DNA of 61,213 bases, counting the filler. It is 4 parts of 4 records of this genome, joined end to end, with 100 filler letters (N's around TTAATTAATTAA, not from the genome) between each part and the next. Parts side by side here need not be neighbours in the genome. Positions count along the whole stretch, not along the records: positions 28,348 to 43,748 come from SRR20825006_2916; 3 more parts are not named here. One strand, 5' to 3'. Position numbers and translations under genes: made by a program. The stretch's first letter is position 1. Every line of letters starts with the position of its first letter. The notes below the pieces were generated by a model. That model was given only the letters and a program-made list of their open reading frames with translations, did no database searches and had not been told where the DNA came from. Below, piece after piece: positions 1 to 61,213 of the stretch.

Positions 1-44
1 GGGAATAAAACCCTCAATAAAGGATTTAAACATTATCCAAACCC

Positions 45-1931
45 TTATTCTGCTTGATATTCGTTATTCTCTCTATTAACATCTGCCATTAATCCAGAAG
101 GATCTACTGTTATTCCTACAATTTCACTCTTTGGAGTATCAATTGTAAAGCTATATGTTGGAAAAGCCCAAGGCCAATCTGGAAGTACTGTTCTTTCAAC
201 TCCATCAAATGGATTAGCTTTCTCTCCATGCATCATTCTAAGTGGAGCGTAGAAATACTTAGCAGAACCGTCTTTATACAACACCATTACATCAATAGGC
301 ATTGGCATAAGTCCAATACGTTCCATTTCTATTTTTGTTTTCCCGTCTTCTTCAGTAACACTTTTAATTCCGTAATCTATAGTATTGGTAGTTTTAGTCC
401 AATCTGTTAAATACCAATCCAACTGCATTCCTGAAACTTTTTCAGCAGTACGCATAATATCGTTTGGAGTTGGGTGCTTAAATTTAAAATCGTTGTAATA
501 CTTTCTAAGTGTTTTCATTACATTATCCTGACCAATAACATACCCTAACTGTGCTAAGAAAACTTCCCCTTTGCTGTATGCAGAAATACTATATGATCTG
601 TTGTAATTATATCTATCTGCATGCGTAGTTTGTGGTTGTTCAAAACCAGAATTTGCTAGTGCGATATAACCTCTATAAGCCCCTTCAAATGGATTTGGTT
701 TGTTTTCTCCCATAATTTGGTTCATACATAAATCGGAAATAAAAGAAGTAAATCCTTCATCCATCCATTCATTTTTAGACTCATTAGAAGCTAAAACATG
801 TTGAAACCAAGAATGCGCAAACTCATGGGCAGTTACTCCTACAAGACTCCCAAATTTACGTTCTCCAGTAATAAGCGTACACATAGCATACTCCATACCA
901 CCATCTCCTCCTTGAATAACAGAGTATTGTTTGTAAGGATACTTTCCTACGTTTTTATTATAAAACGCTAGCATTTCTGCTGTTTTTGGCTGAAGTTTTT
1001 TCCAGTTTTCTTTAATTTCTTCCTTGTCTTTATAGAAAAAATGAAGCGTTGTACCGCTAGGAGTTTCTAAAGTATCATGAATAAATTCTGGATCTGCTCC
1101 CCAAGCAAAATCGTGTACCATAGGTGCTACAAAATGCCATGTAAGTGTTTTTCCTTTTACTTTTTTCTGTTTTGTCCCTTCAGGAAGGTATCCGTGTCCA
1201 ACTTCCTCTGGGTTTTGTAAATATCCAGTACCACCTACTACATACTCTTTGTCTAAGGTTAATTTTACATCAAAATCTCCCCAAACGCCTTGGAATTCAC
1301 GACCAATATATGGGTCTGCATGCCAACCTTCAAAATCATATTCGGCCATTTTAGGGTACCACTGTGTCATAGAAAGAGCAACACCCTCCGCATTATTACG
1401 TCCACTTCTACGAATCTGTTGTGGCACTTGCCCGTTAAATTCCATATCAAACTTAACTGTTTGCCCAGGAAGAATCGGTTTATTTAAGGTAACTTCAAGA
1501 ATAGTTCCTTCTTCGTTATATTCAATAGCAGTTCCATCTTGTTTTAGACTACTTACTTTTAAATACCCTATTTCTGAAGGTGATAGTTTACTAATTCTAT
1601 CTTCTACTCTTCTATCTGGATCTTGAATTGTTCTACTTCTCACATCCATTTCGCTCCCTGGTTGGAAGGCATTAAAGAATAAATGATAAAATACCGTTTT
1701 TAAAGTATCTGGAGAATTGTTGGTATACTTTAATTCTTGTGTTCCTGTATATTTATAATCTTTTACATCCATATCAACATTCATTTTATAGTCAACATGT
1801 TGTTGCCAATAAGTTGTTGAATTGGGTTGTATAGTTTCTAATGGATTACCGTTAGTAGGCGTAGTTACTGCAAATGCTTGAGATAGCATAGCAACACTTA
1901 AACCTATAGCAGTGATAAATGTTCGTTTCAT
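45..1931 (-). CDS. M1-family zinc aminopeptidase, secreted
   Basis: GGMEY exopeptidase motif, HEFAH and downstream WMDEG (HExxH-x18-E). Start moved to ATG 1931 (MKRTFITAIGLSVAMLSQAFA signal peptide). Confidence 0.9.
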   Translation of the reverse strand: MKRTFITAIGLSVAMLSQAFAVTTPTNGNPLETIQPNSTTYWQQHVDYKMNVDMDVKDYKYTGTQELKYTNNSPDTLKTVFYHLFFNAFQPGSEMDVRSRTIQDPDRRVEDRISKLSPSEIGYLKVSSLKQDGTAIEYNEEGTILEVTLNKPILPGQTVKFDMEFNGQVPQQIRRSGRNNAEGVALSMTQWYPKMAEYDFEGWHADPYIGREFQGVWGDFDVKLTLDKEYVVGGTGYLQNPEEVGHGYLPEGTKQKKVKGKTLTWHFVAPMVHDFAWGADPEFIHDTLETPSGTTLHFFYKDKEEIKENWKKLQPKTAEMLAFYNKNVGKYPYKQYSVIQGGDGGMEYAMCTLITGERKFGSLVGVTAHEFAHSWFQHVLASNESKNEWMDEGFTSFISDLCMNQIMGENKPNPFEGAYRGYIALANSGFEQPQTTHADRYNYNRSYSISAYSKGEVFLAQLGYVIGQDNVMKTLRKYYNDFKFKHPTPNDIMRTAEKVSGMQLDWYLTDWTKTTNTIDYGIKSVTEEDGKTKIEMERIGLMPMPIDVMVLYKDGSAKYFYAPLRMMHGEKANPFDGVERTVLPDWPWAFPTYSFTIDTPKSEIVGITVDPSGLMADVNRENNEYQAE

Positions 1932-1959
1932 ATATTTGAGTTTAGTTAAAAAGTATGAT

Positions 1960-3591
1960 TTATAACTTCGCTTTTCCGTTTGCAACTTTATCAGCAAGAA
2001 TCATAGCGTTATAAAGATTTACCATTTTCCCAGATTTTGAAGCCTCTGCAAATGGTTTTTTATAATTTGGATTCCCTCCTAAAATTACATTTGCAGTTGA
2101 AGTAAGTCCAGATTGCATAATAATTTTCTTTACTTCTGATGCTTTTAATGAAGGGTAATATGCTCTAATCAATGCTGCAACACCAGCTACCGCAGGTGCT
2201 GCCATAGAGGTTCCTTGTAAATACTCATATCCATTGTTTGGAGTAGTAGACCAAATTTTGGTTCCAGGAGCAAAAACATCTACATTATTTTTCCCATAAT
2301 TAGAGAAAGTAGCTACCATTTCTGGCCCATATTCGTAATTTAAAGCTCCAACAGTTAAGAAATTATCTGCTATTTCTGCAGTATTATTCTCGTTATCGTT
2401 TGGATATACATTGTTTTCATCTAAATCCATCGATTCGTTTCCAGCAGCTTTAATAATTAAAACATCTTTTGAAGCCGCATATTTAATAGCGTCCCAAACC
2501 CAGTCTTTGTGTGGAGAATAGTATTTACCAAAACTTCCGTTTAAAACTTTAGCACCATTGTCTACAGCATAACGTATTGCCAAAGCAACATCTTTATCGT
2601 ACTCATCTCCATTTGGAACAGTTCGTACTGCCATAATCTTAACATGCTCTGCAACTCCATCCATTCCAACACTGTTATTACGTTCTGCAGCAATAATACC
2701 AGCTACATGCGTTCCATGTTTTGCATGCTCTTTATCTCCAATAACATCATTGTTTCCGTATCCAATATCATTAATATCGTCTGGATTATCTCCTACAATA
2801 CTTCTTCCGTCGAAATCTTTGTTTAGGTTATAATTTAATTGATCTGCAAAATACTCAATTCCCTCTTTTAATTCTTTCTTTACTGCAGGAACAGAATCTT
2901 CAAAACTAAACATTTGCATCATCATTCCTTTAGCCGCTTGTCCTTGCTCTGCAGAAGGCTCGTATGCAGCCAACTCTTCTTTAGTATAAACTTCTTTCCC
3001 TAATTCTTTTTGAAGAAACGCATCAGCAGCATTTACAGAACTTAAAATCTGCTCATATCTTGTTTTATTTTGAACTGCTTCGTTATACTTTTCATCATAT
3101 TCTTTTAAAGCTCTTTTATATTCTTCAGAACCGTCGTCTCCTTTTACTAAAATTCTTACAAACTCTAATTGCTCATTATTAGCTTCGCCTAAAAAATTCC
3201 ATCCATGGATATCATCAACAAAACCATTTTTATCATCGTCAATTCCATTTCCAGGAATCTCATCTTCATTTGTCCAAATTACATTTTTAAGATCTGGATG
3301 CTCAATATCAACTCCCGAATCTAAAACTCCAACAATTACTGTTGTAGGCTTTAAACTTTTCAGTTTATTAAAAATATCGCTATAGGCTTTATCTACACTC
3401 ATCCCAGGAATGGTATCCGTAAGTAAGTCTTTATGCCCCCAATCTTTTAATTGAGTATCTGTAAGTGGATCCACTTTTAATACTACAGAATCTATATTTT
3501 CTTCTGGTGTTAAAATTATAGCAGGAGATCCACATCCTACAAATAAGGAAGTTGCAATTGCGCAATAAGCAACAGATTTTTTAATAGTCAT
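1960..3591 (-). CDS. S8 subtilisin-like serine peptidase, lipoprotein
   Basis: Catalytic motifs VLDSG, HGTHVAG and GTSMA; oxyanion AAGN; lipobox FVGC; helical insert between the Asp and His motifs. Confidence 0.92.
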   Translation of the reverse strand: MTIKKSVAYCAIATSLFVGCGSPAIILTPEENIDSVVLKVDPLTDTQLKDWGHKDLLTDTIPGMSVDKAYSDIFNKLKSLKPTTVIVGVLDSGVDIEHPDLKNVIWTNEDEIPGNGIDDDKNGFVDDIHGWNFLGEANNEQLEFVRILVKGDDGSEEYKRALKEYDEKYNEAVQNKTRYEQILSSVNAADAFLQKELGKEVYTKEELAAYEPSAEQGQAAKGMMMQMFSFEDSVPAVKKELKEGIEYFADQLNYNLNKDFDGRSIVGDNPDDINDIGYGNNDVIGDKEHAKHGTHVAGIIAAERNNSVGMDGVAEHVKIMAVRTVPNGDEYDKDVALAIRYAVDNGAKVLNGSFGKYYSPHKDWVWDAIKYAASKDVLIIKAAGNESMDLDENNVYPNDNENNTAEIADNFLTVGALNYEYGPEMVATFSNYGKNNVDVFAPGTKIWSTTPNNGYEYLQGTSMAAPAVAGVAALIRAYYPSLKASEVKKIIMQSGLTSTANVILGGNPNYKKPFAEASKSGKMVNLYNAMILADKVANGKAKL

Positions 3592-3601
3592 TGTCAAATA
3601 T

Positions 3602-4462
3602 TTAAATAAATAATTCGTTAAATAAAAAGGTTTCTTTCAATCTAACCCCTTTTTCTGTTTTTTGAAGTGTACACACTTGGTTGTGTGCGTCGTGCTCTAA
3701 TAATAAATAAAAATTATTATCTGCAGCTGTTACTAAAAATGTTTTTTTCTCTTCTATGGTAAGTAATGGTCTAGTATCATAACCCATTACATATGGTAAC
3801 GGAATATGGCCTACGGTTGGAAGTAAATCGGCCATAAAAACTAAGGTTTTATCTTGGTATTTTATATGCGGAATCATTTGTTTATCGGTATGTCCATCTA
3901 CATAAAGTATATCAAAACCGAGTTCAGAATTCTTTAAAAATCTGTTTTCTGGAACAGAAAGAAAATTTAATTGTCCACTTTCTTGAATGGGGAGAATGTT
4001 TTCTGAAAGAAAAGAAGCCTTTTCTCGTGCATTAGGCTTTGTTGCCCATTGCCAGTGGTTTTCATTACTCCAAAAACGTGCGTTTTTAAAAGCAGGTTCA
4101 TAGCCGTTTTTTTCTTTATTTAACTGAATACAACCGCCACAATGATCAAAATGAAGATGTGTAAGAAAAACATCTGTAATATCATCTCGATGAAAACCGT
4201 GCTTTTTAAGTGAAGCATCCAAATTATCATTTCCCCACAAGTAATAATATCCAAAAAACTTATCAGATTGTTTATTCCCTAAGCCTGTATCGACAAGGAT
4301 AAGTCTGTCGCCATCCTCTATTAATAAAGACCTAGCGGCAATATCTATCATATTATTACTATCGGCAGGATTTGTTTTATTCCAAATTGATTTTGGCACT
4401 ACTCCAAACATAGCTCCCCCATCTAATTTGAAATTTCCTGTTTCAATTGTGTATAACTTCAT
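3602..4462 (-). CDS. MBL-fold metallo-hydrolase (YtnP-like)
   Basis: LDGGAMFGVVPK N-terminus, THLHFDHCGG motif, GHT and MADL. Start at ATG 4462 (MKLYTIETG). Confidence 0.9.
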   Translation of the reverse strand: MKLYTIETGNFKLDGGAMFGVVPKSIWNKTNPADSNNMIDIAARSLLIEDGDRLILVDTGLGNKQSDKFFGYYYLWGNDNLDASLKKHGFHRDDITDVFLTHLHFDHCGGCIQLNKEKNGYEPAFKNARFWSNENHWQWATKPNAREKASFLSENILPIQESGQLNFLSVPENRFLKNSELGFDILYVDGHTDKQMIPHIKYQDKTLVFMADLLPTVGHIPLPYVMGYDTRPLLTIEEKKTFLVTAADNNFYLLLEHDAHNQVCTLQKTEKGVRLKETFLFNELFI

Positions 4463-4598
4463 GTAAAATGTTATGATTCCAACGCACCGCAAATTAAGAA
4501 AAGGGAATAACATTCATCATAAAGACATCTTTTATTAAATGTTTTTTAACATTTTTTTACTATTATTGAAGTTATATTCGCTGTACAATCAAAAATTT

Positions 4599-6476
4599 AT
4601 GATAGAGCTTGCTGGAATTGTAATATTGGGGATTATTGCACAATGGGTAGCATGGAGATTTAAAATACCTGCTATTCTACCCCTCATCTTGATAGGAATG
4701 TTTGTTGGTCCTTTTTCTACGCTGTTTACGGAAGATGGAACAAAGCTTATTGAACCTATCTGGAACCCGCAATTGGATAAAGGATTATTTCCTGGAGAAG
4801 GATTATTTCACTTTGTATCATTAGCCATAAGTGTAATTCTTTTTGAAGGAGGTTTAACTTTAAAGAGAAACGAAGTTTTAAATGTTGGCCCTGTAATTTT
4901 TAAACTAATTACCATAGGTACTATAGTTACTTTTTTAGGTGCTGGTTTTGCATCTCATTTTCTCTTTAATTTAAGCTGGCCTATTTCTTTCTTATTTGCC
5001 GCTTTAATTATTGTAACTGGTCCAACCGTAATTACCCCTATTCTTAGAAATATCCCTCTGAAAAAAGATATTTCTGCAGTTTTAAAATGGGAAGGTATTT
5101 TAATAGACCCAATTGGAGCGGTTGCTGCCGTATTGGTTTTCGAATTTATATCCGTTGGAAAAGGAACAGAATATACCCAACAAGCTTTAGTAGAGTTTGG
5201 AAAAACAGTGGTAGTAGGCTTTTCAATCGGGTTTTCTTTTGCATATGCTCTCTATTTTGCCATTAAGAAAAATGCAATTCCTCATTTTTTAATGAATGTA
5301 GTTTCTCTTTCTTTTGTAATTGGTGTGTATGTATTATCTGAACAATTTGCTCATGAATCTGGACTACTTTCTGTAGTGGTAATGGGAATGGTACTTGGTA
5401 ATATAGATTTACCTAATATTAAAGAATTACTCTACTTTAAAGAGTCGCTAAGTGTTTTACTAATTTCCATTCTTTTTATTCTGCTGTCTGCAAATATAAA
5501 TATGCAAGACTTGTATTTAATTTACAATTGGAATACACTCATCTTATTTGGATGCGTTGTATTTTTAATTCGCCCAATTGGGGTTATGTTAAGTACCATT
5601 AATTCTGGTTTAAAAACAAACGAAAAAGCATTTATAAGTTGGGTAGGCCCTCGTGGTATTGTAGCGGCTGGGATTGCTTCTCTATTTGGAAACCGACTTG
5701 TTTTAGAAGGGGAACCTGGCGCAGAGTACATAACACCACTTGTGTTTATGATTGTATTAGGTACTGTACTTTTTAACGCAACAACAGCCAGATTATTTGC
5801 TAAAATTTCTGGAGTTTTCTTAAAAGAGTCTACTGGTATTTTAATTGTTGGAGCTTCTAATATTTCTAGAATTATAGCTAAATATCTTCAAAAAAACGGT
5901 CGCCATGTTGTGCTTATAGATAGTAATAAAGAAAATATTGAGCGCGCAAAAGGTATGGATTTGGATGCTGAAGAGGCTAATATTTTTTCTGATGATTTAA
6001 CTAATAATATCGAACTCAACGATATTGGATATCTAATGGCATTAACTGCAAGTGAAGAGGTTAATAAACATGCTATAGAACGCTTCAAAAATCAATTAGG
6101 AGAGAACGGCGCTTTTAGATTAATTACAACCGAAGAAATGAAAAGCGATTATATTGAAATGGTAGAATTGCTCTTCTCAAAAAAAGACGATTATATTAAC
6201 TTAAGTGAAGTTGCCCGCGACTATCCTAAAATTAATGAAGTTGAATTGGAATCTAAAAAGCATTTCTTGGAGCAGATAGAAAAGCTTAACAATGAAAAAG
6301 ATGCCATTCCTATCTTCATAAAAGACAATAATGAAGACTTACATATTATTGCTTCTTACACCAGTAATATGGAAATAGCTGAAGGTAATAAATTGGTATA
6401 TTTAGGAAAACCAATGGATGTAATGGATGTTAAAAACGATAAATCCGACGAAGAAGAAGCTCCCGATAACAATTAA
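4599..6476 (+). CDS. CPA1/NhaP-type cation:proton antiporter with C-terminal RCK/TrkA-N domain
   Basis: Many TM segments, ILFEGG, TGPTV, WEGILIDP and GPRGIVAA motifs; Rossmann-like ILIVGA...VVLID C-terminal domain. Start at ATG 4599. Confidence 0.88.
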   Translation: MIELAGIVILGIIAQWVAWRFKIPAILPLILIGMFVGPFSTLFTEDGTKLIEPIWNPQLDKGLFPGEGLFHFVSLAISVILFEGGLTLKRNEVLNVGPVIFKLITIGTIVTFLGAGFASHFLFNLSWPISFLFAALIIVTGPTVITPILRNIPLKKDISAVLKWEGILIDPIGAVAAVLVFEFISVGKGTEYTQQALVEFGKTVVVGFSIGFSFAYALYFAIKKNAIPHFLMNVVSLSFVIGVYVLSEQFAHESGLLSVVVMGMVLGNIDLPNIKELLYFKESLSVLLISILFILLSANINMQDLYLIYNWNTLILFGCVVFLIRPIGVMLSTINSGLKTNEKAFISWVGPRGIVAAGIASLFGNRLVLEGEPGAEYITPLVFMIVLGTVLFNATTARLFAKISGVFLKESTGILIVGASNISRIIAKYLQKNGRHVVLIDSNKENIERAKGMDLDAEEANIFSDDLTNNIELNDIGYLMALTASEEVNKHAIERFKNQLGENGAFRLITTEEMKSDYIEMVELLFSKKDDYINLSEVARDYPKINEVELESKKHFLEQIEKLNNEKDAIPIFIKDNNEDLHIIASYTSNMEIAEGNKLVYLGKPMDVMDVKNDKSDEEEAPDNN

Positions 6477-6571
6477 AAAATAATGAAACATCCATTTATA
6501 GACACACAGCAGCAGAATAATTATTTGGATGTTCCATTTGACCGTTTAAAAAGTGGTAAAAAAACAAACAC

Positions 6572-7120
6572 ATGAAAACTCTCTTTTTAAAACTGATAAT
6601 TTTCTTACTCGCTATTATTTGGATTTCTAGTTGTGACCAAACACGTTTTCGTAATAAAGGCAATCAACTTTTTGGGGAAAATCCATACCTAGCAACTACA
6701 AATTACACATCTAAAGAAGTGCCCGAAGGCTATGCAGAAATTCAAATCGATTCTGCTTTAGCAAACAATTTTGTTGTAAATACAAAATATCATACTACAG
6801 ATGATAAAATTCTTAAAGTAGAAAAAAACAAGCTTGGAGAGATCCATAAAACTGTTTATAAAGAATTTCATTCTGATCTTTCTGTTTATTATAAAAACAA
6901 TCTTGTGCTGAAAAAGCGTGTTGAAAAAGATACTTTCAATATAAAAGACAACCCTATGTTAGAAGCTGCATTTATGCAATCTTTTAAACTGAATGAAATT
7001 GCTTCTACTACAAATGAAGTAGTATTTTCGGTTACATTTTACAACCCTTCCGCAGAAAATTATATAGATTACGAATTTGTAGTAGACAAAATAGGCGATT
7101 ATTACATCCGAAAAGTATAA
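6572..7120 (+). CDS. Hypothetical lipoprotein (DUF4738-like)
   Basis: Signal peptide ending in lipobox ISSC. The family call is a recollection of similar Bacteroidota lipoproteins. Confidence 0.6.
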   Translation: MKTLFLKLIIFLLAIIWISSCDQTRFRNKGNQLFGENPYLATTNYTSKEVPEGYAEIQIDSALANNFVVNTKYHTTDDKILKVEKNKLGEIHKTVYKEFHSDLSVYYKNNLVLKKRVEKDTFNIKDNPMLEAAFMQSFKLNEIASTTNEVVFSVTFYNPSAENYIDYEFVVDKIGDYYIRKV

Positions 7121-7148
7121 TCTACTCTTTTAAAAATATAAACAACAT

Positions 7149-7179
7149 AAAAAAAGACCGTTTTTAACAGTCTTTTTTT
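7149..7179. terminator. Intrinsic terminator between convergent genes (best pairing on minus strand, after lepA)
   Basis: A7-GACCGTT...AACAGTC-T7. Confidence 0.75.
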
Positions 7180-7183
7180 ATGT

Positions 7184-8980
7184 TTAATCGTTAAGTTTTA
7201 ATACCGCCATAAATGCTTGTTGAGGAATTTCAACATTCCCTACTTGACGCATTCTCTTTTTACCTTTTTTCTGTTTCTCTAAAAGTTTTCTTTTACGAGA
7301 AATATCTCCTCCGTAACATTTTGCAGTTACATCTTTTCTTAATGCTTTAACCGTTTCTCTAGAAATAATTTTAGCCCCAATTGCAGCTTGAATTGGAATA
7401 TCAAATTGCTGTCTTGGAATTAATTCTTTCAACTTCTCCACCATTTTCTTACCAATATTATAAGCATTATCGGCATGAATTAATGCTGAAAGGGCATCTA
7501 CAGAGTTTGCATTTAATAAAATATCTACCCTTACCAATTTAGATTCGCGCATTCCTATAGGCGAATAATCAAATGATGCATATCCTTTTGATACCGTTTT
7601 TAAGCGGTCATAAAAATCGAATACTATTTCTGCAAGAGGCATATCAAAAGAAAGCTCAACACGTTCTGGTGTTAAATAAGTTTGATTGGTAATAATTCCT
7701 CTTTTTTCAATACATAAAGACATTACTGGACCTACAAAATCGGCTTTTGTAATAATTGTAGCTTTAATATATGGCTCCTCCACCCGATCAATACTTGAAG
7801 GGTCTGGAAGATCTGATGGATTGTTTAATATTATCTTTTCGTCTGGATTCTTCTTGGTATAGGCATGGTAACTAACGTTTGGTACGGTAGTAATAACCGT
7901 CATATCAAACTCACGCTCTAAACGTTCCTGAATAATTTCAAGGTGAAGCATTCCTAAGAATCCACAACGGAAACCAAAACCAAGAGCTGCAGAACTTTCT
8001 GGAGTAAAAACCAAAGAAGCATCATTCAACTGTAGTTTTTCCATAGCACCTCTAAGCTCTTCATAATCTTCTGTATCTACAGGATATACTCCTGCAAATA
8101 CCATAGGTTTTACATTTTCAAAACCTGCAATCATATTTTTAGTTGGATTGGCTGAGTCTGTAATAGTATCTCCCACTTTTACCTCTCTAGCATCCTTAAT
8201 TCCTGTAATTAAATACCCTACATCTCCAGTTTTAACCACTTTTTTAGGGTGCTGAATAAGTTTTAACGTTCCAACCTCATCGGCATCATAAGTTTTTCCA
8301 GTGGCCAAAAATTTAATCTTTTGCCCTTTTGAAATTTCTCCATTAATAACTCTAAAATAGGTTTCTACTCCTCTAAACGGATTATAAACAGAGTCAAAAA
8401 TTAAAGCTTGAAGTGGCTCTTCTGGATTTCCTTTAGGCGGTGGAATTCTTTCAATAATTGCAGAAAGAATTTCCTCAATTCCAATACCTGTTTTGGCACT
8501 AGCAGGAATTACTTCTTCAGCATCACAACCTAATAAATCTACAATATCATCGGTTACTTCTTCTGGATTTGCACTCGGAAGATCCACTTTATTAAGCACT
8601 GGAATAATCTCAAGATCATTCTCCAATGCTAAATATAAATTAGAAATTGTTTGCGCTTGGATACTTTGAGCTGCATCTACAACCAGTAAAGCACCTTCAC
8701 AAGCTGCAATAGAACGAGAAACCTCATACGAGAAATCTACGTGCCCAGGAGTATCTATCAAGTTTAAAATATATTCTTCTCCTTTATATATGTATTCCAT
8801 TTGAATAGCGTGACTCTTAATGGTAATACCACGTTCACGCTCTAAATCCATACTATCTAAAAGTTGTTCTTTCTTTTCTCGCTCGGTAACAGATCCAGTA
8901 AAATCTAATAACCTATCTGCCAACGTACTTTTCCCGTGGTCAATATGAGCGATTATACAAAAGTTTCTTATGTGCTTCAT
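7184..8980 (-). CDS. lepA: Elongation factor 4 (LepA)
   Basis: [32 protein letters not shown] and C-terminal [18 protein letters not shown]. Confidence 0.99.
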
Positions 8981-9010
8981 AGCCGTTTATCAATGCAAAT
9001 TTTCAATCAG

Positions 9011-9018
9011 CAAATATA
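9011..9018 (-). promoter_or_regulatory. Bacteroidota housekeeping promoter -7 element for lepA
   Basis: TATATTTG on the minus strand matches TAnnTTTG, 30 nt upstream of the lepA ATG. Confidence 0.6.
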
Positions 9019-9152
9019 AACTATTTTAACACGCTTGAATAAGATATTATTTTTTATTGAAAATATATCAACTATAAATTCTAAATTACAGAGTTAAAAA
9101 TATAAGGTTTTAAAAAAAAATCTATATTTATAGCCCTAAATCGCCTAAATCC

Positions 9153-11567
9153 ATGCACCGAAACCAAGTTTTAGTACTCCTTTTTTTGCTAGTTACTTGT
9201 AAACCTCTTCTTTCACAAGAATTTATGGTTAAAGGAAAAACTATAGATTCTAACAATAGAACACTCTCTTTTGTAAATGTTATGCTTTTAAATGCAAAAG
9301 ATTCGGTTTCTATTGCAGGCACCTCCACTGAAGAAAATGGAACTTTCATTCTCAATAAAATCCCAGAAGGAAATTATATTTTAAAAACTTCTTATATAGG
9401 GTATCATAATAATTATAAAAATATAACTGTCCATAATAACTTTAATGCTGATACTATTATCTTAAAGCATGATATAAAAAACTTGGAAGAGGTAACCCTA
9501 AGTTTTCAAAAACCACGACTAGAAAAAAAGAATGGGCGACTTATTTTTCAGGTAGAAAATTCCACTTTATCCTCTTTATCTACCTATGAAATTCTTCAAA
9601 GAACTCCTGGAGTTATCTCTTTAGATGATAAAATTTCAGTAAAAAATTTAAAAACCACCGTCTATATAAATAATAAGAGAGTTTACCTTGATGATAGAGA
9701 ACTGAAAAATCTCTTGGAAAACTTTGCAGGCAATAATATTGCTTCCATAGAGGTAATTACAAACCCATCGGCAAAATACGATGCTGAAGGTGGCGCTGTA
9801 CTTAATATAATTACCTCAAAAAACATTTCTATAGGTTATAAAGGAGCTGTAAATGGGACATGGGAAGATGCTATTTTTCCTAAATATACACTCGGAACAA
9901 GTCATTATTACAAAAATAATGTAGTAGATTTTTATGCAGGATATTCTTTCAACCCAAGAAAGGATTATAAAAGAAGCGATAGTTATGTAAATTTTTTTGA
10001 TGGTAATTCACCAAGCAACCAATGGGAGACTTCTTTGTACAAAACAACACGCTCTAAAGCTCATAATTTCAATACTATTTTAGATTTTAATTTAGATGAT
10101 AAAAATAAAGTGAGCTTTTCTTCCAACATTATTTACAACCCAAGTAAAAGTATTGAAAACAAAGTCAATACCGATGTTTTATCTGCGGAAGACACTAAAG
10201 AAAGTAGCTTTAACACCAATAGCGATATTGATATAGACAACACTAATATTACCTTAAACGCAACTTATAATAGAGAAATTGGCAAAAATGGAACCCATTT
10301 GGATATTCAAACTAATTATGTTTATTATAACGAAGGAGAAAACCAAATATTAGCAACCGATTATTTTGATGAGAACGACTCTTACCAATACACCAATGCT
10401 TTCGATACAGAAGCAAGTCAGAAAAACAATATTTTTACCGGGCAAATAGACTTTTCTAGTCCGTTAGGCGCCAATAATTTAGAATTAGGAGCTAAATACT
10501 CTTCTATTAGTAGCGGAAATATAATTGCTTTTTATGGAGATTACACTCCGAGTTCGTCCAGAGATGACCATTTTGATTACGACGAACAGATTTGGGCTTC
10601 CTATGCAAATTTCTCACGAGATTGGGACTCATGGTCTTTAGTAGCTGGTTTAAGAGGAGAATACACAGATGCTATCGGGAATTCTGTTGCACTAGGGACT
10701 ATAAACAAACAACATTATTTAGAATTGTTTCCTACTTTCAGTTTACACCATCAAGTTTCGGAAAAGCATGAAATAGGAGTAAGCTACAAGCGTGCCATTG
10801 CAAGACCGCGCTACCAAAGTTTAAATCCATTTCGATATTATTTAAATGAAAATAATTTTATAGCTGGAAACCCTTATTTAAAACCTTCTATTGAAAATAA
10901 AATATCCTTAGACTACACTTTTGATGGAAATTATATTTTTGAAGTGTATTATCAGCAAGAAAAAAACGAATTAAACAATTTAACTTTTCAGAGGAATAAT
11001 GCACAAGTAGTTTATAATTCTACTTTTAATATTGAAGAATCTTTCCAATACAGCATTGATTTTATCCATTACAGACCAATTACTAAATGGTGGTTTTTAA
11101 GTACGTATATGTCTGGTTTTTTCTATGAAATGTCTTTTATAGCTAGAGAAAGTAACGATGCTATACAAACACAAAATACTGTTGGTTATTTCGGACAATT
11201 ATACAATTCGTTTACCATTTCCAAAGAAAAATCGATATCAGCCGATGTATATCTAGAATATGTATCTAGATTTTTTATTGGAAATTACCTGATGAAAGAC
11301 CGATTTAAAACAAACTTTGGCTTACGTAAAAAACTATGGAACGGCAGAGCAAGCCTAAACATAAATTTAAATGATGTATTTAATACTTATAACATCCCCC
11401 TTACCACTAGGTATTTAAACCAAGATAATGGGTATACTGCTAAGCCTGAACAAAGAACATTTACCATTGGCTTTAATTATAAATTTGGAAACTTTAGATT
11501 AGCAGATAACAAAAGAAATATCGATTTTAAAGAAGAAGAGAGATTAAAAGAAGAAACAGAATTTTAA
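9153..11567 (+). CDS. TonB-dependent-receptor-like outer membrane beta-barrel protein with N-terminal carboxypeptidase-regulatory-like domain
   Basis: Signal peptide; LQRTPGV and IEVITNPSAKYDAEG plug motifs; amphipathic beta strands ending near FNYKFG. Confidence 0.85.
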   Translation: MHRNQVLVLLFLLVTCKPLLSQEFMVKGKTIDSNNRTLSFVNVMLLNAKDSVSIAGTSTEENGTFILNKIPEGNYILKTSYIGYHNNYKNITVHNNFNADTIILKHDIKNLEEVTLSFQKPRLEKKNGRLIFQVENSTLSSLSTYEILQRTPGVISLDDKISVKNLKTTVYINNKRVYLDDRELKNLLENFAGNNIASIEVITNPSAKYDAEGGAVLNIITSKNISIGYKGAVNGTWEDAIFPKYTLGTSHYYKNNVVDFYAGYSFNPRKDYKRSDSYVNFFDGNSPSNQWETSLYKTTRSKAHNFNTILDFNLDDKNKVSFSSNIIYNPSKSIENKVNTDVLSAEDTKESSFNTNSDIDIDNTNITLNATYNREIGKNGTHLDIQTNYVYYNEGENQILATDYFDENDSYQYTNAFDTEASQKNNIFTGQIDFSSPLGANNLELGAKYSSISSGNIIAFYGDYTPSSSRDDHFDYDEQIWASYANFSRDWDSWSLVAGLRGEYTDAIGNSVALGTINKQHYLELFPTFSLHHQVSEKHEIGVSYKRAIARPRYQSLNPFRYYLNENNFIAGNPYLKPSIENKISLDYTFDGNYIFEVYYQQEKNELNNLTFQRNNAQVVYNSTFNIEESFQYSIDFIHYRPITKWWFLSTYMSGFFYEMSFIARESNDAIQTQNTVGYFGQLYNSFTISKEKSISADVYLEYVSRFFIGNYLMKDRFKTNFGLRKKLWNGRASLNINLNDVFNTYNIPLTTRYLNQDNGYTAKPEQRTFTIGFNYKFGNFRLADNKRNIDFKEEERLKEETEF

Positions 11568-11706
11568 CACTTCTCTTTAGAAATCTTATGTTACTTTGCA
11601 TTTTTAACCAACTTTTGGTTGTGAAACGGCTACTTATAATTAGTTAAAACTAATATAGTATTCAAGGCATTCTAGCTACGTTTTAAAGAATAATAAATAT
11701 TGACAA

Positions 11707-12903
11707 ATGAATTTTATAAAGAAAAATGTCCTTTTATTTTTAGGAGTTACTACACTATTTATTTCGTGTAAAGATACTCCTCAAAAGGAAGAAGTAAGTA
11801 AAGTTGACCCGATAATTAATTCGGTAAAAGAACAATATGCGCCAGATAAAAGGGTTGCCATGTTTGATATTGAAACTATTAAATCCAATAATGGTTATGT
11901 GGTAAAAGGAAGTTCTAATTTACCAGACGCCGTAGCAGATTTAAAAGGGAAACTAAAAGCTGAAAACATCAATTTTGTAGATAGCATTGAGATTTTACCT
12001 TCAAAAAAATTAGAAGGAAAAACTCAAGGAATTATAGCAATTTCTGCAGCAAATTTGAGAGGTAATCCAAGGCATTCAGCAGAACTCGTAACGCAAGGAA
12101 CTTTAGGAATGCCCGTAAATATTTTTAAGAAAGAAGGAAGCTGGTATTTAATCCAAACCCCAGATAAATACATTGCTTGGGTAGATTATGGAGGCGTAAC
12201 ACCTATGGATAAAGAAGAATTTAATACATGGAAAGCTTCAGATAAAATTATTTTTACCGCTACCGCAGGAAGTTCTTATGCTGAAGCAAATGCCAACTCA
12301 CAAGTAATTTCTGATCTCGTTGGTGGGAATATTTTAAGTTTACTAGACGAGAAAAATGATTTTTATGAAGTAAAATACCCTGACGGAAGGGTTGCTTATC
12401 TTAAAAAGAACGAAGCTAAACCTTACAAAGAGTGGATTAACTCTTTAACTCACACCAAAGAAAGCTTAGTAGAAACCTCTAAAACCCTCATGGGCTTACC
12501 ATATTTATGGGGAGGAACCTCTCCAAAAGGTGTGGACTGTAGCGGATTTACCAAAACTGTATATTTCTTAAACGGAATGGTGATTCCTAGAGATGCTTCC
12601 CAACAAATTAATGAAGGAATTTTAGTAGACGATACCAAAGATTTTAGTAAACTAATTCCTGGAGATTTACTTTTCTTTGGAAAAAAAGCAACAGATTCTA
12701 CCAAAGAGCGTGTTATTCATGTTGGTATGTGGATTGGCAACAACGAGTTTATTCATTCAGCAGGAAGCGTACATATTAGTAGTATGGATAAAAACGCCGA
12801 TAATTATGATGAATACAACCTAAACCGCTACTTACGTACTAAACGTATTTTAAATGAAGATTCTAAAGGGCTTATTTACTTGGATAAGAAAAATATTTTT
12901 TAA
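11707..12903 (+). CDS. NlpC/P60 (C40) peptidase with SH3-like domains, YkfC-like lipoprotein
   Basis: Lipobox FISC; PYLWGGTSPKGVDCSG, PRDASQQ, HVG and FIHS catalytic motifs. Confidence 0.9.
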   Translation: MNFIKKNVLLFLGVTTLFISCKDTPQKEEVSKVDPIINSVKEQYAPDKRVAMFDIETIKSNNGYVVKGSSNLPDAVADLKGKLKAENINFVDSIEILPSKKLEGKTQGIIAISAANLRGNPRHSAELVTQGTLGMPVNIFKKEGSWYLIQTPDKYIAWVDYGGVTPMDKEEFNTWKASDKIIFTATAGSSYAEANANSQVISDLVGGNILSLLDEKNDFYEVKYPDGRVAYLKKNEAKPYKEWINSLTHTKESLVETSKTLMGLPYLWGGTSPKGVDCSGFTKTVYFLNGMVIPRDASQQINEGILVDDTKDFSKLIPGDLLFFGKKATDSTKERVIHVGMWIGNNEFIHSAGSVHISSMDKNADNYDEYNLNRYLRTKRILNEDSKGLIYLDKKNIF

Positions 12904-13000
12904 TCCTTCCTAAAGAAATCAAACCCTTTATGAGAGATTGGAAAAATTAAACTTCCTCTATGGGGATTAAAATCCTGCTGAGCAGTTTTTTTTAAATCCC

Positions 13001-13008
13001 TATCTTTG
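13001..13008 (+). promoter_or_regulatory. Bacteroidota -7 promoter element for dusB
   Basis: TATCTTTG matches TAnnTTTG, about 53 nt upstream of the start. Confidence 0.6.
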
Positions 13009-13061
13009 CAAAATCAATAAACGCAGGTTAGAAAACCTATACAGCATTAAAACATAGAACT

Positions 13062-14054
13062 GTGGCAAAAATTGGAACGATAGATGTTGGAGAATTTCCG
13101 CTTTTACTAGCGCCAATGGAAGATGTTAGTGATCCTCCATTTCGTGCATTGTGTAAAGAGCAAGGAGCCGATGTAGTTTATACCGAATTTATCTCTTCGG
13201 AAGGTCTTATTCGAGATGCTGCAAAAAGTATGCAAAAACTCGATATCTACGAGAAGGAACGCCCTGTTGGAATCCAGATTTTTGGAGCAGAACTCGACTC
13301 TATGCTTCAAGCTATTGATATTGTAGAGAAATCAAATCCAGATATTATTGATATCAATTTTGGATGTCCAGTAAAAAAAGTGGTTAGTAAAAATGCTGGC
13401 GCTGGGATTTTAAAAGATATCCCTCTGATGGTAAAACTTACCGAAGAAATGGTAAAGCGCACCAATTTACCTATTACCGTAAAAACTCGTTTAGGTTGGG
13501 ATGCCGATTCTATAAAAATTGTTGAAGTTGCTGAGCGACTCCAAGACGTTGGAATTAAAGCAATTTCTATTCATGGACGTACTCGTGTCCAAATGTACAA
13601 GGGAAATGCTAATTGGGCTCCTATTGCTGAAGTAAAAAATAACCAACGGATGCACATTCCAGTTTTTGGAAATGGAGATGTTGACACTCCAGAAATGGCC
13701 GTTAAAATGCGAGACGAATACGGATTAGACGGCGCAATGATTGGGAGAGCTAGTATTGGATACCCTTGGTTTTTTAAAGAAGTAAAACACTTTTTTAAAA
13801 CTGGAGAACATTTAAATCCGCCTACTATTGAGGAAAGAGTAAAAGCCGCTCGCCGACACCTTCAAATGTCGATAGATTGGAAAGGTGAAAAACTGGGTGT
13901 TTTTGAAACTAGAAGACATTATACCAATTATTTTAAAGGGATTCCACACTTTAAAGAATACCGAATGAAAATGGTAACAAGCGATGAATCTGCAGATGTT
14001 TTCGCTGCTTTTGATGAAGTAGAGGAAAAGTTTTCTGATTTTCAGTTTGTGTAA
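13062..14054 (+). CDS. dusB: tRNA-dihydrouridine synthase B
   Basis: LAPMEDVSD, DINFGCP, TVKTRLG, IHGRT, GNGD and MIGRA; GTG start. Confidence 0.93.
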   Translation: MAKIGTIDVGEFPLLLAPMEDVSDPPFRALCKEQGADVVYTEFISSEGLIRDAAKSMQKLDIYEKERPVGIQIFGAELDSMLQAIDIVEKSNPDIIDINFGCPVKKVVSKNAGAGILKDIPLMVKLTEEMVKRTNLPITVKTRLGWDADSIKIVEVAERLQDVGIKAISIHGRTRVQMYKGNANWAPIAEVKNNQRMHIPVFGNGDVDTPEMAVKMRDEYGLDGAMIGRASIGYPWFFKEVKHFFKTGEHLNPPTIEERVKAARRHLQMSIDWKGEKLGVFETRRHYTNYFKGIPHFKEYRMKMVTSDESADVFAAFDEVEEKFSDFQFV

Positions 14055-14084
14055 AGTATGTTTTTAGATGTTTCATACCCCACA

Positions 14085-14111
14085 GTCATGTCGACCAAAG
14101 GGAGACATCTC
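14085..14111. repeat. Probable start of an interspersed palindromic (REP-like) repeat, cut by the contig end
   Basis: GTCATGTCGACCAAAGGGAGACATCTC folds as ATGTC-GA-CC-AAA-GG-GA-GACAT and lies exactly at the contig break. Confidence 0.45.
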
Positions 14112-14211
14112 NNNNNNNNNNNNNNNNNNNNNNNNNNNNNNNNNNNNNNNNNNNNTTAATTAATTAANNNNNNNNNNNNNNNNNNNNNNNNNNNNNNNNN
14201 NNNNNNNNNNN
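14112..14211. other. Artificial contig linker
   Basis: N44-TTAATTAATTAA-N44, which has stops in all six frames; the adjacent sigma gene is truncated. Confidence 0.99.
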
Positions 14212-14532
14212 TACGGCGTACGAAATAAATTTAAAACCACGGGTTTCGTCAAAACGTTTAGCCGCTTTTACTAGACCTACGTTACCTTCATTGATCAAAT
14301 CGGGTAGTTTTAAACCTTGATTTTGGTATTGCTTTGCAACAGATACCACAAAACGTAAATTAGCCTTCGTCAATCGCTCTAGCGCTACTTGATCGCCTTC
14401 ACGAATACGTTGTGCCAACTCGACCTCCTCATCAGCAGTAATCATATCGAGCTTACTTACATCTTGTAGATAGGTGTTTAAAGATTTTGATTCCCGATTG
14501 GTTACCTGCTTGGTGATTTTGAGTTGTCTCAT
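14212..14532 (-). CDS. RpoD/SigA-family sigma factor, Bacteroidota type lacking region 1.1 (3'-truncated; likely paralog)
   Basis: [14 protein letters not shown] start; [19 protein letters not shown] and [15 protein letters not shown] region 2 motifs. Confidence 0.92.
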
Positions 14533-14669
14533 ATAAAATTTATTTGTTAAAAGTAAATAGGACGTATTATAACATGGATAAATTTAAAATCAAATTAAAA
14601 TACCAATTTTATGATATTTTTAGCATTTATCCACTAAAATTATATTATTCCCAAAAAATGAGGAACATC

Positions 14670-17189
14670 CTAATTCTCCTCATCATTTTTCTTTTTCCTT
14701 TTCAAGAACGAAAAAAAGCCTCCGCTAGTATTCTCTTCTTCAACTTCTTCCGTTTCTTCTATTGCTTCATCGCTAATAACAGGTTCTTCTTCTGTTCTGA
14801 TGATAGCACCGTTATCGTCTAGATAAACTTTCTTTATAAATTTTTGTTCTTGTCCGTTGAAAATGGACTCAAAAAATTTAGTAACTCTAGAAGTGCTGTC
14901 TTTAACAATAGGAGCACAGCTTAGCGCTTCTCTCACTTCAGCGCTTGGTGCCATAAAGCGTTGCTTAGTCAATTCAGCATAAGTGGTATCCTGATTAAGT
15001 TGCTGCATAAACTTTGCGTAAATAGGTAATGCAGAATTTGCACCGGCACCTAAACCTGTACTGCTAAACCCAATTCTGTAATCGTCATTACCCACCCAAC
15101 TTACGGCAACCATATACGGTGTGAGGCCTACAAACCAGCCGTCTTTATTGTCTTGAGTGGTTCCGGTCTTACCTGCGATGTCATTTTTTAGCTTATACGT
15201 GTACCTTAGTCGGGTTGCCGTACCTTCACTTACAGTTCCGCGCATCATTTCTATCATGGCTTGTCGTGTAAAGTTGCGCATCACTGCTTTTTCAGGAACT
15301 TCAGGCTCAAATTGAGCAATGGTTTTACCTGCCCGATCAACAATTTTAGTAATGTAATACGGCTTCATAGGTCTTCCGCCATTTACAAAAGCGGTGTAGG
15401 CCGAAGCCAGATCACGCATTTTTATTTGTGCCGTCCCCAAAGCTAAAGAAGGTACTTGAGGAAGCTTAGAAGAAATCCCCATCCTACGCGCTTGGTTGAT
15501 CACTTTGCGTATTCCTACATCAATAATGACTTTTACGGCAACCGTATTGATCGAATTACTCAACGCGCCTTTAAGGGAATAGGAAAGATCTTCACCTTCA
15601 CCACCGGCATTTGCCGGCGACCACTCTTTATTATTAAAATAATAAATTTCCTGAGCGCCGTCGTAGTAGGTGCAAGGATCCATCTCTTGTTCTAGAGCAG
15701 TAGTGTAAACAAAAGGTTTAAATGTAGAACCTACCATACGCTCACTTTGACTCACGTGATCGTACTTAAAGTTTTCAAAGTCGATTCCGCCTATATATGC
15801 AAGAACGCCACCGGTTTGTGGATCTAAAGCCACAAAACCACAATTGAGCAATGATAAGTAGTGCGCTAAGCTGTCTTTAACCGAAATATCTTGTGTGGTC
15901 TCGTCTGTATTCCAATCAAAAATTTTGCGTTTTTGCTTTAGATTGAGTGAGTCCTCTAATGCTTCAGGCGAAATACTATCTTTAACTAAACGTTGATAAT
16001 ACGGAAGTTTTTTAAGACTTGGTTCTAATACCGAAGCTCGTTTCCACGGGGCATAATTCCCGTAGGCTTTCTCATATTGTGCTTGAAGTGCTGCCATATG
16101 TTCTCGCATTCCTGCTTCGGCATATTGCTGCATGGTTTTGTCTAAGGTGGTATGTATGGTTAAACCATCTTGATACAGGTCGTATGAAGAGCCGTCTTCC
16201 TTCTTATAATTTTTCAAAAGGTCTTGCGCTTCGCGACGAATAAGTTCTCTAAAATAGGGAGCAACACCTAGATCTGTACGTTTTTGATAACTCAACACAA
16301 TGGTGTCGCGTTCCATCCCCACAGTGTCTCGAGGTTGCAGGTAGTTATAACGCAACATCTGATTGATAACCACATCGCGACGTTTTTTAGCACGATCAGG
16401 ATAGACTCTGGGATTGTAACTGTTATTCGCCTTTAATGTTCCCACCAAAATAGCAGCTTCATTGAGCGTTAAGTTTTCGGTGTCTTTATTAAAAAATTTC
16501 TGACTGGCACTTTCTATTCCATAGGTGTTATCAGGAAACGGAACAGTGTTTAGATATAAATTGATGATTTCATCTTTGGTATAAACATCTTCAACACGCT
16601 GTGCGATGATGAACTCCTTGAACTTTGAAATTACCAAGTTGAAAGCCCCTGATCCTCGTCTTCCGTAGATGTTCTTTACCAATTGTTGCGTGATGGTGCT
16701 TCCACCTCCGGAGGAATCATCTTGCATTAACAAGGTTTTAAAAAATACACGCATTAAACTCACTTTGTCAACGCCATCGTGTTTGTAAAAGCGAGCATCT
16801 TCGGTAGCAATAAGCGCATTTTTTAGATGGGAAGGAATCTCATCAAAACCTATAGGGCGGCGGTCAAAAATATAGTATTTACCTATTACTTTTCCATTAC
16901 GATCAACAAGCTGAGTAGCAAGTGATTGCTCTAGGTGACTTAATTCATATTTTGAAGGGAGTGATCCCCAAACTCCAACATAAATACTGAAGAAAAACAA
17001 GGAGAATAAGAAGAAAAGAGACCCTAAACCTAAGAGTGGATAGCGCACCCATTTTTTCTTAATTGCTGAATTGAATTTTAGGGTTGCAAAGCGAAATCCT
17101 ATTTCTATGTATTTTAAAGTTTTTACAAAAAACTTTAGCGCTTTACTTTTTAACTCGGTCAGATTGCTATTTCCTAGGGGATTTTTCAT
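14670..17189 (-). CDS. Class A penicillin-binding protein (PBP1A family)
   Basis: Transglycosylase motifs EDARFYKHDG and GGSTITQQLVKN; transpeptidase motifs STFK, SIN and KTG; N-terminal TM anchor. Start set at ATG 17189. Confidence 0.92.
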   Translation of the reverse strand: MKNPLGNSNLTELKSKALKFFVKTLKYIEIGFRFATLKFNSAIKKKWVRYPLLGLGSLFFLFSLFFFSIYVGVWGSLPSKYELSHLEQSLATQLVDRNGKVIGKYYIFDRRPIGFDEIPSHLKNALIATEDARFYKHDGVDKVSLMRVFFKTLLMQDDSSGGGSTITQQLVKNIYGRRGSGAFNLVISKFKEFIIAQRVEDVYTKDEIINLYLNTVPFPDNTYGIESASQKFFNKDTENLTLNEAAILVGTLKANNSYNPRVYPDRAKKRRDVVINQMLRYNYLQPRDTVGMERDTIVLSYQKRTDLGVAPYFRELIRREAQDLLKNYKKEDGSSYDLYQDGLTIHTTLDKTMQQYAEAGMREHMAALQAQYEKAYGNYAPWKRASVLEPSLKKLPYYQRLVKDSISPEALEDSLNLKQKRKIFDWNTDETTQDISVKDSLAHYLSLLNCGFVALDPQTGGVLAYIGGIDFENFKYDHVSQSERMVGSTFKPFVYTTALEQEMDPCTYYDGAQEIYYFNNKEWSPANAGGEGEDLSYSLKGALSNSINTVAVKVIIDVGIRKVINQARRMGISSKLPQVPSLALGTAQIKMRDLASAYTAFVNGGRPMKPYYITKIVDRAGKTIAQFEPEVPEKAVMRNFTRQAMIEMMRGTVSEGTATRLRYTYKLKNDIAGKTGTTQDNKDGWFVGLTPYMVAVSWVGNDDYRIGFSSTGLGAGANSALPIYAKFMQQLNQDTTYAELTKQRFMAPSAEVREALSCAPIVKDSTSRVTKFFESIFNGQEQKFIKKVYLDDNGAIIRTEEEPVISDEAIEETEEVEEENTSGGFFSFLKRKKKNDEEN

Positions 17190-17196
17190 AAAGAAA

Positions 17197-17204
17197 CAAA
17201 TGTA
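17197..17204 (-). promoter_or_regulatory. -7 promoter element directly upstream of the PBP1A ATG
   Basis: TACATTTG on the minus strand (TAnnTTTG), 7 nt before ATG 17189. Confidence 0.55.
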
Positions 17205-17268
17205 CATGTATTTTATGCCCTCATCTATATAGCTTTAGATTAGTTTAACAACTATTTTAAGGATTTGC

Positions 17269-17296
17269 TGTAACAAAAAATGACCTTGTGCGTCTT
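17269..17296 (+). promoter_or_regulatory. Putative ECF sigma-factor promoter
   Basis: TGTAAC-N16-CGTCTT, the AAC/CGT architecture typical of ECF promoters. Confidence 0.5.
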
Positions 17297-17302
17297 ACTT
17301 GT

Positions 17303-17499
17303 ATAACATCAATCAAGAAGTTCTTTTAAATTATGAATTGTGTTGAAACTTCGTTCAGGCTTGGTCTGAATGGTGCTTCAAATCGATTGGCGAAATACAT
17401 CCTCAGGATGTGTTGCTGCCGGTTTAAATTTACATTCTAATTTATATATCAATCACAAAACGAGCGGTTATCTGATTCTTTTAGATAGCTGCTTTTTTT
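17303..17499 (+). ncRNA. Candidate structured small RNA (also carries a 35-codon ORF, 17333-17440); 5' end approximate
   Basis: Two long hairpins (17343-17381 and 17389-17420) with G-U pairs that favour the + strand, an upstream promoter-like motif and a downstream U-tailed terminator; no other convincing + strand gene. Confidence 0.55.
17463..17499 (+). terminator. Intrinsic terminator
   Basis: AGCGGTTATCTGA-TTCTT-TTAGATAGCTGCT-T6: a 13-bp stem with G-U pairs on the + strand. Confidence 0.8.
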
Positions 17500-17574
17500 A
17501 TTGGTGTTCTTCAAGAATTAGTATCGCTAAAGTTTATTTATTAAGATTCTTTCCCGAAGCTGGTCAGACTACAT

Positions 17575-19410
17575 TTACAACAGGGTTGATAGGAGTAAGG
17601 TTGCAGCGACGCATAGAATGATAGACAGAATTCCGCCTATTATAAAAAAGTGCTTAAATCGGTAGATTCCCAGATTGTATATTAGCGTATTGGTTTGATA
17701 ACCTACCGGAGTAAAAAAGCTGAAGTTTGCCGCAAACATCACAGCGAGTATAAATGGCTTGGCCGGTAGATCAAGACCTGCTGCGACTGAAATGGCTATG
17801 GGAGCCATAATTACCGCTGTAGCATTGTTAGAAATACTACCGCTCAAAATCATCGTGATCATAAATAGTGCAGCGAGAATAAACAGATTATTCTTTCCAT
17901 CAAAAAGGTTTAAGAGCTGTTCAGAAAGCCAAAGATCTGCCCCGCTATTGGTCATCGCCACACCTAACGGAATCATCCCGGCAAGTAGAAAGAAAATTTG
18001 CCAGTCTACCTTATGATAAATTTTGTTCATCTCAAGACTATTGGTTGCCAAAAGCAAACCAATCCCCGTAAGTGAACTCGCTAAAATACTGAGCAATCCT
18101 GAAGCAGCCATCGTAACCACAGCCACTAAAATGGCTGCCGTGATATACATCCTCTTTGGATTTTTAGTATTTGAAGATTCGTGCATTTTTAAGATCACAA
18201 TCCCTTCAAGGCGCTCTAAAGTATTGAGTTCGGTTTGTGTGATCTCTAAAAGAATACGATCGCCGGGCTTGATGCGGATTTGATTTAAATCTTTCCTGAT
18301 CAGACGCTCGGTGGTATTTCTGATGTTTTTGCGCTTTTTAATGGCGATGGGCAGTGCGCCTTCTAATTTGAGTCTTTTAAGGTTATTGAGTGTATTCCCT
18401 ATAAATGCTGATCCCGGAAGCACTAAAACTTCAACCAGCTGAATTTCTTGTTTATCCCGCTTGGTATCTGATTTGTCCTTATCGGTAACTTTTATGTCTT
18501 CAGTTTGTTCCTTTTTACTTCTTAAGGTACGTTGTGTAAGATGCTCTTCAGCGGAAATTCGTTCTATATTTTCCAGATCAGCCATAACCACAAGCCTATC
18601 GTTTTCAGCAAGAGTAATGTATTTTCCAGGAGCATTCGTAACCACCCGATCGCGTATGAGTTTCAGGAGCGTAACATCTGTGTCTTTAAATAAAAAGGTG
18701 TCTTGTATGGCTTTACCTATCAAAGGAGAATCGCCATTAATGGTGAGGGTGGTAATTAAATTATCAATCTCATAATCTGTTTCTAATCCTTCAGAAACAT
18801 TTTTTTTCGGTAGAAATTTTGATCCAAGAGTTACTACAACCACGCCAATGAGTAGAAAGATGACACCAAACCAAGCAAATTCAAAAAAGCCTAATTTTTC
18901 CACCCCGCGATTCTGCGCAACAGAATTGACAATTAGGTTAGTAGAGGTTCCCATCAGCGTGCAGCTTCCGCCTAAAATACCTGCAAAAGAGACCGGCAAT
19001 AATAATTTCCCCGCAGCAACGCCGTAACGCTCTGATAGTTGAAAAATGATTTTTATAAATACAATGACCACGGCAGTAGTGCTAATAAACGAGCTGATAC
19101 TTGCCGTAATGATCATAAATGTAGGGATCAGCAATAAAAGCGGAATGATGCTCAAGCGTTGCAAACCTCTTGTAAACCAAGCGATCACTCCATTGTCTTC
19201 AAGCGCTACGGCGATGATCATCAAAGCAAGAACGGTAATGGTCGCTGTGTTTGAGAATCCGCTAATGCCTTCTTCCGGAGTGACCAGTCCGGTAAGCATT
19301 AGAGCGATAATGATGAAAATCGCTATTTTATCAACTGGAAATAATTCAGTTACAAAAAGGAAAATGGTTATTCCTAGAATGATAAAAACTTCAATAATTG
19401 CAAGATCCAT
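17575..19410 (-). CDS. SLC13/CitMHS-family permease with two TrkA-C domains
   Basis: GGSCTLMGTSTN, SNNATA and TPVGYQTN motifs; two TM blocks separated by soluble RCK-C repeats (SPLIGK, SAFIGN). Confidence 0.88.
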   Translation of the reverse strand: MDLAIIEVFIILGITIFLFVTELFPVDKIAIFIIIALMLTGLVTPEEGISGFSNTATITVLALMIIAVALEDNGVIAWFTRGLQRLSIIPLLLLIPTFMIITASISSFISTTAVVIVFIKIIFQLSERYGVAAGKLLLPVSFAGILGGSCTLMGTSTNLIVNSVAQNRGVEKLGFFEFAWFGVIFLLIGVVVVTLGSKFLPKKNVSEGLETDYEIDNLITTLTINGDSPLIGKAIQDTFLFKDTDVTLLKLIRDRVVTNAPGKYITLAENDRLVVMADLENIERISAEEHLTQRTLRSKKEQTEDIKVTDKDKSDTKRDKQEIQLVEVLVLPGSAFIGNTLNNLKRLKLEGALPIAIKKRKNIRNTTERLIRKDLNQIRIKPGDRILLEITQTELNTLERLEGIVILKMHESSNTKNPKRMYITAAILVAVVTMAASGLLSILASSLTGIGLLLATNSLEMNKIYHKVDWQIFFLLAGMIPLGVAMTNSGADLWLSEQLLNLFDGKNNLFILAALFMITMILSGSISNNATAVIMAPIAISVAAGLDLPAKPFILAVMFAANFSFFTPVGYQTNTLIYNLGIYRFKHFFIIGGILSIILCVAATLLLSTLL

Positions 19411-19551
19411 AAATGGTGTTAAGAATAAGGTCTAAATTTAGTGGGAAAGAACACAGCATCTTGCCAAATATTCTATAAACAATTATAGATTTGATGAGAA
19501 AACAGTTTCTAGTAAATCTAAAATTTAAGGCTGAAATGGCCACAATTAGCT

Positions 19552-20151
19552 ATGTATAAAGTCTTAAGGAAGCATTTGGAGCGTGTTATTGAAATTTCAG
19601 ATCAAGAATTTGATGAATTCTGTAGTTTATTAGTGCTTCGGAAACTGCGTAGAAAAGAATTTCTAATTCGTCCCGGGGATCGCGTTACTTCAGAATTCTA
19701 TGTGGTTTCGGGGTGTTTACAAGCGTTTCATACTTCAGAAAATGGCGATCAATCTATTTTGCAATTTGGAATCGAAGATTGGTGGGTGAGCGATTTTGAA
19801 GCCTTTTTTAATGAAACACCGGCACGTTTAAGTGTAAGTTGTATTGAAGATTCAACGGTGCTAGAATTGAATAAAGAAATGCTCGAAGAACTTTACAAGC
19901 GTATTCCCAAGTTTGAGCGATTTTTTAGAATAAAACTCACTAAAGCTTTTGTGGCGCTCTATTCACGAATTCAAAACGGTTTAGAAAAAAACAGCACCGC
20001 GCGATATCTGGAATTTTGTGAGACTTATCCGCATATAGAACAGCGTGTACCTAATTATAAAATTGCCAGTTATTTGGGGATTAAGCCAGAATCGCTAAGC
20101 CGCATTCGAAAAGAGCTTGCAGAAAAGGAAGCTAGTATTAACAAGGCTTAA
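19552..20151 (+). CDS. Crp/Fnr-family transcriptional regulator
   Basis: cNMP-binding-type N-terminal domain and C-terminal HTH IASYLGIKPESLSRIR. Confidence 0.9.
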   Translation: MYKVLRKHLERVIEISDQEFDEFCSLLVLRKLRRKEFLIRPGDRVTSEFYVVSGCLQAFHTSENGDQSILQFGIEDWWVSDFEAFFNETPARLSVSCIEDSTVLELNKEMLEELYKRIPKFERFFRIKLTKAFVALYSRIQNGLEKNSTARYLEFCETYPHIEQRVPNYKIASYLGIKPESLSRIRKELAEKEASINKA

Positions 20152-20180
20152 CAACATTAGTAGATTCTTAACAGCAAAGT

Positions 20181-20194
20181 ATAACATAGGTCAA
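20181..20194 (+). promoter_or_regulatory. Possible Crp/Fnr-type operator upstream of the SDR gene
   Basis: ATAAC-ATAG-GTCAA resembles TTGAY-N4-RTCAA and sits between the regulator and the SDR gene. Confidence 0.35.
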
Positions 20195-20243
20195 TAAACT
20201 CAAGATAGGTGTATTTGTAACTTTACAAAAACAAAAAATTATT

Positions 20244-20987
20244 ATGAGTTTAGAGAACAAAAATATTATAGTAACGGGAGCTTCTAGTGGAATTGGTGAA
20301 GCTACGGCCAAAAAATTAGCCGCAGCCGGCGCTAATGTTGTAATTACTGCGAGACGTACAGAGCGTTTGAATGAATTGAAAGAGGCAATTGAAAAAGATG
20401 GCGGAAAAGCACTTGCGATTACTGGAGACGTTACCAGTAAAAAAGATTGGAAAAGCATTGTAGAGCACACGCATAAAACTTTTGGAAAAGTGGATGTCTT
20501 GGTAAATAACGCCGGACTGATGCCTTTATCTTTCGTTGAGAATTTAAAAACTGAAGAATGGGATAAAATGGTAGATGTTAATATTAAGGGTGTGCTTAAT
20601 GGAGTTGCTAGCGTAGTTCCTGATATGAAGGAGACAAAAGCGGGTCACATTGTCAATATTTCATCTGTTGCAGGTAGAAAGATTATGCCTGCAGGGGCCG
20701 TGTACTGTGCTACCAAATATGCAGTACGTGCATTAAGTGAAGGTATCAGATTAGAAATGGGACCAAAGTATAATACTAAGGTAACTTCCATTGAGCCTGG
20801 TTTTGTAGCGACAGAACTGACCAATACGATCACAGACGACGATGTAAAAGATATGATGTCGCAATTTGAAGATTTAACTCCGTTACAAGCGAGTGATATT
20901 GCAGATTCTATTTATTACGCATTGACGCAGCCAGAACATAGTAGTGTTAATGAAATTTTGATCAGACCAACTAATCAAGATTTATAA
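20244..20987 (+). CDS. SDR-family oxidoreductase (YdfG-like)
   Basis: TGASSGIG, NNAG, SSVAG and YCATK. Confidence 0.92.
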   Translation: MSLENKNIIVTGASSGIGEATAKKLAAAGANVVITARRTERLNELKEAIEKDGGKALAITGDVTSKKDWKSIVEHTHKTFGKVDVLVNNAGLMPLSFVENLKTEEWDKMVDVNIKGVLNGVASVVPDMKETKAGHIVNISSVAGRKIMPAGAVYCATKYAVRALSEGIRLEMGPKYNTKVTSIEPGFVATELTNTITDDDVKDMMSQFEDLTPLQASDIADSIYYALTQPEHSSVNEILIRPTNQDL

Positions 20988-21019
20988 GATCTGAGATCAT
21001 AACCTGTTGAATAAGTAAG

Positions 21020-21046
21020 AAGTCCGGCGCAAGTCGGACTTTTTTT
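21020..21046 (+). terminator. Intrinsic terminator after the SDR gene
   Basis: AGTCCGGC-GCAA-GTCGGACT-T6. Confidence 0.85.
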
Positions 21047-21127
21047 ATAGTGATGGTGCAAATTATAATTGCTGAATCTACCTAAAAATAATTATTGGTA
21101 TGGAACGGATGTGATGGGTTAGAATAA

Positions 21128-21502
21128 CTAGCAGATAAAGGCAATATTAAAAAGCCCAAGTAGCCCTAAAATCAAAGCAATAAGACCAATAATTACCCGA
21201 TACGGATTTAATACACCGGCGGCTTTATTGAAGAAGTTTTGAAGTGAAGGATGATTTTCAAAAGTGCCCCCTAGAAGTGCTAACCCAGCCAATACCGCTA
21301 CGATATCTCTAAAAGTACAGAAAGGCCTGAACAAGAACCAAATCCCTAGAATTAAAGCTATGCCGCCAATAACCGCTGCAAATGGTTTTAGAGCATCGGC
21401 GATTTTAGTAAAAAGTTGCGTACTACCGTCCCATTTATCTAAGGTATTAATAGCAAGTAATATTCCTGCACAAATTAGGGCAAGTTCATAAAGAATTATC
21501 AT
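21128..21502 (-). CDS. Hypothetical small membrane protein (about 4 TM, internal duplication)
   Basis: Hydrophobic 124-aa ORF overlapping the upstream gene end by 17 nt. Confidence 0.7.
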   Translation of the reverse strand: MIILYELALICAGILLAINTLDKWDGSTQLFTKIADALKPFAAVIGGIALILGIWFLFRPFCTFRDIVAVLAGLALLGGTFENHPSLQNFFNKAAGVLNPYRVIIGLIALILGLLGLFNIAFIC

Positions 21503-21947
21503 TGTACAGCTGTGTTAGTTTATCAAAGTCGTTAGCGGGTTCAAGAGCGTTTTGCTCTCGTATAAAGTTAACGGCTTCCAATAAACTATCAAAAGAAAAA
21601 ATATCGCCTTTGTAGAAAAAACGTTCAATAACCAGATTGTATATAGCTGTTTTTCGATAGGTGACTACTGCAAATATTTTAAAGAGTTGACGCTCATTTA
21701 GGAATCTTAGCCAATCTTGAGGTTTGATGGCATAATCGTGTATTCGGTTTGAGATATAATTGATCTGCCCACCAGTACCATAAAACTGTTGACCTACACG
21801 TATTACTTCCGAAGCTTTATTCCAATCAAAAAGTTCACCTTCATTAATTTCTGAAATAATGAAGTTGTCAAAAAAGTAAAAAGTACCAAAACTAAAGCGA
21901 TGTTCTTCACGTATAAAATCAATTAAAGGGGAGTCTTCAACACGCAT
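21486..21947 (-). CDS. Hypothetical protein, STAS/SEC14-like fold
   Basis: FGTFYFFDNFIISEINEG, YISNRIHDY and FDSLLEA resemble Flavobacteriaceae STAS/SpoIIAA-like proteins. Confidence 0.65.
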   Translation of the reverse strand: MRVEDSPLIDFIREEHRFSFGTFYFFDNFIISEINEGELFDWNKASEVIRVGQQFYGTGGQINYISNRIHDYAIKPQDWLRFLNERQLFKIFAVVTYRKTAIYNLVIERFFYKGDIFSFDSLLEAVNFIREQNALEPANDFDKLTQLYNDNSL

Positions 21948-22026
21948 AGATTAAATTTTTTCTTTTTAAAGTAGAAAAAATACGAGGTTTCCGAAAACGT
22001 TTAACTAATTAATACGTTTTACTTAT

Positions 22027-22052
22027 AAAAAAAACCGCCCTAAGGCGGTTTT
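22027..22052 (-). terminator. Intrinsic terminator after the OmpA/MotB gene
   Basis: A8-CCGCC-CTAA-GGCGG-T4. Confidence 0.8.
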
Positions 22053-22076
22053 ATACAAGTAATTAGATTTTAAGGC

Positions 22077-22916
22077 TTAGTCCGTACTGCTTACCATAGA
22101 TAAAAACTTATCTAAGTTTGGTAGAATTACAATGCGCGTACGTCTGTTTTTCGCACGATCTTCTTTAGTTGCATTATCCACTAGTGGTAAATAGCTACTA
22201 CGGCCGGCAGCAATAAGTTTAGATGGGTCCACATCATATTTATCTTGTAGCTCTCTAATGATTGCTGTAGAACGCTCTACAGAAAGTTCCCAGTTATCTT
22301 TGATATAAGCTCCAGGTTTTACCGTTTGATCATCGGTATGGCCTTCTACCATCACCTCAATTGCCGGCTCAGAATTGATAACATCAGCTAAACGTTGTAA
22401 CAAACCGTCTGCTTTGTTGCTCACGCGATAACTTCCGCTGTTAAAAAGAAGCTTATCAGAAACATTGATCATTACTACAGTTTCGTCAATATCAACTTGA
22501 ATATCTTCATCTTCTCCTACCGAATTGTCTAAATTCTTTTTTAGGTTATAAGAAATAGCCAAGTTCATAGAATCCTCCAGACTTTTAGCCTGAGAAAGTT
22601 CGTTTTGATCTACATTTCTTAAGGTCTGGCGCATTTTGTCTTTTGTGCTTTCAGACATAACAGCTAGATTCTCTACCAGATCAAGCTTTTGATAATTATC
22701 ATCTCTAAGTGAATTAATTTTGCTGTTGTAGTCAGCAACACGGTTTTCTATAGCGCTGTATTTAGCTTCAAGTTCTTCCTTTTCAACTTGAGTTTTAGTA
22801 AGTGAAACTCGTGTATTATCGTATTTAGTTTCTAATTCGGTGTATTTCTTTTTAGAAACGCACGATACAGTAAGTATAGTCGCACCTACTAGTGCAACAG
22901 TATTCATTGTTCTCAT
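22077..22916 (-). CDS. OmpA/MotB-family peptidoglycan-binding lipoprotein
   Basis: Lipobox TVSC then VSKKKY, coiled coil, LLFNSG, VEGHTD, NWELSVERS and NRRTRIV. Confidence 0.88.
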   Translation of the reverse strand: MRTMNTVALVGATILTVSCVSKKKYTELETKYDNTRVSLTKTQVEKEELEAKYSAIENRVADYNSKINSLRDDNYQKLDLVENLAVMSESTKDKMRQTLRNVDQNELSQAKSLEDSMNLAISYNLKKNLDNSVGEDEDIQVDIDETVVMINVSDKLLFNSGSYRVSNKADGLLQRLADVINSEPAIEVMVEGHTDDQTVKPGAYIKDNWELSVERSTAIIRELQDKYDVDPSKLIAAGRSSYLPLVDNATKEDRAKNRRTRIVILPNLDKFLSMVSSTD

Positions 22917-23023
22917 TTTTCATAAATTTAGTTAGACCTTAATAACAGTTGCGCGCTAAATTTATTTTTTTGAGAATGCTATAATTCTGTTAAAACGAAG
23001 ATTGCAAGGAGTTGTAAATCACT

Positions 23024-23059
23024 AAAAAAGTCCGTAAACAGTACTGTATACGGACTTTT
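23024..23059. terminator. Intrinsic terminator (bidirectional form)
   Basis: AAAAAGTCCGTAAACAG-TA-CTGTATACGGACTTTT near-perfect palindrome. Confidence 0.8.
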
Positions 23060-23167
23060 AATATTATTATTTACGGGAGCTGATTAAGGAAAAGTTTCCG
23101 TAGGCTCACCTCATTTATTGCTTGTATTCAACTAATATTTCTCGGACTTGGTTGCCCTGAGGTAGGT

Positions 23168-23620
23168 TTATTTAATATCTACAACCTCAAGCTCAAAGAT
23201 CAAGTCTTGTCCTGCAAGTGGGTGATTTGCGTCGATCACGATACTCTCGTTGCGTACTTCGGCAACACGTAATTGACGCTCAGTACCGTCAGGATTTTTA
23301 GCAACTAATCCCATCCCAACTTGAGGATCTATTTCCTGCGGAAGGTCTGCCTTTGGTACTTCTTGAAAAAGATCTTTACGAACTTCACCATAAGCTTCAG
23401 CCTCAGGAATCGTGATCGTTTTCTTTTCGCTTACGGTCATATCAATTAGGCCTTTTTCAAAACCGGGGATGATCTGACCTTGACCCAATTGAAATTCAAG
23501 CGGTTGTTTATCTACCGAACTGTCAAAAATCTGACCATTGGTTAATTTTCCGGTATAGTGTACTTGAACCGTATCGTTATTTTTTACTGAACGTTGTGTA
23601 TTTTTTTCCTGTGTTTCCAT
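23168..23620 (-). CDS. FKBP-type peptidyl-prolyl isomerase (SlyD/FkpB-like, no His-rich tail)
   Basis: VHYTGKL, FDSS, IIPGFE, EAYGE and DANHPLAG. Start at ATG 23620. Confidence 0.93.
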   Translation of the reverse strand: METQEKNTQRSVKNNDTVQVHYTGKLTNGQIFDSSVDKQPLEFQLGQGQIIPGFEKGLIDMTVSEKKTITIPEAEAYGEVRKDLFQEVPKADLPQEIDPQVGMGLVAKNPDGTERQLRVAEVRNESIVIDANHPLAGQDLIFELEVVDIK

Positions 23621-23691
23621 AGTGCGGAAGCTATAAAACAGAGGAGGCAATACCTAAGCAATTTTGTTAAAATAAAAATTTTTACGAGTTC

Positions 23692-23730
23692 AAAAAAGAA
23701 AAGCATCAAACCTTTACGATTTGATGCTTT
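23692..23730 (-). terminator. Intrinsic terminator after lepB
   Basis: AAAGCATCAAA...TTTGATGCTTT with an A-run that gives a U-tail on the minus strand. Confidence 0.75.
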
Positions 23731-23751
23731 GCGCTTGATTTTATTTAGAAA

Positions 23752-25323
23752 TTAGGACTTCGCTTTTCTGATCTTTATCACTTTGGAGATCACAAAATAA
23801 GCCACCAGCGCAATAATAAAGTAAATAAAGTAGGAAACCGGCTTGCCATCACCACCTACGGTAGTAAATAAACGTTCCCAACGAATTTTTTCCATAATTC
23901 CGGTACCATTGCTATCCCAGCTAAACCAGATGAATACCGGTTTACCTACAATATGATTTTCAGGAACAAATCCCCAGAATCTGCTGTCTTCACTATTGTG
24001 ACGGTTGTCACCCATCATCCAGTAATAATCCTGTTGAAAGGTGTATTCTGAAAGGGGTTCTCCATTAAGCAGCACTTGATTTCCTTCTACTGAAATTTCA
24101 CGCGTTTCTCCCATTTCTTCGCCTTCATAAACTTCGATAAGACGTTTGTAAAGCGGAAGGTTTTCAACAGAAATAGGTGTGGTAGTACCTTTCTTTGGAA
24201 TATACACTGAAGCGATCTGATCTCTATTTCCTAAGCTGGCATTTCCTTTAGGAAAGATTGAAGGATCTTTTTGGTCAGTTCCGGCGATAAGTTTTTCTAA
24301 AGAAGCAACATTAGGATGATTGCGGAAGCGCTCGGCATTTTCAGCAGTAAGGGCTTGTGTGAAAAATTGGGTTGAGTTATAAAATTTCAGATTACTGATC
24401 TTATATTGATCGTAAAGATTTTTCGCATTGAATCCGCCGCCTTTTGCGGTTCCTTGATAACTATATTGCAGTTGAGCGCGACCCGGCAGTTCTAGCGGAT
24501 TATTATTAACATAAACCTTACCGTCTACAACTTTTAAACTATCCCCCGGAAGTCCTACCGCACGCTTTACATAATTAGATTTTTTATCAATGGGTTTATG
24601 GTAATATTTACCATCATCTAAGCCATAAAAGCGATTTACCGTATCTACCGGCCAGCTAAACACCACAATATCACTACGCTCAATATCCTGAAACCCTGGA
24701 AGTCTAAAATAGGGGAGATGTGGCTTATCTAAATACGATTTTATCCCCAATCCCGGAATGGTGTCGTGAACCATCGGGAAGCTAACAGTGGTCATTGGGG
24801 TACGCGCACCATAATGAAATTTACTTACAAAAAGAAAATCCCCAATAAGTAAAGTACGTTCTAAAGATCCCGTAGGTATCGTAAAAGGTTGCATTACATA
24901 AGTGTGCACAATGGTCGCAGCAACTACGGCAAAAAGTATAGAGCTTACCCATTCTCCAAATGCACTTTTAGCAACTAGCGAACGCTCAGTTTTATAGGTT
25001 ACGGGCGCCGCATAGTTTAAATAATATAGGTAAAAGCCTAGCGTAACGATCACCAGTAGCGTATCGGTTGTTGAGTTTTTACCAAAGCTACGCGCTGTTT
25101 CAACCCAGATTACAGGAAACATAATGAGATTAACAATGGGTATAAACAATAAAATGGTCCACCATTTAGGGCGACCAATTATTTGCATTAACACGATTGC
25201 ATTGTAAACAGGAACGATTGCTTCCCAAGCTTGACGTCCTGCTTTTTTATAGAGTTTCCAGGTGCCTAAAAAGTGGATTACCTGAACCAACAGGAAAAAT
25301 AAAAACCATTGCATCATTGTCAT
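23752..25323 (-). CDS. lepB: Signal peptidase I with N-terminal DUF5684-like membrane domain
   Basis: IPTGSLERTL (Ser), YVKR (Lys) and MGDNRHNSEDSRFWG. Confidence 0.95.
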   Translation of the reverse strand: MTMMQWFLFFLLVQVIHFLGTWKLYKKAGRQAWEAIVPVYNAIVLMQIIGRPKWWTILLFIPIVNLIMFPVIWVETARSFGKNSTTDTLLVIVTLGFYLYYLNYAAPVTYKTERSLVAKSAFGEWVSSILFAVVAATIVHTYVMQPFTIPTGSLERTLLIGDFLFVSKFHYGARTPMTTVSFPMVHDTIPGLGIKSYLDKPHLPYFRLPGFQDIERSDIVVFSWPVDTVNRFYGLDDGKYYHKPIDKKSNYVKRAVGLPGDSLKVVDGKVYVNNNPLELPGRAQLQYSYQGTAKGGGFNAKNLYDQYKISNLKFYNSTQFFTQALTAENAERFRNHPNVASLEKLIAGTDQKDPSIFPKGNASLGNRDQIASVYIPKKGTTTPISVENLPLYKRLIEVYEGEEMGETREISVEGNQVLLNGEPLSEYTFQQDYYWMMGDNRHNSEDSRFWGFVPENHIVGKPVFIWFSWDSNGTGIMEKIRWERLFTTVGGDGKPVSYFIYFIIALVAYFVISKVIKIRKAKS

Positions 25324-25374
25324 GGGTCTACGAGTTTTGTTGTATCTGTCTGTTTTTTACGTGTGATGTTACGG

Positions 25375-26073
25375 TTATGATAAATTCAAAACATCTTTCA
25401 TACTGTACACGCCGGTTTTGTCTTTAAGCCATTCTGCTGCGATGATTGCACCTAAAGCGAATCCATTTCGGTTATGTGCTTTATGTTCAATGGTGATTTC
25501 ATCTACTTGACTTCCGTAATTGATGATGTGTGTTCCAGGAACTTCACCTTCACGCTCTGCTTTGATTGAAATCTTATCATCTTCTTCAGCATCAAGTATC
25601 CAATCTGTTTTATCAGAGTGTTCTAGAATACCTTCAGCAAGAGTTATAGCGGTTCCGCTAGGAGCATCTAACTTGTGAATATGGTGCACTTCGGTCATCG
25701 AAACATTGTAGTCTTTAAGACCCTGCATCATTTTAGCAAGCTGTTTATTAAGTTCAAAAAAGATGTTTACGCCTACGCTAAAATTTGAAGCGTAAATAAA
25801 ACTACCATTATTCTTCTTGCAAAGTGCGACCATCTCATCATAGTGATCGAGCCAGCCGGTAGTCCCGGAAACCACAGGCACATTAGCATTCAGGCACGCC
25901 GAAATGTTTGCAACGGCAGCCGTTGGCACACTAAAATCAATGGCAACTTCGGCACCATTAAAATCATAATCATCATTGGCGTCAATGGTTTTTACGATCT
26001 CGTGACCACGTTCTTGTGCAAGTTTTTCAATGGTTTTTCCCATACGGCCGTAGCCAAGAAGGGCAATCTTCAT
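25375..26073 (-). CDS. dapB: 4-hydroxy-tetrahydrodipicolinate reductase
   Basis: GYGRMG, IDFS, GTTG, ASNFSVG and EVHHIHKLDAPSGTA. Confidence 0.97.
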   Translation of the reverse strand: MKIALLGYGRMGKTIEKLAQERGHEIVKTIDANDDYDFNGAEVAIDFSVPTAAVANISACLNANVPVVSGTTGWLDHYDEMVALCKKNNGSFIYASNFSVGVNIFFELNKQLAKMMQGLKDYNVSMTEVHHIHKLDAPSGTAITLAEGILEHSDKTDWILDAEEDDKISIKAEREGEVPGTHIINYGSQVDEITIEHKAHNRNGFALGAIIAAEWLKDKTGVYSMKDVLNLS

Positions 26074-26076
26074 AAT

Positions 26077-26667
26077 CTAAAATGTATAAGTTATACGCAT
26101 CCCAAAAGTGTTTGAGAAATCAAATTCGTTGCGTTCCATAAAAGGGGCGAAGCTCAACCGATCTTCAACCTCATATTGAGAGAGGTGAGCGTCAACGTTG
26201 GCTTCTAAGATTTGTAATACATAAAGACCTGCGGAAATTAAAATCGCAAGTTCTTTATTTCTGCGGTAAAAATCCTGAGCGCGCAGCAGCTGATCTTCGG
26301 TAAATAATTCGGTGGTATTGCCGTCTTCATCTACGATCGTAAATTCATCAATTCTACCGGCAATACGGTCTTTGTAGGCGCTTCGATACTGCTGAAAAAG
26401 GTCGTGATTATACACTGCAATACCTACACCTGTACCTAAAGCTCCATAAACAATAGGAATCTTCCAGTAATCTTTATTGTAGGCTTGACCCAAACCGGGA
26501 AGAACAGCAGCATAAAAAGCGGCCTTGGCCGGTTTTAATGCGTCGTATTCTTGAAACGCGGCGTCTATTTCTTCAGCTTCGATCTGAGGTTCTTCTTCAG
26601 GGGTTTCCTGACTGAAACTGAAACTGAAAACCAGTAGGGCGGCAAGAATTATAAGTTTATTCGGCAC
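26077..26667 (-). CDS. DUF5683-like protein
   Basis: PAKAAFYAAVLPGLGQAYNKDYWKIPIVY and EANVDAHL; typical Bacteroidota position between parB and dapB. Confidence 0.8.
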   Translation of the reverse strand: MPNKLIILAALLVFSFSFSQETPEEEPQIEAEEIDAAFQEYDALKPAKAAFYAAVLPGLGQAYNKDYWKIPIVYGALGTGVGIAVYNHDLFQQYRSAYKDRIAGRIDEFTIVDEDGNTTELFTEDQLLRAQDFYRRNKELAILISAGLYVLQILEANVDAHLSQYEVEDRLSFAPFMERNEFDFSNTFGMRITYTF

Positions 26668-27562
26668 CAGATATTAATTTTTTTAATCGCTTGAAATCTT
26701 CTTCTGAAGAAAACGGAATAATTAGTTTTCCATTGCCTTTTGAAGCTACTTTAATATCTACTTTAGCCCCAAAATAAGAAGCAAACTCTTTTTTTCCTTC
26801 CTGAATAAATTCAGGCACTTTGGTTTTTACCGGAGTAGCTTTACCAGATTTTTTTCCTTCTTTGTAATTCTTTACAAGCGCTTCTGTGGCTCTAACCGAT
26901 AAAGAATCCTGAATGATTTTTTCGTAAATATCGAGTTGGTCTGAAGTATTCTCGATATTAATCAACGCACGCCCGTGACCCATAGAAAGAAAGCCGTCGC
27001 GCATACCGGTCTGGATGATCGGGTCTAATTTCAACAAACGCAAATAGTTAGCAATTGTAGATCTGTTTTTACCTACACGCTCGCTCATTTGCTCTTGAGT
27101 GAGGTTGATTTCTTCAATTAAGCGCTCATAAGAAAGTGCGATCTCAATAGGATCAAGATCTTCTCGCTGAATATTTTCAACAAGCGCCATCTCAAGAGAT
27201 TCTTGATCATTGGCGATACGTATGTATGCAGGGACGGTCTCAAGACCAACTAATTTTGAAGCTCTAAAACGGCGCTCTCCAGAAACCAGTTGATATTTAC
27301 CAAACTCAATTTTGCGTACGGTTATGGGTTGAATAACCCCAAGCTCTCTAATAGAGCTTGCTAACTCCTTGAGAGCATCTTCATTAAAACTGCTTCTAGG
27401 CTGAAACGGGTTAACTTCAATATTGGCGAGTTCGAGCTCTACAATATTACCAACAACTTTATCAGCGCCCTTGTCTCCGGCAGCTTTAATATCATTTTCC
27501 GGATCTTTCAAAAGTGCCGAAAGTCCTCTTCCCAAAGCTTGTTTTTTAACTGCCTTAGCCAT
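26657..27562 (-). CDS. parB: Chromosome partitioning protein ParB
   Basis: ALGRGLSALL, NPFQPR, SGERRFRA, ENIQREDL and an HTH. Confidence 0.96.
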   Translation of the reverse strand: MAKAVKKQALGRGLSALLKDPENDIKAAGDKGADKVVGNIVELELANIEVNPFQPRSSFNEDALKELASSIRELGVIQPITVRKIEFGKYQLVSGERRFRASKLVGLETVPAYIRIANDQESLEMALVENIQREDLDPIEIALSYERLIEEINLTQEQMSERVGKNRSTIANYLRLLKLDPIIQTGMRDGFLSMGHGRALINIENTSDQLDIYEKIIQDSLSVRATEALVKNYKEGKKSGKATPVKTKVPEFIQEGKKEFASYFGAKVDIKVASKGNGKLIIPFSSEEDFKRLKKLISGAE

Positions 27563-27564
27563 AG

Positions 27565-28245
27565 TTATGCGTCATTTTTTGTGATTATCTCCTGAGCTAA
27601 ACTTAAGTAATTTGCAGCTCCTTTACTGCCGGCATCATAATTAATAATGCTTTCTCCATAACTAGGAGCCTCGCTAAGGCGTACATTTCGTTGGATGATT
27701 GTATCAAAAACCATCTCATCAAAATGCTTTTGTACCTCCTCAACTACTTGATTAGAAAGACGTAGTCTTGAATCAAACATGGTTAGTAAAAGCCCCTCAA
27801 TATCTAAAGATGAATTGTGTATTTTTTGAACACTCTTAATTGTGTTTAGAAGTTTACCCAACCCTTCTAATGCAAAATATTCACACTGAATAGGAATGAT
27901 CACAGAATCTGAAGCAGTAAGTGCATTTAGCGTTAAGAGCCCTAAAGACGGTGCACAGTCGATCAAAATATAATCGTAGGTGTCTTTAAGATGTCTAATA
28001 GCGCGGGCTAACATATACTCTCGCTGATCCATATCAACCAATTCGATCTCAATAGCCACCAAATCAATATGCGCCGGAATCAAATCCAAATTAGGAGATT
28101 CGGTTTTCATAATGGTTTCTTCAGCCTTACTAGAATGTTCCAGCAGCTGGTAGGTACCCATTTCTATCGTCTCAACATCTATACCCAATCCTGAGGTAGC
28201 ATTGGCTTGCGGATCTGCATCAATTAAGAGTACTTTTTTTTCAAG
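27565..28245 (-). CDS. parA: Chromosome partitioning ATPase ParA/Soj (5'-truncated by the contig end)
   Basis: The frame continues upstream of the listed ORF as LEKKVLLIDADPQANATSGLG; also IDCAPSLG, QCEYFALEG and RLSEAPSYG. Confidence 0.96.
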   Translation of the reverse strand, partial: LEKKVLLIDADPQANATSGLGIDVETIEMGTYQLLEHSSKAEETIMKTESPNLDLIPAHIDLVAIEIELVDMDQREYMLARAIRHLKDTYDYILIDCAPSLGLLTLNALTASDSVIIPIQCEYFALEGLGKLLNTIKSVQKIHNSSLDIEGLLLTMFDSRLRLSNQVVEEVQKHFDEMVFDTIIQRNVRLSEAPSYGESIINYDAGSKGAANYLSLAQEIITKNDA

Positions 28246-28247
28246 CA

Positions 28248-28347
28248 NNNNNNNNNNNNNNNNNNNNNNNNNNNNNNNNNNNNNNNNNNNNTTAATTAAT
28301 TAANNNNNNNNNNNNNNNNNNNNNNNNNNNNNNNNNNNNNNNNNNNN
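28248..28347. other. Artificial contig linker
   Basis: N44-TTAATTAATTAA-N44, with an abrupt AT-rich to GC-rich switch. Confidence 0.99.
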
Positions 28348-28570
28348 TTCTACTCTGTTTCCCACGACAGCCCCGTCTGGAGGCAGGCCGATGCAACGAA
28401 CGAATGAGCCACATTGCCAATCACCATCGTTCCACCCAACAAGGTTCGAAGGGTCGACACAGCAATCCCCCGAGCAGAAGGTTGCTGGCAATTGACAGTT
28501 ATCAGACTTCGGCGAGCTCATTGTCTCGTACTTGCTGGGGAGCCCAATCGCCCGCTGCGATTGACTGTGA

Positions 28571-28897
28571 TCACGACAACTCTTTTTTCAGCTTTGCGTC
28601 GGCAGCGTTCATTTCGTCCTGCGACTTGAATTCGACCACGATCGTCTTCAGCCGAGAGGTTTCGCCGGCGACGATCGCAACACGGCCCTTGCTGACGCGC
28701 AACCATTTCGCGAGCGACGCGATGACCGCTTTGTTGGCTTTGCCATCTTCCGGCACCGTGTGAACCGACACTTTCAAAGCCCCATCGTGCAGTCCACCCA
28801 CCGAAGCCTTCTTGGCTTTGGGAGTGACCCGCACGCGAAACCTCCATGTCAAGCCATCGCATTGTCGATCCAGTCCTGCTCCTGGCTCGCTCATCAC
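28571..28897 (-). CDS. DUF167/YggU-family protein
   Basis: RVRVTPKAKK, PEDGKAN and GETSRLK; ATGA overlap with the putA stop. Confidence 0.88.
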   Translation of the reverse strand: MMSEPGAGLDRQCDGLTWRFRVRVTPKAKKASVGGLHDGALKVSVHTVPEDGKANKAVIASLAKWLRVSKGRVAIVAGETSRLKTIVVEFKSQDEMNAADAKLKKELS

Positions 28898-31800
28898 TCA
28901 GCATCAGTTGGCTGTGACAACTTGGCTGATCGACGTCCAAGGTTGCCATAGCGGTGATAATCATGCGAGATCGATTGCTCGTTCAGGTATCGCAAGCATT
29001 CAATGCGTCCGTGATCCACCACTGGTTCATCAATCACCGTGATGAAGCGGCGTCCGCAAGCTCGACGAATCGATTCTTTGGCGTGGGTCAGCGTACGCAT
29101 TCGGCTAACACCACCGCCTTCGATTCGCTCGATCAACTGCTCCACGGATTCTTCGATGGGATCAATCAATCCGGGCAACCAATCGGCGGTGGTTTCCAGC
29201 ATCGCCGACTTCGACCGATCCAGCTCAGGTGACAGTGAAAGCGTGAACTGGGTGCCCACGCAAACCGCCGCCGAGATCGCCACGATCGCATCCACAATGT
29301 CGTCGTCCTTCTCGATTCGAATCGTCATGCCATCGACGGATCGATAACGACGAATATTGTCTTGGCCGGTCAATCGATAGGTGTCGTGTTCCAACGCGAA
29401 ATCAGTTGCATTGGCGATTTCTTGCGACGTGATCGCTCGTTCGATTCGGAACTTCTGACCATCGCCCAACATCTCGTCGGAATAGCGACCACGCTCGATC
29501 CAATCCCGCATCCGATCGAGCTGGTCGTGCGAAGCTTCGACTTCGTCCGTCGGTGGTGTCCAATCGCTCGCATGTGTGACCTTGGAAAGGGCAAGCACAT
29601 AATTTGGACCGCCGGCTTTGATACCGGGACCGTAGGCGGACAGACCGACTCCGCCAAACGGTTGCCGCAACACGATCGCGCCGGTCGTTGGACGATTGAT
29701 GTAGAGGTTGCCAGCAGGAATGGATTCTCGCCACAATTTGATTTCTCGATCGTCCAAACTTTCCAGTCCGCTGGTCAACCCATAACCGGTCGAACGCACG
29801 ATTTCGATCGCTTCTTCCAGTCGACCAAATCGCATCACACCCATCACCGGTCCAAACAACTCGGTCGTATGAGTGAAGCTGCCCGGTTGCACGTCCCATT
29901 TGACGCCCGGCCGGTACAACGTTGGGTTGCCATCGACATGCTCGGACATCACCAACCAAGATTCGCCACCCTCGAGTTCTTGCAAACCACGTCGCAGTTT
30001 GTCGGTTGGCGGATCGACCAACGGGGTCACGCGGGTATGCAAATCCCAAGCGGATCCCACCGGCAGACTGCGAACCGCGTCGGCCAAAATTTCTCGGAAT
30101 TCCGGATCGTCGAACACTTCGTTTTCGAGCAACAACAGCGACGTGGCACTGCATTTTTGTCCGCTGTGTCCAAACGCCGAATGCAACACGTGTTTGATCG
30201 CCAGGTCACGGTCCGCCATCGCGGTCACGACCGTCACGTTCTTACCGCCTGTTTCGGCCAGCAAGTGAAGATCCGGCCGCACGTCCAGCATTCGCTTTGC
30301 GGTTGATGTACCGCCGGTCAGAATGACGGTGTCAACGATTGGATTCTTGACCAACCACTCTTCCGCAACTTCGTCGTCACAGATCACAAACTGCAAAGCA
30401 TCACGCGGAACACCTGCGTCCCAGAATGCCTGGCACATCAGCCACGCCGGCAACAAAGTTTGCATCGATGGTTTGACAACCACCGGGTTTCCCGCTGCGA
30501 TCGCGGCTGCAATTCCGCCACATGCGATCGCCAAAGGAAAGTTCCATGGCGTGATGACGGCGACGACGCCGCGTGGTTCACACCGGATCCCATCGCACTC
30601 GTCCCAAGCCTTCATGGTCAGCGGATAGAACTCCAGAAAGTCAATTGCTTCGCTGACTTCTGGATCCGCCTCAGCAACCGTTTTGCCTGCTCCGGCCACC
30701 ATGCTGCCGATCCAATCCCCACGTCTTTCGCGAGCCAATTGCGCGACCGAACGTAGGACTGAATAACGCTCATCAACAGATAGATCCGCCGCCCAGGTCG
30801 ATTCGCTGGATGCTCTGACGGCGGATTCAACTGCGGGCGAAGTTGCTTTCTTGTAACGACAAGTCACGACGCCGGGACGCGAGACATCGTCGGTGGTGAA
30901 CCATTCCGCTGAAACGCGATCGTCTCCGTCCAGCGAATCCACGTCGGGCAAACCAACCAGCACCGGCGTCACACGAGTTGCCTGCTCGTCACAAAGTGGC
31001 TTCCAACGATCCAGTGTTTCTTGTGCCCACTTCGAATTGTGAGGCAGCGACCAATCGGTATCGGGTTCATTCACGAACTGCGTCCAATGCTCCGCCGCGG
31101 GCGGCTGCACGGGAGTCTGGTATCGATTCTGGTTTCGTCGAGGCTGCACCGAAACCGTTTCGCAATCCATCAACGCGTCCTTGAACCGTCCCGCCAACAA
31201 TTCAAAGTCGGGTGAGTCCGGCTGCAATCGATACGCATGACGCAGGAAGTTCTCAGCGCCGGTGTTTTCATCCAAGCGGCGAATCAAATACGTGATCGCA
31301 TGCAAGAAATCTGATTTTTTGCAAGCTGGAGCGTACAACAACATCGCCGCGTCTCGTTCCGTCAACGCCCGGCGTTGATGATTGGCCATGCCCTCCAGCA
31401 TTTCGAACTGGACCGAATCCGAGGCTCCCGATCGCTGAGTCCAAATCATCGCCAGCGCCACATCAAACAAGTTGTGCGACGCGACACCAACGCGAATGTT
31501 CCCATCCGCAGCAGCACTGATTAGCTCCCTGAGCATGCGTTTGAAGTTCGCATCCGTATCGTGCTTGTTCGTGTACGGAGCCAGCGGCCATCCACCAACG
31601 GACGCGTGCACGCGTTCCATTTCGAGGTTTGCACCTTTGACCAAACGGATCGTCAACGGAGCACCGCCACCGGCGACTCGCTTCGTCGACCACTCAATCA
31701 GGTCTCGCATGACTAAACAAGAATCTGGCACGTAGGCTTGCAACGCGATCCCAGCTTGAATGGAATCCAGATCATCGCGTTCCAATGTCTCACGAAGCAC

Positions 31801-32607
31801 GTCCGCGGTCAGATACAAATCGCTGTACTCTTCCATGTCCAAGTACACGAACTTGTCTTTGGCCTTGGAACCATCGTCCATGTGGTTGGCGTTGCGATAC
31901 AAACGCTCCAAGCGATCGGCGACCATGCGAATCGTGTGTTCTCGTGCCAGCGGAGACACTTGGCTGTAGAGCGTGGTGAGTTTGACCGAGATGCAACGCA
32001 CCTCGGGCATGCGAAGCAATTCGTAGAACGACTGCATCCGCTTTCGCGTTTCGTCGTCACCCAGCAACGCTTCGCCGAGCAGGTTCACATTCATCGCCAC
32101 GCCGTGACGCTGGCGAGATGCCAAGTGCGGAGTCAAAAGATCCGGTTCTGCTGGCAAAATCACATTGGCCGTTTCACGGCGCATCTTTTCTTTGACCAAC
32201 GGCACCGCCACGCCGGGCAGATACTCGCCAAAGGATTGGAACCCTTTCAGCATGGCCTGTTCGACCGGACTGAAGAATCGCGGAATGCCTTGCAGATCCA
32301 ACAAGTGGGTCATCTGGTCCGCCACACGGGCCGGCGTGTGCGTGCGAAACGCCTGGTCGGTCATCTCGACCAAAGTCGCTTTGTCGGCATCGTGGCCGAT
32401 CATTCGGTCCAGTTCCGATTGCTGGCGACGTTCCTGGGGTGTCTGCAATGCACGCGACTCTCGCAAAAGATCAGCCGCCATCTCAATCGCGGCAGCGGCA
32501 TCTTGCTCGGGGTCAAACCCCTTCCATGTTGACGACAAGGTTGAGTCGGGCTGATTCAAGACAAGATCCTTCACAAGAGATTCTGCGGAAACGAAGATCG
32601 AGGACAC
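28894..32607 (-). CDS. putA: Bifunctional proline dehydrogenase / P5C dehydrogenase (no evident N-terminal RHH)
   Basis: NLLGEA, LDMEE, RLVKGA, ASHN and YLIRRLDEN (PRODH); PWNFPLAI, ETGGKN, GQKCS, ELFGP and QPFGG (ALDH). Confidence 0.95.
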   Translation of the reverse strand: MSSIFVSAESLVKDLVLNQPDSTLSSTWKGFDPEQDAAAAIEMAADLLRESRALQTPQERRQQSELDRMIGHDADKATLVEMTDQAFRTHTPARVADQMTHLLDLQGIPRFFSPVEQAMLKGFQSFGEYLPGVAVPLVKEKMRRETANVILPAEPDLLTPHLASRQRHGVAMNVNLLGEALLGDDETRKRMQSFYELLRMPEVRCISVKLTTLYSQVSPLAREHTIRMVADRLERLYRNANHMDDGSKAKDKFVYLDMEEYSDLYLTADVLRETLERDDLDSIQAGIALQAYVPDSCLVMRDLIEWSTKRVAGGGAPLTIRLVKGANLEMERVHASVGGWPLAPYTNKHDTDANFKRMLRELISAAADGNIRVGVASHNLFDVALAMIWTQRSGASDSVQFEMLEGMANHQRRALTERDAAMLLYAPACKKSDFLHAITYLIRRLDENTGAENFLRHAYRLQPDSPDFELLAGRFKDALMDCETVSVQPRRNQNRYQTPVQPPAAEHWTQFVNEPDTDWSLPHNSKWAQETLDRWKPLCDEQATRVTPVLVGLPDVDSLDGDDRVSAEWFTTDDVSRPGVVTCRYKKATSPAVESAVRASSESTWAADLSVDERYSVLRSVAQLARERRGDWIGSMVAGAGKTVAEADPEVSEAIDFLEFYPLTMKAWDECDGIRCEPRGVVAVITPWNFPLAIACGGIAAAIAAGNPVVVKPSMQTLLPAWLMCQAFWDAGVPRDALQFVICDDEVAEEWLVKNPIVDTVILTGGTSTAKRMLDVRPDLHLLAETGGKNVTVVTAMADRDLAIKHVLHSAFGHSGQKCSATSLLLLENEVFDDPEFREILADAVRSLPVGSAWDLHTRVTPLVDPPTDKLRRGLQELEGGESWLVMSEHVDGNPTLYRPGVKWDVQPGSFTHTTELFGPVMGVMRFGRLEEAIEIVRSTGYGLTSGLESLDDREIKLWRESIPAGNLYINRPTTGAIVLRQPFGGVGLSAYGPGIKAGGPNYVLALSKVTHASDWTPPTDEVEASHDQLDRMRDWIERGRYSDEMLGDGQKFRIERAITSQEIANATDFALEHDTYRLTGQDNIRRYRSVDGMTIRIEKDDDIVDAIVAISAAVCVGTQFTLSLSPELDRSKSAMLETTADWLPGLIDPIEESVEQLIERIEGGGVSRMRTLTHAKESIRRACGRRFITVIDEPVVDHGRIECLRYLNEQSISHDYHRYGNLGRRSAKLSQPTDAE

Positions 32608-32713
32608 GAGGTTCGCCGATCAACCATTGACGGCTAAACTTTCGCAACTTGCAACCGCCTGTTTTCACAACGATTTCTTTATGGCATTCCGCCGCGACCC
32701 AAAGACGCCTGCA

Positions 32714-33106
32714 ATGACGACTGATTTGCCGCAACATGTGTTCCGTTTACGAGTTCGCTACGACGAATGTGATCCGATGGGACTGGTTCATCATTCAAAT
32801 TACTTGCGATATTTCGAAATCGGACGAACCGAATTCCTTCGATCGTCGGGGGGCCGGTACCGTGAAGTGGAAGAAGCGGGGCTGTATGTCGTGGTGGTCC
32901 ACATCGATTGTCGCTATCGTGCCTCCGCACGTTATGATGATGAAATTGATATCGTGACGAGAATCGCCAAAATCACCGCGGCCAAAATCATCCATGAATA
33001 TGAGATCTGCCGCGGAGACGAGGTGCTCGTGCAAGCGACCGTGACCTTGGCGGTGATAGATAAGAACGGTCGATTGCAACGTGTTCCTGAAGCATTGTTG
33101 ACGTAA
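32714..33106 (+). CDS. YbgC/FadM-family acyl-CoA thioesterase
   Basis: RVRYDECDPMGLVHHSNYLRYFEIGR hotdog motif; start uncertain (32681 or 32714). Confidence 0.88.
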   Translation: MTTDLPQHVFRLRVRYDECDPMGLVHHSNYLRYFEIGRTEFLRSSGGRYREVEEAGLYVVVVHIDCRYRASARYDDEIDIVTRIAKITAAKIIHEYEICRGDEVLVQATVTLAVIDKNGRLQRVPEALLT

Positions 33107-33141
33107 AGCTCTTTGACTCTTTCCTTCCTGGTGCCCTCCCA

Positions 33142-34191
33142 ATGCGTCCTGACCAACCTACCCGATCGCTCAGCAACCGCCGCCAATTCCTTCGTCGCCT
33201 TGGAATCACATCCGCCGTCGGCTACGCCGCTTATTTGGCTCATCAAGTGAGTCCTTCACCACTGATCGTCAATGGTTTGCCGGGGCAGGGCAGGGCACTT
33301 TGGGCCGAAGAACTCAGCGAATCTAAAACGGAAACCAGCACTGGTTATCTCAAGCAATCTCTGAAAGCCGGCATGATTCGGGCCGGGAAATCCGACGCAG
33401 CCAACCCTTGGATCGAACGGTTTCGAATTGCCAAGGATGCCGGCTTTGAAGGAGTCGAACCCAACACGTCACCCGGTATGGATGTCAAAGCGATGGTCGC
33501 CGCCTCGGCGGAAACCGGTTTGACGATTGACGGAACCGTCGGCGGATATCACTGGGGTACAACGCACACCAGCCCCGATGCAGCGACTCGCAAGAAAGCA
33601 CAGCAATTGCTCGAGGAGTCGCTGCAACAAACCGCCGACTTGGGCGCCAACACGTTCCTGATCGTTCCCGGCCACGGCAAAGACGGCACGGCCGAAGAAG
33701 TCCGCCAACGTGCTTTCGAAGCTCTTGATCGCGCCGTTCCCCTGGCCGAGAAGCTTGGCGTCAAAATCTTGATCGAGAACGTTTGGAATCACTTCCTCTA
33801 CGACCACGGTGGGGACGAAAAGCAATCGGCTCAACCACTCGCAGACTTCGTTGACTCGTTCAACACATCGTGGATTGGCGTCCAATTCGATCTTGGCAAC
33901 CACTGGAAGTACGGCGATGTGGCCGAGTGGGTGAAGACATTGGGGCATCGCATCGGAAAGCTTGACATCAAGGGATTCTCGCGCGAACAGGGACGCTTCA
34001 CCGACGTCACCGAAGGCGACATCGATTGGGCAAGCGTCCGAAAGGCACTTGCTGAGATTAAGTTCGAAGGCTGGGTCGCGGCGGAAGTCGGTGGCGGCGA
34101 TGCTGAACGACTGAAGAAGATTCACGGCCAAATTGAAACCGCTTTGCACTGCTCAAAATCGCTTTCACAAATCAAGGCGGAGACCGCGTGA
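33142..34191 (+). CDS. Sugar-phosphate isomerase/epimerase (xylose isomerase-like TIM barrel) with Tat signal
   Basis: NRRQFL twin-arginine motif; GFEGVE, IENVWN, FDLGN, DIK, GDIDW and AEV metal-site motifs. Confidence 0.85.
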   Translation: MRPDQPTRSLSNRRQFLRRLGITSAVGYAAYLAHQVSPSPLIVNGLPGQGRALWAEELSESKTETSTGYLKQSLKAGMIRAGKSDAANPWIERFRIAKDAGFEGVEPNTSPGMDVKAMVAASAETGLTIDGTVGGYHWGTTHTSPDAATRKKAQQLLEESLQQTADLGANTFLIVPGHGKDGTAEEVRQRAFEALDRAVPLAEKLGVKILIENVWNHFLYDHGGDEKQSAQPLADFVDSFNTSWIGVQFDLGNHWKYGDVAEWVKTLGHRIGKLDIKGFSREQGRFTDVTEGDIDWASVRKALAEIKFEGWVAAEVGGGDAERLKKIHGQIETALHCSKSLSQIKAETA

Positions 34192-35165
34192 CGGCGTCGC
34201 AACCACTGGACCAAGCCGACCAAGACTCTGAATCATCCTCCGCAGGTTCATCCGCCGCGGAGACAGAACACGTCAGCGTGATGCCAAATGAGATCGTGCA
34301 ATGGGTTCGAGAAATCAACCCGACCACGATCATCGATGGGACCTACGGTGGCGGTGGGCACACACGTTTATTGGCTGACGTTTTGGCCGGCGCGGGTTCC
34401 GACTCAGACACTCCACGTGTGATTGCGATTGATCGTGATCCCGCCGTTGTTCGTCGGGATGAACAAAAGTCTTGGATCAAAGATGATCCGCGAATCGAGC
34501 TGTTCCTGGGCAGCTACGAAAGCTCGCCCAAGGCACTCGATGCGTTGGACCTGACGCACGCGGATGCGTTGGTGCTGGACCTTGGTCTTTCCAGTGATCA
34601 ACTTGCCGACAGGAATCGCGGCTTCACATTCACGATTGATGACGCGGAATTGGATCTTCGTTTTGATCCAGAAAACGGAGTACCAGCGTACCGGTGGCTG
34701 CAACAACACAGCGAAAAAGAAATCGCCGACGCAATCTATCAATTTGGTGAAGAACGATTCAGTCGCCGCATCGCCAAACAAATTTTCTTGCGGGCTCGCG
34801 AGCGCAACCCTGTCACCAAAGTCGGTGAGTTGGTGGAGATCTGTCGCCGCTGTGTGCCTCGTTCACGCAACCATGACATTCATCCCGCGACGCGAACGTT
34901 CCAGGCGCTGAGGATCGCGGTCAATGATGAGCTCGGCGGATTGACCCGAACGCTTCAATCCGCTCCCGACTGGATCGCTCCCGGTGGTCGAGTCGCGGTG
35001 ATCAGCTTTCACTCCTTGGAAGACCGCATCGTCAAAAATGCTTTCCGTGAGGATCACCGATGGGAAATCCTGACGAAGAAACCGCTGCGTCCAACCGACG
35101 AAGAGGTCCAAGCGAATCCTCGCAGCCGCAGCGCGAAACTACGCGTCGCCAAACGAGTGGAGTGA
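34188..35165 (+). CDS. rsmH: 16S rRNA m4C1402 methyltransferase
   Basis: HVSVM, DGTYGGGGH, DLGLSS, HPATRTFQALRIAVN, SFHSLEDR and NPRSRSAKLR; GTGA overlap. Confidence 0.96.
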   Translation: MTASQPLDQADQDSESSSAGSSAAETEHVSVMPNEIVQWVREINPTTIIDGTYGGGGHTRLLADVLAGAGSDSDTPRVIAIDRDPAVVRRDEQKSWIKDDPRIELFLGSYESSPKALDALDLTHADALVLDLGLSSDQLADRNRGFTFTIDDAELDLRFDPENGVPAYRWLQQHSEKEIADAIYQFGEERFSRRIAKQIFLRARERNPVTKVGELVEICRRCVPRSRNHDIHPATRTFQALRIAVNDELGGLTRTLQSAPDWIAPGGRVAVISFHSLEDRIVKNAFREDHRWEILTKKPLRPTDEEVQANPRSRSAKLRVAKRVE

Positions 35166-35248
35166 ACACGGCAACCCGTAGCACGTTGGTCCCGAACGTG
35201 AATCCGCTCGTCTCGGTGAAGGACTATCGAGCAACAGTTCGAAATGCC

Positions 35249-36223
35249 TCATTCGCCTCGAGAAATTAGCCAACCTTCCGGCGGTGGTGGTAGGGCGAAT
35301 GCGTTGTGATAGTCTCGCTGGCGCATCTCGATCCAAAACAATGTCTCTTCGGCAAGTGACTTGTTCACCGGCGAGAACGCCGACCAGCGAACCGCCTCGG
35401 TCACTCGCTCTTTTGCCACGGTGAAGTCTTGTCGTGCTGCCGCGGCGATTGACGCGTTGATGAGTGCTGCCGCATTGCGTGGGTGCGATTCCAACACTTG
35501 CTGCCAACGATGCTCCGCCGCCGGCCAATTGCTTGATCGGGCCAATTCGTTTCCACGTCGAATCGCTCGACTGCCTGGAGACAATCTCGGCGAAGCCAAT
35601 GTCACTTGTTGCCGATCAACGCTGGCGGCGAGCAGTCGTTTGGTTTCCAGAACAACCGCTCGGCGTGTTCGTTCAGCGACATCGGGAATATTCAACAGAT
35701 GCGGATACCGTTGCGAGATCAGCGCCTCGTCGACTGAAACCGGCATCCCAGCCGATTCTGCATCGACCTGCAGTCCAGTCAATCGCCAAGACAGACTGAC
35801 TTTATCGTCGCGATCCTCGTGACCGGTAGCCTGCAGAATTTCACCATGCAGCAGATAACGCAACCCTTCGCGTCGAGCGGCCGCGCTGACTGCCATATCG
35901 TTGGGTTCCTCTTCGAAACCTGAAACGAGGCGAATGTTCGCTGGGCTTTCCAGTTGCTCCGCCGCGATCAATCGCCAACGCGAGGGCTGGTCCGCTAGCA
36001 GAGCATCCTCGATCGGTTCGGCCCACTCGTCAGGCCCTGAGATGCCCATGAAAGCGACTCCAGCGGGCTCGACGGCCAGCTGTGGCGGTTGCCAAACGTG
36101 GACTGGGGCGGTGGTCTTGCAGCCAGTCAGCAAAATCCAGCAGGCGCACACCCCTAACCAAGCACCTCGGGACACCCAAGGTGAGGGCCAGCGTCGCTCG
36201 ATGGGAATCGCCGAGCCTAGCAT
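35249..36223 (-). CDS. Hypothetical lipoprotein with C-terminal TPR-like helices
   Basis: Likely start ATG 36223 gives a signal peptide with lipobox LTGC; the longer listed ORF would overlap the opposite gene. Confidence 0.65.
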   Translation of the reverse strand: MLGSAIPIERRWPSPWVSRGAWLGVCACWILLTGCKTTAPVHVWQPPQLAVEPAGVAFMGISGPDEWAEPIEDALLADQPSRWRLIAAEQLESPANIRLVSGFEEEPNDMAVSAAARREGLRYLLHGEILQATGHEDRDDKVSLSWRLTGLQVDAESAGMPVSVDEALISQRYPHLLNIPDVAERTRRAVVLETKRLLAASVDRQQVTLASPRLSPGSRAIRRGNELARSSNWPAAEHRWQQVLESHPRNAAALINASIAAAARQDFTVAKERVTEAVRWSAFSPVNKSLAEETLFWIEMRQRDYHNAFALPPPPEGWLISRGE

Positions 36224-36383
36224 GCAGAAAATTTGCTTCCTTTCGAACACGAACCGGATCCCCGCGGAAAGGGACCCGAAGCGGACGGTAGCCAAACAGA
36301 GCGTCTCGCGGCAAGTTATCTTGTGTGAACTAGACTTAGAAACTGTCCGTGAAACTCGTTCTCGCCCCACGTTGATTTTTTGT

Positions 36384-38255
36384 ATGGCTTCGTTGTTCGT
36401 CATTCGAGGACGTGACCAAGGAAAACACTTCCAGCTCGCACCGACGGTCACGCGACTGGGACGTGAATCCAGCAACAATGTGCAGTTACTCGACAACGAG
36501 GCTTCGCGAAGCCACGCCGAAATTCGCGGTGACGGGACGGGGCGTCGTTACGAACTGGTCGACCTAGGCAGCAGTAACGGCACACTCGTCAACAATCGCA
36601 AGATCACACGGCACGTACTGACCAGCGGCGACCGAGTGGAGATCGGTTCGACGCTGCTGATTTTCACCGGCACCGGCAACGTGTCGGCTCTCGATGCGGC
36701 TCACGGCGTCGACATCGTTCGGCAAGTCCGCGGGGGCGATGCCAGCAACATTGTTTCTTCGTTGTCCCGCGAAGGCGTCGTCTCGCCATACACACCAGGC
36801 GGCTCTTCGTCCAACGCACCGCCGATCGACAAACCCGCGACTTCACCGACGACTCTGCCGCCACCAATCCCGCCACCTGTCGAAAATCCCCCGACGCCAT
36901 CTGAGGACGAAAGAGTCGATTCCTCGGCTTCGGGTTCTGATTCACTTGGTCAGTTCCACGGACCGCCTGTCATCGGTCGACTCGATGCAGACCGTTCACT
37001 GGAAGTCATGTACTTGACCGCCATCGCGGTGGGACGAACCGATGACTTGGATGAGGTGCTGGACCGTGTTCTCAAGCTAGTCTTTGACTGGGTCGAAGCC
37101 GATCGCGGATGCATCATGCTTCGCGACCCGGAATCCAAACGACTGACCCCGGCCGCTCGCTGCGATCGCGAATCAGCGACCGGTGGAACAAAACAAAACC
37201 CTTCATCCAAAACACAAGACCGTATCCAAATCAGCCATACGATTTTGGATTACGTGCTGCAACACAAACAGGGCGTTCGCACAAACGACGCACTCGATGA
37301 CGAACGATTCGATTCCGCCGCTTCGATTGTCCAAGGCGGCGTTCGCGAAGCCCTTTGCGTTCCCTTGCAGGGCCGATACGAAATCGTTGGCATGTTGTAT
37401 GTCGACACTTACACCACACCAGGAGAACTGGTCCGCAAGGGTGGCGCGACGCGATTCCATGACGAACACCTACGGCTGATCACCGCCGTCGGACACCAAG
37501 CCGCACTCGCGATCGAAGACACGTTTTATTACTCAGCACTCCTGCAAGGCGAACGACTGGCCGCGATGGGCCAAACGATCGCGACGCTTTCACATCACAT
37601 CAAGAACATCCTTCAAGGCGTTCGAGGCGGCAGCTATCTGATCGAATCAGGTCTGCAAAAAGACGACACCGATGCGATCCGCCGGGGATGGTCCATCGTT
37701 GATCGCAACCAAGAACGAATCAGCAATCTCGTGCTCGACATGCTGACGTTCTCAAAGGAACGCGAACCAGATCTGCAGGAAGGCAATCTGAATGAAGTTG
37801 TCAGCGACGTGGTCGAACTCATGCAGAGCAGGGCAGGGCAGAGCGAGATTGAACTGGTTTCCGACCTGGATGCCACATTGCCAATCGCCACCTTTGATAG
37901 CGAAGCGATTCACCGAGCCGTCCTGAACTTGGTCACCAATGCAATCGATGCCGCCACGAAAACAGTTTTGGTCAAAACGTTTTACGATGCGGCGCAAGGC
38001 TGGATCGTCGATGTGGAAGACGATGGCGAAGGTGTTCCCGAAGAAGACCGTGAGCAAATCTTCTCGCTCTTTGAGTCCAAGAAAGGTGCACGAGGCACGG
38101 GCCTGGGTTTGCCCGTCAGCGCAAAAGTGCTGCGTGAACACGGAGGCACGTTGACCGTCGACGATGCGGCAAGTGGAGGAGCCCGTTTCCGAATGATCTT
38201 GCCGGCCACCGGCACCGATATCAACGAACTCTCACGCAGCGAAACCCAAGCGTAG
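36384..38255 (+). CDS. FHA-GAF sensor histidine kinase
   Basis: FHA motifs LGR, SRSH and SSNGT; Pro-rich linker; GAF (ALCVPL...GMLYVD); H-box SHHIKN, N-box NLVTNAIDA, DDGEG and GTGLGL. Start at ATG 36384. Confidence 0.9.
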   Translation: MASLFVIRGRDQGKHFQLAPTVTRLGRESSNNVQLLDNEASRSHAEIRGDGTGRRYELVDLGSSNGTLVNNRKITRHVLTSGDRVEIGSTLLIFTGTGNVSALDAAHGVDIVRQVRGGDASNIVSSLSREGVVSPYTPGGSSSNAPPIDKPATSPTTLPPPIPPPVENPPTPSEDERVDSSASGSDSLGQFHGPPVIGRLDADRSLEVMYLTAIAVGRTDDLDEVLDRVLKLVFDWVEADRGCIMLRDPESKRLTPAARCDRESATGGTKQNPSSKTQDRIQISHTILDYVLQHKQGVRTNDALDDERFDSAASIVQGGVREALCVPLQGRYEIVGMLYVDTYTTPGELVRKGGATRFHDEHLRLITAVGHQAALAIEDTFYYSALLQGERLAAMGQTIATLSHHIKNILQGVRGGSYLIESGLQKDDTDAIRRGWSIVDRNQERISNLVLDMLTFSKEREPDLQEGNLNEVVSDVVELMQSRAGQSEIELVSDLDATLPIATFDSEAIHRAVLNLVTNAIDAATKTVLVKTFYDAAQGWIVDVEDDGEGVPEEDREQIFSLFESKKGARGTGLGLPVSAKVLREHGGTLTVDDAASGGARFRMILPATGTDINELSRSETQA

Positions 38256-38495
38256 GGGCAGTTAGAACGGCGTGAAGGACATTCGAAGACTGATGATCCC
38301 CCCAATTCGATTGTCCACACCCGGGCGAGCCTTTTCATCGGGGAATTGAGAGAACGACTTCCGCTCCTTGCTTCCAAAAGCAACACGCGGATGGTGCAAT
38401 TCATCAGTTCAGGCTTCGTTCAACACCTCGTTGGGTGCCATTGCAGGCTGCCGACACATGAGCCCACCATTCCGATTCCAGCACCAGTGTTCGAT

Positions 38496-38524
38496 TTGGC
38501 AATTGAATACGGGAAAGTTACACT
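38496..38524 (+). promoter_or_regulatory. Sigma70-type promoter for the small protein/protease pair
   Basis: TTGGCA-N17-TACACT (5/6 and 4/6 matches to TTGACA and TATAAT); GGAG RBS at 38553-38556. Confidence 0.6.
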
Positions 38525-38563
38525 GCTGTGGGCCGATTGGACTCAACACGCCGGAGCCGAACG

Positions 38564-38845
38564 ATGAAAACACGACGATTATCACGCGAAGAGATCGGTA
38601 GTCGTGGCTCTGAGATCTATGAAACGCAATTGAAAAAACTGCTTGAACAAGGCTCGCGAGACCAGTTCGTTGCGATTGATGTAGAAACCGGTGACTATGA
38701 AGTGGCGGATGAAGCTCATGCTGCTGGAACACGGTTGCGCCAGCGTCGTTCCGATCCACAGGTCTTCATCGCCAAGGTCGGCCATTCAGCTGCATTCCAC
38801 GCCCTGAGGCTTACTGGCGGTGACGGGATCGAGCGGAATGATTGA
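38564..38845 (+). CDS. Small uncharacterised protein (DUF5678-like), 93 aa
   Basis: RBS plus ATG; GSEIYE, FVAIDVETGDYEVAD and FIAKVG patterns recalled from small proteins encoded next to aspartic proteases. Confidence 0.75.
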   Translation: MKTRRLSREEIGSRGSEIYETQLKKLLEQGSRDQFVAIDVETGDYEVADEAHAAGTRLRQRRSDPQVFIAKVGHSAAFHALRLTGGDGIERND

Positions 38846-39209
38846 AGGCAGGATCGACAATAACGTTGAAGCCTTCGTTGACTTAGAGATTCAACTTGAC
38901 GACACGACCCACACGATCGCTTTCTTGGTTGATACTGGTTTCAATGGATTCCTCTCGATACCATTCCGCTTGGTTCACCAACTCGGCTTGCCATTGTCGG
39001 ATGTTCAGCAGGGCGTGACCGCCGACGGACGCTCAAGCTTCTTCGACACGGTTGAACTGACCGTGATCTGGCATGGAAATCCGCTGACCGTTCAAGCCCA
39101 AGTACTCGACGAACCCTTGCTCGGAACGAGGCTTCTGCGCGGTTCCAAAATAGAAGCCGCTTGGATTCAGGGTGGGATGTTTCAAATTGAATTGATTTTA
39201 GATGGCTGA
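38838..39209 (+). CDS. Clan AA (retropepsin-like) aspartic protease, AF_0612-like, 123 aa
   Basis: FLVDTGF catalytic motif, TADG flap and PLLG closing motif; 8-nt overlap with the upstream ORF. Confidence 0.85.
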   Translation: MIEGRIDNNVEAFVDLEIQLDDTTHTIAFLVDTGFNGFLSIPFRLVHQLGLPLSDVQQGVTADGRSSFFDTVELTVIWHGNPLTVQAQVLDEPLLGTRLLRGSKIEAAWIQGGMFQIELILDG

Positions 39210-39669
39210 TCTTTTGTGATCGTTGTTGCAGAGCTTCACAGAATGGAAGTCAAAAAACAGGAGTGGAACAACAATTCGGCATTCACCCTCAAACCTTTTT
39301 CGATTCCAGCGCTTGGTTTGATGCGACTCTTAAACCCGTTCGGACCAGCGAGCTGGATCGAATCGATCGCTCGACCTAGGACAACAATCAAGGCAAGGGT
39401 GAGCGGATAATGATCCATCCAAGGGAAATGCGAAAGCAATCAGTCAAGACGATGAATGAACTTGGATTGGTTTGCCTTTTAGGCTGAGCGATCAGGGCAA
39501 GATGCTTTTCCTGTACGAGCCTACGTGATTCGAAAGCGTCGTCATGCACTTAGTTGAATCTCGAGCAAAGAGGCATGGGGTAACGTAGTTCTTAATACCT
39601 AGGACTATTGTCATACGTTGATTCGCTGACGTTTCATGAGCGAGACATTCCGGTCAAGTTGAGATGCCG

Positions 39670-40515
39670 TCACTTAAACTCCAACGAGTCAAAGAACTCC
39701 GATGGCTTGTCCAATTCACTTTCGTTGGATCGTGGCTTGCGTTGGCCGCCAACCAGATCTTTGATTTCGGAGTACGGCGAGTACACCGCGACCACAAGAT
39801 TTCGATTGTGAACGTAGATTTCGCAGTCCGACCCTTCGATCGCTCCCACACCTGATTGCATGGTCCCCGCCATTCCCTCCACACCAGATCGGGTAACGGG
39901 ACGAGGATTCGACAGACGGATTCTCATGTCTCGCAACAATTCCGCGATGGGAATGTTCGGATCGATGACAGCCGGCAAATCAGCCACCACTAGTGAATAC
40001 TGAGATCCGGTTTCTTTCCTCCGGCCGGTGAGCTCATGAACGGTCGTGCCTGGAAACTGCTGCGACTTGTCTCTCCGGTCTTCACCCGCAGGCATGCTGA
40101 CGGTGTAGCCCTTGTACGTCACCGATGTCCAACCGCTATGACGCGACCCCAAATACCCAACGGCAAAGATCCCGCCGGCGCACAACAAGATGCACAACAG
40201 GCCAAGCCCCGCGATCGTGCTGATGATCTTCACAGCAGCCTTGGATCCACCACCTCGCTTTTTCGCGGGCTTGGGCGGTTGGTAAACGGTGACCGGTCCC
40301 GAGGGACGAAAGACTGAGCTCGGCGGTGCCGCTGCCGAAGAACCTAAACTGGGCAGGTTATCAAACAGATTTTCTTCGGGAACATGGACCGTCACAGGCG
40401 CCCGAACTGCAAGCATCAACTCACACTTTGGGCACTTCACTTTTCCTGCGCCCATCGTCGCGGGAATCTGCAAAGTGGTTTTGCATTGAGGACACACAAT
40501 CCGACGTCCGGCCAT
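39670..40515 (-). CDS. Zinc-ribbon bitopic membrane protein, hypothetical
   Basis: CPQC-x16-CPKC N-terminus, Pro/Ser-rich linker, one TM helix and a C-terminal extracytoplasmic domain. Confidence 0.75.
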   Translation of the reverse strand: MAGRRIVCPQCKTTLQIPATMGAGKVKCPKCELMLAVRAPVTVHVPEENLFDNLPSLGSSAAAPPSSVFRPSGPVTVYQPPKPAKKRGGGSKAAVKIISTIAGLGLLCILLCAGGIFAVGYLGSRHSGWTSVTYKGYTVSMPAGEDRRDKSQQFPGTTVHELTGRRKETGSQYSLVVADLPAVIDPNIPIAELLRDMRIRLSNPRPVTRSGVEGMAGTMQSGVGAIEGSDCEIYVHNRNLVVAVYSPYSEIKDLVGGQRKPRSNESELDKPSEFFDSLEFK

Positions 40516-40675
40516 CGAAACTCCCGCGGTTCATCATCGAGCAATGAGCGGGAAAAAGTGTCACATACTTTTGATGCAAAGCACGCAGCAGGCCGTTCCG
40601 GCAAAAAGCACCTGACACTTTCTCCCAACCGTTCTTCGACAGTGATGCAACAGTTGGATTGGCCCGTGTGCCAGT

Positions 40676-41668
40676 TTACCCCAGCGCGACGGCGAGTGCT
40701 TCTCGAACGATGGGCAGAACTCGGTCTTGGACCTCATCCAACGTGCCTTCCAAAAAGGCTCCCGCGGCAGCTTTGTGGCCACCGCCGCCAAATTGACGAG
40801 CGACCTCGTTGCAATCCAAGCTGCAACGACTCCGAAAGCTCAATTTGAAACCACCTCGCACTTGCCCGACGAAGATTACACCGGCTTGGGTGCCACGAAT
40901 GGCCAACGTCAAATTGATCGCGTCCTCGGTGTCATTGGGTTGCGCGCCACACAACTCAAAGTCTTCTTTGTTGACCGATGTATAAACCAACGCCCCATCC
41001 ATCTCGGTGGTCGTTCGAGACAGAATCAGCCCGCGAAGTTTCAGCCGGCCGATCGTGTCACGTTCATACAGATCGCCGTAGACTTCGCTGGGAACGACAC
41101 CTGCATCGATCAAACGAGCGATCGTGCGGTATGTGTCCGATGTAACGCTCGGGAACCGGAACCATCCCGTGTCGGTCGCGATGGCAGCAAACAAAGGCGT
41201 CGCCATCGTTCGCGTCAGTGGAACATTCAGTGCATCGGCGGCTTGAACGACCAAATGACCTGTCGCTTCGGATTGGTAGTCCTTGTACATCCTCGCACCC
41301 AACTCATCTTCACCCACGTGGTGATCCAGCACCATCTTGTCGGCGCGAGACGCACGGATGACATCGCCCATGTCCCCAAGCTGAGCCCATGCGCTGGTGT
41401 CGAGAATCATAATGCAGTCCGCTTTCACATCTTCGGCCTCCACTGAATCGCCCAACACCTCGATGTTGCCAGCGGGATCCAAGAACGACAAAGCCGGCGG
41501 GGTCCGGTGAGCATTGATGATGCGAACATCCTTCCCAACCGCTCGCAGGACTTCTGCCATTCCCAATTCGCTGCCTAATGCATCGCAGTCGGGACGAATA
41601 TGGCTGACCAAAACGAACGATTGGTAATGTTGAATTTGATCAACAAATGCTTTCCAGTTAACTCCCAC
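40676..41668 (-). CDS. nrnA: DHH-family phosphoesterase (NrnA-like oligoribonuclease/pAp phosphatase)
   Basis: HIRPDCDALGS, ILD, LDHH, TDTG, SFRS and GGGHKAAAG. Confidence 0.9.
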   Translation of the reverse strand: MGVNWKAFVDQIQHYQSFVLVSHIRPDCDALGSELGMAEVLRAVGKDVRIINAHRTPPALSFLDPAGNIEVLGDSVEAEDVKADCIMILDTSAWAQLGDMGDVIRASRADKMVLDHHVGEDELGARMYKDYQSEATGHLVVQAADALNVPLTRTMATPLFAAIATDTGWFRFPSVTSDTYRTIARLIDAGVVPSEVYGDLYERDTIGRLKLRGLILSRTTTEMDGALVYTSVNKEDFELCGAQPNDTEDAINLTLAIRGTQAGVIFVGQVRGGFKLSFRSRCSLDCNEVARQFGGGGHKAAAGAFLEGTLDEVQDRVLPIVREALAVALG

Positions 41669-41683
41669 GAGCGGGTCTTTCTT

Positions 41684-42655
41684 TCAAGGTCGAGATTGAA
41701 GAGATGAAACCGTCTCACGAACGGTTTGCAAATCGATTTGCAATTGTTGTTTTAGGGCGGACGCGTCGGCGAACTTGATCACGCCCCGAACTTGACTCAC
41801 CAAAGTCAGCGACAACGATTTCCCATAAAGATCGCCATCATAGTCGAGCAAGTGGGCTTCGATCTTTGTCTCTTGGCGTTCGTTGAACGTTGGGTTCGGA
41901 CCAATGTGAACCGCGGCGGGATGATTGGTCGGTCCATCGCATTCATCTCCGCACGCCAGCGCCGCGTAAACACCGTGCTCAGGAAGCAAGGTCGTCACGC
42001 CGCCCAAATTCGCGGTGGGAAATCCCAATGTACGGCCGCGTTGTTCACCGGTCGTCACCACACCGGTCAGACGGTAGCGACTGCCGAGCATTTGATTCGC
42101 CAAGACGATATCACCTGATGCGATTGCTTCGCGAATGCGTGAACTGCTGACCATGCGTTCGTCGCGAACCGATGGAACCACGATCTCGACGTCAATTTGA
42201 CGCTCCGCAGCCAACTCTTTCAAACGAGTTGTGTTGCCGGCACGATCGCGTCCAAAGAAAAAATTCGGGCCTTCGATGATCGCCTTGGCTGACAACTGTT
42301 CCACAATCAATCGCTGGAAGAATTCTTCGGCGGTTTGATTCAAAAAATCGCGAGTGGCCTCGCAAACCAGCAAATGATCGATCCCCGAACCGGACATCAA
42401 CTCCGCCCGACGCGACAAACTGGTCAAACTGGGTGGTGCCCCGTGTGGCCGCAGCACCGATGCTGGGTGCGGATCCATCACGATTGCGATTGCTTTACCG
42501 CCAACCCGCTGAGCATGCCATCGGACACGTTCGAGCAAAGCACGGTGTCCCAAATGAACCCCATCAAAATTGCCGATACTGACCGCACCACCCTGAAGCG
42601 ATAGATGCAGGTCGGAGTCGCCCGCAAGGTCGCTCAAGTGGATCAGGGAAGTCAT
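41684..42655 (-). CDS. ribF: Bifunctional riboflavin kinase/FAD synthetase
   Basis: GNFDGVHLGH, VSSSRIR, GRTLGFPTAN, GVY and EAHLLD. Confidence 0.96.
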   Translation of the reverse strand: MTSLIHLSDLAGDSDLHLSLQGGAVSIGNFDGVHLGHRALLERVRWHAQRVGGKAIAIVMDPHPASVLRPHGAPPSLTSLSRRAELMSGSGIDHLLVCEATRDFLNQTAEEFFQRLIVEQLSAKAIIEGPNFFFGRDRAGNTTRLKELAAERQIDVEIVVPSVRDERMVSSSRIREAIASGDIVLANQMLGSRYRLTGVVTTGEQRGRTLGFPTANLGGVTTLLPEHGVYAALACGDECDGPTNHPAAVHIGPNPTFNERQETKIEAHLLDYDGDLYGKSLSLTLVSQVRGVIKFADASALKQQLQIDLQTVRETVSSLQSRP

Positions 42656-42773
42656 TCAAACGGAGCAGGGCAGGGGAGAGGCAAAAAGAAACGAACAGAT
42701 TGGCCTCAGTATGCCTGATTCACCTCGATTTCGTCAGATCCCATGGCGGGGCGCAATCTTTGATTCAGTGGCT

Positions 42774-43688
42774 TCAGTCCGCAGGCTGAGTCATTTCATC
42801 CGCGACCAAGGCCAACGCATCCAGTGCATGCAGAGAAGTCATGCCCGCGTGACTCCATCGGGACGCCGCCTCGTCACCACAGCGACCATGAATCCATACA
42901 CCCAACTTCGCCGCATCGGGACCGCTCAAACCTTGCCCAAGCAACGATGTCACGATGCCGGTCAACACGTCGCCGCAGCCCGCCGTGGCCATCCCTGGAT
43001 TGCCCGTTGTGTTCTGCCAAACCTGCTTTCCTCCGTCCCCATTTTGATACGCAACGTGTGACGGTCCACCTTTTACAACGATGGTCAAACCCAATCGACA
43101 CGCCAACTCTGCCGCGGCTTCGACTTGGGCATCGACATCCTTCGCAGACGCTCCCGTCAAACGCTGCAGCTCACCAGGATGTGGCGTCAGAACGCACGCG
43201 GCATCGGCCTTGCTTCTTTCGAACCGGCCATCTGAAAACCAATCGTTTTGAGCGATGATGTTCAACGCATCCGCATCCAAAACCAACGGCAGATCCTTTT
43301 TCGCGAGCAGCCCCTCCACGATCGTCGCCCCACCTGGTCCCGTCGTCATGCCGGGTCCACAACCGATGGCCGCCTGAGCTGACAATCGATCCTTCAACGA
43401 CTGCCACGCCGGATCGGCAAACTTCTCCCCGTCATCGCCCAGCCCAATTGTCATCAGCGCCGGATGAAAACCGGCTACACAATCCAGAATGCAATCGGGA
43501 ACCGCTGCCGCCACCAAACCCGATCCCGTATGCAGTGCAGCGATCGATGACAACGCGATCGAGCCCGCCATGCCGCGTGAGCCACCGATCAACAAAACGC
43601 GACCAAAATTGCCTTTGTGAGCCGATGCTTCGCGATGCGGAATCCGCAGCGGCGGCGGGCTGGTAGACTGAGTCTCAATGGATGGCAT
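42774..43688 (-). CDS. nnrD: ADP-dependent NAD(P)H-hydrate dehydratase (stand-alone)
   Basis: [30 protein letters not shown] and [10 protein letters not shown]. Confidence 0.93.
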
Positions 43689-43748
43689 TTCAGGCTCGCA
43701 GGTTGATTGTTTGTCACACTAAGCAGGTCGGCAGGAATGATCGGGTAG

Positions 43749-43848
43749 NNNNNNNNNNNNNNNNNNNNNNNNNNNNNNNNNNNNNNNNNNNNTTAATTAA
43801 TTAANNNNNNNNNNNNNNNNNNNNNNNNNNNNNNNNNNNNNNNNNNNN
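43749..43848. other. Artificial contig linker
   Basis: N44-TTAATTAATTAA-N44. Confidence 0.99.
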
Positions 43849-43849
43849 G

Positions 43850-44671
<822 letters not shown>

Positions 44672-44696
44672 GCCGCAACAGGTTTTGTCGATTACT

Positions 44697-44727
44697 AAAA
44701 AGCCGGAGCCTTGGGCTCCGGCTTTTT
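44697..44727. terminator. Bidirectional intrinsic terminator between clpA and purQ
   Basis: A5-GCCGGAGCC-TTG-GGCTCCGGC-T5. Confidence 0.9.
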
Positions 44728-44846
44728 ATATTCCGGTCATTCGACTGATCGGTATTCATGTGAATTGATATGATACACTGCGGCACATATCTCGCCGGAA
44801 ACTGATGTCTGTGTATTCAATCGTAAAACACAGCGGCCTATAATAT

Positions 44847-45521
44847 TCAGGCTGGTTGCAGTTGATCCAGCGCAGATTCGAACAGACGACGTCCGTCAAC
44901 GCCGCCATGGGCCGGTTCGATCAGATTTTCCGGGTGCGGCATCATTCCCAGAACGTTTCCGGTTTCGTTGACCAGTCCGGCAATGTCGTTGATTGATCCA
45001 TTTGGGTTTGTTCCGTCTGCATAACGGAATACCACCTGGCCAGTGCCTTCAATGGTCGAAAGCGTTTCTGCATCAGCGAAATAGTTACCATCATGATGGG
45101 CCACCGGGCAGCGAATGACTTCGTCGGCGCCGTAACCACGGGTAAAAGCTGTTTGATTGTTTGCAATGCTGAGGCGCACTTCGCGGCAAACGAACTTCAA
45201 CGAAGCGTTGCGCATCAGTGCACCGGGCAGCAGGCCTGTCTCCAGAAGGATTTGAAAACCATTGCAAACGCCGATCACACGCACACCTTTCGCAGCCTTT
45301 TCGGCGACTGCGCGCATAACCGGCATGCGCGCGGCAATCGCACCGCAGCGCAGATAGTCACCGTAGGAGAAACCGCCGGGAATGACGATCAGGTCCACGT
45401 CCGGAAGTTCTGTTTCCGTTTGCCAGACCGTGATGGGTGCTACGCCGGAAATCAGAGAAATGGCGGCATGCATATCGCGATCGCGGTTCAGGCCAGGAAG
45501 CTGGATGAGTGCGGTTTTCAT
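44847..45521 (-). CDS. purQ: FGAM synthase glutaminase subunit
   Basis: [18 protein letters not shown] and MPHPE. True start is ATG 45521 ([10 protein letters not shown]). Confidence 0.96.
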
Positions 45522-45546
45522 GTGTCTGGCAACCTTTTTGAAGCGC

Positions 45547-45789
45547 TTAGGAAAGCTCGACAGTGTAATCTTCGATAACCATGTTAGCGAGGAGCTTTTC
45601 GCACATCGCCGCTGCGTCGTTCTTTGCCTTTTCCCGATCATCGGTATCGAACCTGATGTCAAATACCTTGCCTTGCCTGGCTCCGGTGATGCCCTCAAAT
45701 CCCAGTCCCGCCAGAGCGCCTTCAATTGCTTTTCCCTGCGGGTCAAGAACGCCGTTCTTCAAAGTCACAATCACGCGTGCGTTGATCAC
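45547..45789 (-). CDS. purS: FGAM synthase subunit PurS
   Basis: [16 protein letters not shown] and MCEKLLAN. Confidence 0.96.
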
Positions 45790-45805
45790 TGATCCAGTCC
45801 TTCCG

Positions 45806-46570
45806 TCATTTCACGAGTACCGGTCCGGCAGCGCGTGCCGGTTCGTTTTCATTCATAATTCCAAGTCTTCGCGCAACCTCTGAATAGGCACGAAACAGAT
45901 CGCCGGAGTTTGTTGCCGCTGCGTCGCGATCAAGCCGCTCATGCGTCAAGATGTCCATAAGCCTGCAGGAGTCGGGTGAGATTTCGTCAGCGAGGATGAT
46001 GCGCATCATGTCGCCTTCGTAAAGACGGCCACATTCTATCTTGAAGTCCACAAGCTGAATACCGGCGCCGAGAAAGAGGCCGGTGAGAAAGTCATTGATC
46101 CGGATGGCAAGCGCCATGATGTCATCCAGCTCCGGCGGCGTGGCCCAGCCAAACGCTGTAATATGTTCTTCGGTCACAAGCGGGTTTTCAAGTTCATCGG
46201 CATTCAGGTTGAATTCGACGATGGATCGGGGCAGTGGTGTGCCTTCTTCGAGGCCCAGCCGCCGAGCCAGAGAGCCAGCCGCAATATTCCGCACCGAGAT
46301 GATCAACGGAACCATTTCAACTTCACGCACAAGCTGTTCGCGCATGTTCAGGCGTCGAATGAAATGGGTGGGGATGCCGATCGTGTTCAGGTGGCCAAAC
46401 ACATATTCGGAAATACGGTTGTTCAGCACACCCTTTCCGTCAATGATTCCAGCTGCACCCTTGCCGGCGGAAAAGGCATCATCTTTAAAAAACTGTATCA
46501 GCGTTCCCGGTTCCGGGCCCTCATACATGATTTTGCCTTTGCCTTCGAAGACACGGCGGCGACGACTCAT
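45806..46570 (-). CDS. purC: SAICAR synthetase homolog with altered active-site residues
   Basis: [34 protein letters not shown] and [10 protein letters not shown]; operon position. Several catalytic positions are changed (see findings). Confidence 0.9.
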
Positions 46571-46837
46571 TGTTGATCTCTTAAAAACGGGCGCACCCTA
46601 AGAAAGTGCGCGGTCAAGTTCCATATCCCCCCGCATAGCGAATAAGCGTGGGTTTCTCAATCAGGCGGATCTGCTTTTCATCGTTTACCTTCGCAAAACC
46701 ACACTGATCATGCATCTTACACTAAATCGTGTTCAAAATTTAATCGAATAAATTCAACAAATCGAATTATGCGACTTTTCAAAGTTCAATTTTAAATCCA
46801 TCATTTTTGATAGAGGTCAGCTTTGGAGGAGGTGCCG

Positions 46838-47167
46838 ATGACGTCAACCATTCTTTCAGATCGCGAACGGGCCTTTGAAGCAGCGTTCGTTCAGCAGGAG
46901 GCGGCTCGGTTCCGGACGGTTGCCCGACGTAATCGTATGCTTGCGGCATGGGCTGCTGATTTGCTCGGACGTGAAGATGCTGATGTATTTGCCAGTGAAG
47001 TTATTGCTGCCGATTTTACACGGACCGGCGAGAACGATGTTGTGCGGAAATTGATGCATGATTTTGAGGTTGCAGGGATTGTCATGGAGGAAGAAGTGCT
47101 GCGGCTGAAGATGCATTCACTGATGCAGGCAGCCAGCCAGCAAATGGATGGCAACCGGCAAAACTGA
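46838..47167 (+). CDS. DUF1476 protein / F1Fo ATPase inhibitor zeta subunit
   Basis: DRERAFE, ARRNRMLAAWAA and DVVRKL; strong GGAGGAGG RBS before ATG 46838; divergent from purC. Confidence 0.85.
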   Translation: MTSTILSDRERAFEAAFVQQEAARFRTVARRNRMLAAWAADLLGREDADVFASEVIAADFTRTGENDVVRKLMHDFEVAGIVMEEEVLRLKMHSLMQAASQQMDGNRQN

Positions 47168-47248
47168 ACCTTTCTGTCTCTCCCTCTCAAAAAGGCACCC
47201 ATCGGCCCGTTTGAACATACGCCGGATCCAAACGAATGGCTGGAAAAT

Positions 47249-48463
47249 TTATGTTTCCAGACGAATAATACCAACACTTGTACCGGAAACAGCTTCCGGC
47301 GAGTTCGGTGACCGTACAATCAGGCAATCAGCATTAGCCAGTGAACGAAGTAGAGACGAGTCCTGACTGGCAAGAGCACGGATACGGGTTTGTGCTTCGT
47401 CTGTGAAAACGCCGCGCATATAATGCTGGCGCGGACCGTTGGCGGGTAGATCTTCCGTCAGTGTTGCCGAAGCCTCACGGTTTCGCAGTGACAAATGTCC
47501 CAATTTCCGTAGCAGCGGCTCGACAAAAACCAGTGCGCAGACAAAGCTCGAAACCGGATTGCCGGGCAGGCCCAGTACCTGCATTGCGCCCAGCCTGCCA
47601 ACCATCAGCGGCTTCCCCGGACGCATGGCAATTTTCCAGAAATCAAGCGCCATACCCATTTCGCTCAGAACCGGTTTAACCAGATCATGATCACCGACAG
47701 AAGCGCCACCAATGGTGATCAGAATATCAGCATTTTCCGCGCGCGCGCGGTTTACAGCGGTTTCAATTTCCGATTTTTGATCGCGGGCAATGCCAAGATC
47801 AAGCACCTCTGCACCGTTTTCCCGGGCAATGGCGGCGATGGCAATGCTGCCGGATGCCGATATCTGTCCCGGACCGGGAATCGTGCCCGGCGGAACAAGC
47901 TCGTTTCCGGTCGCAAGAACCGCGACACGGACGCGACGGTAAACCTCAAGGCTTCCATAACCAGCAGCGGCGGCCAGAGAAAGGTTTCTGGCATCAAGCT
48001 GTGTTCCCGCCCGAAGCAGTATCTGGCCTTCGGAAAAATCCTGCCCGGCGCGGCGGATATTGGCGCCGTGCTTCGCTGCCGTTTTAACCCGCAAGCCGCC
48101 GCAGTCAGCGTGCTCGGTATTCTCCTGAATGAGAACGGATGCGGCTCCAGGGGGGAGTGGTGCGCCTGTGAAAATTCTGACAGCGTGGCCGGGGGTGACA
48201 ACATGGTCGGTCACAAGTCCGGCCGACACCTCGCCGGTAACACGAAGAACGATCCCAGGGCGGTCGCAGTCATCGGCGTGAACGGCATATCCATCCATTG
48301 CCGAGGTATCAAACGGAGGTTGTGTGATTTTCGCTGATATATCACATGAGATAGTACGGCCAATAGCTTGATCTAAAACAATTGTTTCTGTTTCATTGAT
48401 GGGTTTCGTCGCGCCGATAATCTGCGCTTTCGCTTCTTCAACCGATAACAGAGACGCCGTCAT
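47249..48463 (-). CDS. moeA: Molybdopterin molybdotransferase
   Basis: PPFDTSAMDGYA, TGAP, TGNEL, GGASVGDHD, RPGKP and LPGNPVS. Confidence 0.95.
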   Translation of the reverse strand: MTASLLSVEEAKAQIIGATKPINETETIVLDQAIGRTISCDISAKITQPPFDTSAMDGYAVHADDCDRPGIVLRVTGEVSAGLVTDHVVTPGHAVRIFTGAPLPPGAASVLIQENTEHADCGGLRVKTAAKHGANIRRAGQDFSEGQILLRAGTQLDARNLSLAAAAGYGSLEVYRRVRVAVLATGNELVPPGTIPGPGQISASGSIAIAAIARENGAEVLDLGIARDQKSEIETAVNRARAENADILITIGGASVGDHDLVKPVLSEMGMALDFWKIAMRPGKPLMVGRLGAMQVLGLPGNPVSSFVCALVFVEPLLRKLGHLSLRNREASATLTEDLPANGPRQHYMRGVFTDEAQTRIRALASQDSSLLRSLANADCLIVRSPNSPEAVSGTSVGIIRLET

Positions 48464-48469
48464 ATCGCT

Positions 48470-48970
48470 TCAATCCTGTGGGCTTCGATGGTAGTCGTCG
48501 CTCTTGCCGCCGGTTTTCTCGACCAGGCGAATTGCGCTGATTTCCATTTCACGATCAGCGGCTTTTGCCATGTCATAGATGGTCAGGCACGCGACCGACA
48601 CCGCCGTCAATGCTTCCATTTCAACACCGGTACGGTCTGTGAGCGATGCTGTTGCGACAACCTTCAGGCCGGGCAATGTGTCATCCGGCTCAATATCGAC
48701 TGAAATCTTCGTGAGCATGAGCGGATGGCAAAGCGGAATCAGGCTTGCGGTTTGCTTTGCGCCCATAATTCCAGCCAAGCGCGCAGTTGCGATAACGTCA
48801 CCTTTTTTGGCATTCCCTTGCTGAATGAGAAGAAGCGTTTCGGCTTTCATTCGTACAAAGCCTTCTGCCGTAGCAGATCGGCGCGTCTCGTTCTTGCGCC
48901 CGACGTCGACCATGCGGGCTTCACCGTCACTGGAAATATGTGTCAGTCCTGCTGGCAGTTTCGAGCTCAT
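48470..48970 (-). CDS. moaC: Cyclic pyranopterin monophosphate synthase
   Basis: [27 protein letters not shown] and YDMAKA. Confidence 0.97.
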
Positions 48971-49782
48971 CAGGTTTCGTCTTTCCCGGATTTGCCAGTC
49001 AGAAGCTGGCGAGTGGCGGCCGTGATATCACCTTTGCGCATCAGGCTTTCTCCAACGAGAAAGGTTGAAATGCCACTCTTGGACAGTCGCAAGCAGTCAT
49101 CGTGAACGAAAATGCCACTCTCGCCAACGATGAGACGTTCCTCTCCGATCATGCCTGAAAGCCGCTCGCTGATTTCGAGAGAGACTTCGAAATTGCGCAG
49201 ATTGCGATTATTGATCCCGATCAGAGGGGACGACAGCTTCAGTGCGCGGGCGCATTCTTCCGCATCGTGAACCTCGACAAGAGCATCCATTCCAAGCTCG
49301 AATGCCGTATCCTGAAGCTGCTTCGCCTCATCATCACTGAGGCTTGCCATAATGATCAGAATACAGTCTGCGCCCCAGGCCCGGGCCTCATAAATCTGGT
49401 AGGGCTCAAACATGAAATCCTTGCGCAAGGCCGGAAGGGCGCAGGCATCTCGCGCCGCAGCCAGGAATTCCGGCGCGCCCTGAAAGCTGGGCGTATCGGT
49501 CAAAACCGAAAGGCAGGCGGCACCGCCATCCTCATAGGCTTTTGCAAAGGCCGGCGGGTCAAAGTCGGGACGGATCAGGCCTTTCGATGGGCTGGCCTTC
49601 TTGATTTCCGCGATCAGGCCTAACGCACCCTTTTCCTTCTTTGCTCGCAGTGCATTCAGAAAGCCGCGAGGCGGTGCCTGGTCTTGAATGGCAGCCTTAA
49701 GCTCCTCAACTGGTCTTGCTGTTTTTGCTGCCGCGATTTCTTCGCGCTTATAGGCTTCGATTTTCTTCAGGATATCAGTCAT
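48970..49782 (-). CDS. trpC: Indole-3-glycerol phosphate synthase
   Basis: [30 protein letters not shown] and ESGI. Confidence 0.97.
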
Positions 49783-50806
49783 CGGCGACGTCCTGCTTTT
49801 CGTTTGAAACCGCGATCAGGCGGTCAAGTGCGAGTGCAGCCTTGCCGTTGTCCAGCGCGTCAGAGGCAATCCTCATGGCATCAGACAGAGTTTCACCTTT
49901 GCCGGCGATCATCAGCGCAGCAGCGGCGTTGCAAAGTGCTACATCACGGTAAGCGTTCTTATGGCCGGAAAGGACGGCACGCAAGGCTCTCGCGTTGACC
50001 TTGCCATCCCCTCCTTTGAGCGCGTTGATATCGACAGGTTCAACGCCGAAATCGGAAGGTGTCAGCGTATATTCGCTGATCTTGCCATTTACGAGTTCCG
50101 CGACTTGCGTTTCACCTGTTGTCGTTATTTCATCCAGCCCCGAGCCGTGGACGACCCAGATGTGCTCGGCTTCAAGATCGCGCAGAACTTCGGCAATCGG
50201 GTGCAACCAATCCGGTGAATAGACGCCGAGCAACTGACGTTTCACACCGGCCGGATTGGCGAGCGGTCCGAGAATATTGAAAACCGTTCGCGTGCCAAGC
50301 TCAACACGTGTCGGCCCGACATGTCGCATGGCCGAGTGATGAGTCTGTGCGAACATGAAGCCGATCCCGGCCTCGCGAATACAGCGTGAAATGACATCCG
50401 GTTCGATTTCAAGCTCGACGCCAAGTTCCGAAAGGCTGTCGGCGGCGCCGGATTTCGAGCTGAGTGCGCGATTGCCATGTTTTGCAACTGTAACACCGGC
50501 ACCGGCGGCAATAAGTGCCGCCAGTGTGGAGATGTTGTAGGTCCCCGAACCGTCGCCACCGGTTCCAACGATATCGACTGCATCTTCCGGCGCTTCGACG
50601 CGAAGCATCTTCTCGCGCATCGTAGTCACTGCACCAACGATTTCGTCAACCGTTTCGCCCTTCACGCGCAGCGCCATCAGAAACCCACCGATTTGGGATG
50701 GCGTGGCCTCACCGGACATCAGGATATCGAATGCGGCATGAGCTTCCGTACTGGAAAGCGACTCACGATTGGCGATTTTAGCGATGAAGGGCTTCAATGC
50801 GGACAT
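49775..50806 (-). CDS. trpD: Anthranilate phosphoribosyltransferase
   Basis: [27 protein letters not shown] and GLDE. Confidence 0.97.
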
Positions 50807-50820
50807 GACAAGACTTTCAT

Positions 50821-52716
50821 TTACTGCAGATTGATCGCCTGCTGCGCGAGTGTCTGATTGATAGACACACCATATTCACTTTGCAGCTTTTTGATCATCT
50901 CATCCAGAATATCGTCACCGGCAGACGATGCAATTGCCGTTACAGCCTGGTTATCATTGGCCGAAACTGCGCCGTCACCGGTATTGTTGACCGAAGTAAC
51001 CTTGAGCACGATCTGTTCGTCACCACCATTGATTGGCGCAGTCGCTACAGTTCCAAGCGGACCACTGAAGGCGGCGGCAACACCCTGAGGGCCAAGAGCA
51101 GAATTCTGTGACGTGCGGGTGATCGAGCCGCTCTGCTGCACTTCGATTGCGAGATCGTCAGCAATCTGCTGCAGAGGGGTTCCGTCCTCGACCTGTTGCC
51201 GGAACTCATCGGCCTTTGCGGCAAGTGCCTCAGATTGCTGCTCAGCAGCCCAGTCAGCTTCCACCTGGTCTCGAACTTCATCAAAAGTCCTGTCGCGTGC
51301 GGGAGTGATATCAGTTACTTCATACCAGACAACACCGCCGTTGTTCAGTGTCAGCGGCAGGTTCTCAAGTTCGACATCTGTATCGAAAGCAGCAGAGATC
51401 AACTCAGTTCCCAGCGGAATGTTTTCGACGGTATTGCCGTCTTCATCCGTACCGTTGGCGGCAATCGATTCAATGGTCTTCGTTTCAAGTCCAAGGCTTT
51501 TTGCTGCTTCTGCCATCGTCGAGCCGCCGGCGCGCATATCCTCATACTGGTCTTCAACGTCAAGAATATCGTTTGCAGCCTGCTGCTGTGCCAGTTCACT
51601 ACGGATTTCGTCTTCGACTTCGGAAAGCGGGGTTACAGCTTCGGGGGTGATTTCGGTCACACGGATAATGACGGGACCGAAGGTACCCTGAACGACGTCA
51701 CTTGTTCCGCCTTCCTCATCAATGGCAAAGGCGGCGCTGTCGATGTTGCTGTCGGGGAAGTCGCCCTTTTCATAGGTACCCAGCGAAACATCGGCAATCG
51801 TCTTGCCATGTTCGGTTACCAGCTGATCGAATGATTTCTCTCCGTCGGCGAGTTGCTGAGCAGCCTGTTCGGCATCGGCCTGATCGGCAAACGTTAACTG
51901 CTGTATGGCCCGCGTTTCAGGCGTTGTGTAAGTCTGCTGTCGCGCTTCATAGTCCTGCTTGACGGCTTCATCCGTCACGGTTGCCGGGTCGGCAATATCG
52001 GCAGGCGTCAGTGCAACGTATTCGACGGTCCTGTATTCCGGTGCTCGATAGGCGGGTCTACGCTTTTCAAACCAGGGCTTCAGCACATCTGCACCCGGCG
52101 TTTTGATCGGGGCGATAAAAGCGTTGGTTAATTCGATATACTCAACCGCGCGGGATTGGTTGCGATATTGGTGAATTGCATCGGTCAGTGTTTTCGGCGG
52201 ATCGAACCCATCGGCAAGGCCGTCAACGATCTGGCCGCGAACGGCGACTTTGCTGCGTTCGGCGACATAGTCATCTTCGTTCATGCCTACGCTTCGCAGG
52301 AGTGAGCTGAAACGCTGTCGGTCAAACTGGCCGTTTGCATTCTGGAAAGCCGGGTCCTGCGCAATCAACGATGCCAGACGCTGCTCGGAGAGGCCGAGGT
52401 TCATGTTGTCGGCGAGCTGATCAAGTGCAGCACCGGCGACCAACTGGGCGTAGACCTGCTGATCGACGCCAAGCATCCGTGCCTGCTCGGATGTAAGACG
52501 TTGTCCGTATTGCTGATTCAGACTGTTGAGCTGACGCTGGTAGGCCAGACGAAATTCATTCACGTCGACTGTTTTGCTGCCGACCTGCACAACGACGTCC
52601 GAATTGCCCGAAAGAAGCGCGCTGGAGGCTCCCCATACGCCAAACGAGATAATTAGAAGGATGATCAGGAGTTTCGCGACCCAGGTCTGGGCGCCTTTCC
52701 GCAGTGTTTCGAGCAT
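50821..52716 (-). CDS. ppiD: PpiD-like periplasmic chaperone / parvulin PPIase
   Basis: N-terminal TM anchor, SurA-N-like helical domain ([12 protein letters not shown]), rotamase-like region; typical position upstream of trpD. Confidence 0.85.
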
Positions 52717-53060
52717 TATTCAGCAAATCCTGTTTGCGGGATCGTCGGTTCAATCGTGGCTTCTTAGACCAAGATGGAGCGGAATTGAAGAGACAGGTCT
52801 CGCTTGGCTGATGAAAGAAGCAGGAGAGTAGCCAAGAATCTGTTTCTGGATGCCGACTCTGGATGCCGATTGCCCCTTCGATATTGATATCTGTCGCAGT
52901 CGCACGATTTGCCGGACCACGCCGTCGCACATAACACCGAAAACCTGAATAGGGTCTCCTTCAACGCGTTGTTAAGCCTCTTTCGGTTAAAGATGGCAAT
53001 GAAAAATGCGAGGGGCAGAAACGATGAAACCCGCGCAAAGATAAAGGCGGGCAGGCAGTC

Positions 53061-56000
53061 ATGGTTTTTCGCGGACAACTGGTTTTCAGGAGGAAACTTT
53101 TCCTGTGTTCGTCTGTGCTTTCTCTGTGCCTTGCCGGCAATGTGCTGGCTTCAGATTTTGACTGGACCGGCGCGGTTTCCAATGATTGGTATGTATCCGG
53201 AAACTGGAACAATGGCGGCGTCCCGGCAACGGTCACGCCCGGCTTTGGTGATAATGTTACTATTGATACGACTGTCAACGCTCCGGATATTCCTGCAGGC
53301 AGCGGAACCCAGCAGCTCGGCACACTTATCGTTGGAAGCAGTGCGACAGGTGCATTGTCATCAAGCGGCGCATTGACCGTCGATCGCGCTACTCTGGGAG
53401 ACGGCAGCACCGGAAGTGGAACGCTGACGCTTTCAGGCGGCGCAGGGTATTTCAACGCGAATGATTCCCTTTTGATCGGGGGGGATGGGACCGGAGCGCT
53501 TGATATCTCTGGCGGTGCCAGCGCGATATCGACGAATTTGATTTCAATCGGCGAATCTGCGGGCAGTTCAGGGACAGTGACCGTAGCGGGTGCCGGGTCA
53601 CTTTTGAGAACCTCATCGGGTGGAAGCAATGGCCTGCGCGTCGGAAATGCCGGCACGGGCAGTATTGCCGTCTCCGATGGCGGAAGGCTTGAGTCGAATC
53701 TTGCCATTCTCGGCTCAGCGACCGGCAGCCAAGGCACAGTGTCCATCACCGGAAGCAGTTCGACATGGGAGGGCTATGGCGACCTCTATATTGGTCAAAA
53801 CGGCAGTGGCGATGTGATCGCAAGTGATGGTGCAGATATCATCAGCGGCTCGATCAGCATGGGCCAGAATAACAGCTCAACGGGCAACACCGCCAAAATT
53901 ACCGGCAATTCGTCGACCTGGACGGTTTACAACAGTATCGCCATTGGCGGCGACATTAACGGTAACGGCACTGGCGGCTCGGGTACGCTTTCAATTGATG
54001 ACGGCGCCCAAATGACAGCCAGCAATGTCTACATTGGCAATGTTGCGAATGGCAGCGGTGTCATCAATGTCGATAATGCTGCCGGATTGACGATTTCCGC
54101 CGGGCTGCGTGCTGGTGTTTCCGGTACGGGTGAGATTGTCATCAAAAATGGTGCATCAGTTACCGCTGACAATACGGTGATCGGCGTCGATGTGGCAGGT
54201 GTGGGCAAAATTACCGTATCCAATGCCAACAGTCGCTTGACCATGACCAATGGCCTGACCGTCGGTTCGGCTGGTCGCGGGCGCATTGAGGTCGAAGGTG
54301 GTGGCTATCTCGAAACGAAGGACACTGTCATCGGGGAGGCTGATGGCAGTTCCGGAACAATGACGATCTCGGACAGCGCCAGATGGGTGAACCGGGCCAC
54401 AACGACCATTGGCGCCTCAGGCACAGGTACACTTACGATCGAGAACGGCGCGTCAGCCTCCTCGTCTACAACTGTCATCGGTCAGAATGCATCAGGCGAT
54501 GGATCGGTCACGATCAGCGGCGCGGGCTCGGCCTTCAAACTTTCAGGTGATCTGACTGTCGGGCAAAGCGGAACTGCGCGGCTCCTGATTACAAACGGAG
54601 GTGTCGTCGAAAGTACGCGCAGTGTTGTCGCAAATGAGGCCGGCTCGACTGGATCTGTTTTAATTGACGGCGGAATGTGGGCAGTCAACGGTGACCTTAC
54701 GGTCGGTGACAAGGGCGAGGGGACTTTGACGCTTTCCGGCGGCGGCTCCGTGTCGGCTTCTTCTCTTGATTTTGCCAGCGCTGAAGGTTCAGCAGGAACG
54801 CTTAACATCGGAGCAGCCTCCGGGGCGGCTGCAGCGTCTGCCGGGGTACTCGATATCGATTCGGTTTCCTTTGGTGCTGGCGCGGGCAAACTGGTTTTCA
54901 ATCACACCGGGACCGATTATGTTTTCGAACCCGTCATCAACGGTTCCACCGATATCAGTGTTGAAAGTGGTACCACGATCCTTGTCTCCGACAACAATAA
55001 CTCCGGCGCGACACGTATTCTTTCCGATGCAGAACTTCGTCTTGGCAATGGCGGTGAAAATGGCAACCTTAACGGCGATATCGATATCGCAGCGAAGGGT
55101 CGCCTTGCATTTGATCGTGCTGATGATTTCGTTTTCAAGGGAACGATCAGCGGCAATGGCTTGATTGAGCAGGAAGGCGAAGGGGCGCTGCGCCTTACCG
55201 CTGACAGCAGCGGCTTTTCCGGTTCCGCCGACGTGAAAACCGGCAGCCTCATCGTAGATGGAGACCTCAGCGGTGCCAAAGTCTCTGTTTCGTCCGGTGC
55301 TTTGATCGGTGGTGCCGGGACGATAGGTACAACCCATGTATCGACCGGCGGGATATTCCAGGCAGGCGACAAGAGCGGCGCGATCACTGTGGCCGGAGAT
55401 TTATCGTTCGATCGTGCTGCGACATATCGGGCCTTCATCGCAGAAAATTACAAGACGGCGCGCGTAAGTGGCGATGTCAGTTTTGACGACACGCTTATTG
55501 ATCTTGATTTTGGTCAAGGTGGTGCGCTTCAGCAAAGCTACACACTTCTCACTGCCGGATCGATCAAAGGCGATTACGAAACCTCTTTTGATGCTCTTCC
55601 GACGCATTTTCGCGGGACGCTTGACGATAACGGTAACGAACTTTCTCTTTCGGTCGCCTATGTCGGTGGGGATTACCATTTTTCCAAACTGGGCCAGAGT
55701 GTGAATACACAGCTGGTTAACGCATTCAATGATGGCAAGACACTCAAAGGCACACTTTCGGCTGCTATGCTGCTGGAGGGAAGTGCCTATGAGGCCGCCA
55801 TGACAACACTTGGTGGCGAACTCGGTATCAACGCTACGGTCACGGCGACGCTTGGAATGCAGGATTTTCTTCGACGGTCATCGAGCCCGTCACGGCTTCT
55901 TGCGGGCTGGCGTCCGATCGAAAAAGACGGCGATGCCGAAGATGAAGGGACAGCGTCGGCCGCACTTGCCTACTGGTCGGTTGGCAATGATGGCGGTTAT

Positions 56001-56927
56001 GGTTCTGCAATCGGCGCCACTCAGCCGCAATGGGACTGGGCAACGCGCGCGCGCCGCTCCGTTTATGGACCTTTCAACCCTCACAATGCGATGTGGCTGG
56101 AATATAACGGCGCAAGCGGCAGCATTGATGGGGATGCGGCAATCGGCAATTCGAGCGCAGACATTTCAGGCGGTACACTCGAAGGCGGCTATATTGCCGC
56201 TATTGACGATACAACAAGCCTTGGTCTGGTTCTTGGCGGCGGTACAACCTCCTATGATCAGAAGGAACAGAACGGAAAAGCCGACAACAGCAGCTTCCGC
56301 GCCGCTTTCAATGCGGCAGGGCAAACGAAAAATGGCGTTTACGGAACCGCTGTTCTTGGCTTTGGCGTCGATAGCATTGAAACTGAGAGAACCGTCAGCT
56401 TTTCCGGTACGACAGATCAATTGCGTGGTTCCTTTTCTGCAACCACCTTCGGCGGGCGTGTCGAGGCAGGCGGTCGAATAGCAAGTGACAGCGGTGCGTT
56501 GATCCCGTTTGCCGCAGCCAGCGCCGTTTACACCAGCGCGCCGGGATACCAGGAGGATGTCCTGTCAGGTTCCGGTCAATCTGCGCTGGCTTATTCGGAT
56601 AATGATATTTTCCGGGGAACTGTGGAGGCTGGCGTTGGTTTTGATACGGCGGCGGGCAATGAGGCTCGACGCTTTTCGCTGAACGGGCGGGTTTCCTATC
56701 TTTATCGTTACGGCTCCGGCGGAGACGCTTCTGCGAGCTTTGTAGCTCTGCCTGGCTATGGTTTTGGCATAAACGGCAACGCGCCGACGGGCAGCGCGGT
56801 TGCGGCCAATGTCGGAGCGCGCATCCAGCTTTCAACGCAAACCGATTTGTCTTTCAATGCCTACGGTGAATGGGCCGATGGCTATGCAGCTCTGATTGCA
56901 TCAGCAAAACTTCGCTATGTCTGGTGA
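53061..56927 (+). CDS. Type Va autotransporter with Gly/Ser/Thr-rich beta-helical repeat passenger
   Basis: Signal peptide; WTG...DW...NW N-cap; repeated VGxxGxGxLxIxxGG units; GKLVFNHT and GxGxLxL repeats; C-terminal beta-barrel ending LRYVW. Confidence 0.9.
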   Translation: MVFRGQLVFRRKLFLCSSVLSLCLAGNVLASDFDWTGAVSNDWYVSGNWNNGGVPATVTPGFGDNVTIDTTVNAPDIPAGSGTQQLGTLIVGSSATGALSSSGALTVDRATLGDGSTGSGTLTLSGGAGYFNANDSLLIGGDGTGALDISGGASAISTNLISIGESAGSSGTVTVAGAGSLLRTSSGGSNGLRVGNAGTGSIAVSDGGRLESNLAILGSATGSQGTVSITGSSSTWEGYGDLYIGQNGSGDVIASDGADIISGSISMGQNNSSTGNTAKITGNSSTWTVYNSIAIGGDINGNGTGGSGTLSIDDGAQMTASNVYIGNVANGSGVINVDNAAGLTISAGLRAGVSGTGEIVIKNGASVTADNTVIGVDVAGVGKITVSNANSRLTMTNGLTVGSAGRGRIEVEGGGYLETKDTVIGEADGSSGTMTISDSARWVNRATTTIGASGTGTLTIENGASASSSTTVIGQNASGDGSVTISGAGSAFKLSGDLTVGQSGTARLLITNGGVVESTRSVVANEAGSTGSVLIDGGMWAVNGDLTVGDKGEGTLTLSGGGSVSASSLDFASAEGSAGTLNIGAASGAAAASAGVLDIDSVSFGAGAGKLVFNHTGTDYVFEPVINGSTDISVESGTTILVSDNNNSGATRILSDAELRLGNGGENGNLNGDIDIAAKGRLAFDRADDFVFKGTISGNGLIEQEGEGALRLTADSSGFSGSADVKTGSLIVDGDLSGAKVSVSSGALIGGAGTIGTTHVSTGGIFQAGDKSGAITVAGDLSFDRAATYRAFIAENYKTARVSGDVSFDDTLIDLDFGQGGALQQSYTLLTAGSIKGDYETSFDALPTHFRGTLDDNGNELSLSVAYVGGDYHFSKLGQSVNTQLVNAFNDGKTLKGTLSAAMLLEGSAYEAAMTTLGGELGINATVTATLGMQDFLRRSSSPSRLLAGWRPIEKDGDAEDEGTASAALAYWSVGNDGGYGSAIGATQPQWDWATRARRSVYGPFNPHNAMWLEYNGASGSIDGDAAIGNSSADISGGTLEGGYIAAIDDTTSLGLVLGGGTTSYDQKEQNGKADNSSFRAAFNAAGQTKNGVYGTAVLGFGVDSIETERTVSFSGTTDQLRGSFSATTFGGRVEAGGRIASDSGALIPFAAASAVYTSAPGYQEDVLSGSGQSALAYSDNDIFRGTVEAGVGFDTAAGNEARRFSLNGRVSYLYRYGSGGDASASFVALPGYGFGINGNAPTGSAVAANVGARIQLSTQTDLSFNAYGEWADGYAALIASAKLRYVW

Positions 56928-57011
56928 TAAGTAGGCTTGTTTGCAAAGCGTTGGCGGCTTGATCGCGGGCGCGCTTTCGTGCCATCAAGGAAGTCAGAAA
57001 AGGAGGAGCGC

Positions 57012-57902
57012 ATGTCTCTTTCGTCCCGCACCGCACGTCCGTTGGACCACCTCGTTCTGCCCGTTGTTGATCTTGCCACGGCCAGACTTCGGCTGTCGTC
57101 GCTGGGTTTTGCCGTTGCGCCAGATGCCAGGCACCCTTTTGGCACAGGAAATGCGTGCGTGTATTTTTCTGATTCGACTTATCTGGAACCTGTCGCGATC
57201 AGTGATCTGCAGACCTATGAGGCCAAAGTGGCAGCCAGGACCGAGTTTGTCCGGCGTGATCGTGCCTATCGTTTCCGGGTCGGCAATGATGGGTTGTCTG
57301 CGGTCGTCTTCAAGAGCGATGACGCCGCCGTCGATCACGCTGCCTTTGAGGCAGCCGGAATCTCGGAAAACGATCTGTTCGAGTTCTCTCGACCGTTCGA
57401 GCTGGAAGATGGAACAATTGCGACTGCCGGTTTCAAGTTGGCTTTTGCAGCGGATCTGCGCGCACCTGATATTTTCTTCTTTGTTTGTCAGCGCCTGATG
57501 CCGCTTTCGCCTGCCGGTTCGCTTGTTACACATCAAAACGGCGTTACCGGCATTGCCGAAGTGCTTATCGGTGAAGATGAACCGATGGAATTCGAACCGT
57601 TGTTGCAATCGCTTTCAAACAGCCACGATATTGATATCCACCCTCATGGTTTTACAGTTGATGCTGGAACTGCACGTGTTTCCGTTTATACGCATGCTTA
57701 TCTGGAGAAAACTTTCGGGATTGCCGGAGCAGCGCATCAGCGCGGATTGGTCGCCCGCGGCATCGTGTTTGATACACCGGATGCTCCTAACCTGACGGAT
57801 ATTCTCGATCATAACGACATGCCATATCACGCGCTGGAAAGCTGCGTGAGCGTGCCACCTGCACCGGGTCAGGGTGTAACTTTTGTTTTCAGGGAAGAAT
57901 GA
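57012..57902 (+). CDS. VOC/glyoxalase-like family protein
   Basis: [19 protein letters not shown] and [19 protein letters not shown] before ATG 57012; ATGA coupling to kdsA. Confidence 0.85.
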
Positions 57903-58744
57903 AAATGACCAATCAAACAGTCGTCGCCGGTGAAGGTTCTGGCAGTGTCAGCTTCGCAAATTCAGCGAAACTGTCACTCATCGCCGGCCCGTGCCAGATG
58001 GAAAGTCGCGACCATGCTTTTATGGTTGCAGGCCGTTTGAAGGAGATTTGTGAAAAGGCCGGGGTTTCCCTTGTCTATAAATCGTCCTTTGACAAGGCAA
58101 ACCGCACGTCGCTCAATGCCAAGCGCGGTATGGGGCTGGACAAGGCCATGGACGTGTTTGCAGACCTGAAAAAGGAGTTCGGTTTTCCGGTTCTGACCGA
58201 CATTCATAATGAGGCTCAATGTGCTGACGTTGCCGATGTTGTCGACGTGCTTCAAATTCCGGCATTTCTTTGCCGCCAGACGGACCTTCTGATCGCCGCC
58301 GCAAGAACCGGACGGATCATCAATGTCAAGAAAGGTCAGTTTCTTGCACCTTGGGACATGAAAAACGTGCTGGCAAAAATCGTCGACAGCGGCAATCCGA
58401 ATGTTCTTCTTTGCGAGCGCGGAGCATCATTTGGCTACAATACCCTCGTCTCGGATATGCGGTCCCTGCCAATCATGGCCGAAACCGGTGCGCCGGTTAT
58501 TTTCGATGCCACGCATTCCGTTCAGCAACCAGGCGGGCAGGGTGGCTCAACCGGTGGTCAGCGCGAGTTCGTGGAGACGCTGGCACGTGCGGCGGTGGCC
58601 GTCGGGGTTGCCGGGGTTTTCATTGAAACCCACGAGGACCCAGACAACGCGCCATCTGACGGACCCAATATGGTGCCTCTGGCAGATATGCCGCGGCTTC
58701 TGGAAAAGCTGATGGCTTTTGACGCCGTCGCAAAGGCCGGGTAA
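57899..58744 (+). CDS. kdsA: KDO8P synthase
   Basis: [39 protein letters not shown] and SDG. Confidence 0.98.
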
Positions 58745-58949
58745 GGTCACTTGCCGCGATTACATGGCGGTTTCGGGGGATTTTCGTCCGCGGCCGACAA
58801 AAATCTTTCATTCGTCATAGTACTGATGGAAGATGTGCATTATGCGTTTTGTCGCAGTGCTTTAGTGATACCCAAGGCGCTATTGCACTATAACAGTTTC
58901 ACCGCTTTGAGGCGGTTCTTTTGGTTTTAAAGAAAAAGTCGACAGGTAA

Positions 58950-60230
<1,281 letters not shown>

Positions 60231-60277
60231 TAAGATTGGTTTCTCAATCGTTTGAGCTGATCTTTTGATCTGCTTTC

Positions 60278-60308
60278 AAGCCCGCGACAAAATCGTCGCG
60301 GGCTTTTT
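60278..60308 (+). terminator. Intrinsic terminator after eno
   Basis: AAGCCCGCGAC-AAAATC-GTCGCGGGC-T5. Confidence 0.88.
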
Positions 60309-60382
60309 CAGTTTAGCCTTGGTTAAGATTATCCGGTTATGTTGAGCGCTGTTGGTATTGCGTCACTCAATCGGATCGCTTC

Positions 60383-60700
60383 ATGTGGACCCGTCATCAC
60401 AAATCGCGGTTTTACGGACGACTCATCGTTCCCGCCGTTGCCGCTTGTTTCATGAGCTACTTTATCTATCACTCGATTCACGGTGATTATGGTCTCATCG
60501 CCGCGAAAAAATTCGAGCAGCACAGGCAGATCAATGAGCGCAAGCTGGAGCGGCTTGTAAGTGAGCGCAAAGTGATCGAAAAGCAGGTCGAGCGCCTCAG
60601 TGACGGCTCACTGATGAAAGACGCCGTCGATGAGCAGGCGCGCTATGCACTCAATCTTCTGCGACCCGATGAAATCGTGATTTTTGATAGAAATCTTTAA
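60383..60700 (+). CDS. ftsB: Septum formation initiator (FtsB/DivIC family)
   Basis: One TM helix, GDYGL, coiled coil and DEQARYALNLLRPDE; located between eno and pdhA. Confidence 0.85.
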   Translation: MWTRHHKSRFYGRLIVPAVAACFMSYFIYHSIHGDYGLIAAKKFEQHRQINERKLERLVSERKVIEKQVERLSDGSLMKDAVDEQARYALNLLRPDEIVIFDRNL

Positions 60701-60850
60701 TTAACTGAAATTAAGATAATTTGCAATTTTTAATTTATTTTCAGTTACTTAACTTGTATTTTTGTGATGTAAATCTAGCATTGCCGTGCCGCACAAAACT
60801 CCCTATTGTGTCCGTCATATCAACGTCTTTCCTTCCACAGGAGATACTTA

Positions 60851-61213
60851 ATGGCGTCGCAAGCGTCCGCTTCACGGAAATCACCCAAAAAAGAAGATAA
60901 CAACCGGATCGTCGAATTTGATCGCGATCAGGAAATGCATGCGCTCCGCGAAATGCTTATGATTCGCCGATTCGAAGAGAAGGCGGGCCAGCTTTATGGC
61001 ATGGGCTTCATCGGCGGATTCTGCCACCTTTACATCGGTCAGGAGGCTGTCGTCGTCGGCATGCAGATGGCGCTGAAGGACGGTGATCAGATCATCACCA
61101 GCTATCGCGACCACGGCCATATGCTTGCCACGGGCATGGATTCCAAAGGGGTGATGGCAGAACTCACCGGCCGCCAGTCTGGTTATTCCAAGGGCAAGGG
61201 CGGCTCGATGCAC
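60851..61213 (+). CDS. pdhA: Pyruvate dehydrogenase E1 alpha subunit (3'-truncated; absent from the supplied ORF track)
   Basis: My translation from ATG 60851: ...MLMIRRFEEKAGQLYGMGFIGGFCHLYIGQEAV...YRDHGH...KGKGGSMH; GGAG RBS upstream. Confidence 0.97.
   Translation, partial: MASQASASRKSPKKEDNNRIVEFDRDQEMHALREMLMIRRFEEKAGQLYGMGFIGGFCHLYIGQEAVVVGMQMALKDGDQIITSYRDHGHMLATGMDSKGVMAELTGRQSGYSKGKGGSMH

What the first reader, a model, noticed from the sequence alone, without database searches (positions are those of the whole stretch)
38496..39209. Self-contained two-gene module: small DUF5678-like protein plus retropepsin-like protease with toxin-antitoxin-like architecture
Seen: own sigma70 promoter (TTGGCA-N17-TACACT), RBS, a 93-aa ORF, and a 123-aa ORF overlapping by 8 nt. 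The second has the single-domain clan AA signature (LVDTGF, TADG, PLLG) with no signal peptide or TM, so it should be a cytoplasmic homodimeric protease. The pair is flanked by non-coding gaps of about 300 and 460 nt in an otherwise dense contig. Established: small-small overlapping bicistrons are the hallmark of type II TA and accessory modules. I know of no characterised function for stand-alone AF_0612-like proteases or this partner. Inference: an undescribed protease-based TA, defence or proteolytic-switch system, with the upstream protein as inhibitor, adaptor or substrate; its flexible C-terminal tail (ALRLTGGDGIERND) could occupy the cleft.
Basis: partly seen in the sequence, partly recalled or inferred. 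Interest (0 to 1): 0.75.

Follow-up and report, generated by a model that had tools for sequence, protein, structure and literature searches.

The report
Retropepsin-like protease with conserved small partner
A small cytoplasmic HIV-protease-like enzyme and an uncharacterised 90-residue partner form a translationally coupled, mobile two-gene unit found across at least eight bacterial lineages; the partner probably clamps and controls the protease, but the function is untested.

Summary
ORFs 38564-38845 (93 aa) and 38838-39209 (123 aa) overlap by 8 nt. The second is a bona fide TIGR03698 clan AA protease (100.7 bits, cut-off 57.35) with a retropepsin fold.

The promoter-like site is no better than chance.

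New here:
- **Linkage.** In 76 of 77 related loci with enough upstream DNA, from eight lineages, the same small protein lies directly upstream, mostly with an ATGA overlap.
- **No third gene.** Neighbours differ from locus to locus. The pair also occurs in tandem arrays and on cyanobacterial plasmids.
- **Predicted binding.** The complex model scores ipSAE 0.79 against a best control of 0.00. The partner's third strand pairs with the base of the protease flap.
- **Active site.** D-T-G is kept in 66/66, 65/66 and 66/66 intact pairs.
- **The partner.** It has no Pfam, NCBIfam or PDB match and only a remote DUF5678 likeness.

Best reading (confidence 0.4): a toxin-antitoxin-like module in which the partner gates a potentially harmful protease. 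Toxicity, inhibition and any defence role are untested. No functional description turned up in ten literature searches.

The parts
38496..38524 (+). Sigma-70-like hexamers TTGGCA-N17-TACACT (possible promoter, unproven)
   Evidence: 9 of 12 matches. One site was found against 1.1 expected in shuffles, so it is at chance level. A 9-nt imperfect inverted repeat (38482-38490 and 38520-38528) brackets it. The repeat is too short to call an operator.
38553..38556 (+). GGAG Shine-Dalgarno-like motif, 7 nt before the partner's ATG
   Evidence: Read directly.
38564..38845 (+). Partner gene, 93 aa (P0002). Predicted fold is alpha1(8-28)-beta1(35-39)-beta2(45-48)-alpha2(51-61)-beta3(67-71) followed by a disordered tail.
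   Evidence: pLDDT 82.3. Family of 2,644 representative clusters at E<=1e-3. No Pfam, NCBIfam, PHROG or PADLOC family. No PDB match. Remote DUF5678 likeness.
38762..38773 (+). Partner residues 67-70 (VFIA, strand beta3), predicted to pair with the protease strand at the flap base
   Evidence: the lowest-error contacts are protease 55-57 with partner 67-70.
38777..38842 (+). Partner C-terminal tail, residues 72-93. It is disordered and not conserved in the nearest relatives.
   Evidence: pLDDT 43-53 for residues 81-93. (most Pirellulaceae homologues stop at residue 81). (other phyla keep a different tail, RFGxRSLK or FGGSSLRR). Not placed.
38838..38845 (+). 8-nt overlap of the two ORFs (ATGATTGA), which implies translational coupling
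   Evidence: In relatives the overlap is usually 4 nt, ATGA.
38838..39209 (+). Retropepsin-like aspartic protease gene, 123 aa (P0001), TIGR03698 clan_AA_DTGF
   Evidence: 100.7 bits against a cut-off of 57.35. (pLDDT 94.5). (best PDB match is Rickettsia APRc 5c9f, TM 0.67, E 2e-4, followed by XMRV protease).
38931..38942 (+). Catalytic motif D32-T33-G34-F35
   Evidence: D 66/66, T 65/66, G 66/66 and F 66/66 across intact pairs.
38994..39050 (+). Flap hairpin region, residues 53-71 with the TADG tip at 61-64. It carries the predicted partner-binding surface (53-58, 68-71).
   Evidence: D63 is kept in 65/66 and G64 in 66/66.
39114..39125 (+). P-L-L-G, residues 93-96 (hydrophobic-hydrophobic-Gly motif of retropepsins)
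   Evidence: L94 66/66 and G96 66/66.
38256..38563 (.). 308-nt upstream non-coding gap
   Evidence: No Rfam match. Not conserved at nucleotide level with related planctomycete loci.
39210..39669 (.). 460-nt downstream non-coding gap, GC about 0.47 against about 0.55-0.58 in the flanks
   Evidence: The only Rfam match is sub-threshold (Ms_IGR-2, 21.1 bits against 45).

Best explanation
The locus is a self-contained, horizontally mobile two-gene operon. The first gene encodes an 80-90-residue, remotely DUF5678-like protein. The second is translationally coupled to it and encodes a cytoplasmic single-domain retropepsin-like aspartic protease that should act as a homodimer.

The two proteins form a specific complex. 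The partner's third beta-strand extends the sheet at the outer base of the protease flap hairpin, and its N-terminal helix packs alongside. Flap movement governs substrate entry and catalysis in retropepsins. I therefore infer that the partner gates the protease, most likely inhibiting it, in the manner of an antitoxin or immunity protein. On this reading, free protease is deleterious or is released only under a trigger.

Status of each step:
- Shown: linkage, co-inheritance, an intact active site and mobility.
- Predicted: binding and its geometry.
- Inferred: inhibition, toxicity and any trigger.
For: **Family and fold.** TIGR03698 at 100.7 bits against a cut-off of 57.35. Retropepsin fold with pLDDT 94.5. 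The best PDB match is APRc 5c9f, TM 0.67.

**Active site.** D32 66/66, T33 65/66 and G34 66/66 in intact pairs.

**Linkage.**
- One search returned the best 80 of 491 confirmed loci. By record titles they are 18 Planctomycetota, 33 Cyanobacteria, 19-20 Chloroflexota, 2 Latescibacterota, 2 Gemmatimonadota, 2 Armatimonadota, 1 Acidimicrobiia, 1 'Deltaproteobacteria' and 1 unassigned.
- 3 loci have under 75 nt of upstream DNA. Of the other 77, 76 carry a partner homologue directly upstream. L028 lacks it.
- The usual junction is a 4-nt ATGA overlap.
- In the reverse direction, 5 of 5 plasmids that match the partner have the protease adjacent.

**Co-inheritance.** The pairwise identity matrices of the two proteins correlate at r = 0.83, with 0 of 999 Mantel permutations reaching that value.

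**Binding model (2 job).**
- Score 0.79; best of 3 controls 0.00.
- The mark was reached by 51 of 78 solved complexes and by 2 of 108 mismatched pairs. These counts hold only roughly here because the job is unlike the calibration.
- The runs agree in at least 43% of contacts, and the partner's pLDDT is at least 76.
- No solved relative of either protein exists by sequence, so a pass from memory is unlikely.
- 5 of the top 50 inter-protein covariation pairs fall within the predicted interface sets, against 0.98 expected. This is weak, with an effective sequence number of 46.

**TA-like genomic behaviour.**
- No conserved third gene: 449 neighbouring ORFs fall into 391 clusters.
- Of the 145 nearest neighbours, 8 are toxin-antitoxin components, 3 are transposase or integrase genes and 2 are defence genes. 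The rest are housekeeping or unknown. There was no baseline control.
- Tandem arrays of 2-3 pairs occur in L016, L026, L041, L044, L063 and L070.
- Copies sit on conjugative or mobilizable cyanobacterial plasmids.
- Nucleotide homology to planctomycete loci stops at the ORF boundaries.

**Decay asymmetry.** An intact partner with a degraded or absent protease occurs 7 times; the reverse occurs once (L036). Both genes are degraded in 5 cases. Binomial P = 0.08.

**Fusions.** One natural fusion has two partner domains followed by the protease (P0117). One partner domain is fused to a WapI-like immunity domain (P0239, 27.3 bits against 27).
Against: - Nothing measures toxicity, inhibition or proteolysis.
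- The partner has no recognisable DNA-binding domain, unlike textbook type II antitoxins.
- The partner is a well-folded protein and is as conserved as the protease (mean pairwise identity 0.47 against 0.45). Antitoxins usually evolve faster than their toxins.
- The protease is very acidic (pI 4.3) and the partner is near neutral, the opposite of the common TA charge pattern.
- The predicted interface does not cover the catalytic cleft, so an activating or stabilising role fits it as well as an inhibitory one.
- The decay asymmetry is not significant (P = 0.08). Assembly errors may inflate it, and they hit the longer gene more often.
- Most neighbours are housekeeping genes. In this window there is no mobile-element gene in the 15-kb segment.
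- There is no match in the phage collection. PADLOC gives only weak generic similarity.
- The complex job differs from the tool's calibration, and 7 of 44 blind neighbouring pairs also pass that test.
Confidence: 0.4

Rival explanations
1. The partner is an obligate positive subunit. It acts as an assembly factor, dimer stabiliser or substrate-recruiting adaptor of a non-toxic regulatory protease. The pair is then a small accessory proteolytic device rather than an addiction or defence module.
For: - Near-obligate linkage (76 of 77) fits a two-subunit enzyme as well as it fits a TA pair.
- The partner is well folded and as conserved as the protease.
- The predicted contact lies outside the cleft, on the flap base.
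- There is a precedent for a cytoplasmic bacterial retropepsin that works with a partner protein: RimB with RimK (passages of bioRxiv 10.1101/2025.03.18.643919).
Against: - Varied contexts, tandem paralogue arrays, plasmid copies and frequent decayed copies are unusual for a housekeeping enzyme.
- An intact partner without a protease is seen 7 times against 1 for the reverse. This is not expected if the partner has no role on its own.
Confidence: 0.25
2. The partner is the protease's substrate or a detached pro-region. The protease cleaves the partner's C-terminal tail, or cleaves the linker in fused forms. This mirrors how retroviral proteases excise themselves from polyproteins, and it matures or releases an active fragment.
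For: - In the fusion P0117 the partner's tail runs straight into the protease N-terminus.
- Many non-planctomycete partners keep a conserved tail, RFGxRSLK or FGGSSLRR.
- The tail is disordered.
- Tail positions 78-81 give the highest covariation scores, with protease positions 61, 88, 97 and 115. Subfamily signal may explain this.
Against: - The tail is absent from most Pirellulaceae homologues although the pair persists.
- The tail is not confidently placed in the complex.
- Only 1 of the 150 best partner relatives is fused to a protease. No longer fused relatives of P0001 were found (weak evidence).
Confidence: 0.15
3. The pair is an anti-phage abortive-infection system. The partner senses a phage cue and releases the protease, which then cleaves host or phage proteins.
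For: - The pair is mobile and patchy, occurs in multiple copies, and is sometimes next to GmrSD, AIPR and TA genes.
- Small retropepsin-domain proteins accompany type III CRISPR loci in Sulfolobales (table passage of PMC3973734; the PADLOC model PEPT_D matched 1 of 57 proteases).
Against: - Only 2 of the 145 nearest neighbours are recognised defence genes.
- No PADLOC system matches. 23 of 57 proteases match PDLC01052 only weakly (best E 7e-5), and the partner shows only two marginal, unrelated matches among the 61 family members scanned (E 0.019 and 0.033).
- In this window the neighbours are housekeeping genes.
Confidence: 0.12
4. The adjacency is incidental, or one of the ORFs is not a real gene.
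For: The promoter-like site is at chance level.
Against: Both ORFs have large, conserved families, confident folds and conserved adjacency across eight lineages.
Confidence: 0.02

Closest known systems
NCBIfam TIGR03698, clan_AA_DTGF (stand-alone clan AA aspartic proteases; the 'AF_0612' label is recalled, not from a call)
   Same: P0001 is a member: 100.7 bits against a cut-off of 57.35, with the DTGF motif, about 120 aa and no membrane segment.
   Different: The family model describes only the protease. The obligate upstream partner and the module behaviour are not part of any description I could find (0 papers for TIGR03698).
APRc (RC1339) of Rickettsia conorii, PDB 5c9f/5c9b
   Same: It is the best structural match: TM 0.67, E 2e-4, 19% identity. 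It is a bacterial retropepsin-like fold.
   Different: APRc is a membrane-associated protein of a pathogen with no such partner (recalled). There is no detectable sequence similarity by phmmer or profile search.
RimB-RimK and the RloA proteases of Pseudomonas
   Same: RimB is a cytoplasmic retropepsin-like protease that binds and works with a protein encoded in the same operon (passages of bioRxiv 10.1101/2025.03.18.643919).
   Different: The RimB partner is an ATP-grasp ligase and the substrate is poly-glutamate tails. RloA proteins are secreted. No ATP-grasp gene lies next to this pair.
Type II toxin-antitoxin modules
   Same: Two small overlapping co-directional genes with predicted direct binding, patchy and mobile distribution, tandem paralogues, plasmid copies, and a decay pattern that favours loss of the second gene.
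   Different: No DNA-binding domain is recognisable in the first gene product. The putative toxin is an acidic aspartic protease, a class I found in no TA paper. Toxicity is untested.
Pfam DUF5678 (PF18929)
   Same: Remote likeness of the partner's beta1-beta2-alpha2 core. 1 of 150 relatives reaches the cut-off (P0109, 23.5 bits against 23.2) and 1 is just below it (P0117, 20.4 bits). The two best BFVD fold matches are Pandoravirus DUF5678 proteins (E 0.04-0.05, TM about 0.5).
   Different: P0002 and all 28 close homologues score nothing. The Pfam model covers 49 positions, while this family has an extra N-terminal helix and a beta3 strand.
Retropepsin-domain proteins of Sulfolobales type III CRISPR loci (Asp_prot / PADLOC PEPT_D)
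   Same: A small, roughly 100-aa stand-alone retropepsin domain in accessory, defence-linked loci (table passage of PMC3973734).
   Different: Only 1 of 57 family members matches PEPT_D, at E 0.003. There is no CRISPR context here.

Membership tests
TIGR03698 clan_AA_DTGF | Score above the curated NCBIfam cut-off | tested here: met
   100.7 bits against 57.35, E 5.4e-29, covering profile positions 1-107 of 107.
TIGR03698 clan_AA_DTGF | Catalytic Asp-Thr-Gly(-Phe) motif | tested here: met
   D32-T33-G34-F35 is present. It is conserved in 66/66, 65/66, 66/66 and 66/66 intact pairs.
Clan AA retropepsins | Single-lobe retropepsin fold with a flap hairpin | tested here: met
   pLDDT 94.5. The top PDB matches are APRc, XMRV, EIAV, FIV and HIV proteases and Ddi1.
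Clan AA retropepsins | Homodimer that forms the two-Asp active site, and proteolytic activity | not testable with these tools
   The complex job held two protease copies, but only the partner's interface is reported.
Pfam Asp_protease_2 (PF13650) / gag-asp_proteas (PF13975) | Score above the gathering threshold | tested here: not met
   22.6 bits against 24.3, and 20.4 bits against 28.2. This is clan-level similarity only.
Pfam DUF5678 (PF18929) | Score above the gathering threshold for this protein | tested here: not met
   0 families for P0002; 0 of 28 close homologues.
Pfam DUF5678 (PF18929) | Homology traceable through intermediates or through fold | tested here: inconclusive
   2 of 150 relatives match (23.5 and 20.4 bits against a cut-off of 23.2); the two top BFVD matches are DUF5678 proteins, E 0.044 and 0.05, TM 0.50-0.55.
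Type II toxin-antitoxin system | Conserved bicistronic pair of small genes | tested here: met
   76 of 77 loci, mostly with a 4-nt overlap.
Type II toxin-antitoxin system | Direct binding of antitoxin to toxin | tested here: inconclusive
   the model supports binding (0.79 against a best control of 0.00; 51 of 78 solved complexes and 2 of 108 mismatched pairs reached the mark). No measurement exists.
Type II toxin-antitoxin system | Antitoxin carries a DNA-binding domain and autoregulates the operon | tested here: not met
   No HTH, RHH, AbrB or Phd family in Pfam or NCBIfam. No fold match in the PDB. Autoregulation itself is not testable.
Type II toxin-antitoxin system | Toxin arrests growth, antitoxin rescues, and the antitoxin is labile | not testable with these tools
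   This needs expression experiments.
Known anti-phage defence systems (PADLOC-DB 2.0) | Significant match to a system's protein models | tested here: not met
   P0001 matches PDLC01052 at E 0.016. 23 of 57 relatives match it weakly (best E 7e-5). The partner's only matches are two marginal, unrelated models among the 61 family members scanned (E 0.019 and 0.033).
RimB/RimK-type module | Adjacent ATP-grasp ligase gene | tested here: not met
   no RimK-like ATP-grasp ligase neighbour in the window, nor among the 145 nearest neighbours. The only ATP-grasp match is the PurD (GARS) gene in L043.

The most novel reading that the evidence does not exclude
This would be a previously undescribed class of protein-protein toxin-antitoxin or abortive-infection module. 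Its effector is a cytoplasmic retropepsin-like aspartic protease. A dedicated DUF5678-like 'flap clamp' protein keeps the protease inactive by binding the outside of the flap hairpin, an allosteric mode of natural retropepsin inhibition not known from other systems. The protease is released when the partner is lost or displaced.
Probability: 0.3. Interest if true: 0.8.

Novelty: new variant of a known kind. Interest (0 to 1): 0.66.

Why it matters
- **Scarce knowledge of the enzymes.** Stand-alone bacterial retropepsins are widespread but almost uncharacterised.
- **A concrete two-protein system.** This analysis turns one such enzyme into a system with a specific, testable interface.
- **Size of the family.** The partner family has 2,644 representative clusters at 50% identity.
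- **If the partner is an inhibitor.** It would be a natural protein inhibitor that acts on the flap of a retropepsin. That bears on protease regulation generally, and it would add aspartic proteases to the effector repertoire of toxin-antitoxin or defence modules.
- **If the partner is an activator or adaptor.** It would define a new two-subunit cytoplasmic protease.
- **Annotation.** Either way, a large family now annotated 'hypothetical protein' gains a functional context.

Tried and rejected
**Partner annotation.** All of these were empty or insignificant:
- Pfam, NCBIfam, PHROGs and PADLOC.
- PDB by sequence and by profile.
- PDB by fold, best E 1.3.
- ESM Atlas, where all 30 hits were 'hypothetical protein' clusters with no common Pfam family.

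**Weak ATP-grasp fold hits** (TTL, ACC biotin carboxylase domain, Ddl; E above 1, probability at most 0.16). These were tempting because RimB pairs with an ATP-grasp enzyme. I rejected them as insignificant.

**Tail-in-cleft idea.** Rejected for lack of conservation and lack of placement.

**Flanking DNA.**
- Rfam on 38100-39800 gave only Ms_IGR-2, at 21.1 bits against 45.
- Inverted repeats upstream are too short or imperfect to call operators.
- The terminator scan found nothing after the pair.

**Fused forms and other collections.**
- Fused long forms of the protease: none found (weak evidence).
- Phage collection: no match.

**Co-variation.** The inter-protein analysis is only weakly informative.

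**Literature.** One search was badly targeted (min_terms 2) and returned defence papers without the word 'retropepsin'. One search matched only unrelated GenBank accession prefixes.

- One search used a start coordinate off by one. One search corrected it.
- The ORF picker took the longest upstream ORF and chose the wrong frame or missed the gene in L002, L033, L036 and L048. Six-frame searches and inspection corrected this.

**Not checked.**
- A profile-profile comparison of the partner family with the DUF5678 seed alignment could not be run because no such library was at hand.
Full report
**1. What is in the sequence**

The window is not one contig. Three linkers of N44-TTAATTAATTAA-N44 lie at 14112-14211, 28248-28347 and 43749-43848. 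They divide the window into four pieces. The first two pieces have GC 0.31-0.40 and the last two about 0.55.

The finding lies in the piece 28348-43748. Its proteins are 99% identical to Rhodopirellula baltica entries.

Within that piece:
- ATG 38564 opens a 93-aa ORF that ends at 38845.
- ATG 38838 opens a 123-aa ORF that ends at 39209.
- The two ORFs overlap by 8 nt.
- GGAG lies 7 nt before the first ATG.
- The flanking gaps are 308 nt and 460 nt.
- The TTGGCA-N17-TACACT site exists but is at chance level, with 1 found against 1.1 expected.

The neighbours are housekeeping or signalling genes:
- upstream, an FHA-GAF-HisKA-HATPase kinase;
- downstream and convergent, a zinc-ribbon membrane-type protein, then a DHH/DHHA1 phosphoesterase, RibF and NAD(P)H-hydrate dehydratase;
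- further upstream, PutA, a thioesterase and RsmH.

The pair's GC (0.515) and that of the downstream gap (0.47) are a little below the flanks at 0.55-0.58.

**2. The protease**

- P0001 scores 100.7 bits on TIGR03698 clan_AA_DTGF, against a cut-off of 57.35. It falls just below the Pfam Asp_protease_2 threshold.
- Its model is confident (pLDDT 94.5). The best PDB matches are Rickettsia APRc (TM 0.67) and retroviral proteases.
- No solved structure is detectable by sequence or by profile.
- In 66 intact pairs, D32, G34, F35, G37, G64, W78, L94 and G96 are invariant. T33 and D63 are kept in 65 of 66.
- No hydrophobic segment reaches transmembrane level.
- It is very acidic, with pI 4.3.

**3. 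The partner**

- P0002 has no family in Pfam, NCBIfam, PHROGs or PADLOC.
- None of its 28 close homologues has a meaningful Pfam match. The only hit at E<=10 is a single chance-level one (UTP6_C, E 0.17).
- A profile search finds 2,644 representative clusters at E<=1e-3 and 581 at E<=1e-10.
- 34 of the 150 listed relatives contain two or three tandem copies of the domain.
- The model (pLDDT 82.3) is alpha-beta-beta-alpha-beta with a disordered tail. It has no PDB fold match, best E 1.3.

The remote DUF5678 link rests on two lines. Among the 150 relatives, one reaches the DUF5678 gathering score (P0109, 23.5 bits against 23.2) and one is just below it (P0117, 20.4 bits). The two best matches among predicted viral structures are Pandoravirus DUF5678 proteins, with E 0.044 and 0.05 and TM about 0.5. 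'DUF5678-like' is therefore a fair remote label but not a membership.

The tail ALRLTGGDGIERND is lineage-specific. Most Pirellulaceae homologues end at residue 81. Cyanobacterial and Chloroflexota partners carry a different conserved tail, RFGxRSLK or FGGSSLRR.

**4. Linkage**

It returned the best 80 of them, from eight lineages.

- Three loci sit at contig ends.
- Of the other 77, 70 were scored at once with the close-homologue profile.
- Six-frame searches and inspection added L002, L033, L036, L048, L065 and L067.
- The total is 76 of 77. L028, itself a fragment, lacks the partner.
- The usual junction is ATGA.

Further points:
- Of the five plasmids that match the partner, all have the protease adjacent. 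Nine cyanobacterial plasmids match the protease. In the two plasmid loci I opened (pCC7120alpha and a Tolypothrix plasmid), RefSeq calls the partner 'hypothetical protein'.
- Identity matrices of the two proteins correlate at r = 0.83, with 0 of 999 Mantel permutations reaching that value. Shared ancestry contributes to this figure.
- No third gene is conserved. The 449 neighbouring ORFs form 391 clusters. The larger clusters are antisense shadows or extra copies of the pair.
- Among the 145 nearest neighbours, 8 are TA components, 3 are transposase or integrase genes and 2 are defence genes. The rest are housekeeping or unknown. No baseline was available.
- Six loci hold two or three pairs in tandem.
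- Nucleotide similarity to planctomycete loci ends at the ORFs.

**5. Binding**

The 2:2 complex job scored 0.79, with the best of 3 controls at 0.00. The mark was reached by 51 of 78 solved complexes and by 2 of 108 mismatched pairs. These counts hold only roughly here because the job is unlike the calibration. The runs agree in at least 43% of contacts, and the partner's pLDDT is at least 76.

The confident contacts are:
- protease 53-58, 68-71, 73 and 84-86, which is the base of the flap hairpin and the next hairpin turn;
- partner 5, 8-9, 11-13, 16, 37, 50-52, 55 and 67-70.

The partner's beta3 pairs with protease residues 55-57. The tail is not placed. The model supports binding but does not show it, and 7 of 44 blind neighbouring pairs also pass this test.

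Covariation gives a weak echo: 5 of the top 50 pairs fall in the interface sets, against 0.98 expected.

**6. Decay pattern**

Over about 90 protease units in the 80 loci:
- 7 have an intact partner with a broken or missing protease (L006, L012, L044-2, L072, L063-1, L070-1, and the orphan partner in L016);
- 1 has an intact protease with a partner interrupted by an in-frame stop (L036);
- 5 have both genes degraded.

The partner gene is 91 codons in most relatives and the protease gene 123. Allowing for these lengths, P(at least 7 of 8) = 0.08. This is suggestive at most, and assembly errors could contribute.

**7. Interpretation**

Three things are firmly supported by conservation. The two genes are a unit. 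The unit moves between genomes. The protease's active site is under selection.

Binding and its geometry are predictions. The partner restraining the protease is an inference from three points:
- the flap-base contact;
- the TA-like genomic behaviour;
- the decay asymmetry.

Points against that inference:
- the partner has no DNA-binding domain;
- it is well folded and slowly evolving;
- the protease is acidic;
- the interface leaves the cleft open.

The rival readings remain live: positive subunit or adaptor, substrate or pro-region, and defence system.

**8. Literature**

Ten full-text searches found no functional description of the pair.

I read passages, not whole texts, of two papers:
- bioRxiv 10.1101/2025.03.18.643919, on RimB-RimK and the RloA proteases;
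- PMC3973734, whose table lists a roughly 100-aa retropepsin protein with type III CRISPR loci in Sulfolobales.

The library lacks most subscription journals, so an existing description cannot be excluded.

**9. Verdict**

This is a real, widespread and uncharacterised two-gene module. I file it as a new variant of the small bicistronic toxin-antitoxin or accessory module, with an unusual effector and a novel partner. Interest is 0.66.

Noticed in passing
window 14112-14211, 28248-28347, 43749-43848: The window is a composite of four pieces joined by N44-TTAATTAATTAA-N44 linkers. Pieces 1-2 have GC 0.31-0.40 and pieces 3-4 about 0.55, so at least two organisms are represented.
   Followed up: partly
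window 35901-38255 (+): The large ORF upstream of the pair encodes an FHA + GAF + HisKA + HATPase_c sensor kinase. The listed TTG start probably over-extends the N-terminus.
   Followed up: no
window 39670-40515 (-): The convergent downstream ORF (281 aa) has only sub-threshold zinc-ribbon matches at its N-terminus and a hydrophobic stretch mid-protein. Its function is unknown.
   Followed up: no
window 39210-39669: The 460-nt gap after the pair has lower GC (0.47). Its only RNA-family match is sub-threshold (Ms_IGR-2, 39280-39391, minus strand, 21.1 bits against 45). It could be a remnant of the insertion.
   Followed up: partly
L026, L063, L070 (three pairs each); L016, L041, L044 (two each): Tandem arrays of whole partner-protease pairs lie within 8 kb in Chamaesiphon, Alkalinema, Synechococcales and a Dehalococcoidia genome. 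Some copies are decayed.
   Followed up: partly
P0117 (313 aa), P0103 (259 aa), L067:3797-4291: Natural domain rearrangements occur. P0117 has two partner domains fused to a TIGR03698-like protease (35.3 bits). P0103 has three partner domains in one chain. L067 has an in-frame partner-protease remnant.
   Followed up: partly
P0239 (218 aa) and P0127 (123 aa): In P0239 a partner domain is fused to a WapI-like immunity-protein domain (27.3 bits against 27). In P0127 a partner domain is preceded by an AF2212-like segment (21.9 bits against 21.6). These are single cases and could be gene-calling artefacts.
   Followed up: no
model of P0002: The insignificant PDB fold hits are nearly all ATP-grasp enzymes or beta-lactamases (ATP-grasp examples: TTL, ACC biotin carboxylase domain, Ddl; E above 1). 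This is curious because the retropepsin RimB partners with the ATP-grasp enzyme RimK. It is probably chance.
   Followed up: no
L081 (Nostoc sp. PCC 7120 plasmid pCC7120alpha) 5191-6363: About 2 kb from the plasmid copy of the pair lies a nuclease A inhibitor gene next to a non-specific endonuclease gene. This is another effector-inhibitor pair in the same neighbourhood.
   Followed up: no

Follow-up and report, generated by a model that had tools for sequence, protein, structure and literature searches.

PurC is usually treated as a plain housekeeping enzyme, and descriptions of its substrate contacts are available for human PAICS and for E. coli PurC. In human PAICS, Glu97 and Asp137 bridge MgB and MgC, the Mg ions that hold the CAIR carboxylate, while aspartate is bound by Thr40, Lys191, Lys228 and Arg232, and ATP is contacted by Lys19, Asn43 and Lys131 (PMC9376930). 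In E. coli PurC, ADP is contacted by E179, and CAIR by S100, R94, R199, D175 and R215 (PMC3261824). E. coli numbers for the human positions, as used below, are those that we infer from motif spacing.

In the literature searched we found no description of a PurC pseudoenzyme; the nearest case, as far as the available part of the source goes, is that of the second purC-like genes of Thermococcus, extra copies suspected of being inactive or of having another function (PMC3261824). These are C-terminally truncated archaeal paralogues located near purO/purP. A further point of comparison is the trypanosome AdoMetDC "prozyme", an enzyme homologue reported to lack catalytic residues and to be maintained by selection in a genome that also encodes an active version (PMC5201418). 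The protein described here, PurC1, resembles the prozyme in each of these respects, and resembles the Thermococcus genes in being an extra copy suspected of inactivity or of another function. Unlike the Thermococcus copies, PurC1 is full length, is the positional orthologue of a canonical gene, and shows point losses of metal and aspartate ligands. It differs from the prozyme in that PurC1 and its presumed active counterpart, PurC2, belong to different structural subtypes, and that the degenerate PurC1 persists in some genomes without any active PurC match.

The window, meaning the whole 61,213-nt stretch of DNA that was analysed, is not one stretch of a genome but consists of four pieces, unrelated to one another, with paired 44-N spacers between them (Table 1); its GC content rises at 28 kb, from 31-40% to 52-57%. 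The piece that carries purC1 is collinear with contig 13 of genome G104, at 75-81% nucleotide identity. The preceding piece (28348-43748) is 98% identical to a different genome, G001, across all 15401 nt, and has no match in G104. We rejected G001 as the nearest genome for purC1, since it matches only that unrelated piece; this 7.1-Mb genome encodes only a long-type PurC and has no match to PurC1 of the window.

As the original prediction had it, purC1 is a full-length open reading frame with neither frameshift nor internal stop, and it stands at the head of a purCSQ operon: purS and purQ come after it on the same strand, and both products score above their NCBIfam cut-offs. The purC1 stop codon is separated from purS by 16 nt, and purS from purQ by 25 nt. 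The PurQ motifs GVCNGFQ and MPHPEN are invariant in an alignment of the genus to which G104 belongs. A GC-rich hairpin and, after it, a CCAAC-like motif lie about 20-30 nt ahead of the purC1 start. Hairpin and motif recur upstream of degenerate and canonical purC1 genes alike (leaders L100-L123 and L002-L081), with stem sequences that, by eye, vary among species. Searches with Rfam gave no family at gathering score in 28000-61213 and none at E<=1 in 46540-46860, and RNAalifold on 24 purC1 leaders gave no consensus structure, the hairpin being out of register in the alignment.

Table 1. Features of the window and loci of the purC1-like genes in two reduced genomes
Feature	Position	Strand	Description
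purC1	45806..46570	(-)	254-aa short-type SAICAR-synthetase homologue; 254 codons uninterrupted
purS	45547..45789	(-)	80 aa, GTG start; NF004630 104.5 bits vs cut-off 75
purQ	44847..45521	(-)	224 aa, start MKTALIQ; NF002957 329.7 bits vs cut-off 212
purC1 leader	46571..46800	(-)	promoter-like site 46795-46766; GC hairpin 46611-46591
ATPase inhibitor subunit zeta gene	46823..47167	(+)	PF07345 98.5 bits; divergent neighbour of purC1, context only
ClpA/ClpB-type AAA protein, C-terminal 269 aa	43862-44671	(+)	AAA_2, ClpB_D2-small; cut by contig join at 43848
Paired 44-N spacer	14112-14155/14168-14211
Paired 44-N spacer	28248-28291/28304-28347
Contig join	43749..43848	(.)	paired 44-N runs (43749-43792/43805-43848); purC1 piece = 43849-61213
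Reduced-genome locus L144	G117:C1:1070000-1084000
Reduced-genome locus L145	G216:C4:10000-24000

PurC1 is a homologue of the SAICAR_synt family in both sequence and fold. The protein matches PF01259 (Pfam SAICAR_synt) over residues 7-235 with 196 bits against a cut-off of 20, and 3kre_A matches it with an E value of 7.9e-64. An AlphaFold (AF2) model built from a 76-row alignment has a pLDDT of 89.6 and is low only at residues 36-39 and 243-254; an 18-row alignment of near-identical sequences gave a pLDDT of 34.3 and was discarded in favour of the larger one. Superposition of the model on solved PurCs yields TM scores of 0.86-0.89 (0.89 to 3kre) and r.m.s.d. values of 1.6-2.8 Å, and its fold is that of E. 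coli PurC (2GQR/2GQS), 3KRE, 2YWV, 3NUA, 2YZL and 4FE2. The last of these, which was among the structures superposed, has AIR bound according to its structure title.

PurC1 does not reach the TIGR00081 equivalog cut-off (165.6 bits against 189.9, with a match that stops at residue 211), and neither do two other members of its clade, P0009 (186.2) and P0004 (169.1). Agrobacterium tumefaciens PurC1 (P0017) passes with 227.2 bits. This protein is 75% identical to PurC1 of the window and shares its length of 254 residues, its purC-purS-purQ position and its conserved C-terminal tail, which ends in GPVLVK, but unlike it has T33, N36, E90, K123, D129, W205, K215 and R219.

We read residue changes by hand-count from a HMMER alignment to E. 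coli PurC (2gqr_A). The E. coli motifs that the original prediction had quoted (vpvecvvrn, flkndamhdp, rlwd and dkdrfr) agree with that alignment, which also contains every substitution it had listed, at E90, K123, D129, RLWD, K211 and R215. Both acidic metal ligands, E. coli E90 and D129, are absent and are replaced by I90 and N129. The aspartate binders K211, R215 and loop Thr of E. coli and the gamma-phosphate contacts K123 and loop Asn are absent as well, and the corresponding subsite in PurC1 reads R215, A219, F33, G36 and N123. In the aspartate-site helix the full set of changes is K211 to R215, R213 to A217, F214 to A218 and R215 to A219 (window numbering second), and W201 is changed to M205. 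Five aligned solved PurCs have Glu90, Asp129 and a helix of the DKD-R-F-R type where PurC1 has Ile, Asn and DRDAAA. By contrast with these losses, the ATP/MgA site (E. coli K11, K13, K177, E179 and D191, the last being D195 in the window) is complete, and so is the site for the ribotide phosphate and ribose (R94, S100, D175 and R199, the last being R203). The predicted retention of GKxK, R94/S100 and R199 is thus borne out by the alignment, and none of nine ATP, MgA or ribotide contacts is changed.

The same positions stand out against close relatives. In a canonical reference set of 80 rhizobial PurC1 orthologues, drawn from among the matches listed, T33, N36, E90, K123, D129, W205, K215 and R219 are each found in 80/80. 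The loop that reads DDAFSAG in PurC1 (F33, G36), instead of the usual rhizobial DDATAFN, is DDATAFN-like in all 80 of these listed orthologues, in agreement with the original prediction. At least 97% conservation is seen at 171 positions of this set, and PurC1 deviates at 23 of them: at all 7 positions of the MgB/MgC, gamma-phosphate and aspartate subsites, versus 16 of the 164 others (Fisher p = 3e-7, for a list of subsite positions fixed from the earlier claim and the literature, and so partly post hoc).

To place PurC1 among its relatives we used a protein survey of 121 sequences, made up of the query and 120 listed matches. The top matches listed are two metagenome proteins with 93% and 86% identity, and these lists also hold proteins of Martelella endophytica, mediterranea, radicis and alba at 79-83% and of Agrobacterium at 75%. 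Among the matches listed, both E90 and D129 are missing from 10 of the 121 sequences (P0001-P0010), and 12 further proteins show conservative differences elsewhere. At the genome level, our sample of the GTDB family around G002 comprised 401 genomes, of which 400 were scored. A match is present in 396 of them, one of these being flagged as unpublished, and identity to PurC1 of the window exceeds 77% only in G104 (94%), G365 (84%), G289 (83%) and G207 (79%).

The degenerate short copy is a property of the whole nearest genus, which is that of G104 and is Martelella-like: it occurs in 14/14 genomes, each with two PF01259 matches, a long-type one at 233-241 bits and the degenerate short one at 190-223 bits. 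Together with the window, these genomes give a clade of 15 sequences. Position 90 is I in nine, V in five and A in one, position 129 is N in 15/15, L122 is likewise invariant, and position 123 is divided between K (8/15) and N (7/15). R219 is kept in 2/15 only, the basal pair G207/G410. K11, K13, H69, R94, S100, D175, E179, D200 and R203 are present in 15/15, D195 in 14/15, and position 177 is K in 13 and R in 2. On a tree, 18 degenerate sequences fall on one side of a single branch (SH-aLRT 100; stem 0.12+0.094), and, once G207/G410 have split off, there is another long internal branch (0.14). This fits a two-step loss in which the metal ligands would have gone first and the aspartate helix later.

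More distant relatives vary at these positions too. Among 150 representatives of 50%-identity clusters (P0132-P0271), those most similar to PurC1 of the window, the E90/D129 pair is present in 84, 12 are gapped at one or both positions, and 54 have something else at one or both, a group in which some are fragments or possibly misaligned. Many of the 54 are full-length alpha-type proteins, 40-55% identical, that keep E179, D195 and R203.

A gene that has lost its catalytic residues might be expected by the original prediction to show dN/dS near 1 if it were decaying, and this is not what we see, the values for PurC1 being 0.035-0.11. Across the degenerate copies, Nei-Gojobori dN/dS has a median of 0.107 (87 pairs, dS 0.1-2), compared with 0.129 (88 pairs) for PurC2 in the same genomes; as NG86 dS is saturated above about 1.5, the ratios of distant pairs are rough. 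Between the window and G104, PurC1 has dN 0.043 and dS 1.23, a ratio of 0.035. Identity to the window across the genus is 79-94% for PurC1, 80-90% for PurQ and 68-90% for PurS. PurC1 is under purifying selection and is not decaying.

Constraint is not uniform along the protein. In the loop at residues 32-42, pN/pS is 0.62 in the degenerate copy versus 0.09 in canonical orthologues, and in the helix at 207-224 it is 0.63 versus 0.26, while over the remaining approximately 225 residues it is 0.117 versus 0.132. This shows that only the elements in contact with aspartate and the gamma-phosphate are relaxed, and, together with the skew of deviations toward the metal and aspartate positions, it upholds the earlier claim that damage is concentrated there and is not general decay.

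The original prediction had supposed that a second PurC carries out the chemistry, and in the nearest genus this is what the genomes suggest: all 14 encode, beside the degenerate PurC1, a long-type PurC2 that scores above the NF009251 cut-off. PurC2 is of the yeast Ade1/Mycobacterium abscessus PurC type and belongs to the same Pfam family as PurC1, but it is about 320 residues long, lies outside the purCSQ operon, and has the motifs PVEIIVRG, TPTSKA..GHDEP, ADTKYEFG and FDKDFIR intact. In G104 it scores 489.7 bits with NF009251 against a cut-off of 371, and every motif is intact relative to yeast Ade1. PurE and PurH are present in 5/5 genus genomes tested. For the organism of the window itself there is an indirect hint of a PurC2: two sequencing runs, X1 and X2, contain all sampled words of window positions 44847-46570, and they also contain two contigs (10.5 kb; 3.1 or 9.9 kb) that run collinearly along the PurC2 locus of G104 with 80-90% likeness but, the samples being mixed, are not assignable to this organism.

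Possession of PurC2 does not by itself go with a degenerate PurC1. Only 18 of 101 sampled family genomes have PurC2 above the cut-off, and in the 15 of these for which PurC1 coordinates were obtained, PurC1 is fully canonical in 14, so redundancy alone seldom kills PurC1. The remaining one, in G016 (L150, G016:C68:17331-18092), is canonical but for E90G. Two metagenome PurC1 proteins among the matches listed (P0053 and P0090) have E90Q alone and are otherwise canonical. Such single changes may mark the beginning of the same inactivation, or they may be errors of sequencing.

By following the low-scoring genomes of the family sample, we reached six reduced genomes (1.0-2.0 Mb) of the same family that also carry a degenerate PurC1. 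Three of them (G369, G108 and G211) have PurC2 as well, and G369 and G108 also have PurE, PurH and PurS. The other three (G117, G216 and G007) give no PF01259 match besides the degenerate PurC1, and the profiles used detected neither PurE nor PurH in them. A degenerate purC as the sole copy in a purine prototroph, which the original prediction had named as counting against it, was thus sought and not found.

The gene content of G117 and G216 is informative about where PurC1 might act. PurD, PurN, PurM, PurL, PurQ, PurB and ThiC were found in both, and PurF scores 335 and 358 bits against a cut-off of 350. PurS was not found by profile search, although purQ and purL pass their equivalog cut-offs, and searching with PF01259 yielded no further PurC, whatever the type. 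The purine pathway of these genomes apparently stops at AIR and is kept for thiamine. The genes are ordered purB, a PF06821 serine hydrolase gene, purC1-like, purQ, purL, with the purC1-like gene intact and a gap of 5-7 nt between it and purQ. The two PurC1-like proteins are 58.5% identical to each other (pN 0.27, pS 0.74); the corresponding identities are 51.6% for PurQ, 46.8% for PurL and 65.7% for PurB.

In G007 the degenerate copy is more eroded (136.9 bits, with an insertion) and has no adjoining purS, purQ or purL; PurF and PurN give only weak, partial matches, and profile searches gave no match for PurD or PurM. An obligatory link of PurC1 to PurLQS is therefore disfavoured. A PF06821 serine hydrolase gene lies upstream of the degenerate PurC1 in G117, G216 and G007, unlike the PF07345 gene found there in the window.

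When the trait columns were removed from the alignment, the tree had 3 changes between the degenerate and canonical labels, a number that is unsure because of long branches, with at least 2 forced by well-supported branches. The sequences thus indicate that there are independent degenerate PurC1 lineages in reduced genomes of the family. None of the 21 degenerate sequences (15 of the clade and 6 of reduced genomes) retains E90; all of them have R94, S100 and D175, and either R or K at position 203. The independent lineages have I/V/A, Q, K or R at position 90, and N, C, Y, K or D at position 129. Some of these lineages have lost MgA ligands as well, by E179K in G108 and D195S in G369, so what they share may be something other than ATP binding.

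Loss of the catalytic residues combined with strong conservation points to a second job for PurC1. We put the probability that PurC1 no longer makes SAICAR and is selected for another purpose at roughly 70%; migrated or substitute catalytic residues are conceivable. On this reading, the gene would be the positional orthologue (purC-purS-purQ) of the short rhizobial PurC1 in which SAICAR catalysis has been lost, PurC2 would make SAICAR, and purifying selection would keep PurC1 as a pseudoenzyme with its fold, its ATP/MgA pocket and above all its 5'-phosphoribosyl pocket (R94, S100, D175 and R203) preserved.

Binding would explain the retention of the ATP/MgA and ribotide contacts, and so, equally, would other ATP-dependent chemistry. 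PurC1 might be an enzyme of changed specificity that binds ATP-Mg and a phosphoribosyl substrate and carries out a phosphorylation, or a ligation of a different acid and amine, in a remodelled pocket. The clade's near-complete retention of K11, K13, K177 (13 K, 2 R), E179 and D195 (14/15), its ribotide contacts (15/15), and the invariance of N129 and L122, which could mean that the former metal site has come under a new constraint, would all suit such an enzyme, and it has been noted that some PurC-like proteins might perform related chemistry (PMC3261824). However, the would-be pocket, formed by the loop and the helix with pN/pS of 0.62-0.63, is the least constrained part of the protein and contains indels; position 123 is mixed; and the independent degenerate lineages share no replacement motif, some being without MgA ligands too. 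We regard a changed specificity as unlikely.

It is much less probable still that PurC1 is a working SAICAR synthetase that uses other metal and aspartate contacts and is simply redundant with PurC2. The full-length reading frame in its operon and the conserved promoter-like leader are what a working gene would have, and the canonical PurC1 of 14/15 other two-PurC genomes shows that such redundancy is tolerated. Yet E90 and D129, which are found in 80/80 orthologues among the matches listed and in the five aligned solved PurCs, are both lost here, as are K211, R215, T33 and N36; TIGR00081 scores fall below the cut-off; and the degenerate copy stands as the sole PurC only in genomes that gave no PurE or PurH match. 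Simple decay after a takeover by PurC2, in a gene as yet undisrupted, would account for stem branches that are faster than those of canonical orthologues, but the low dN/dS (about 0.1), a conservation as strong as that of PurQ and PurS in the same genomes and the intact model fold rule it out for practical purposes, the gene being intact in 15/15 clade members, three further metagenome proteins and strongly reduced genomes, with constraint outside the two relaxed elements equal to that of active orthologues.

For a PurC1 that is catalytically dead yet under selection, a possible if tentative role is a non-catalytic one, in which it would act as a ribotide-binding protein (AIR/CAIR-type) of the early purine branch, from PRPP to AIR, including the FGAM synthetase PurL/Q/S. 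Its function would most likely run through the 5'-phosphoribosyl pocket, because that is the sole ligand site preserved in every degenerate lineage, and this pocket should be able to hold AIR, since 4fe2 is a solved PurC with AIR. The early branch is suggested because only that branch remains in G117 and G216, and the gene sits there. A putative association of PurC1 with PurLQS has support from gene adjacency, in the operon of the window and in the short spacing to purQ in the two reduced genomes that gave no PurS match; a predicted complex of PurQ, PurS and PurC1 returned scores of 0.00 and 0.00, which is no answer and speaks neither for nor against.

A more specific and still more doubtful version of this role is that PurC1 of rhizobia serves the PRPP-to-AIR branch in a second, non-catalytic way, strongly enough to be kept once SAICAR synthesis has passed to PurC2 and even once the whole path from AIR to IMP is gone. 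In G117 and G216 it might then replace PurS or handle AIR, for example by shielding it or by passing it to ThiC or PurE/K, and the copy in the window would be its free-living, experimentally tractable form. An assembly centred on PurK, PurE and PurC has been proposed for E. coli and P. aeruginosa (bioRxiv 10.1101/2025.07.15.664858); a scaffold role for PurC1 in such an assembly is compatible with the Martelella-like genomes, but not with the genomes that lack PurE.

What is new here is a probable pseudoenzyme derived from a well-known enzyme, PurC, and its wider significance hangs on the second function. The proteins of the clade are all named "phosphoribosylaminoimidazolesuccinocarboxamide synthase" in their source records; if our reading is true, the PurC annotation would be mistaken throughout a genus and in several reduced genomes, and metabolic reconstructions that count the degenerate purC1 as step 7 would be misled. 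That the degenerate PurC remains constrained even where no SAICAR step is detectable implies that short PurC proteins have a hidden function, for which ribotide binding, metabolon scaffolding and support of FGAM synthetase are candidates. Such a function would bear on possible bacterial purinosome-like assemblies with a PurC core, of the kind outlined in the same preprint.
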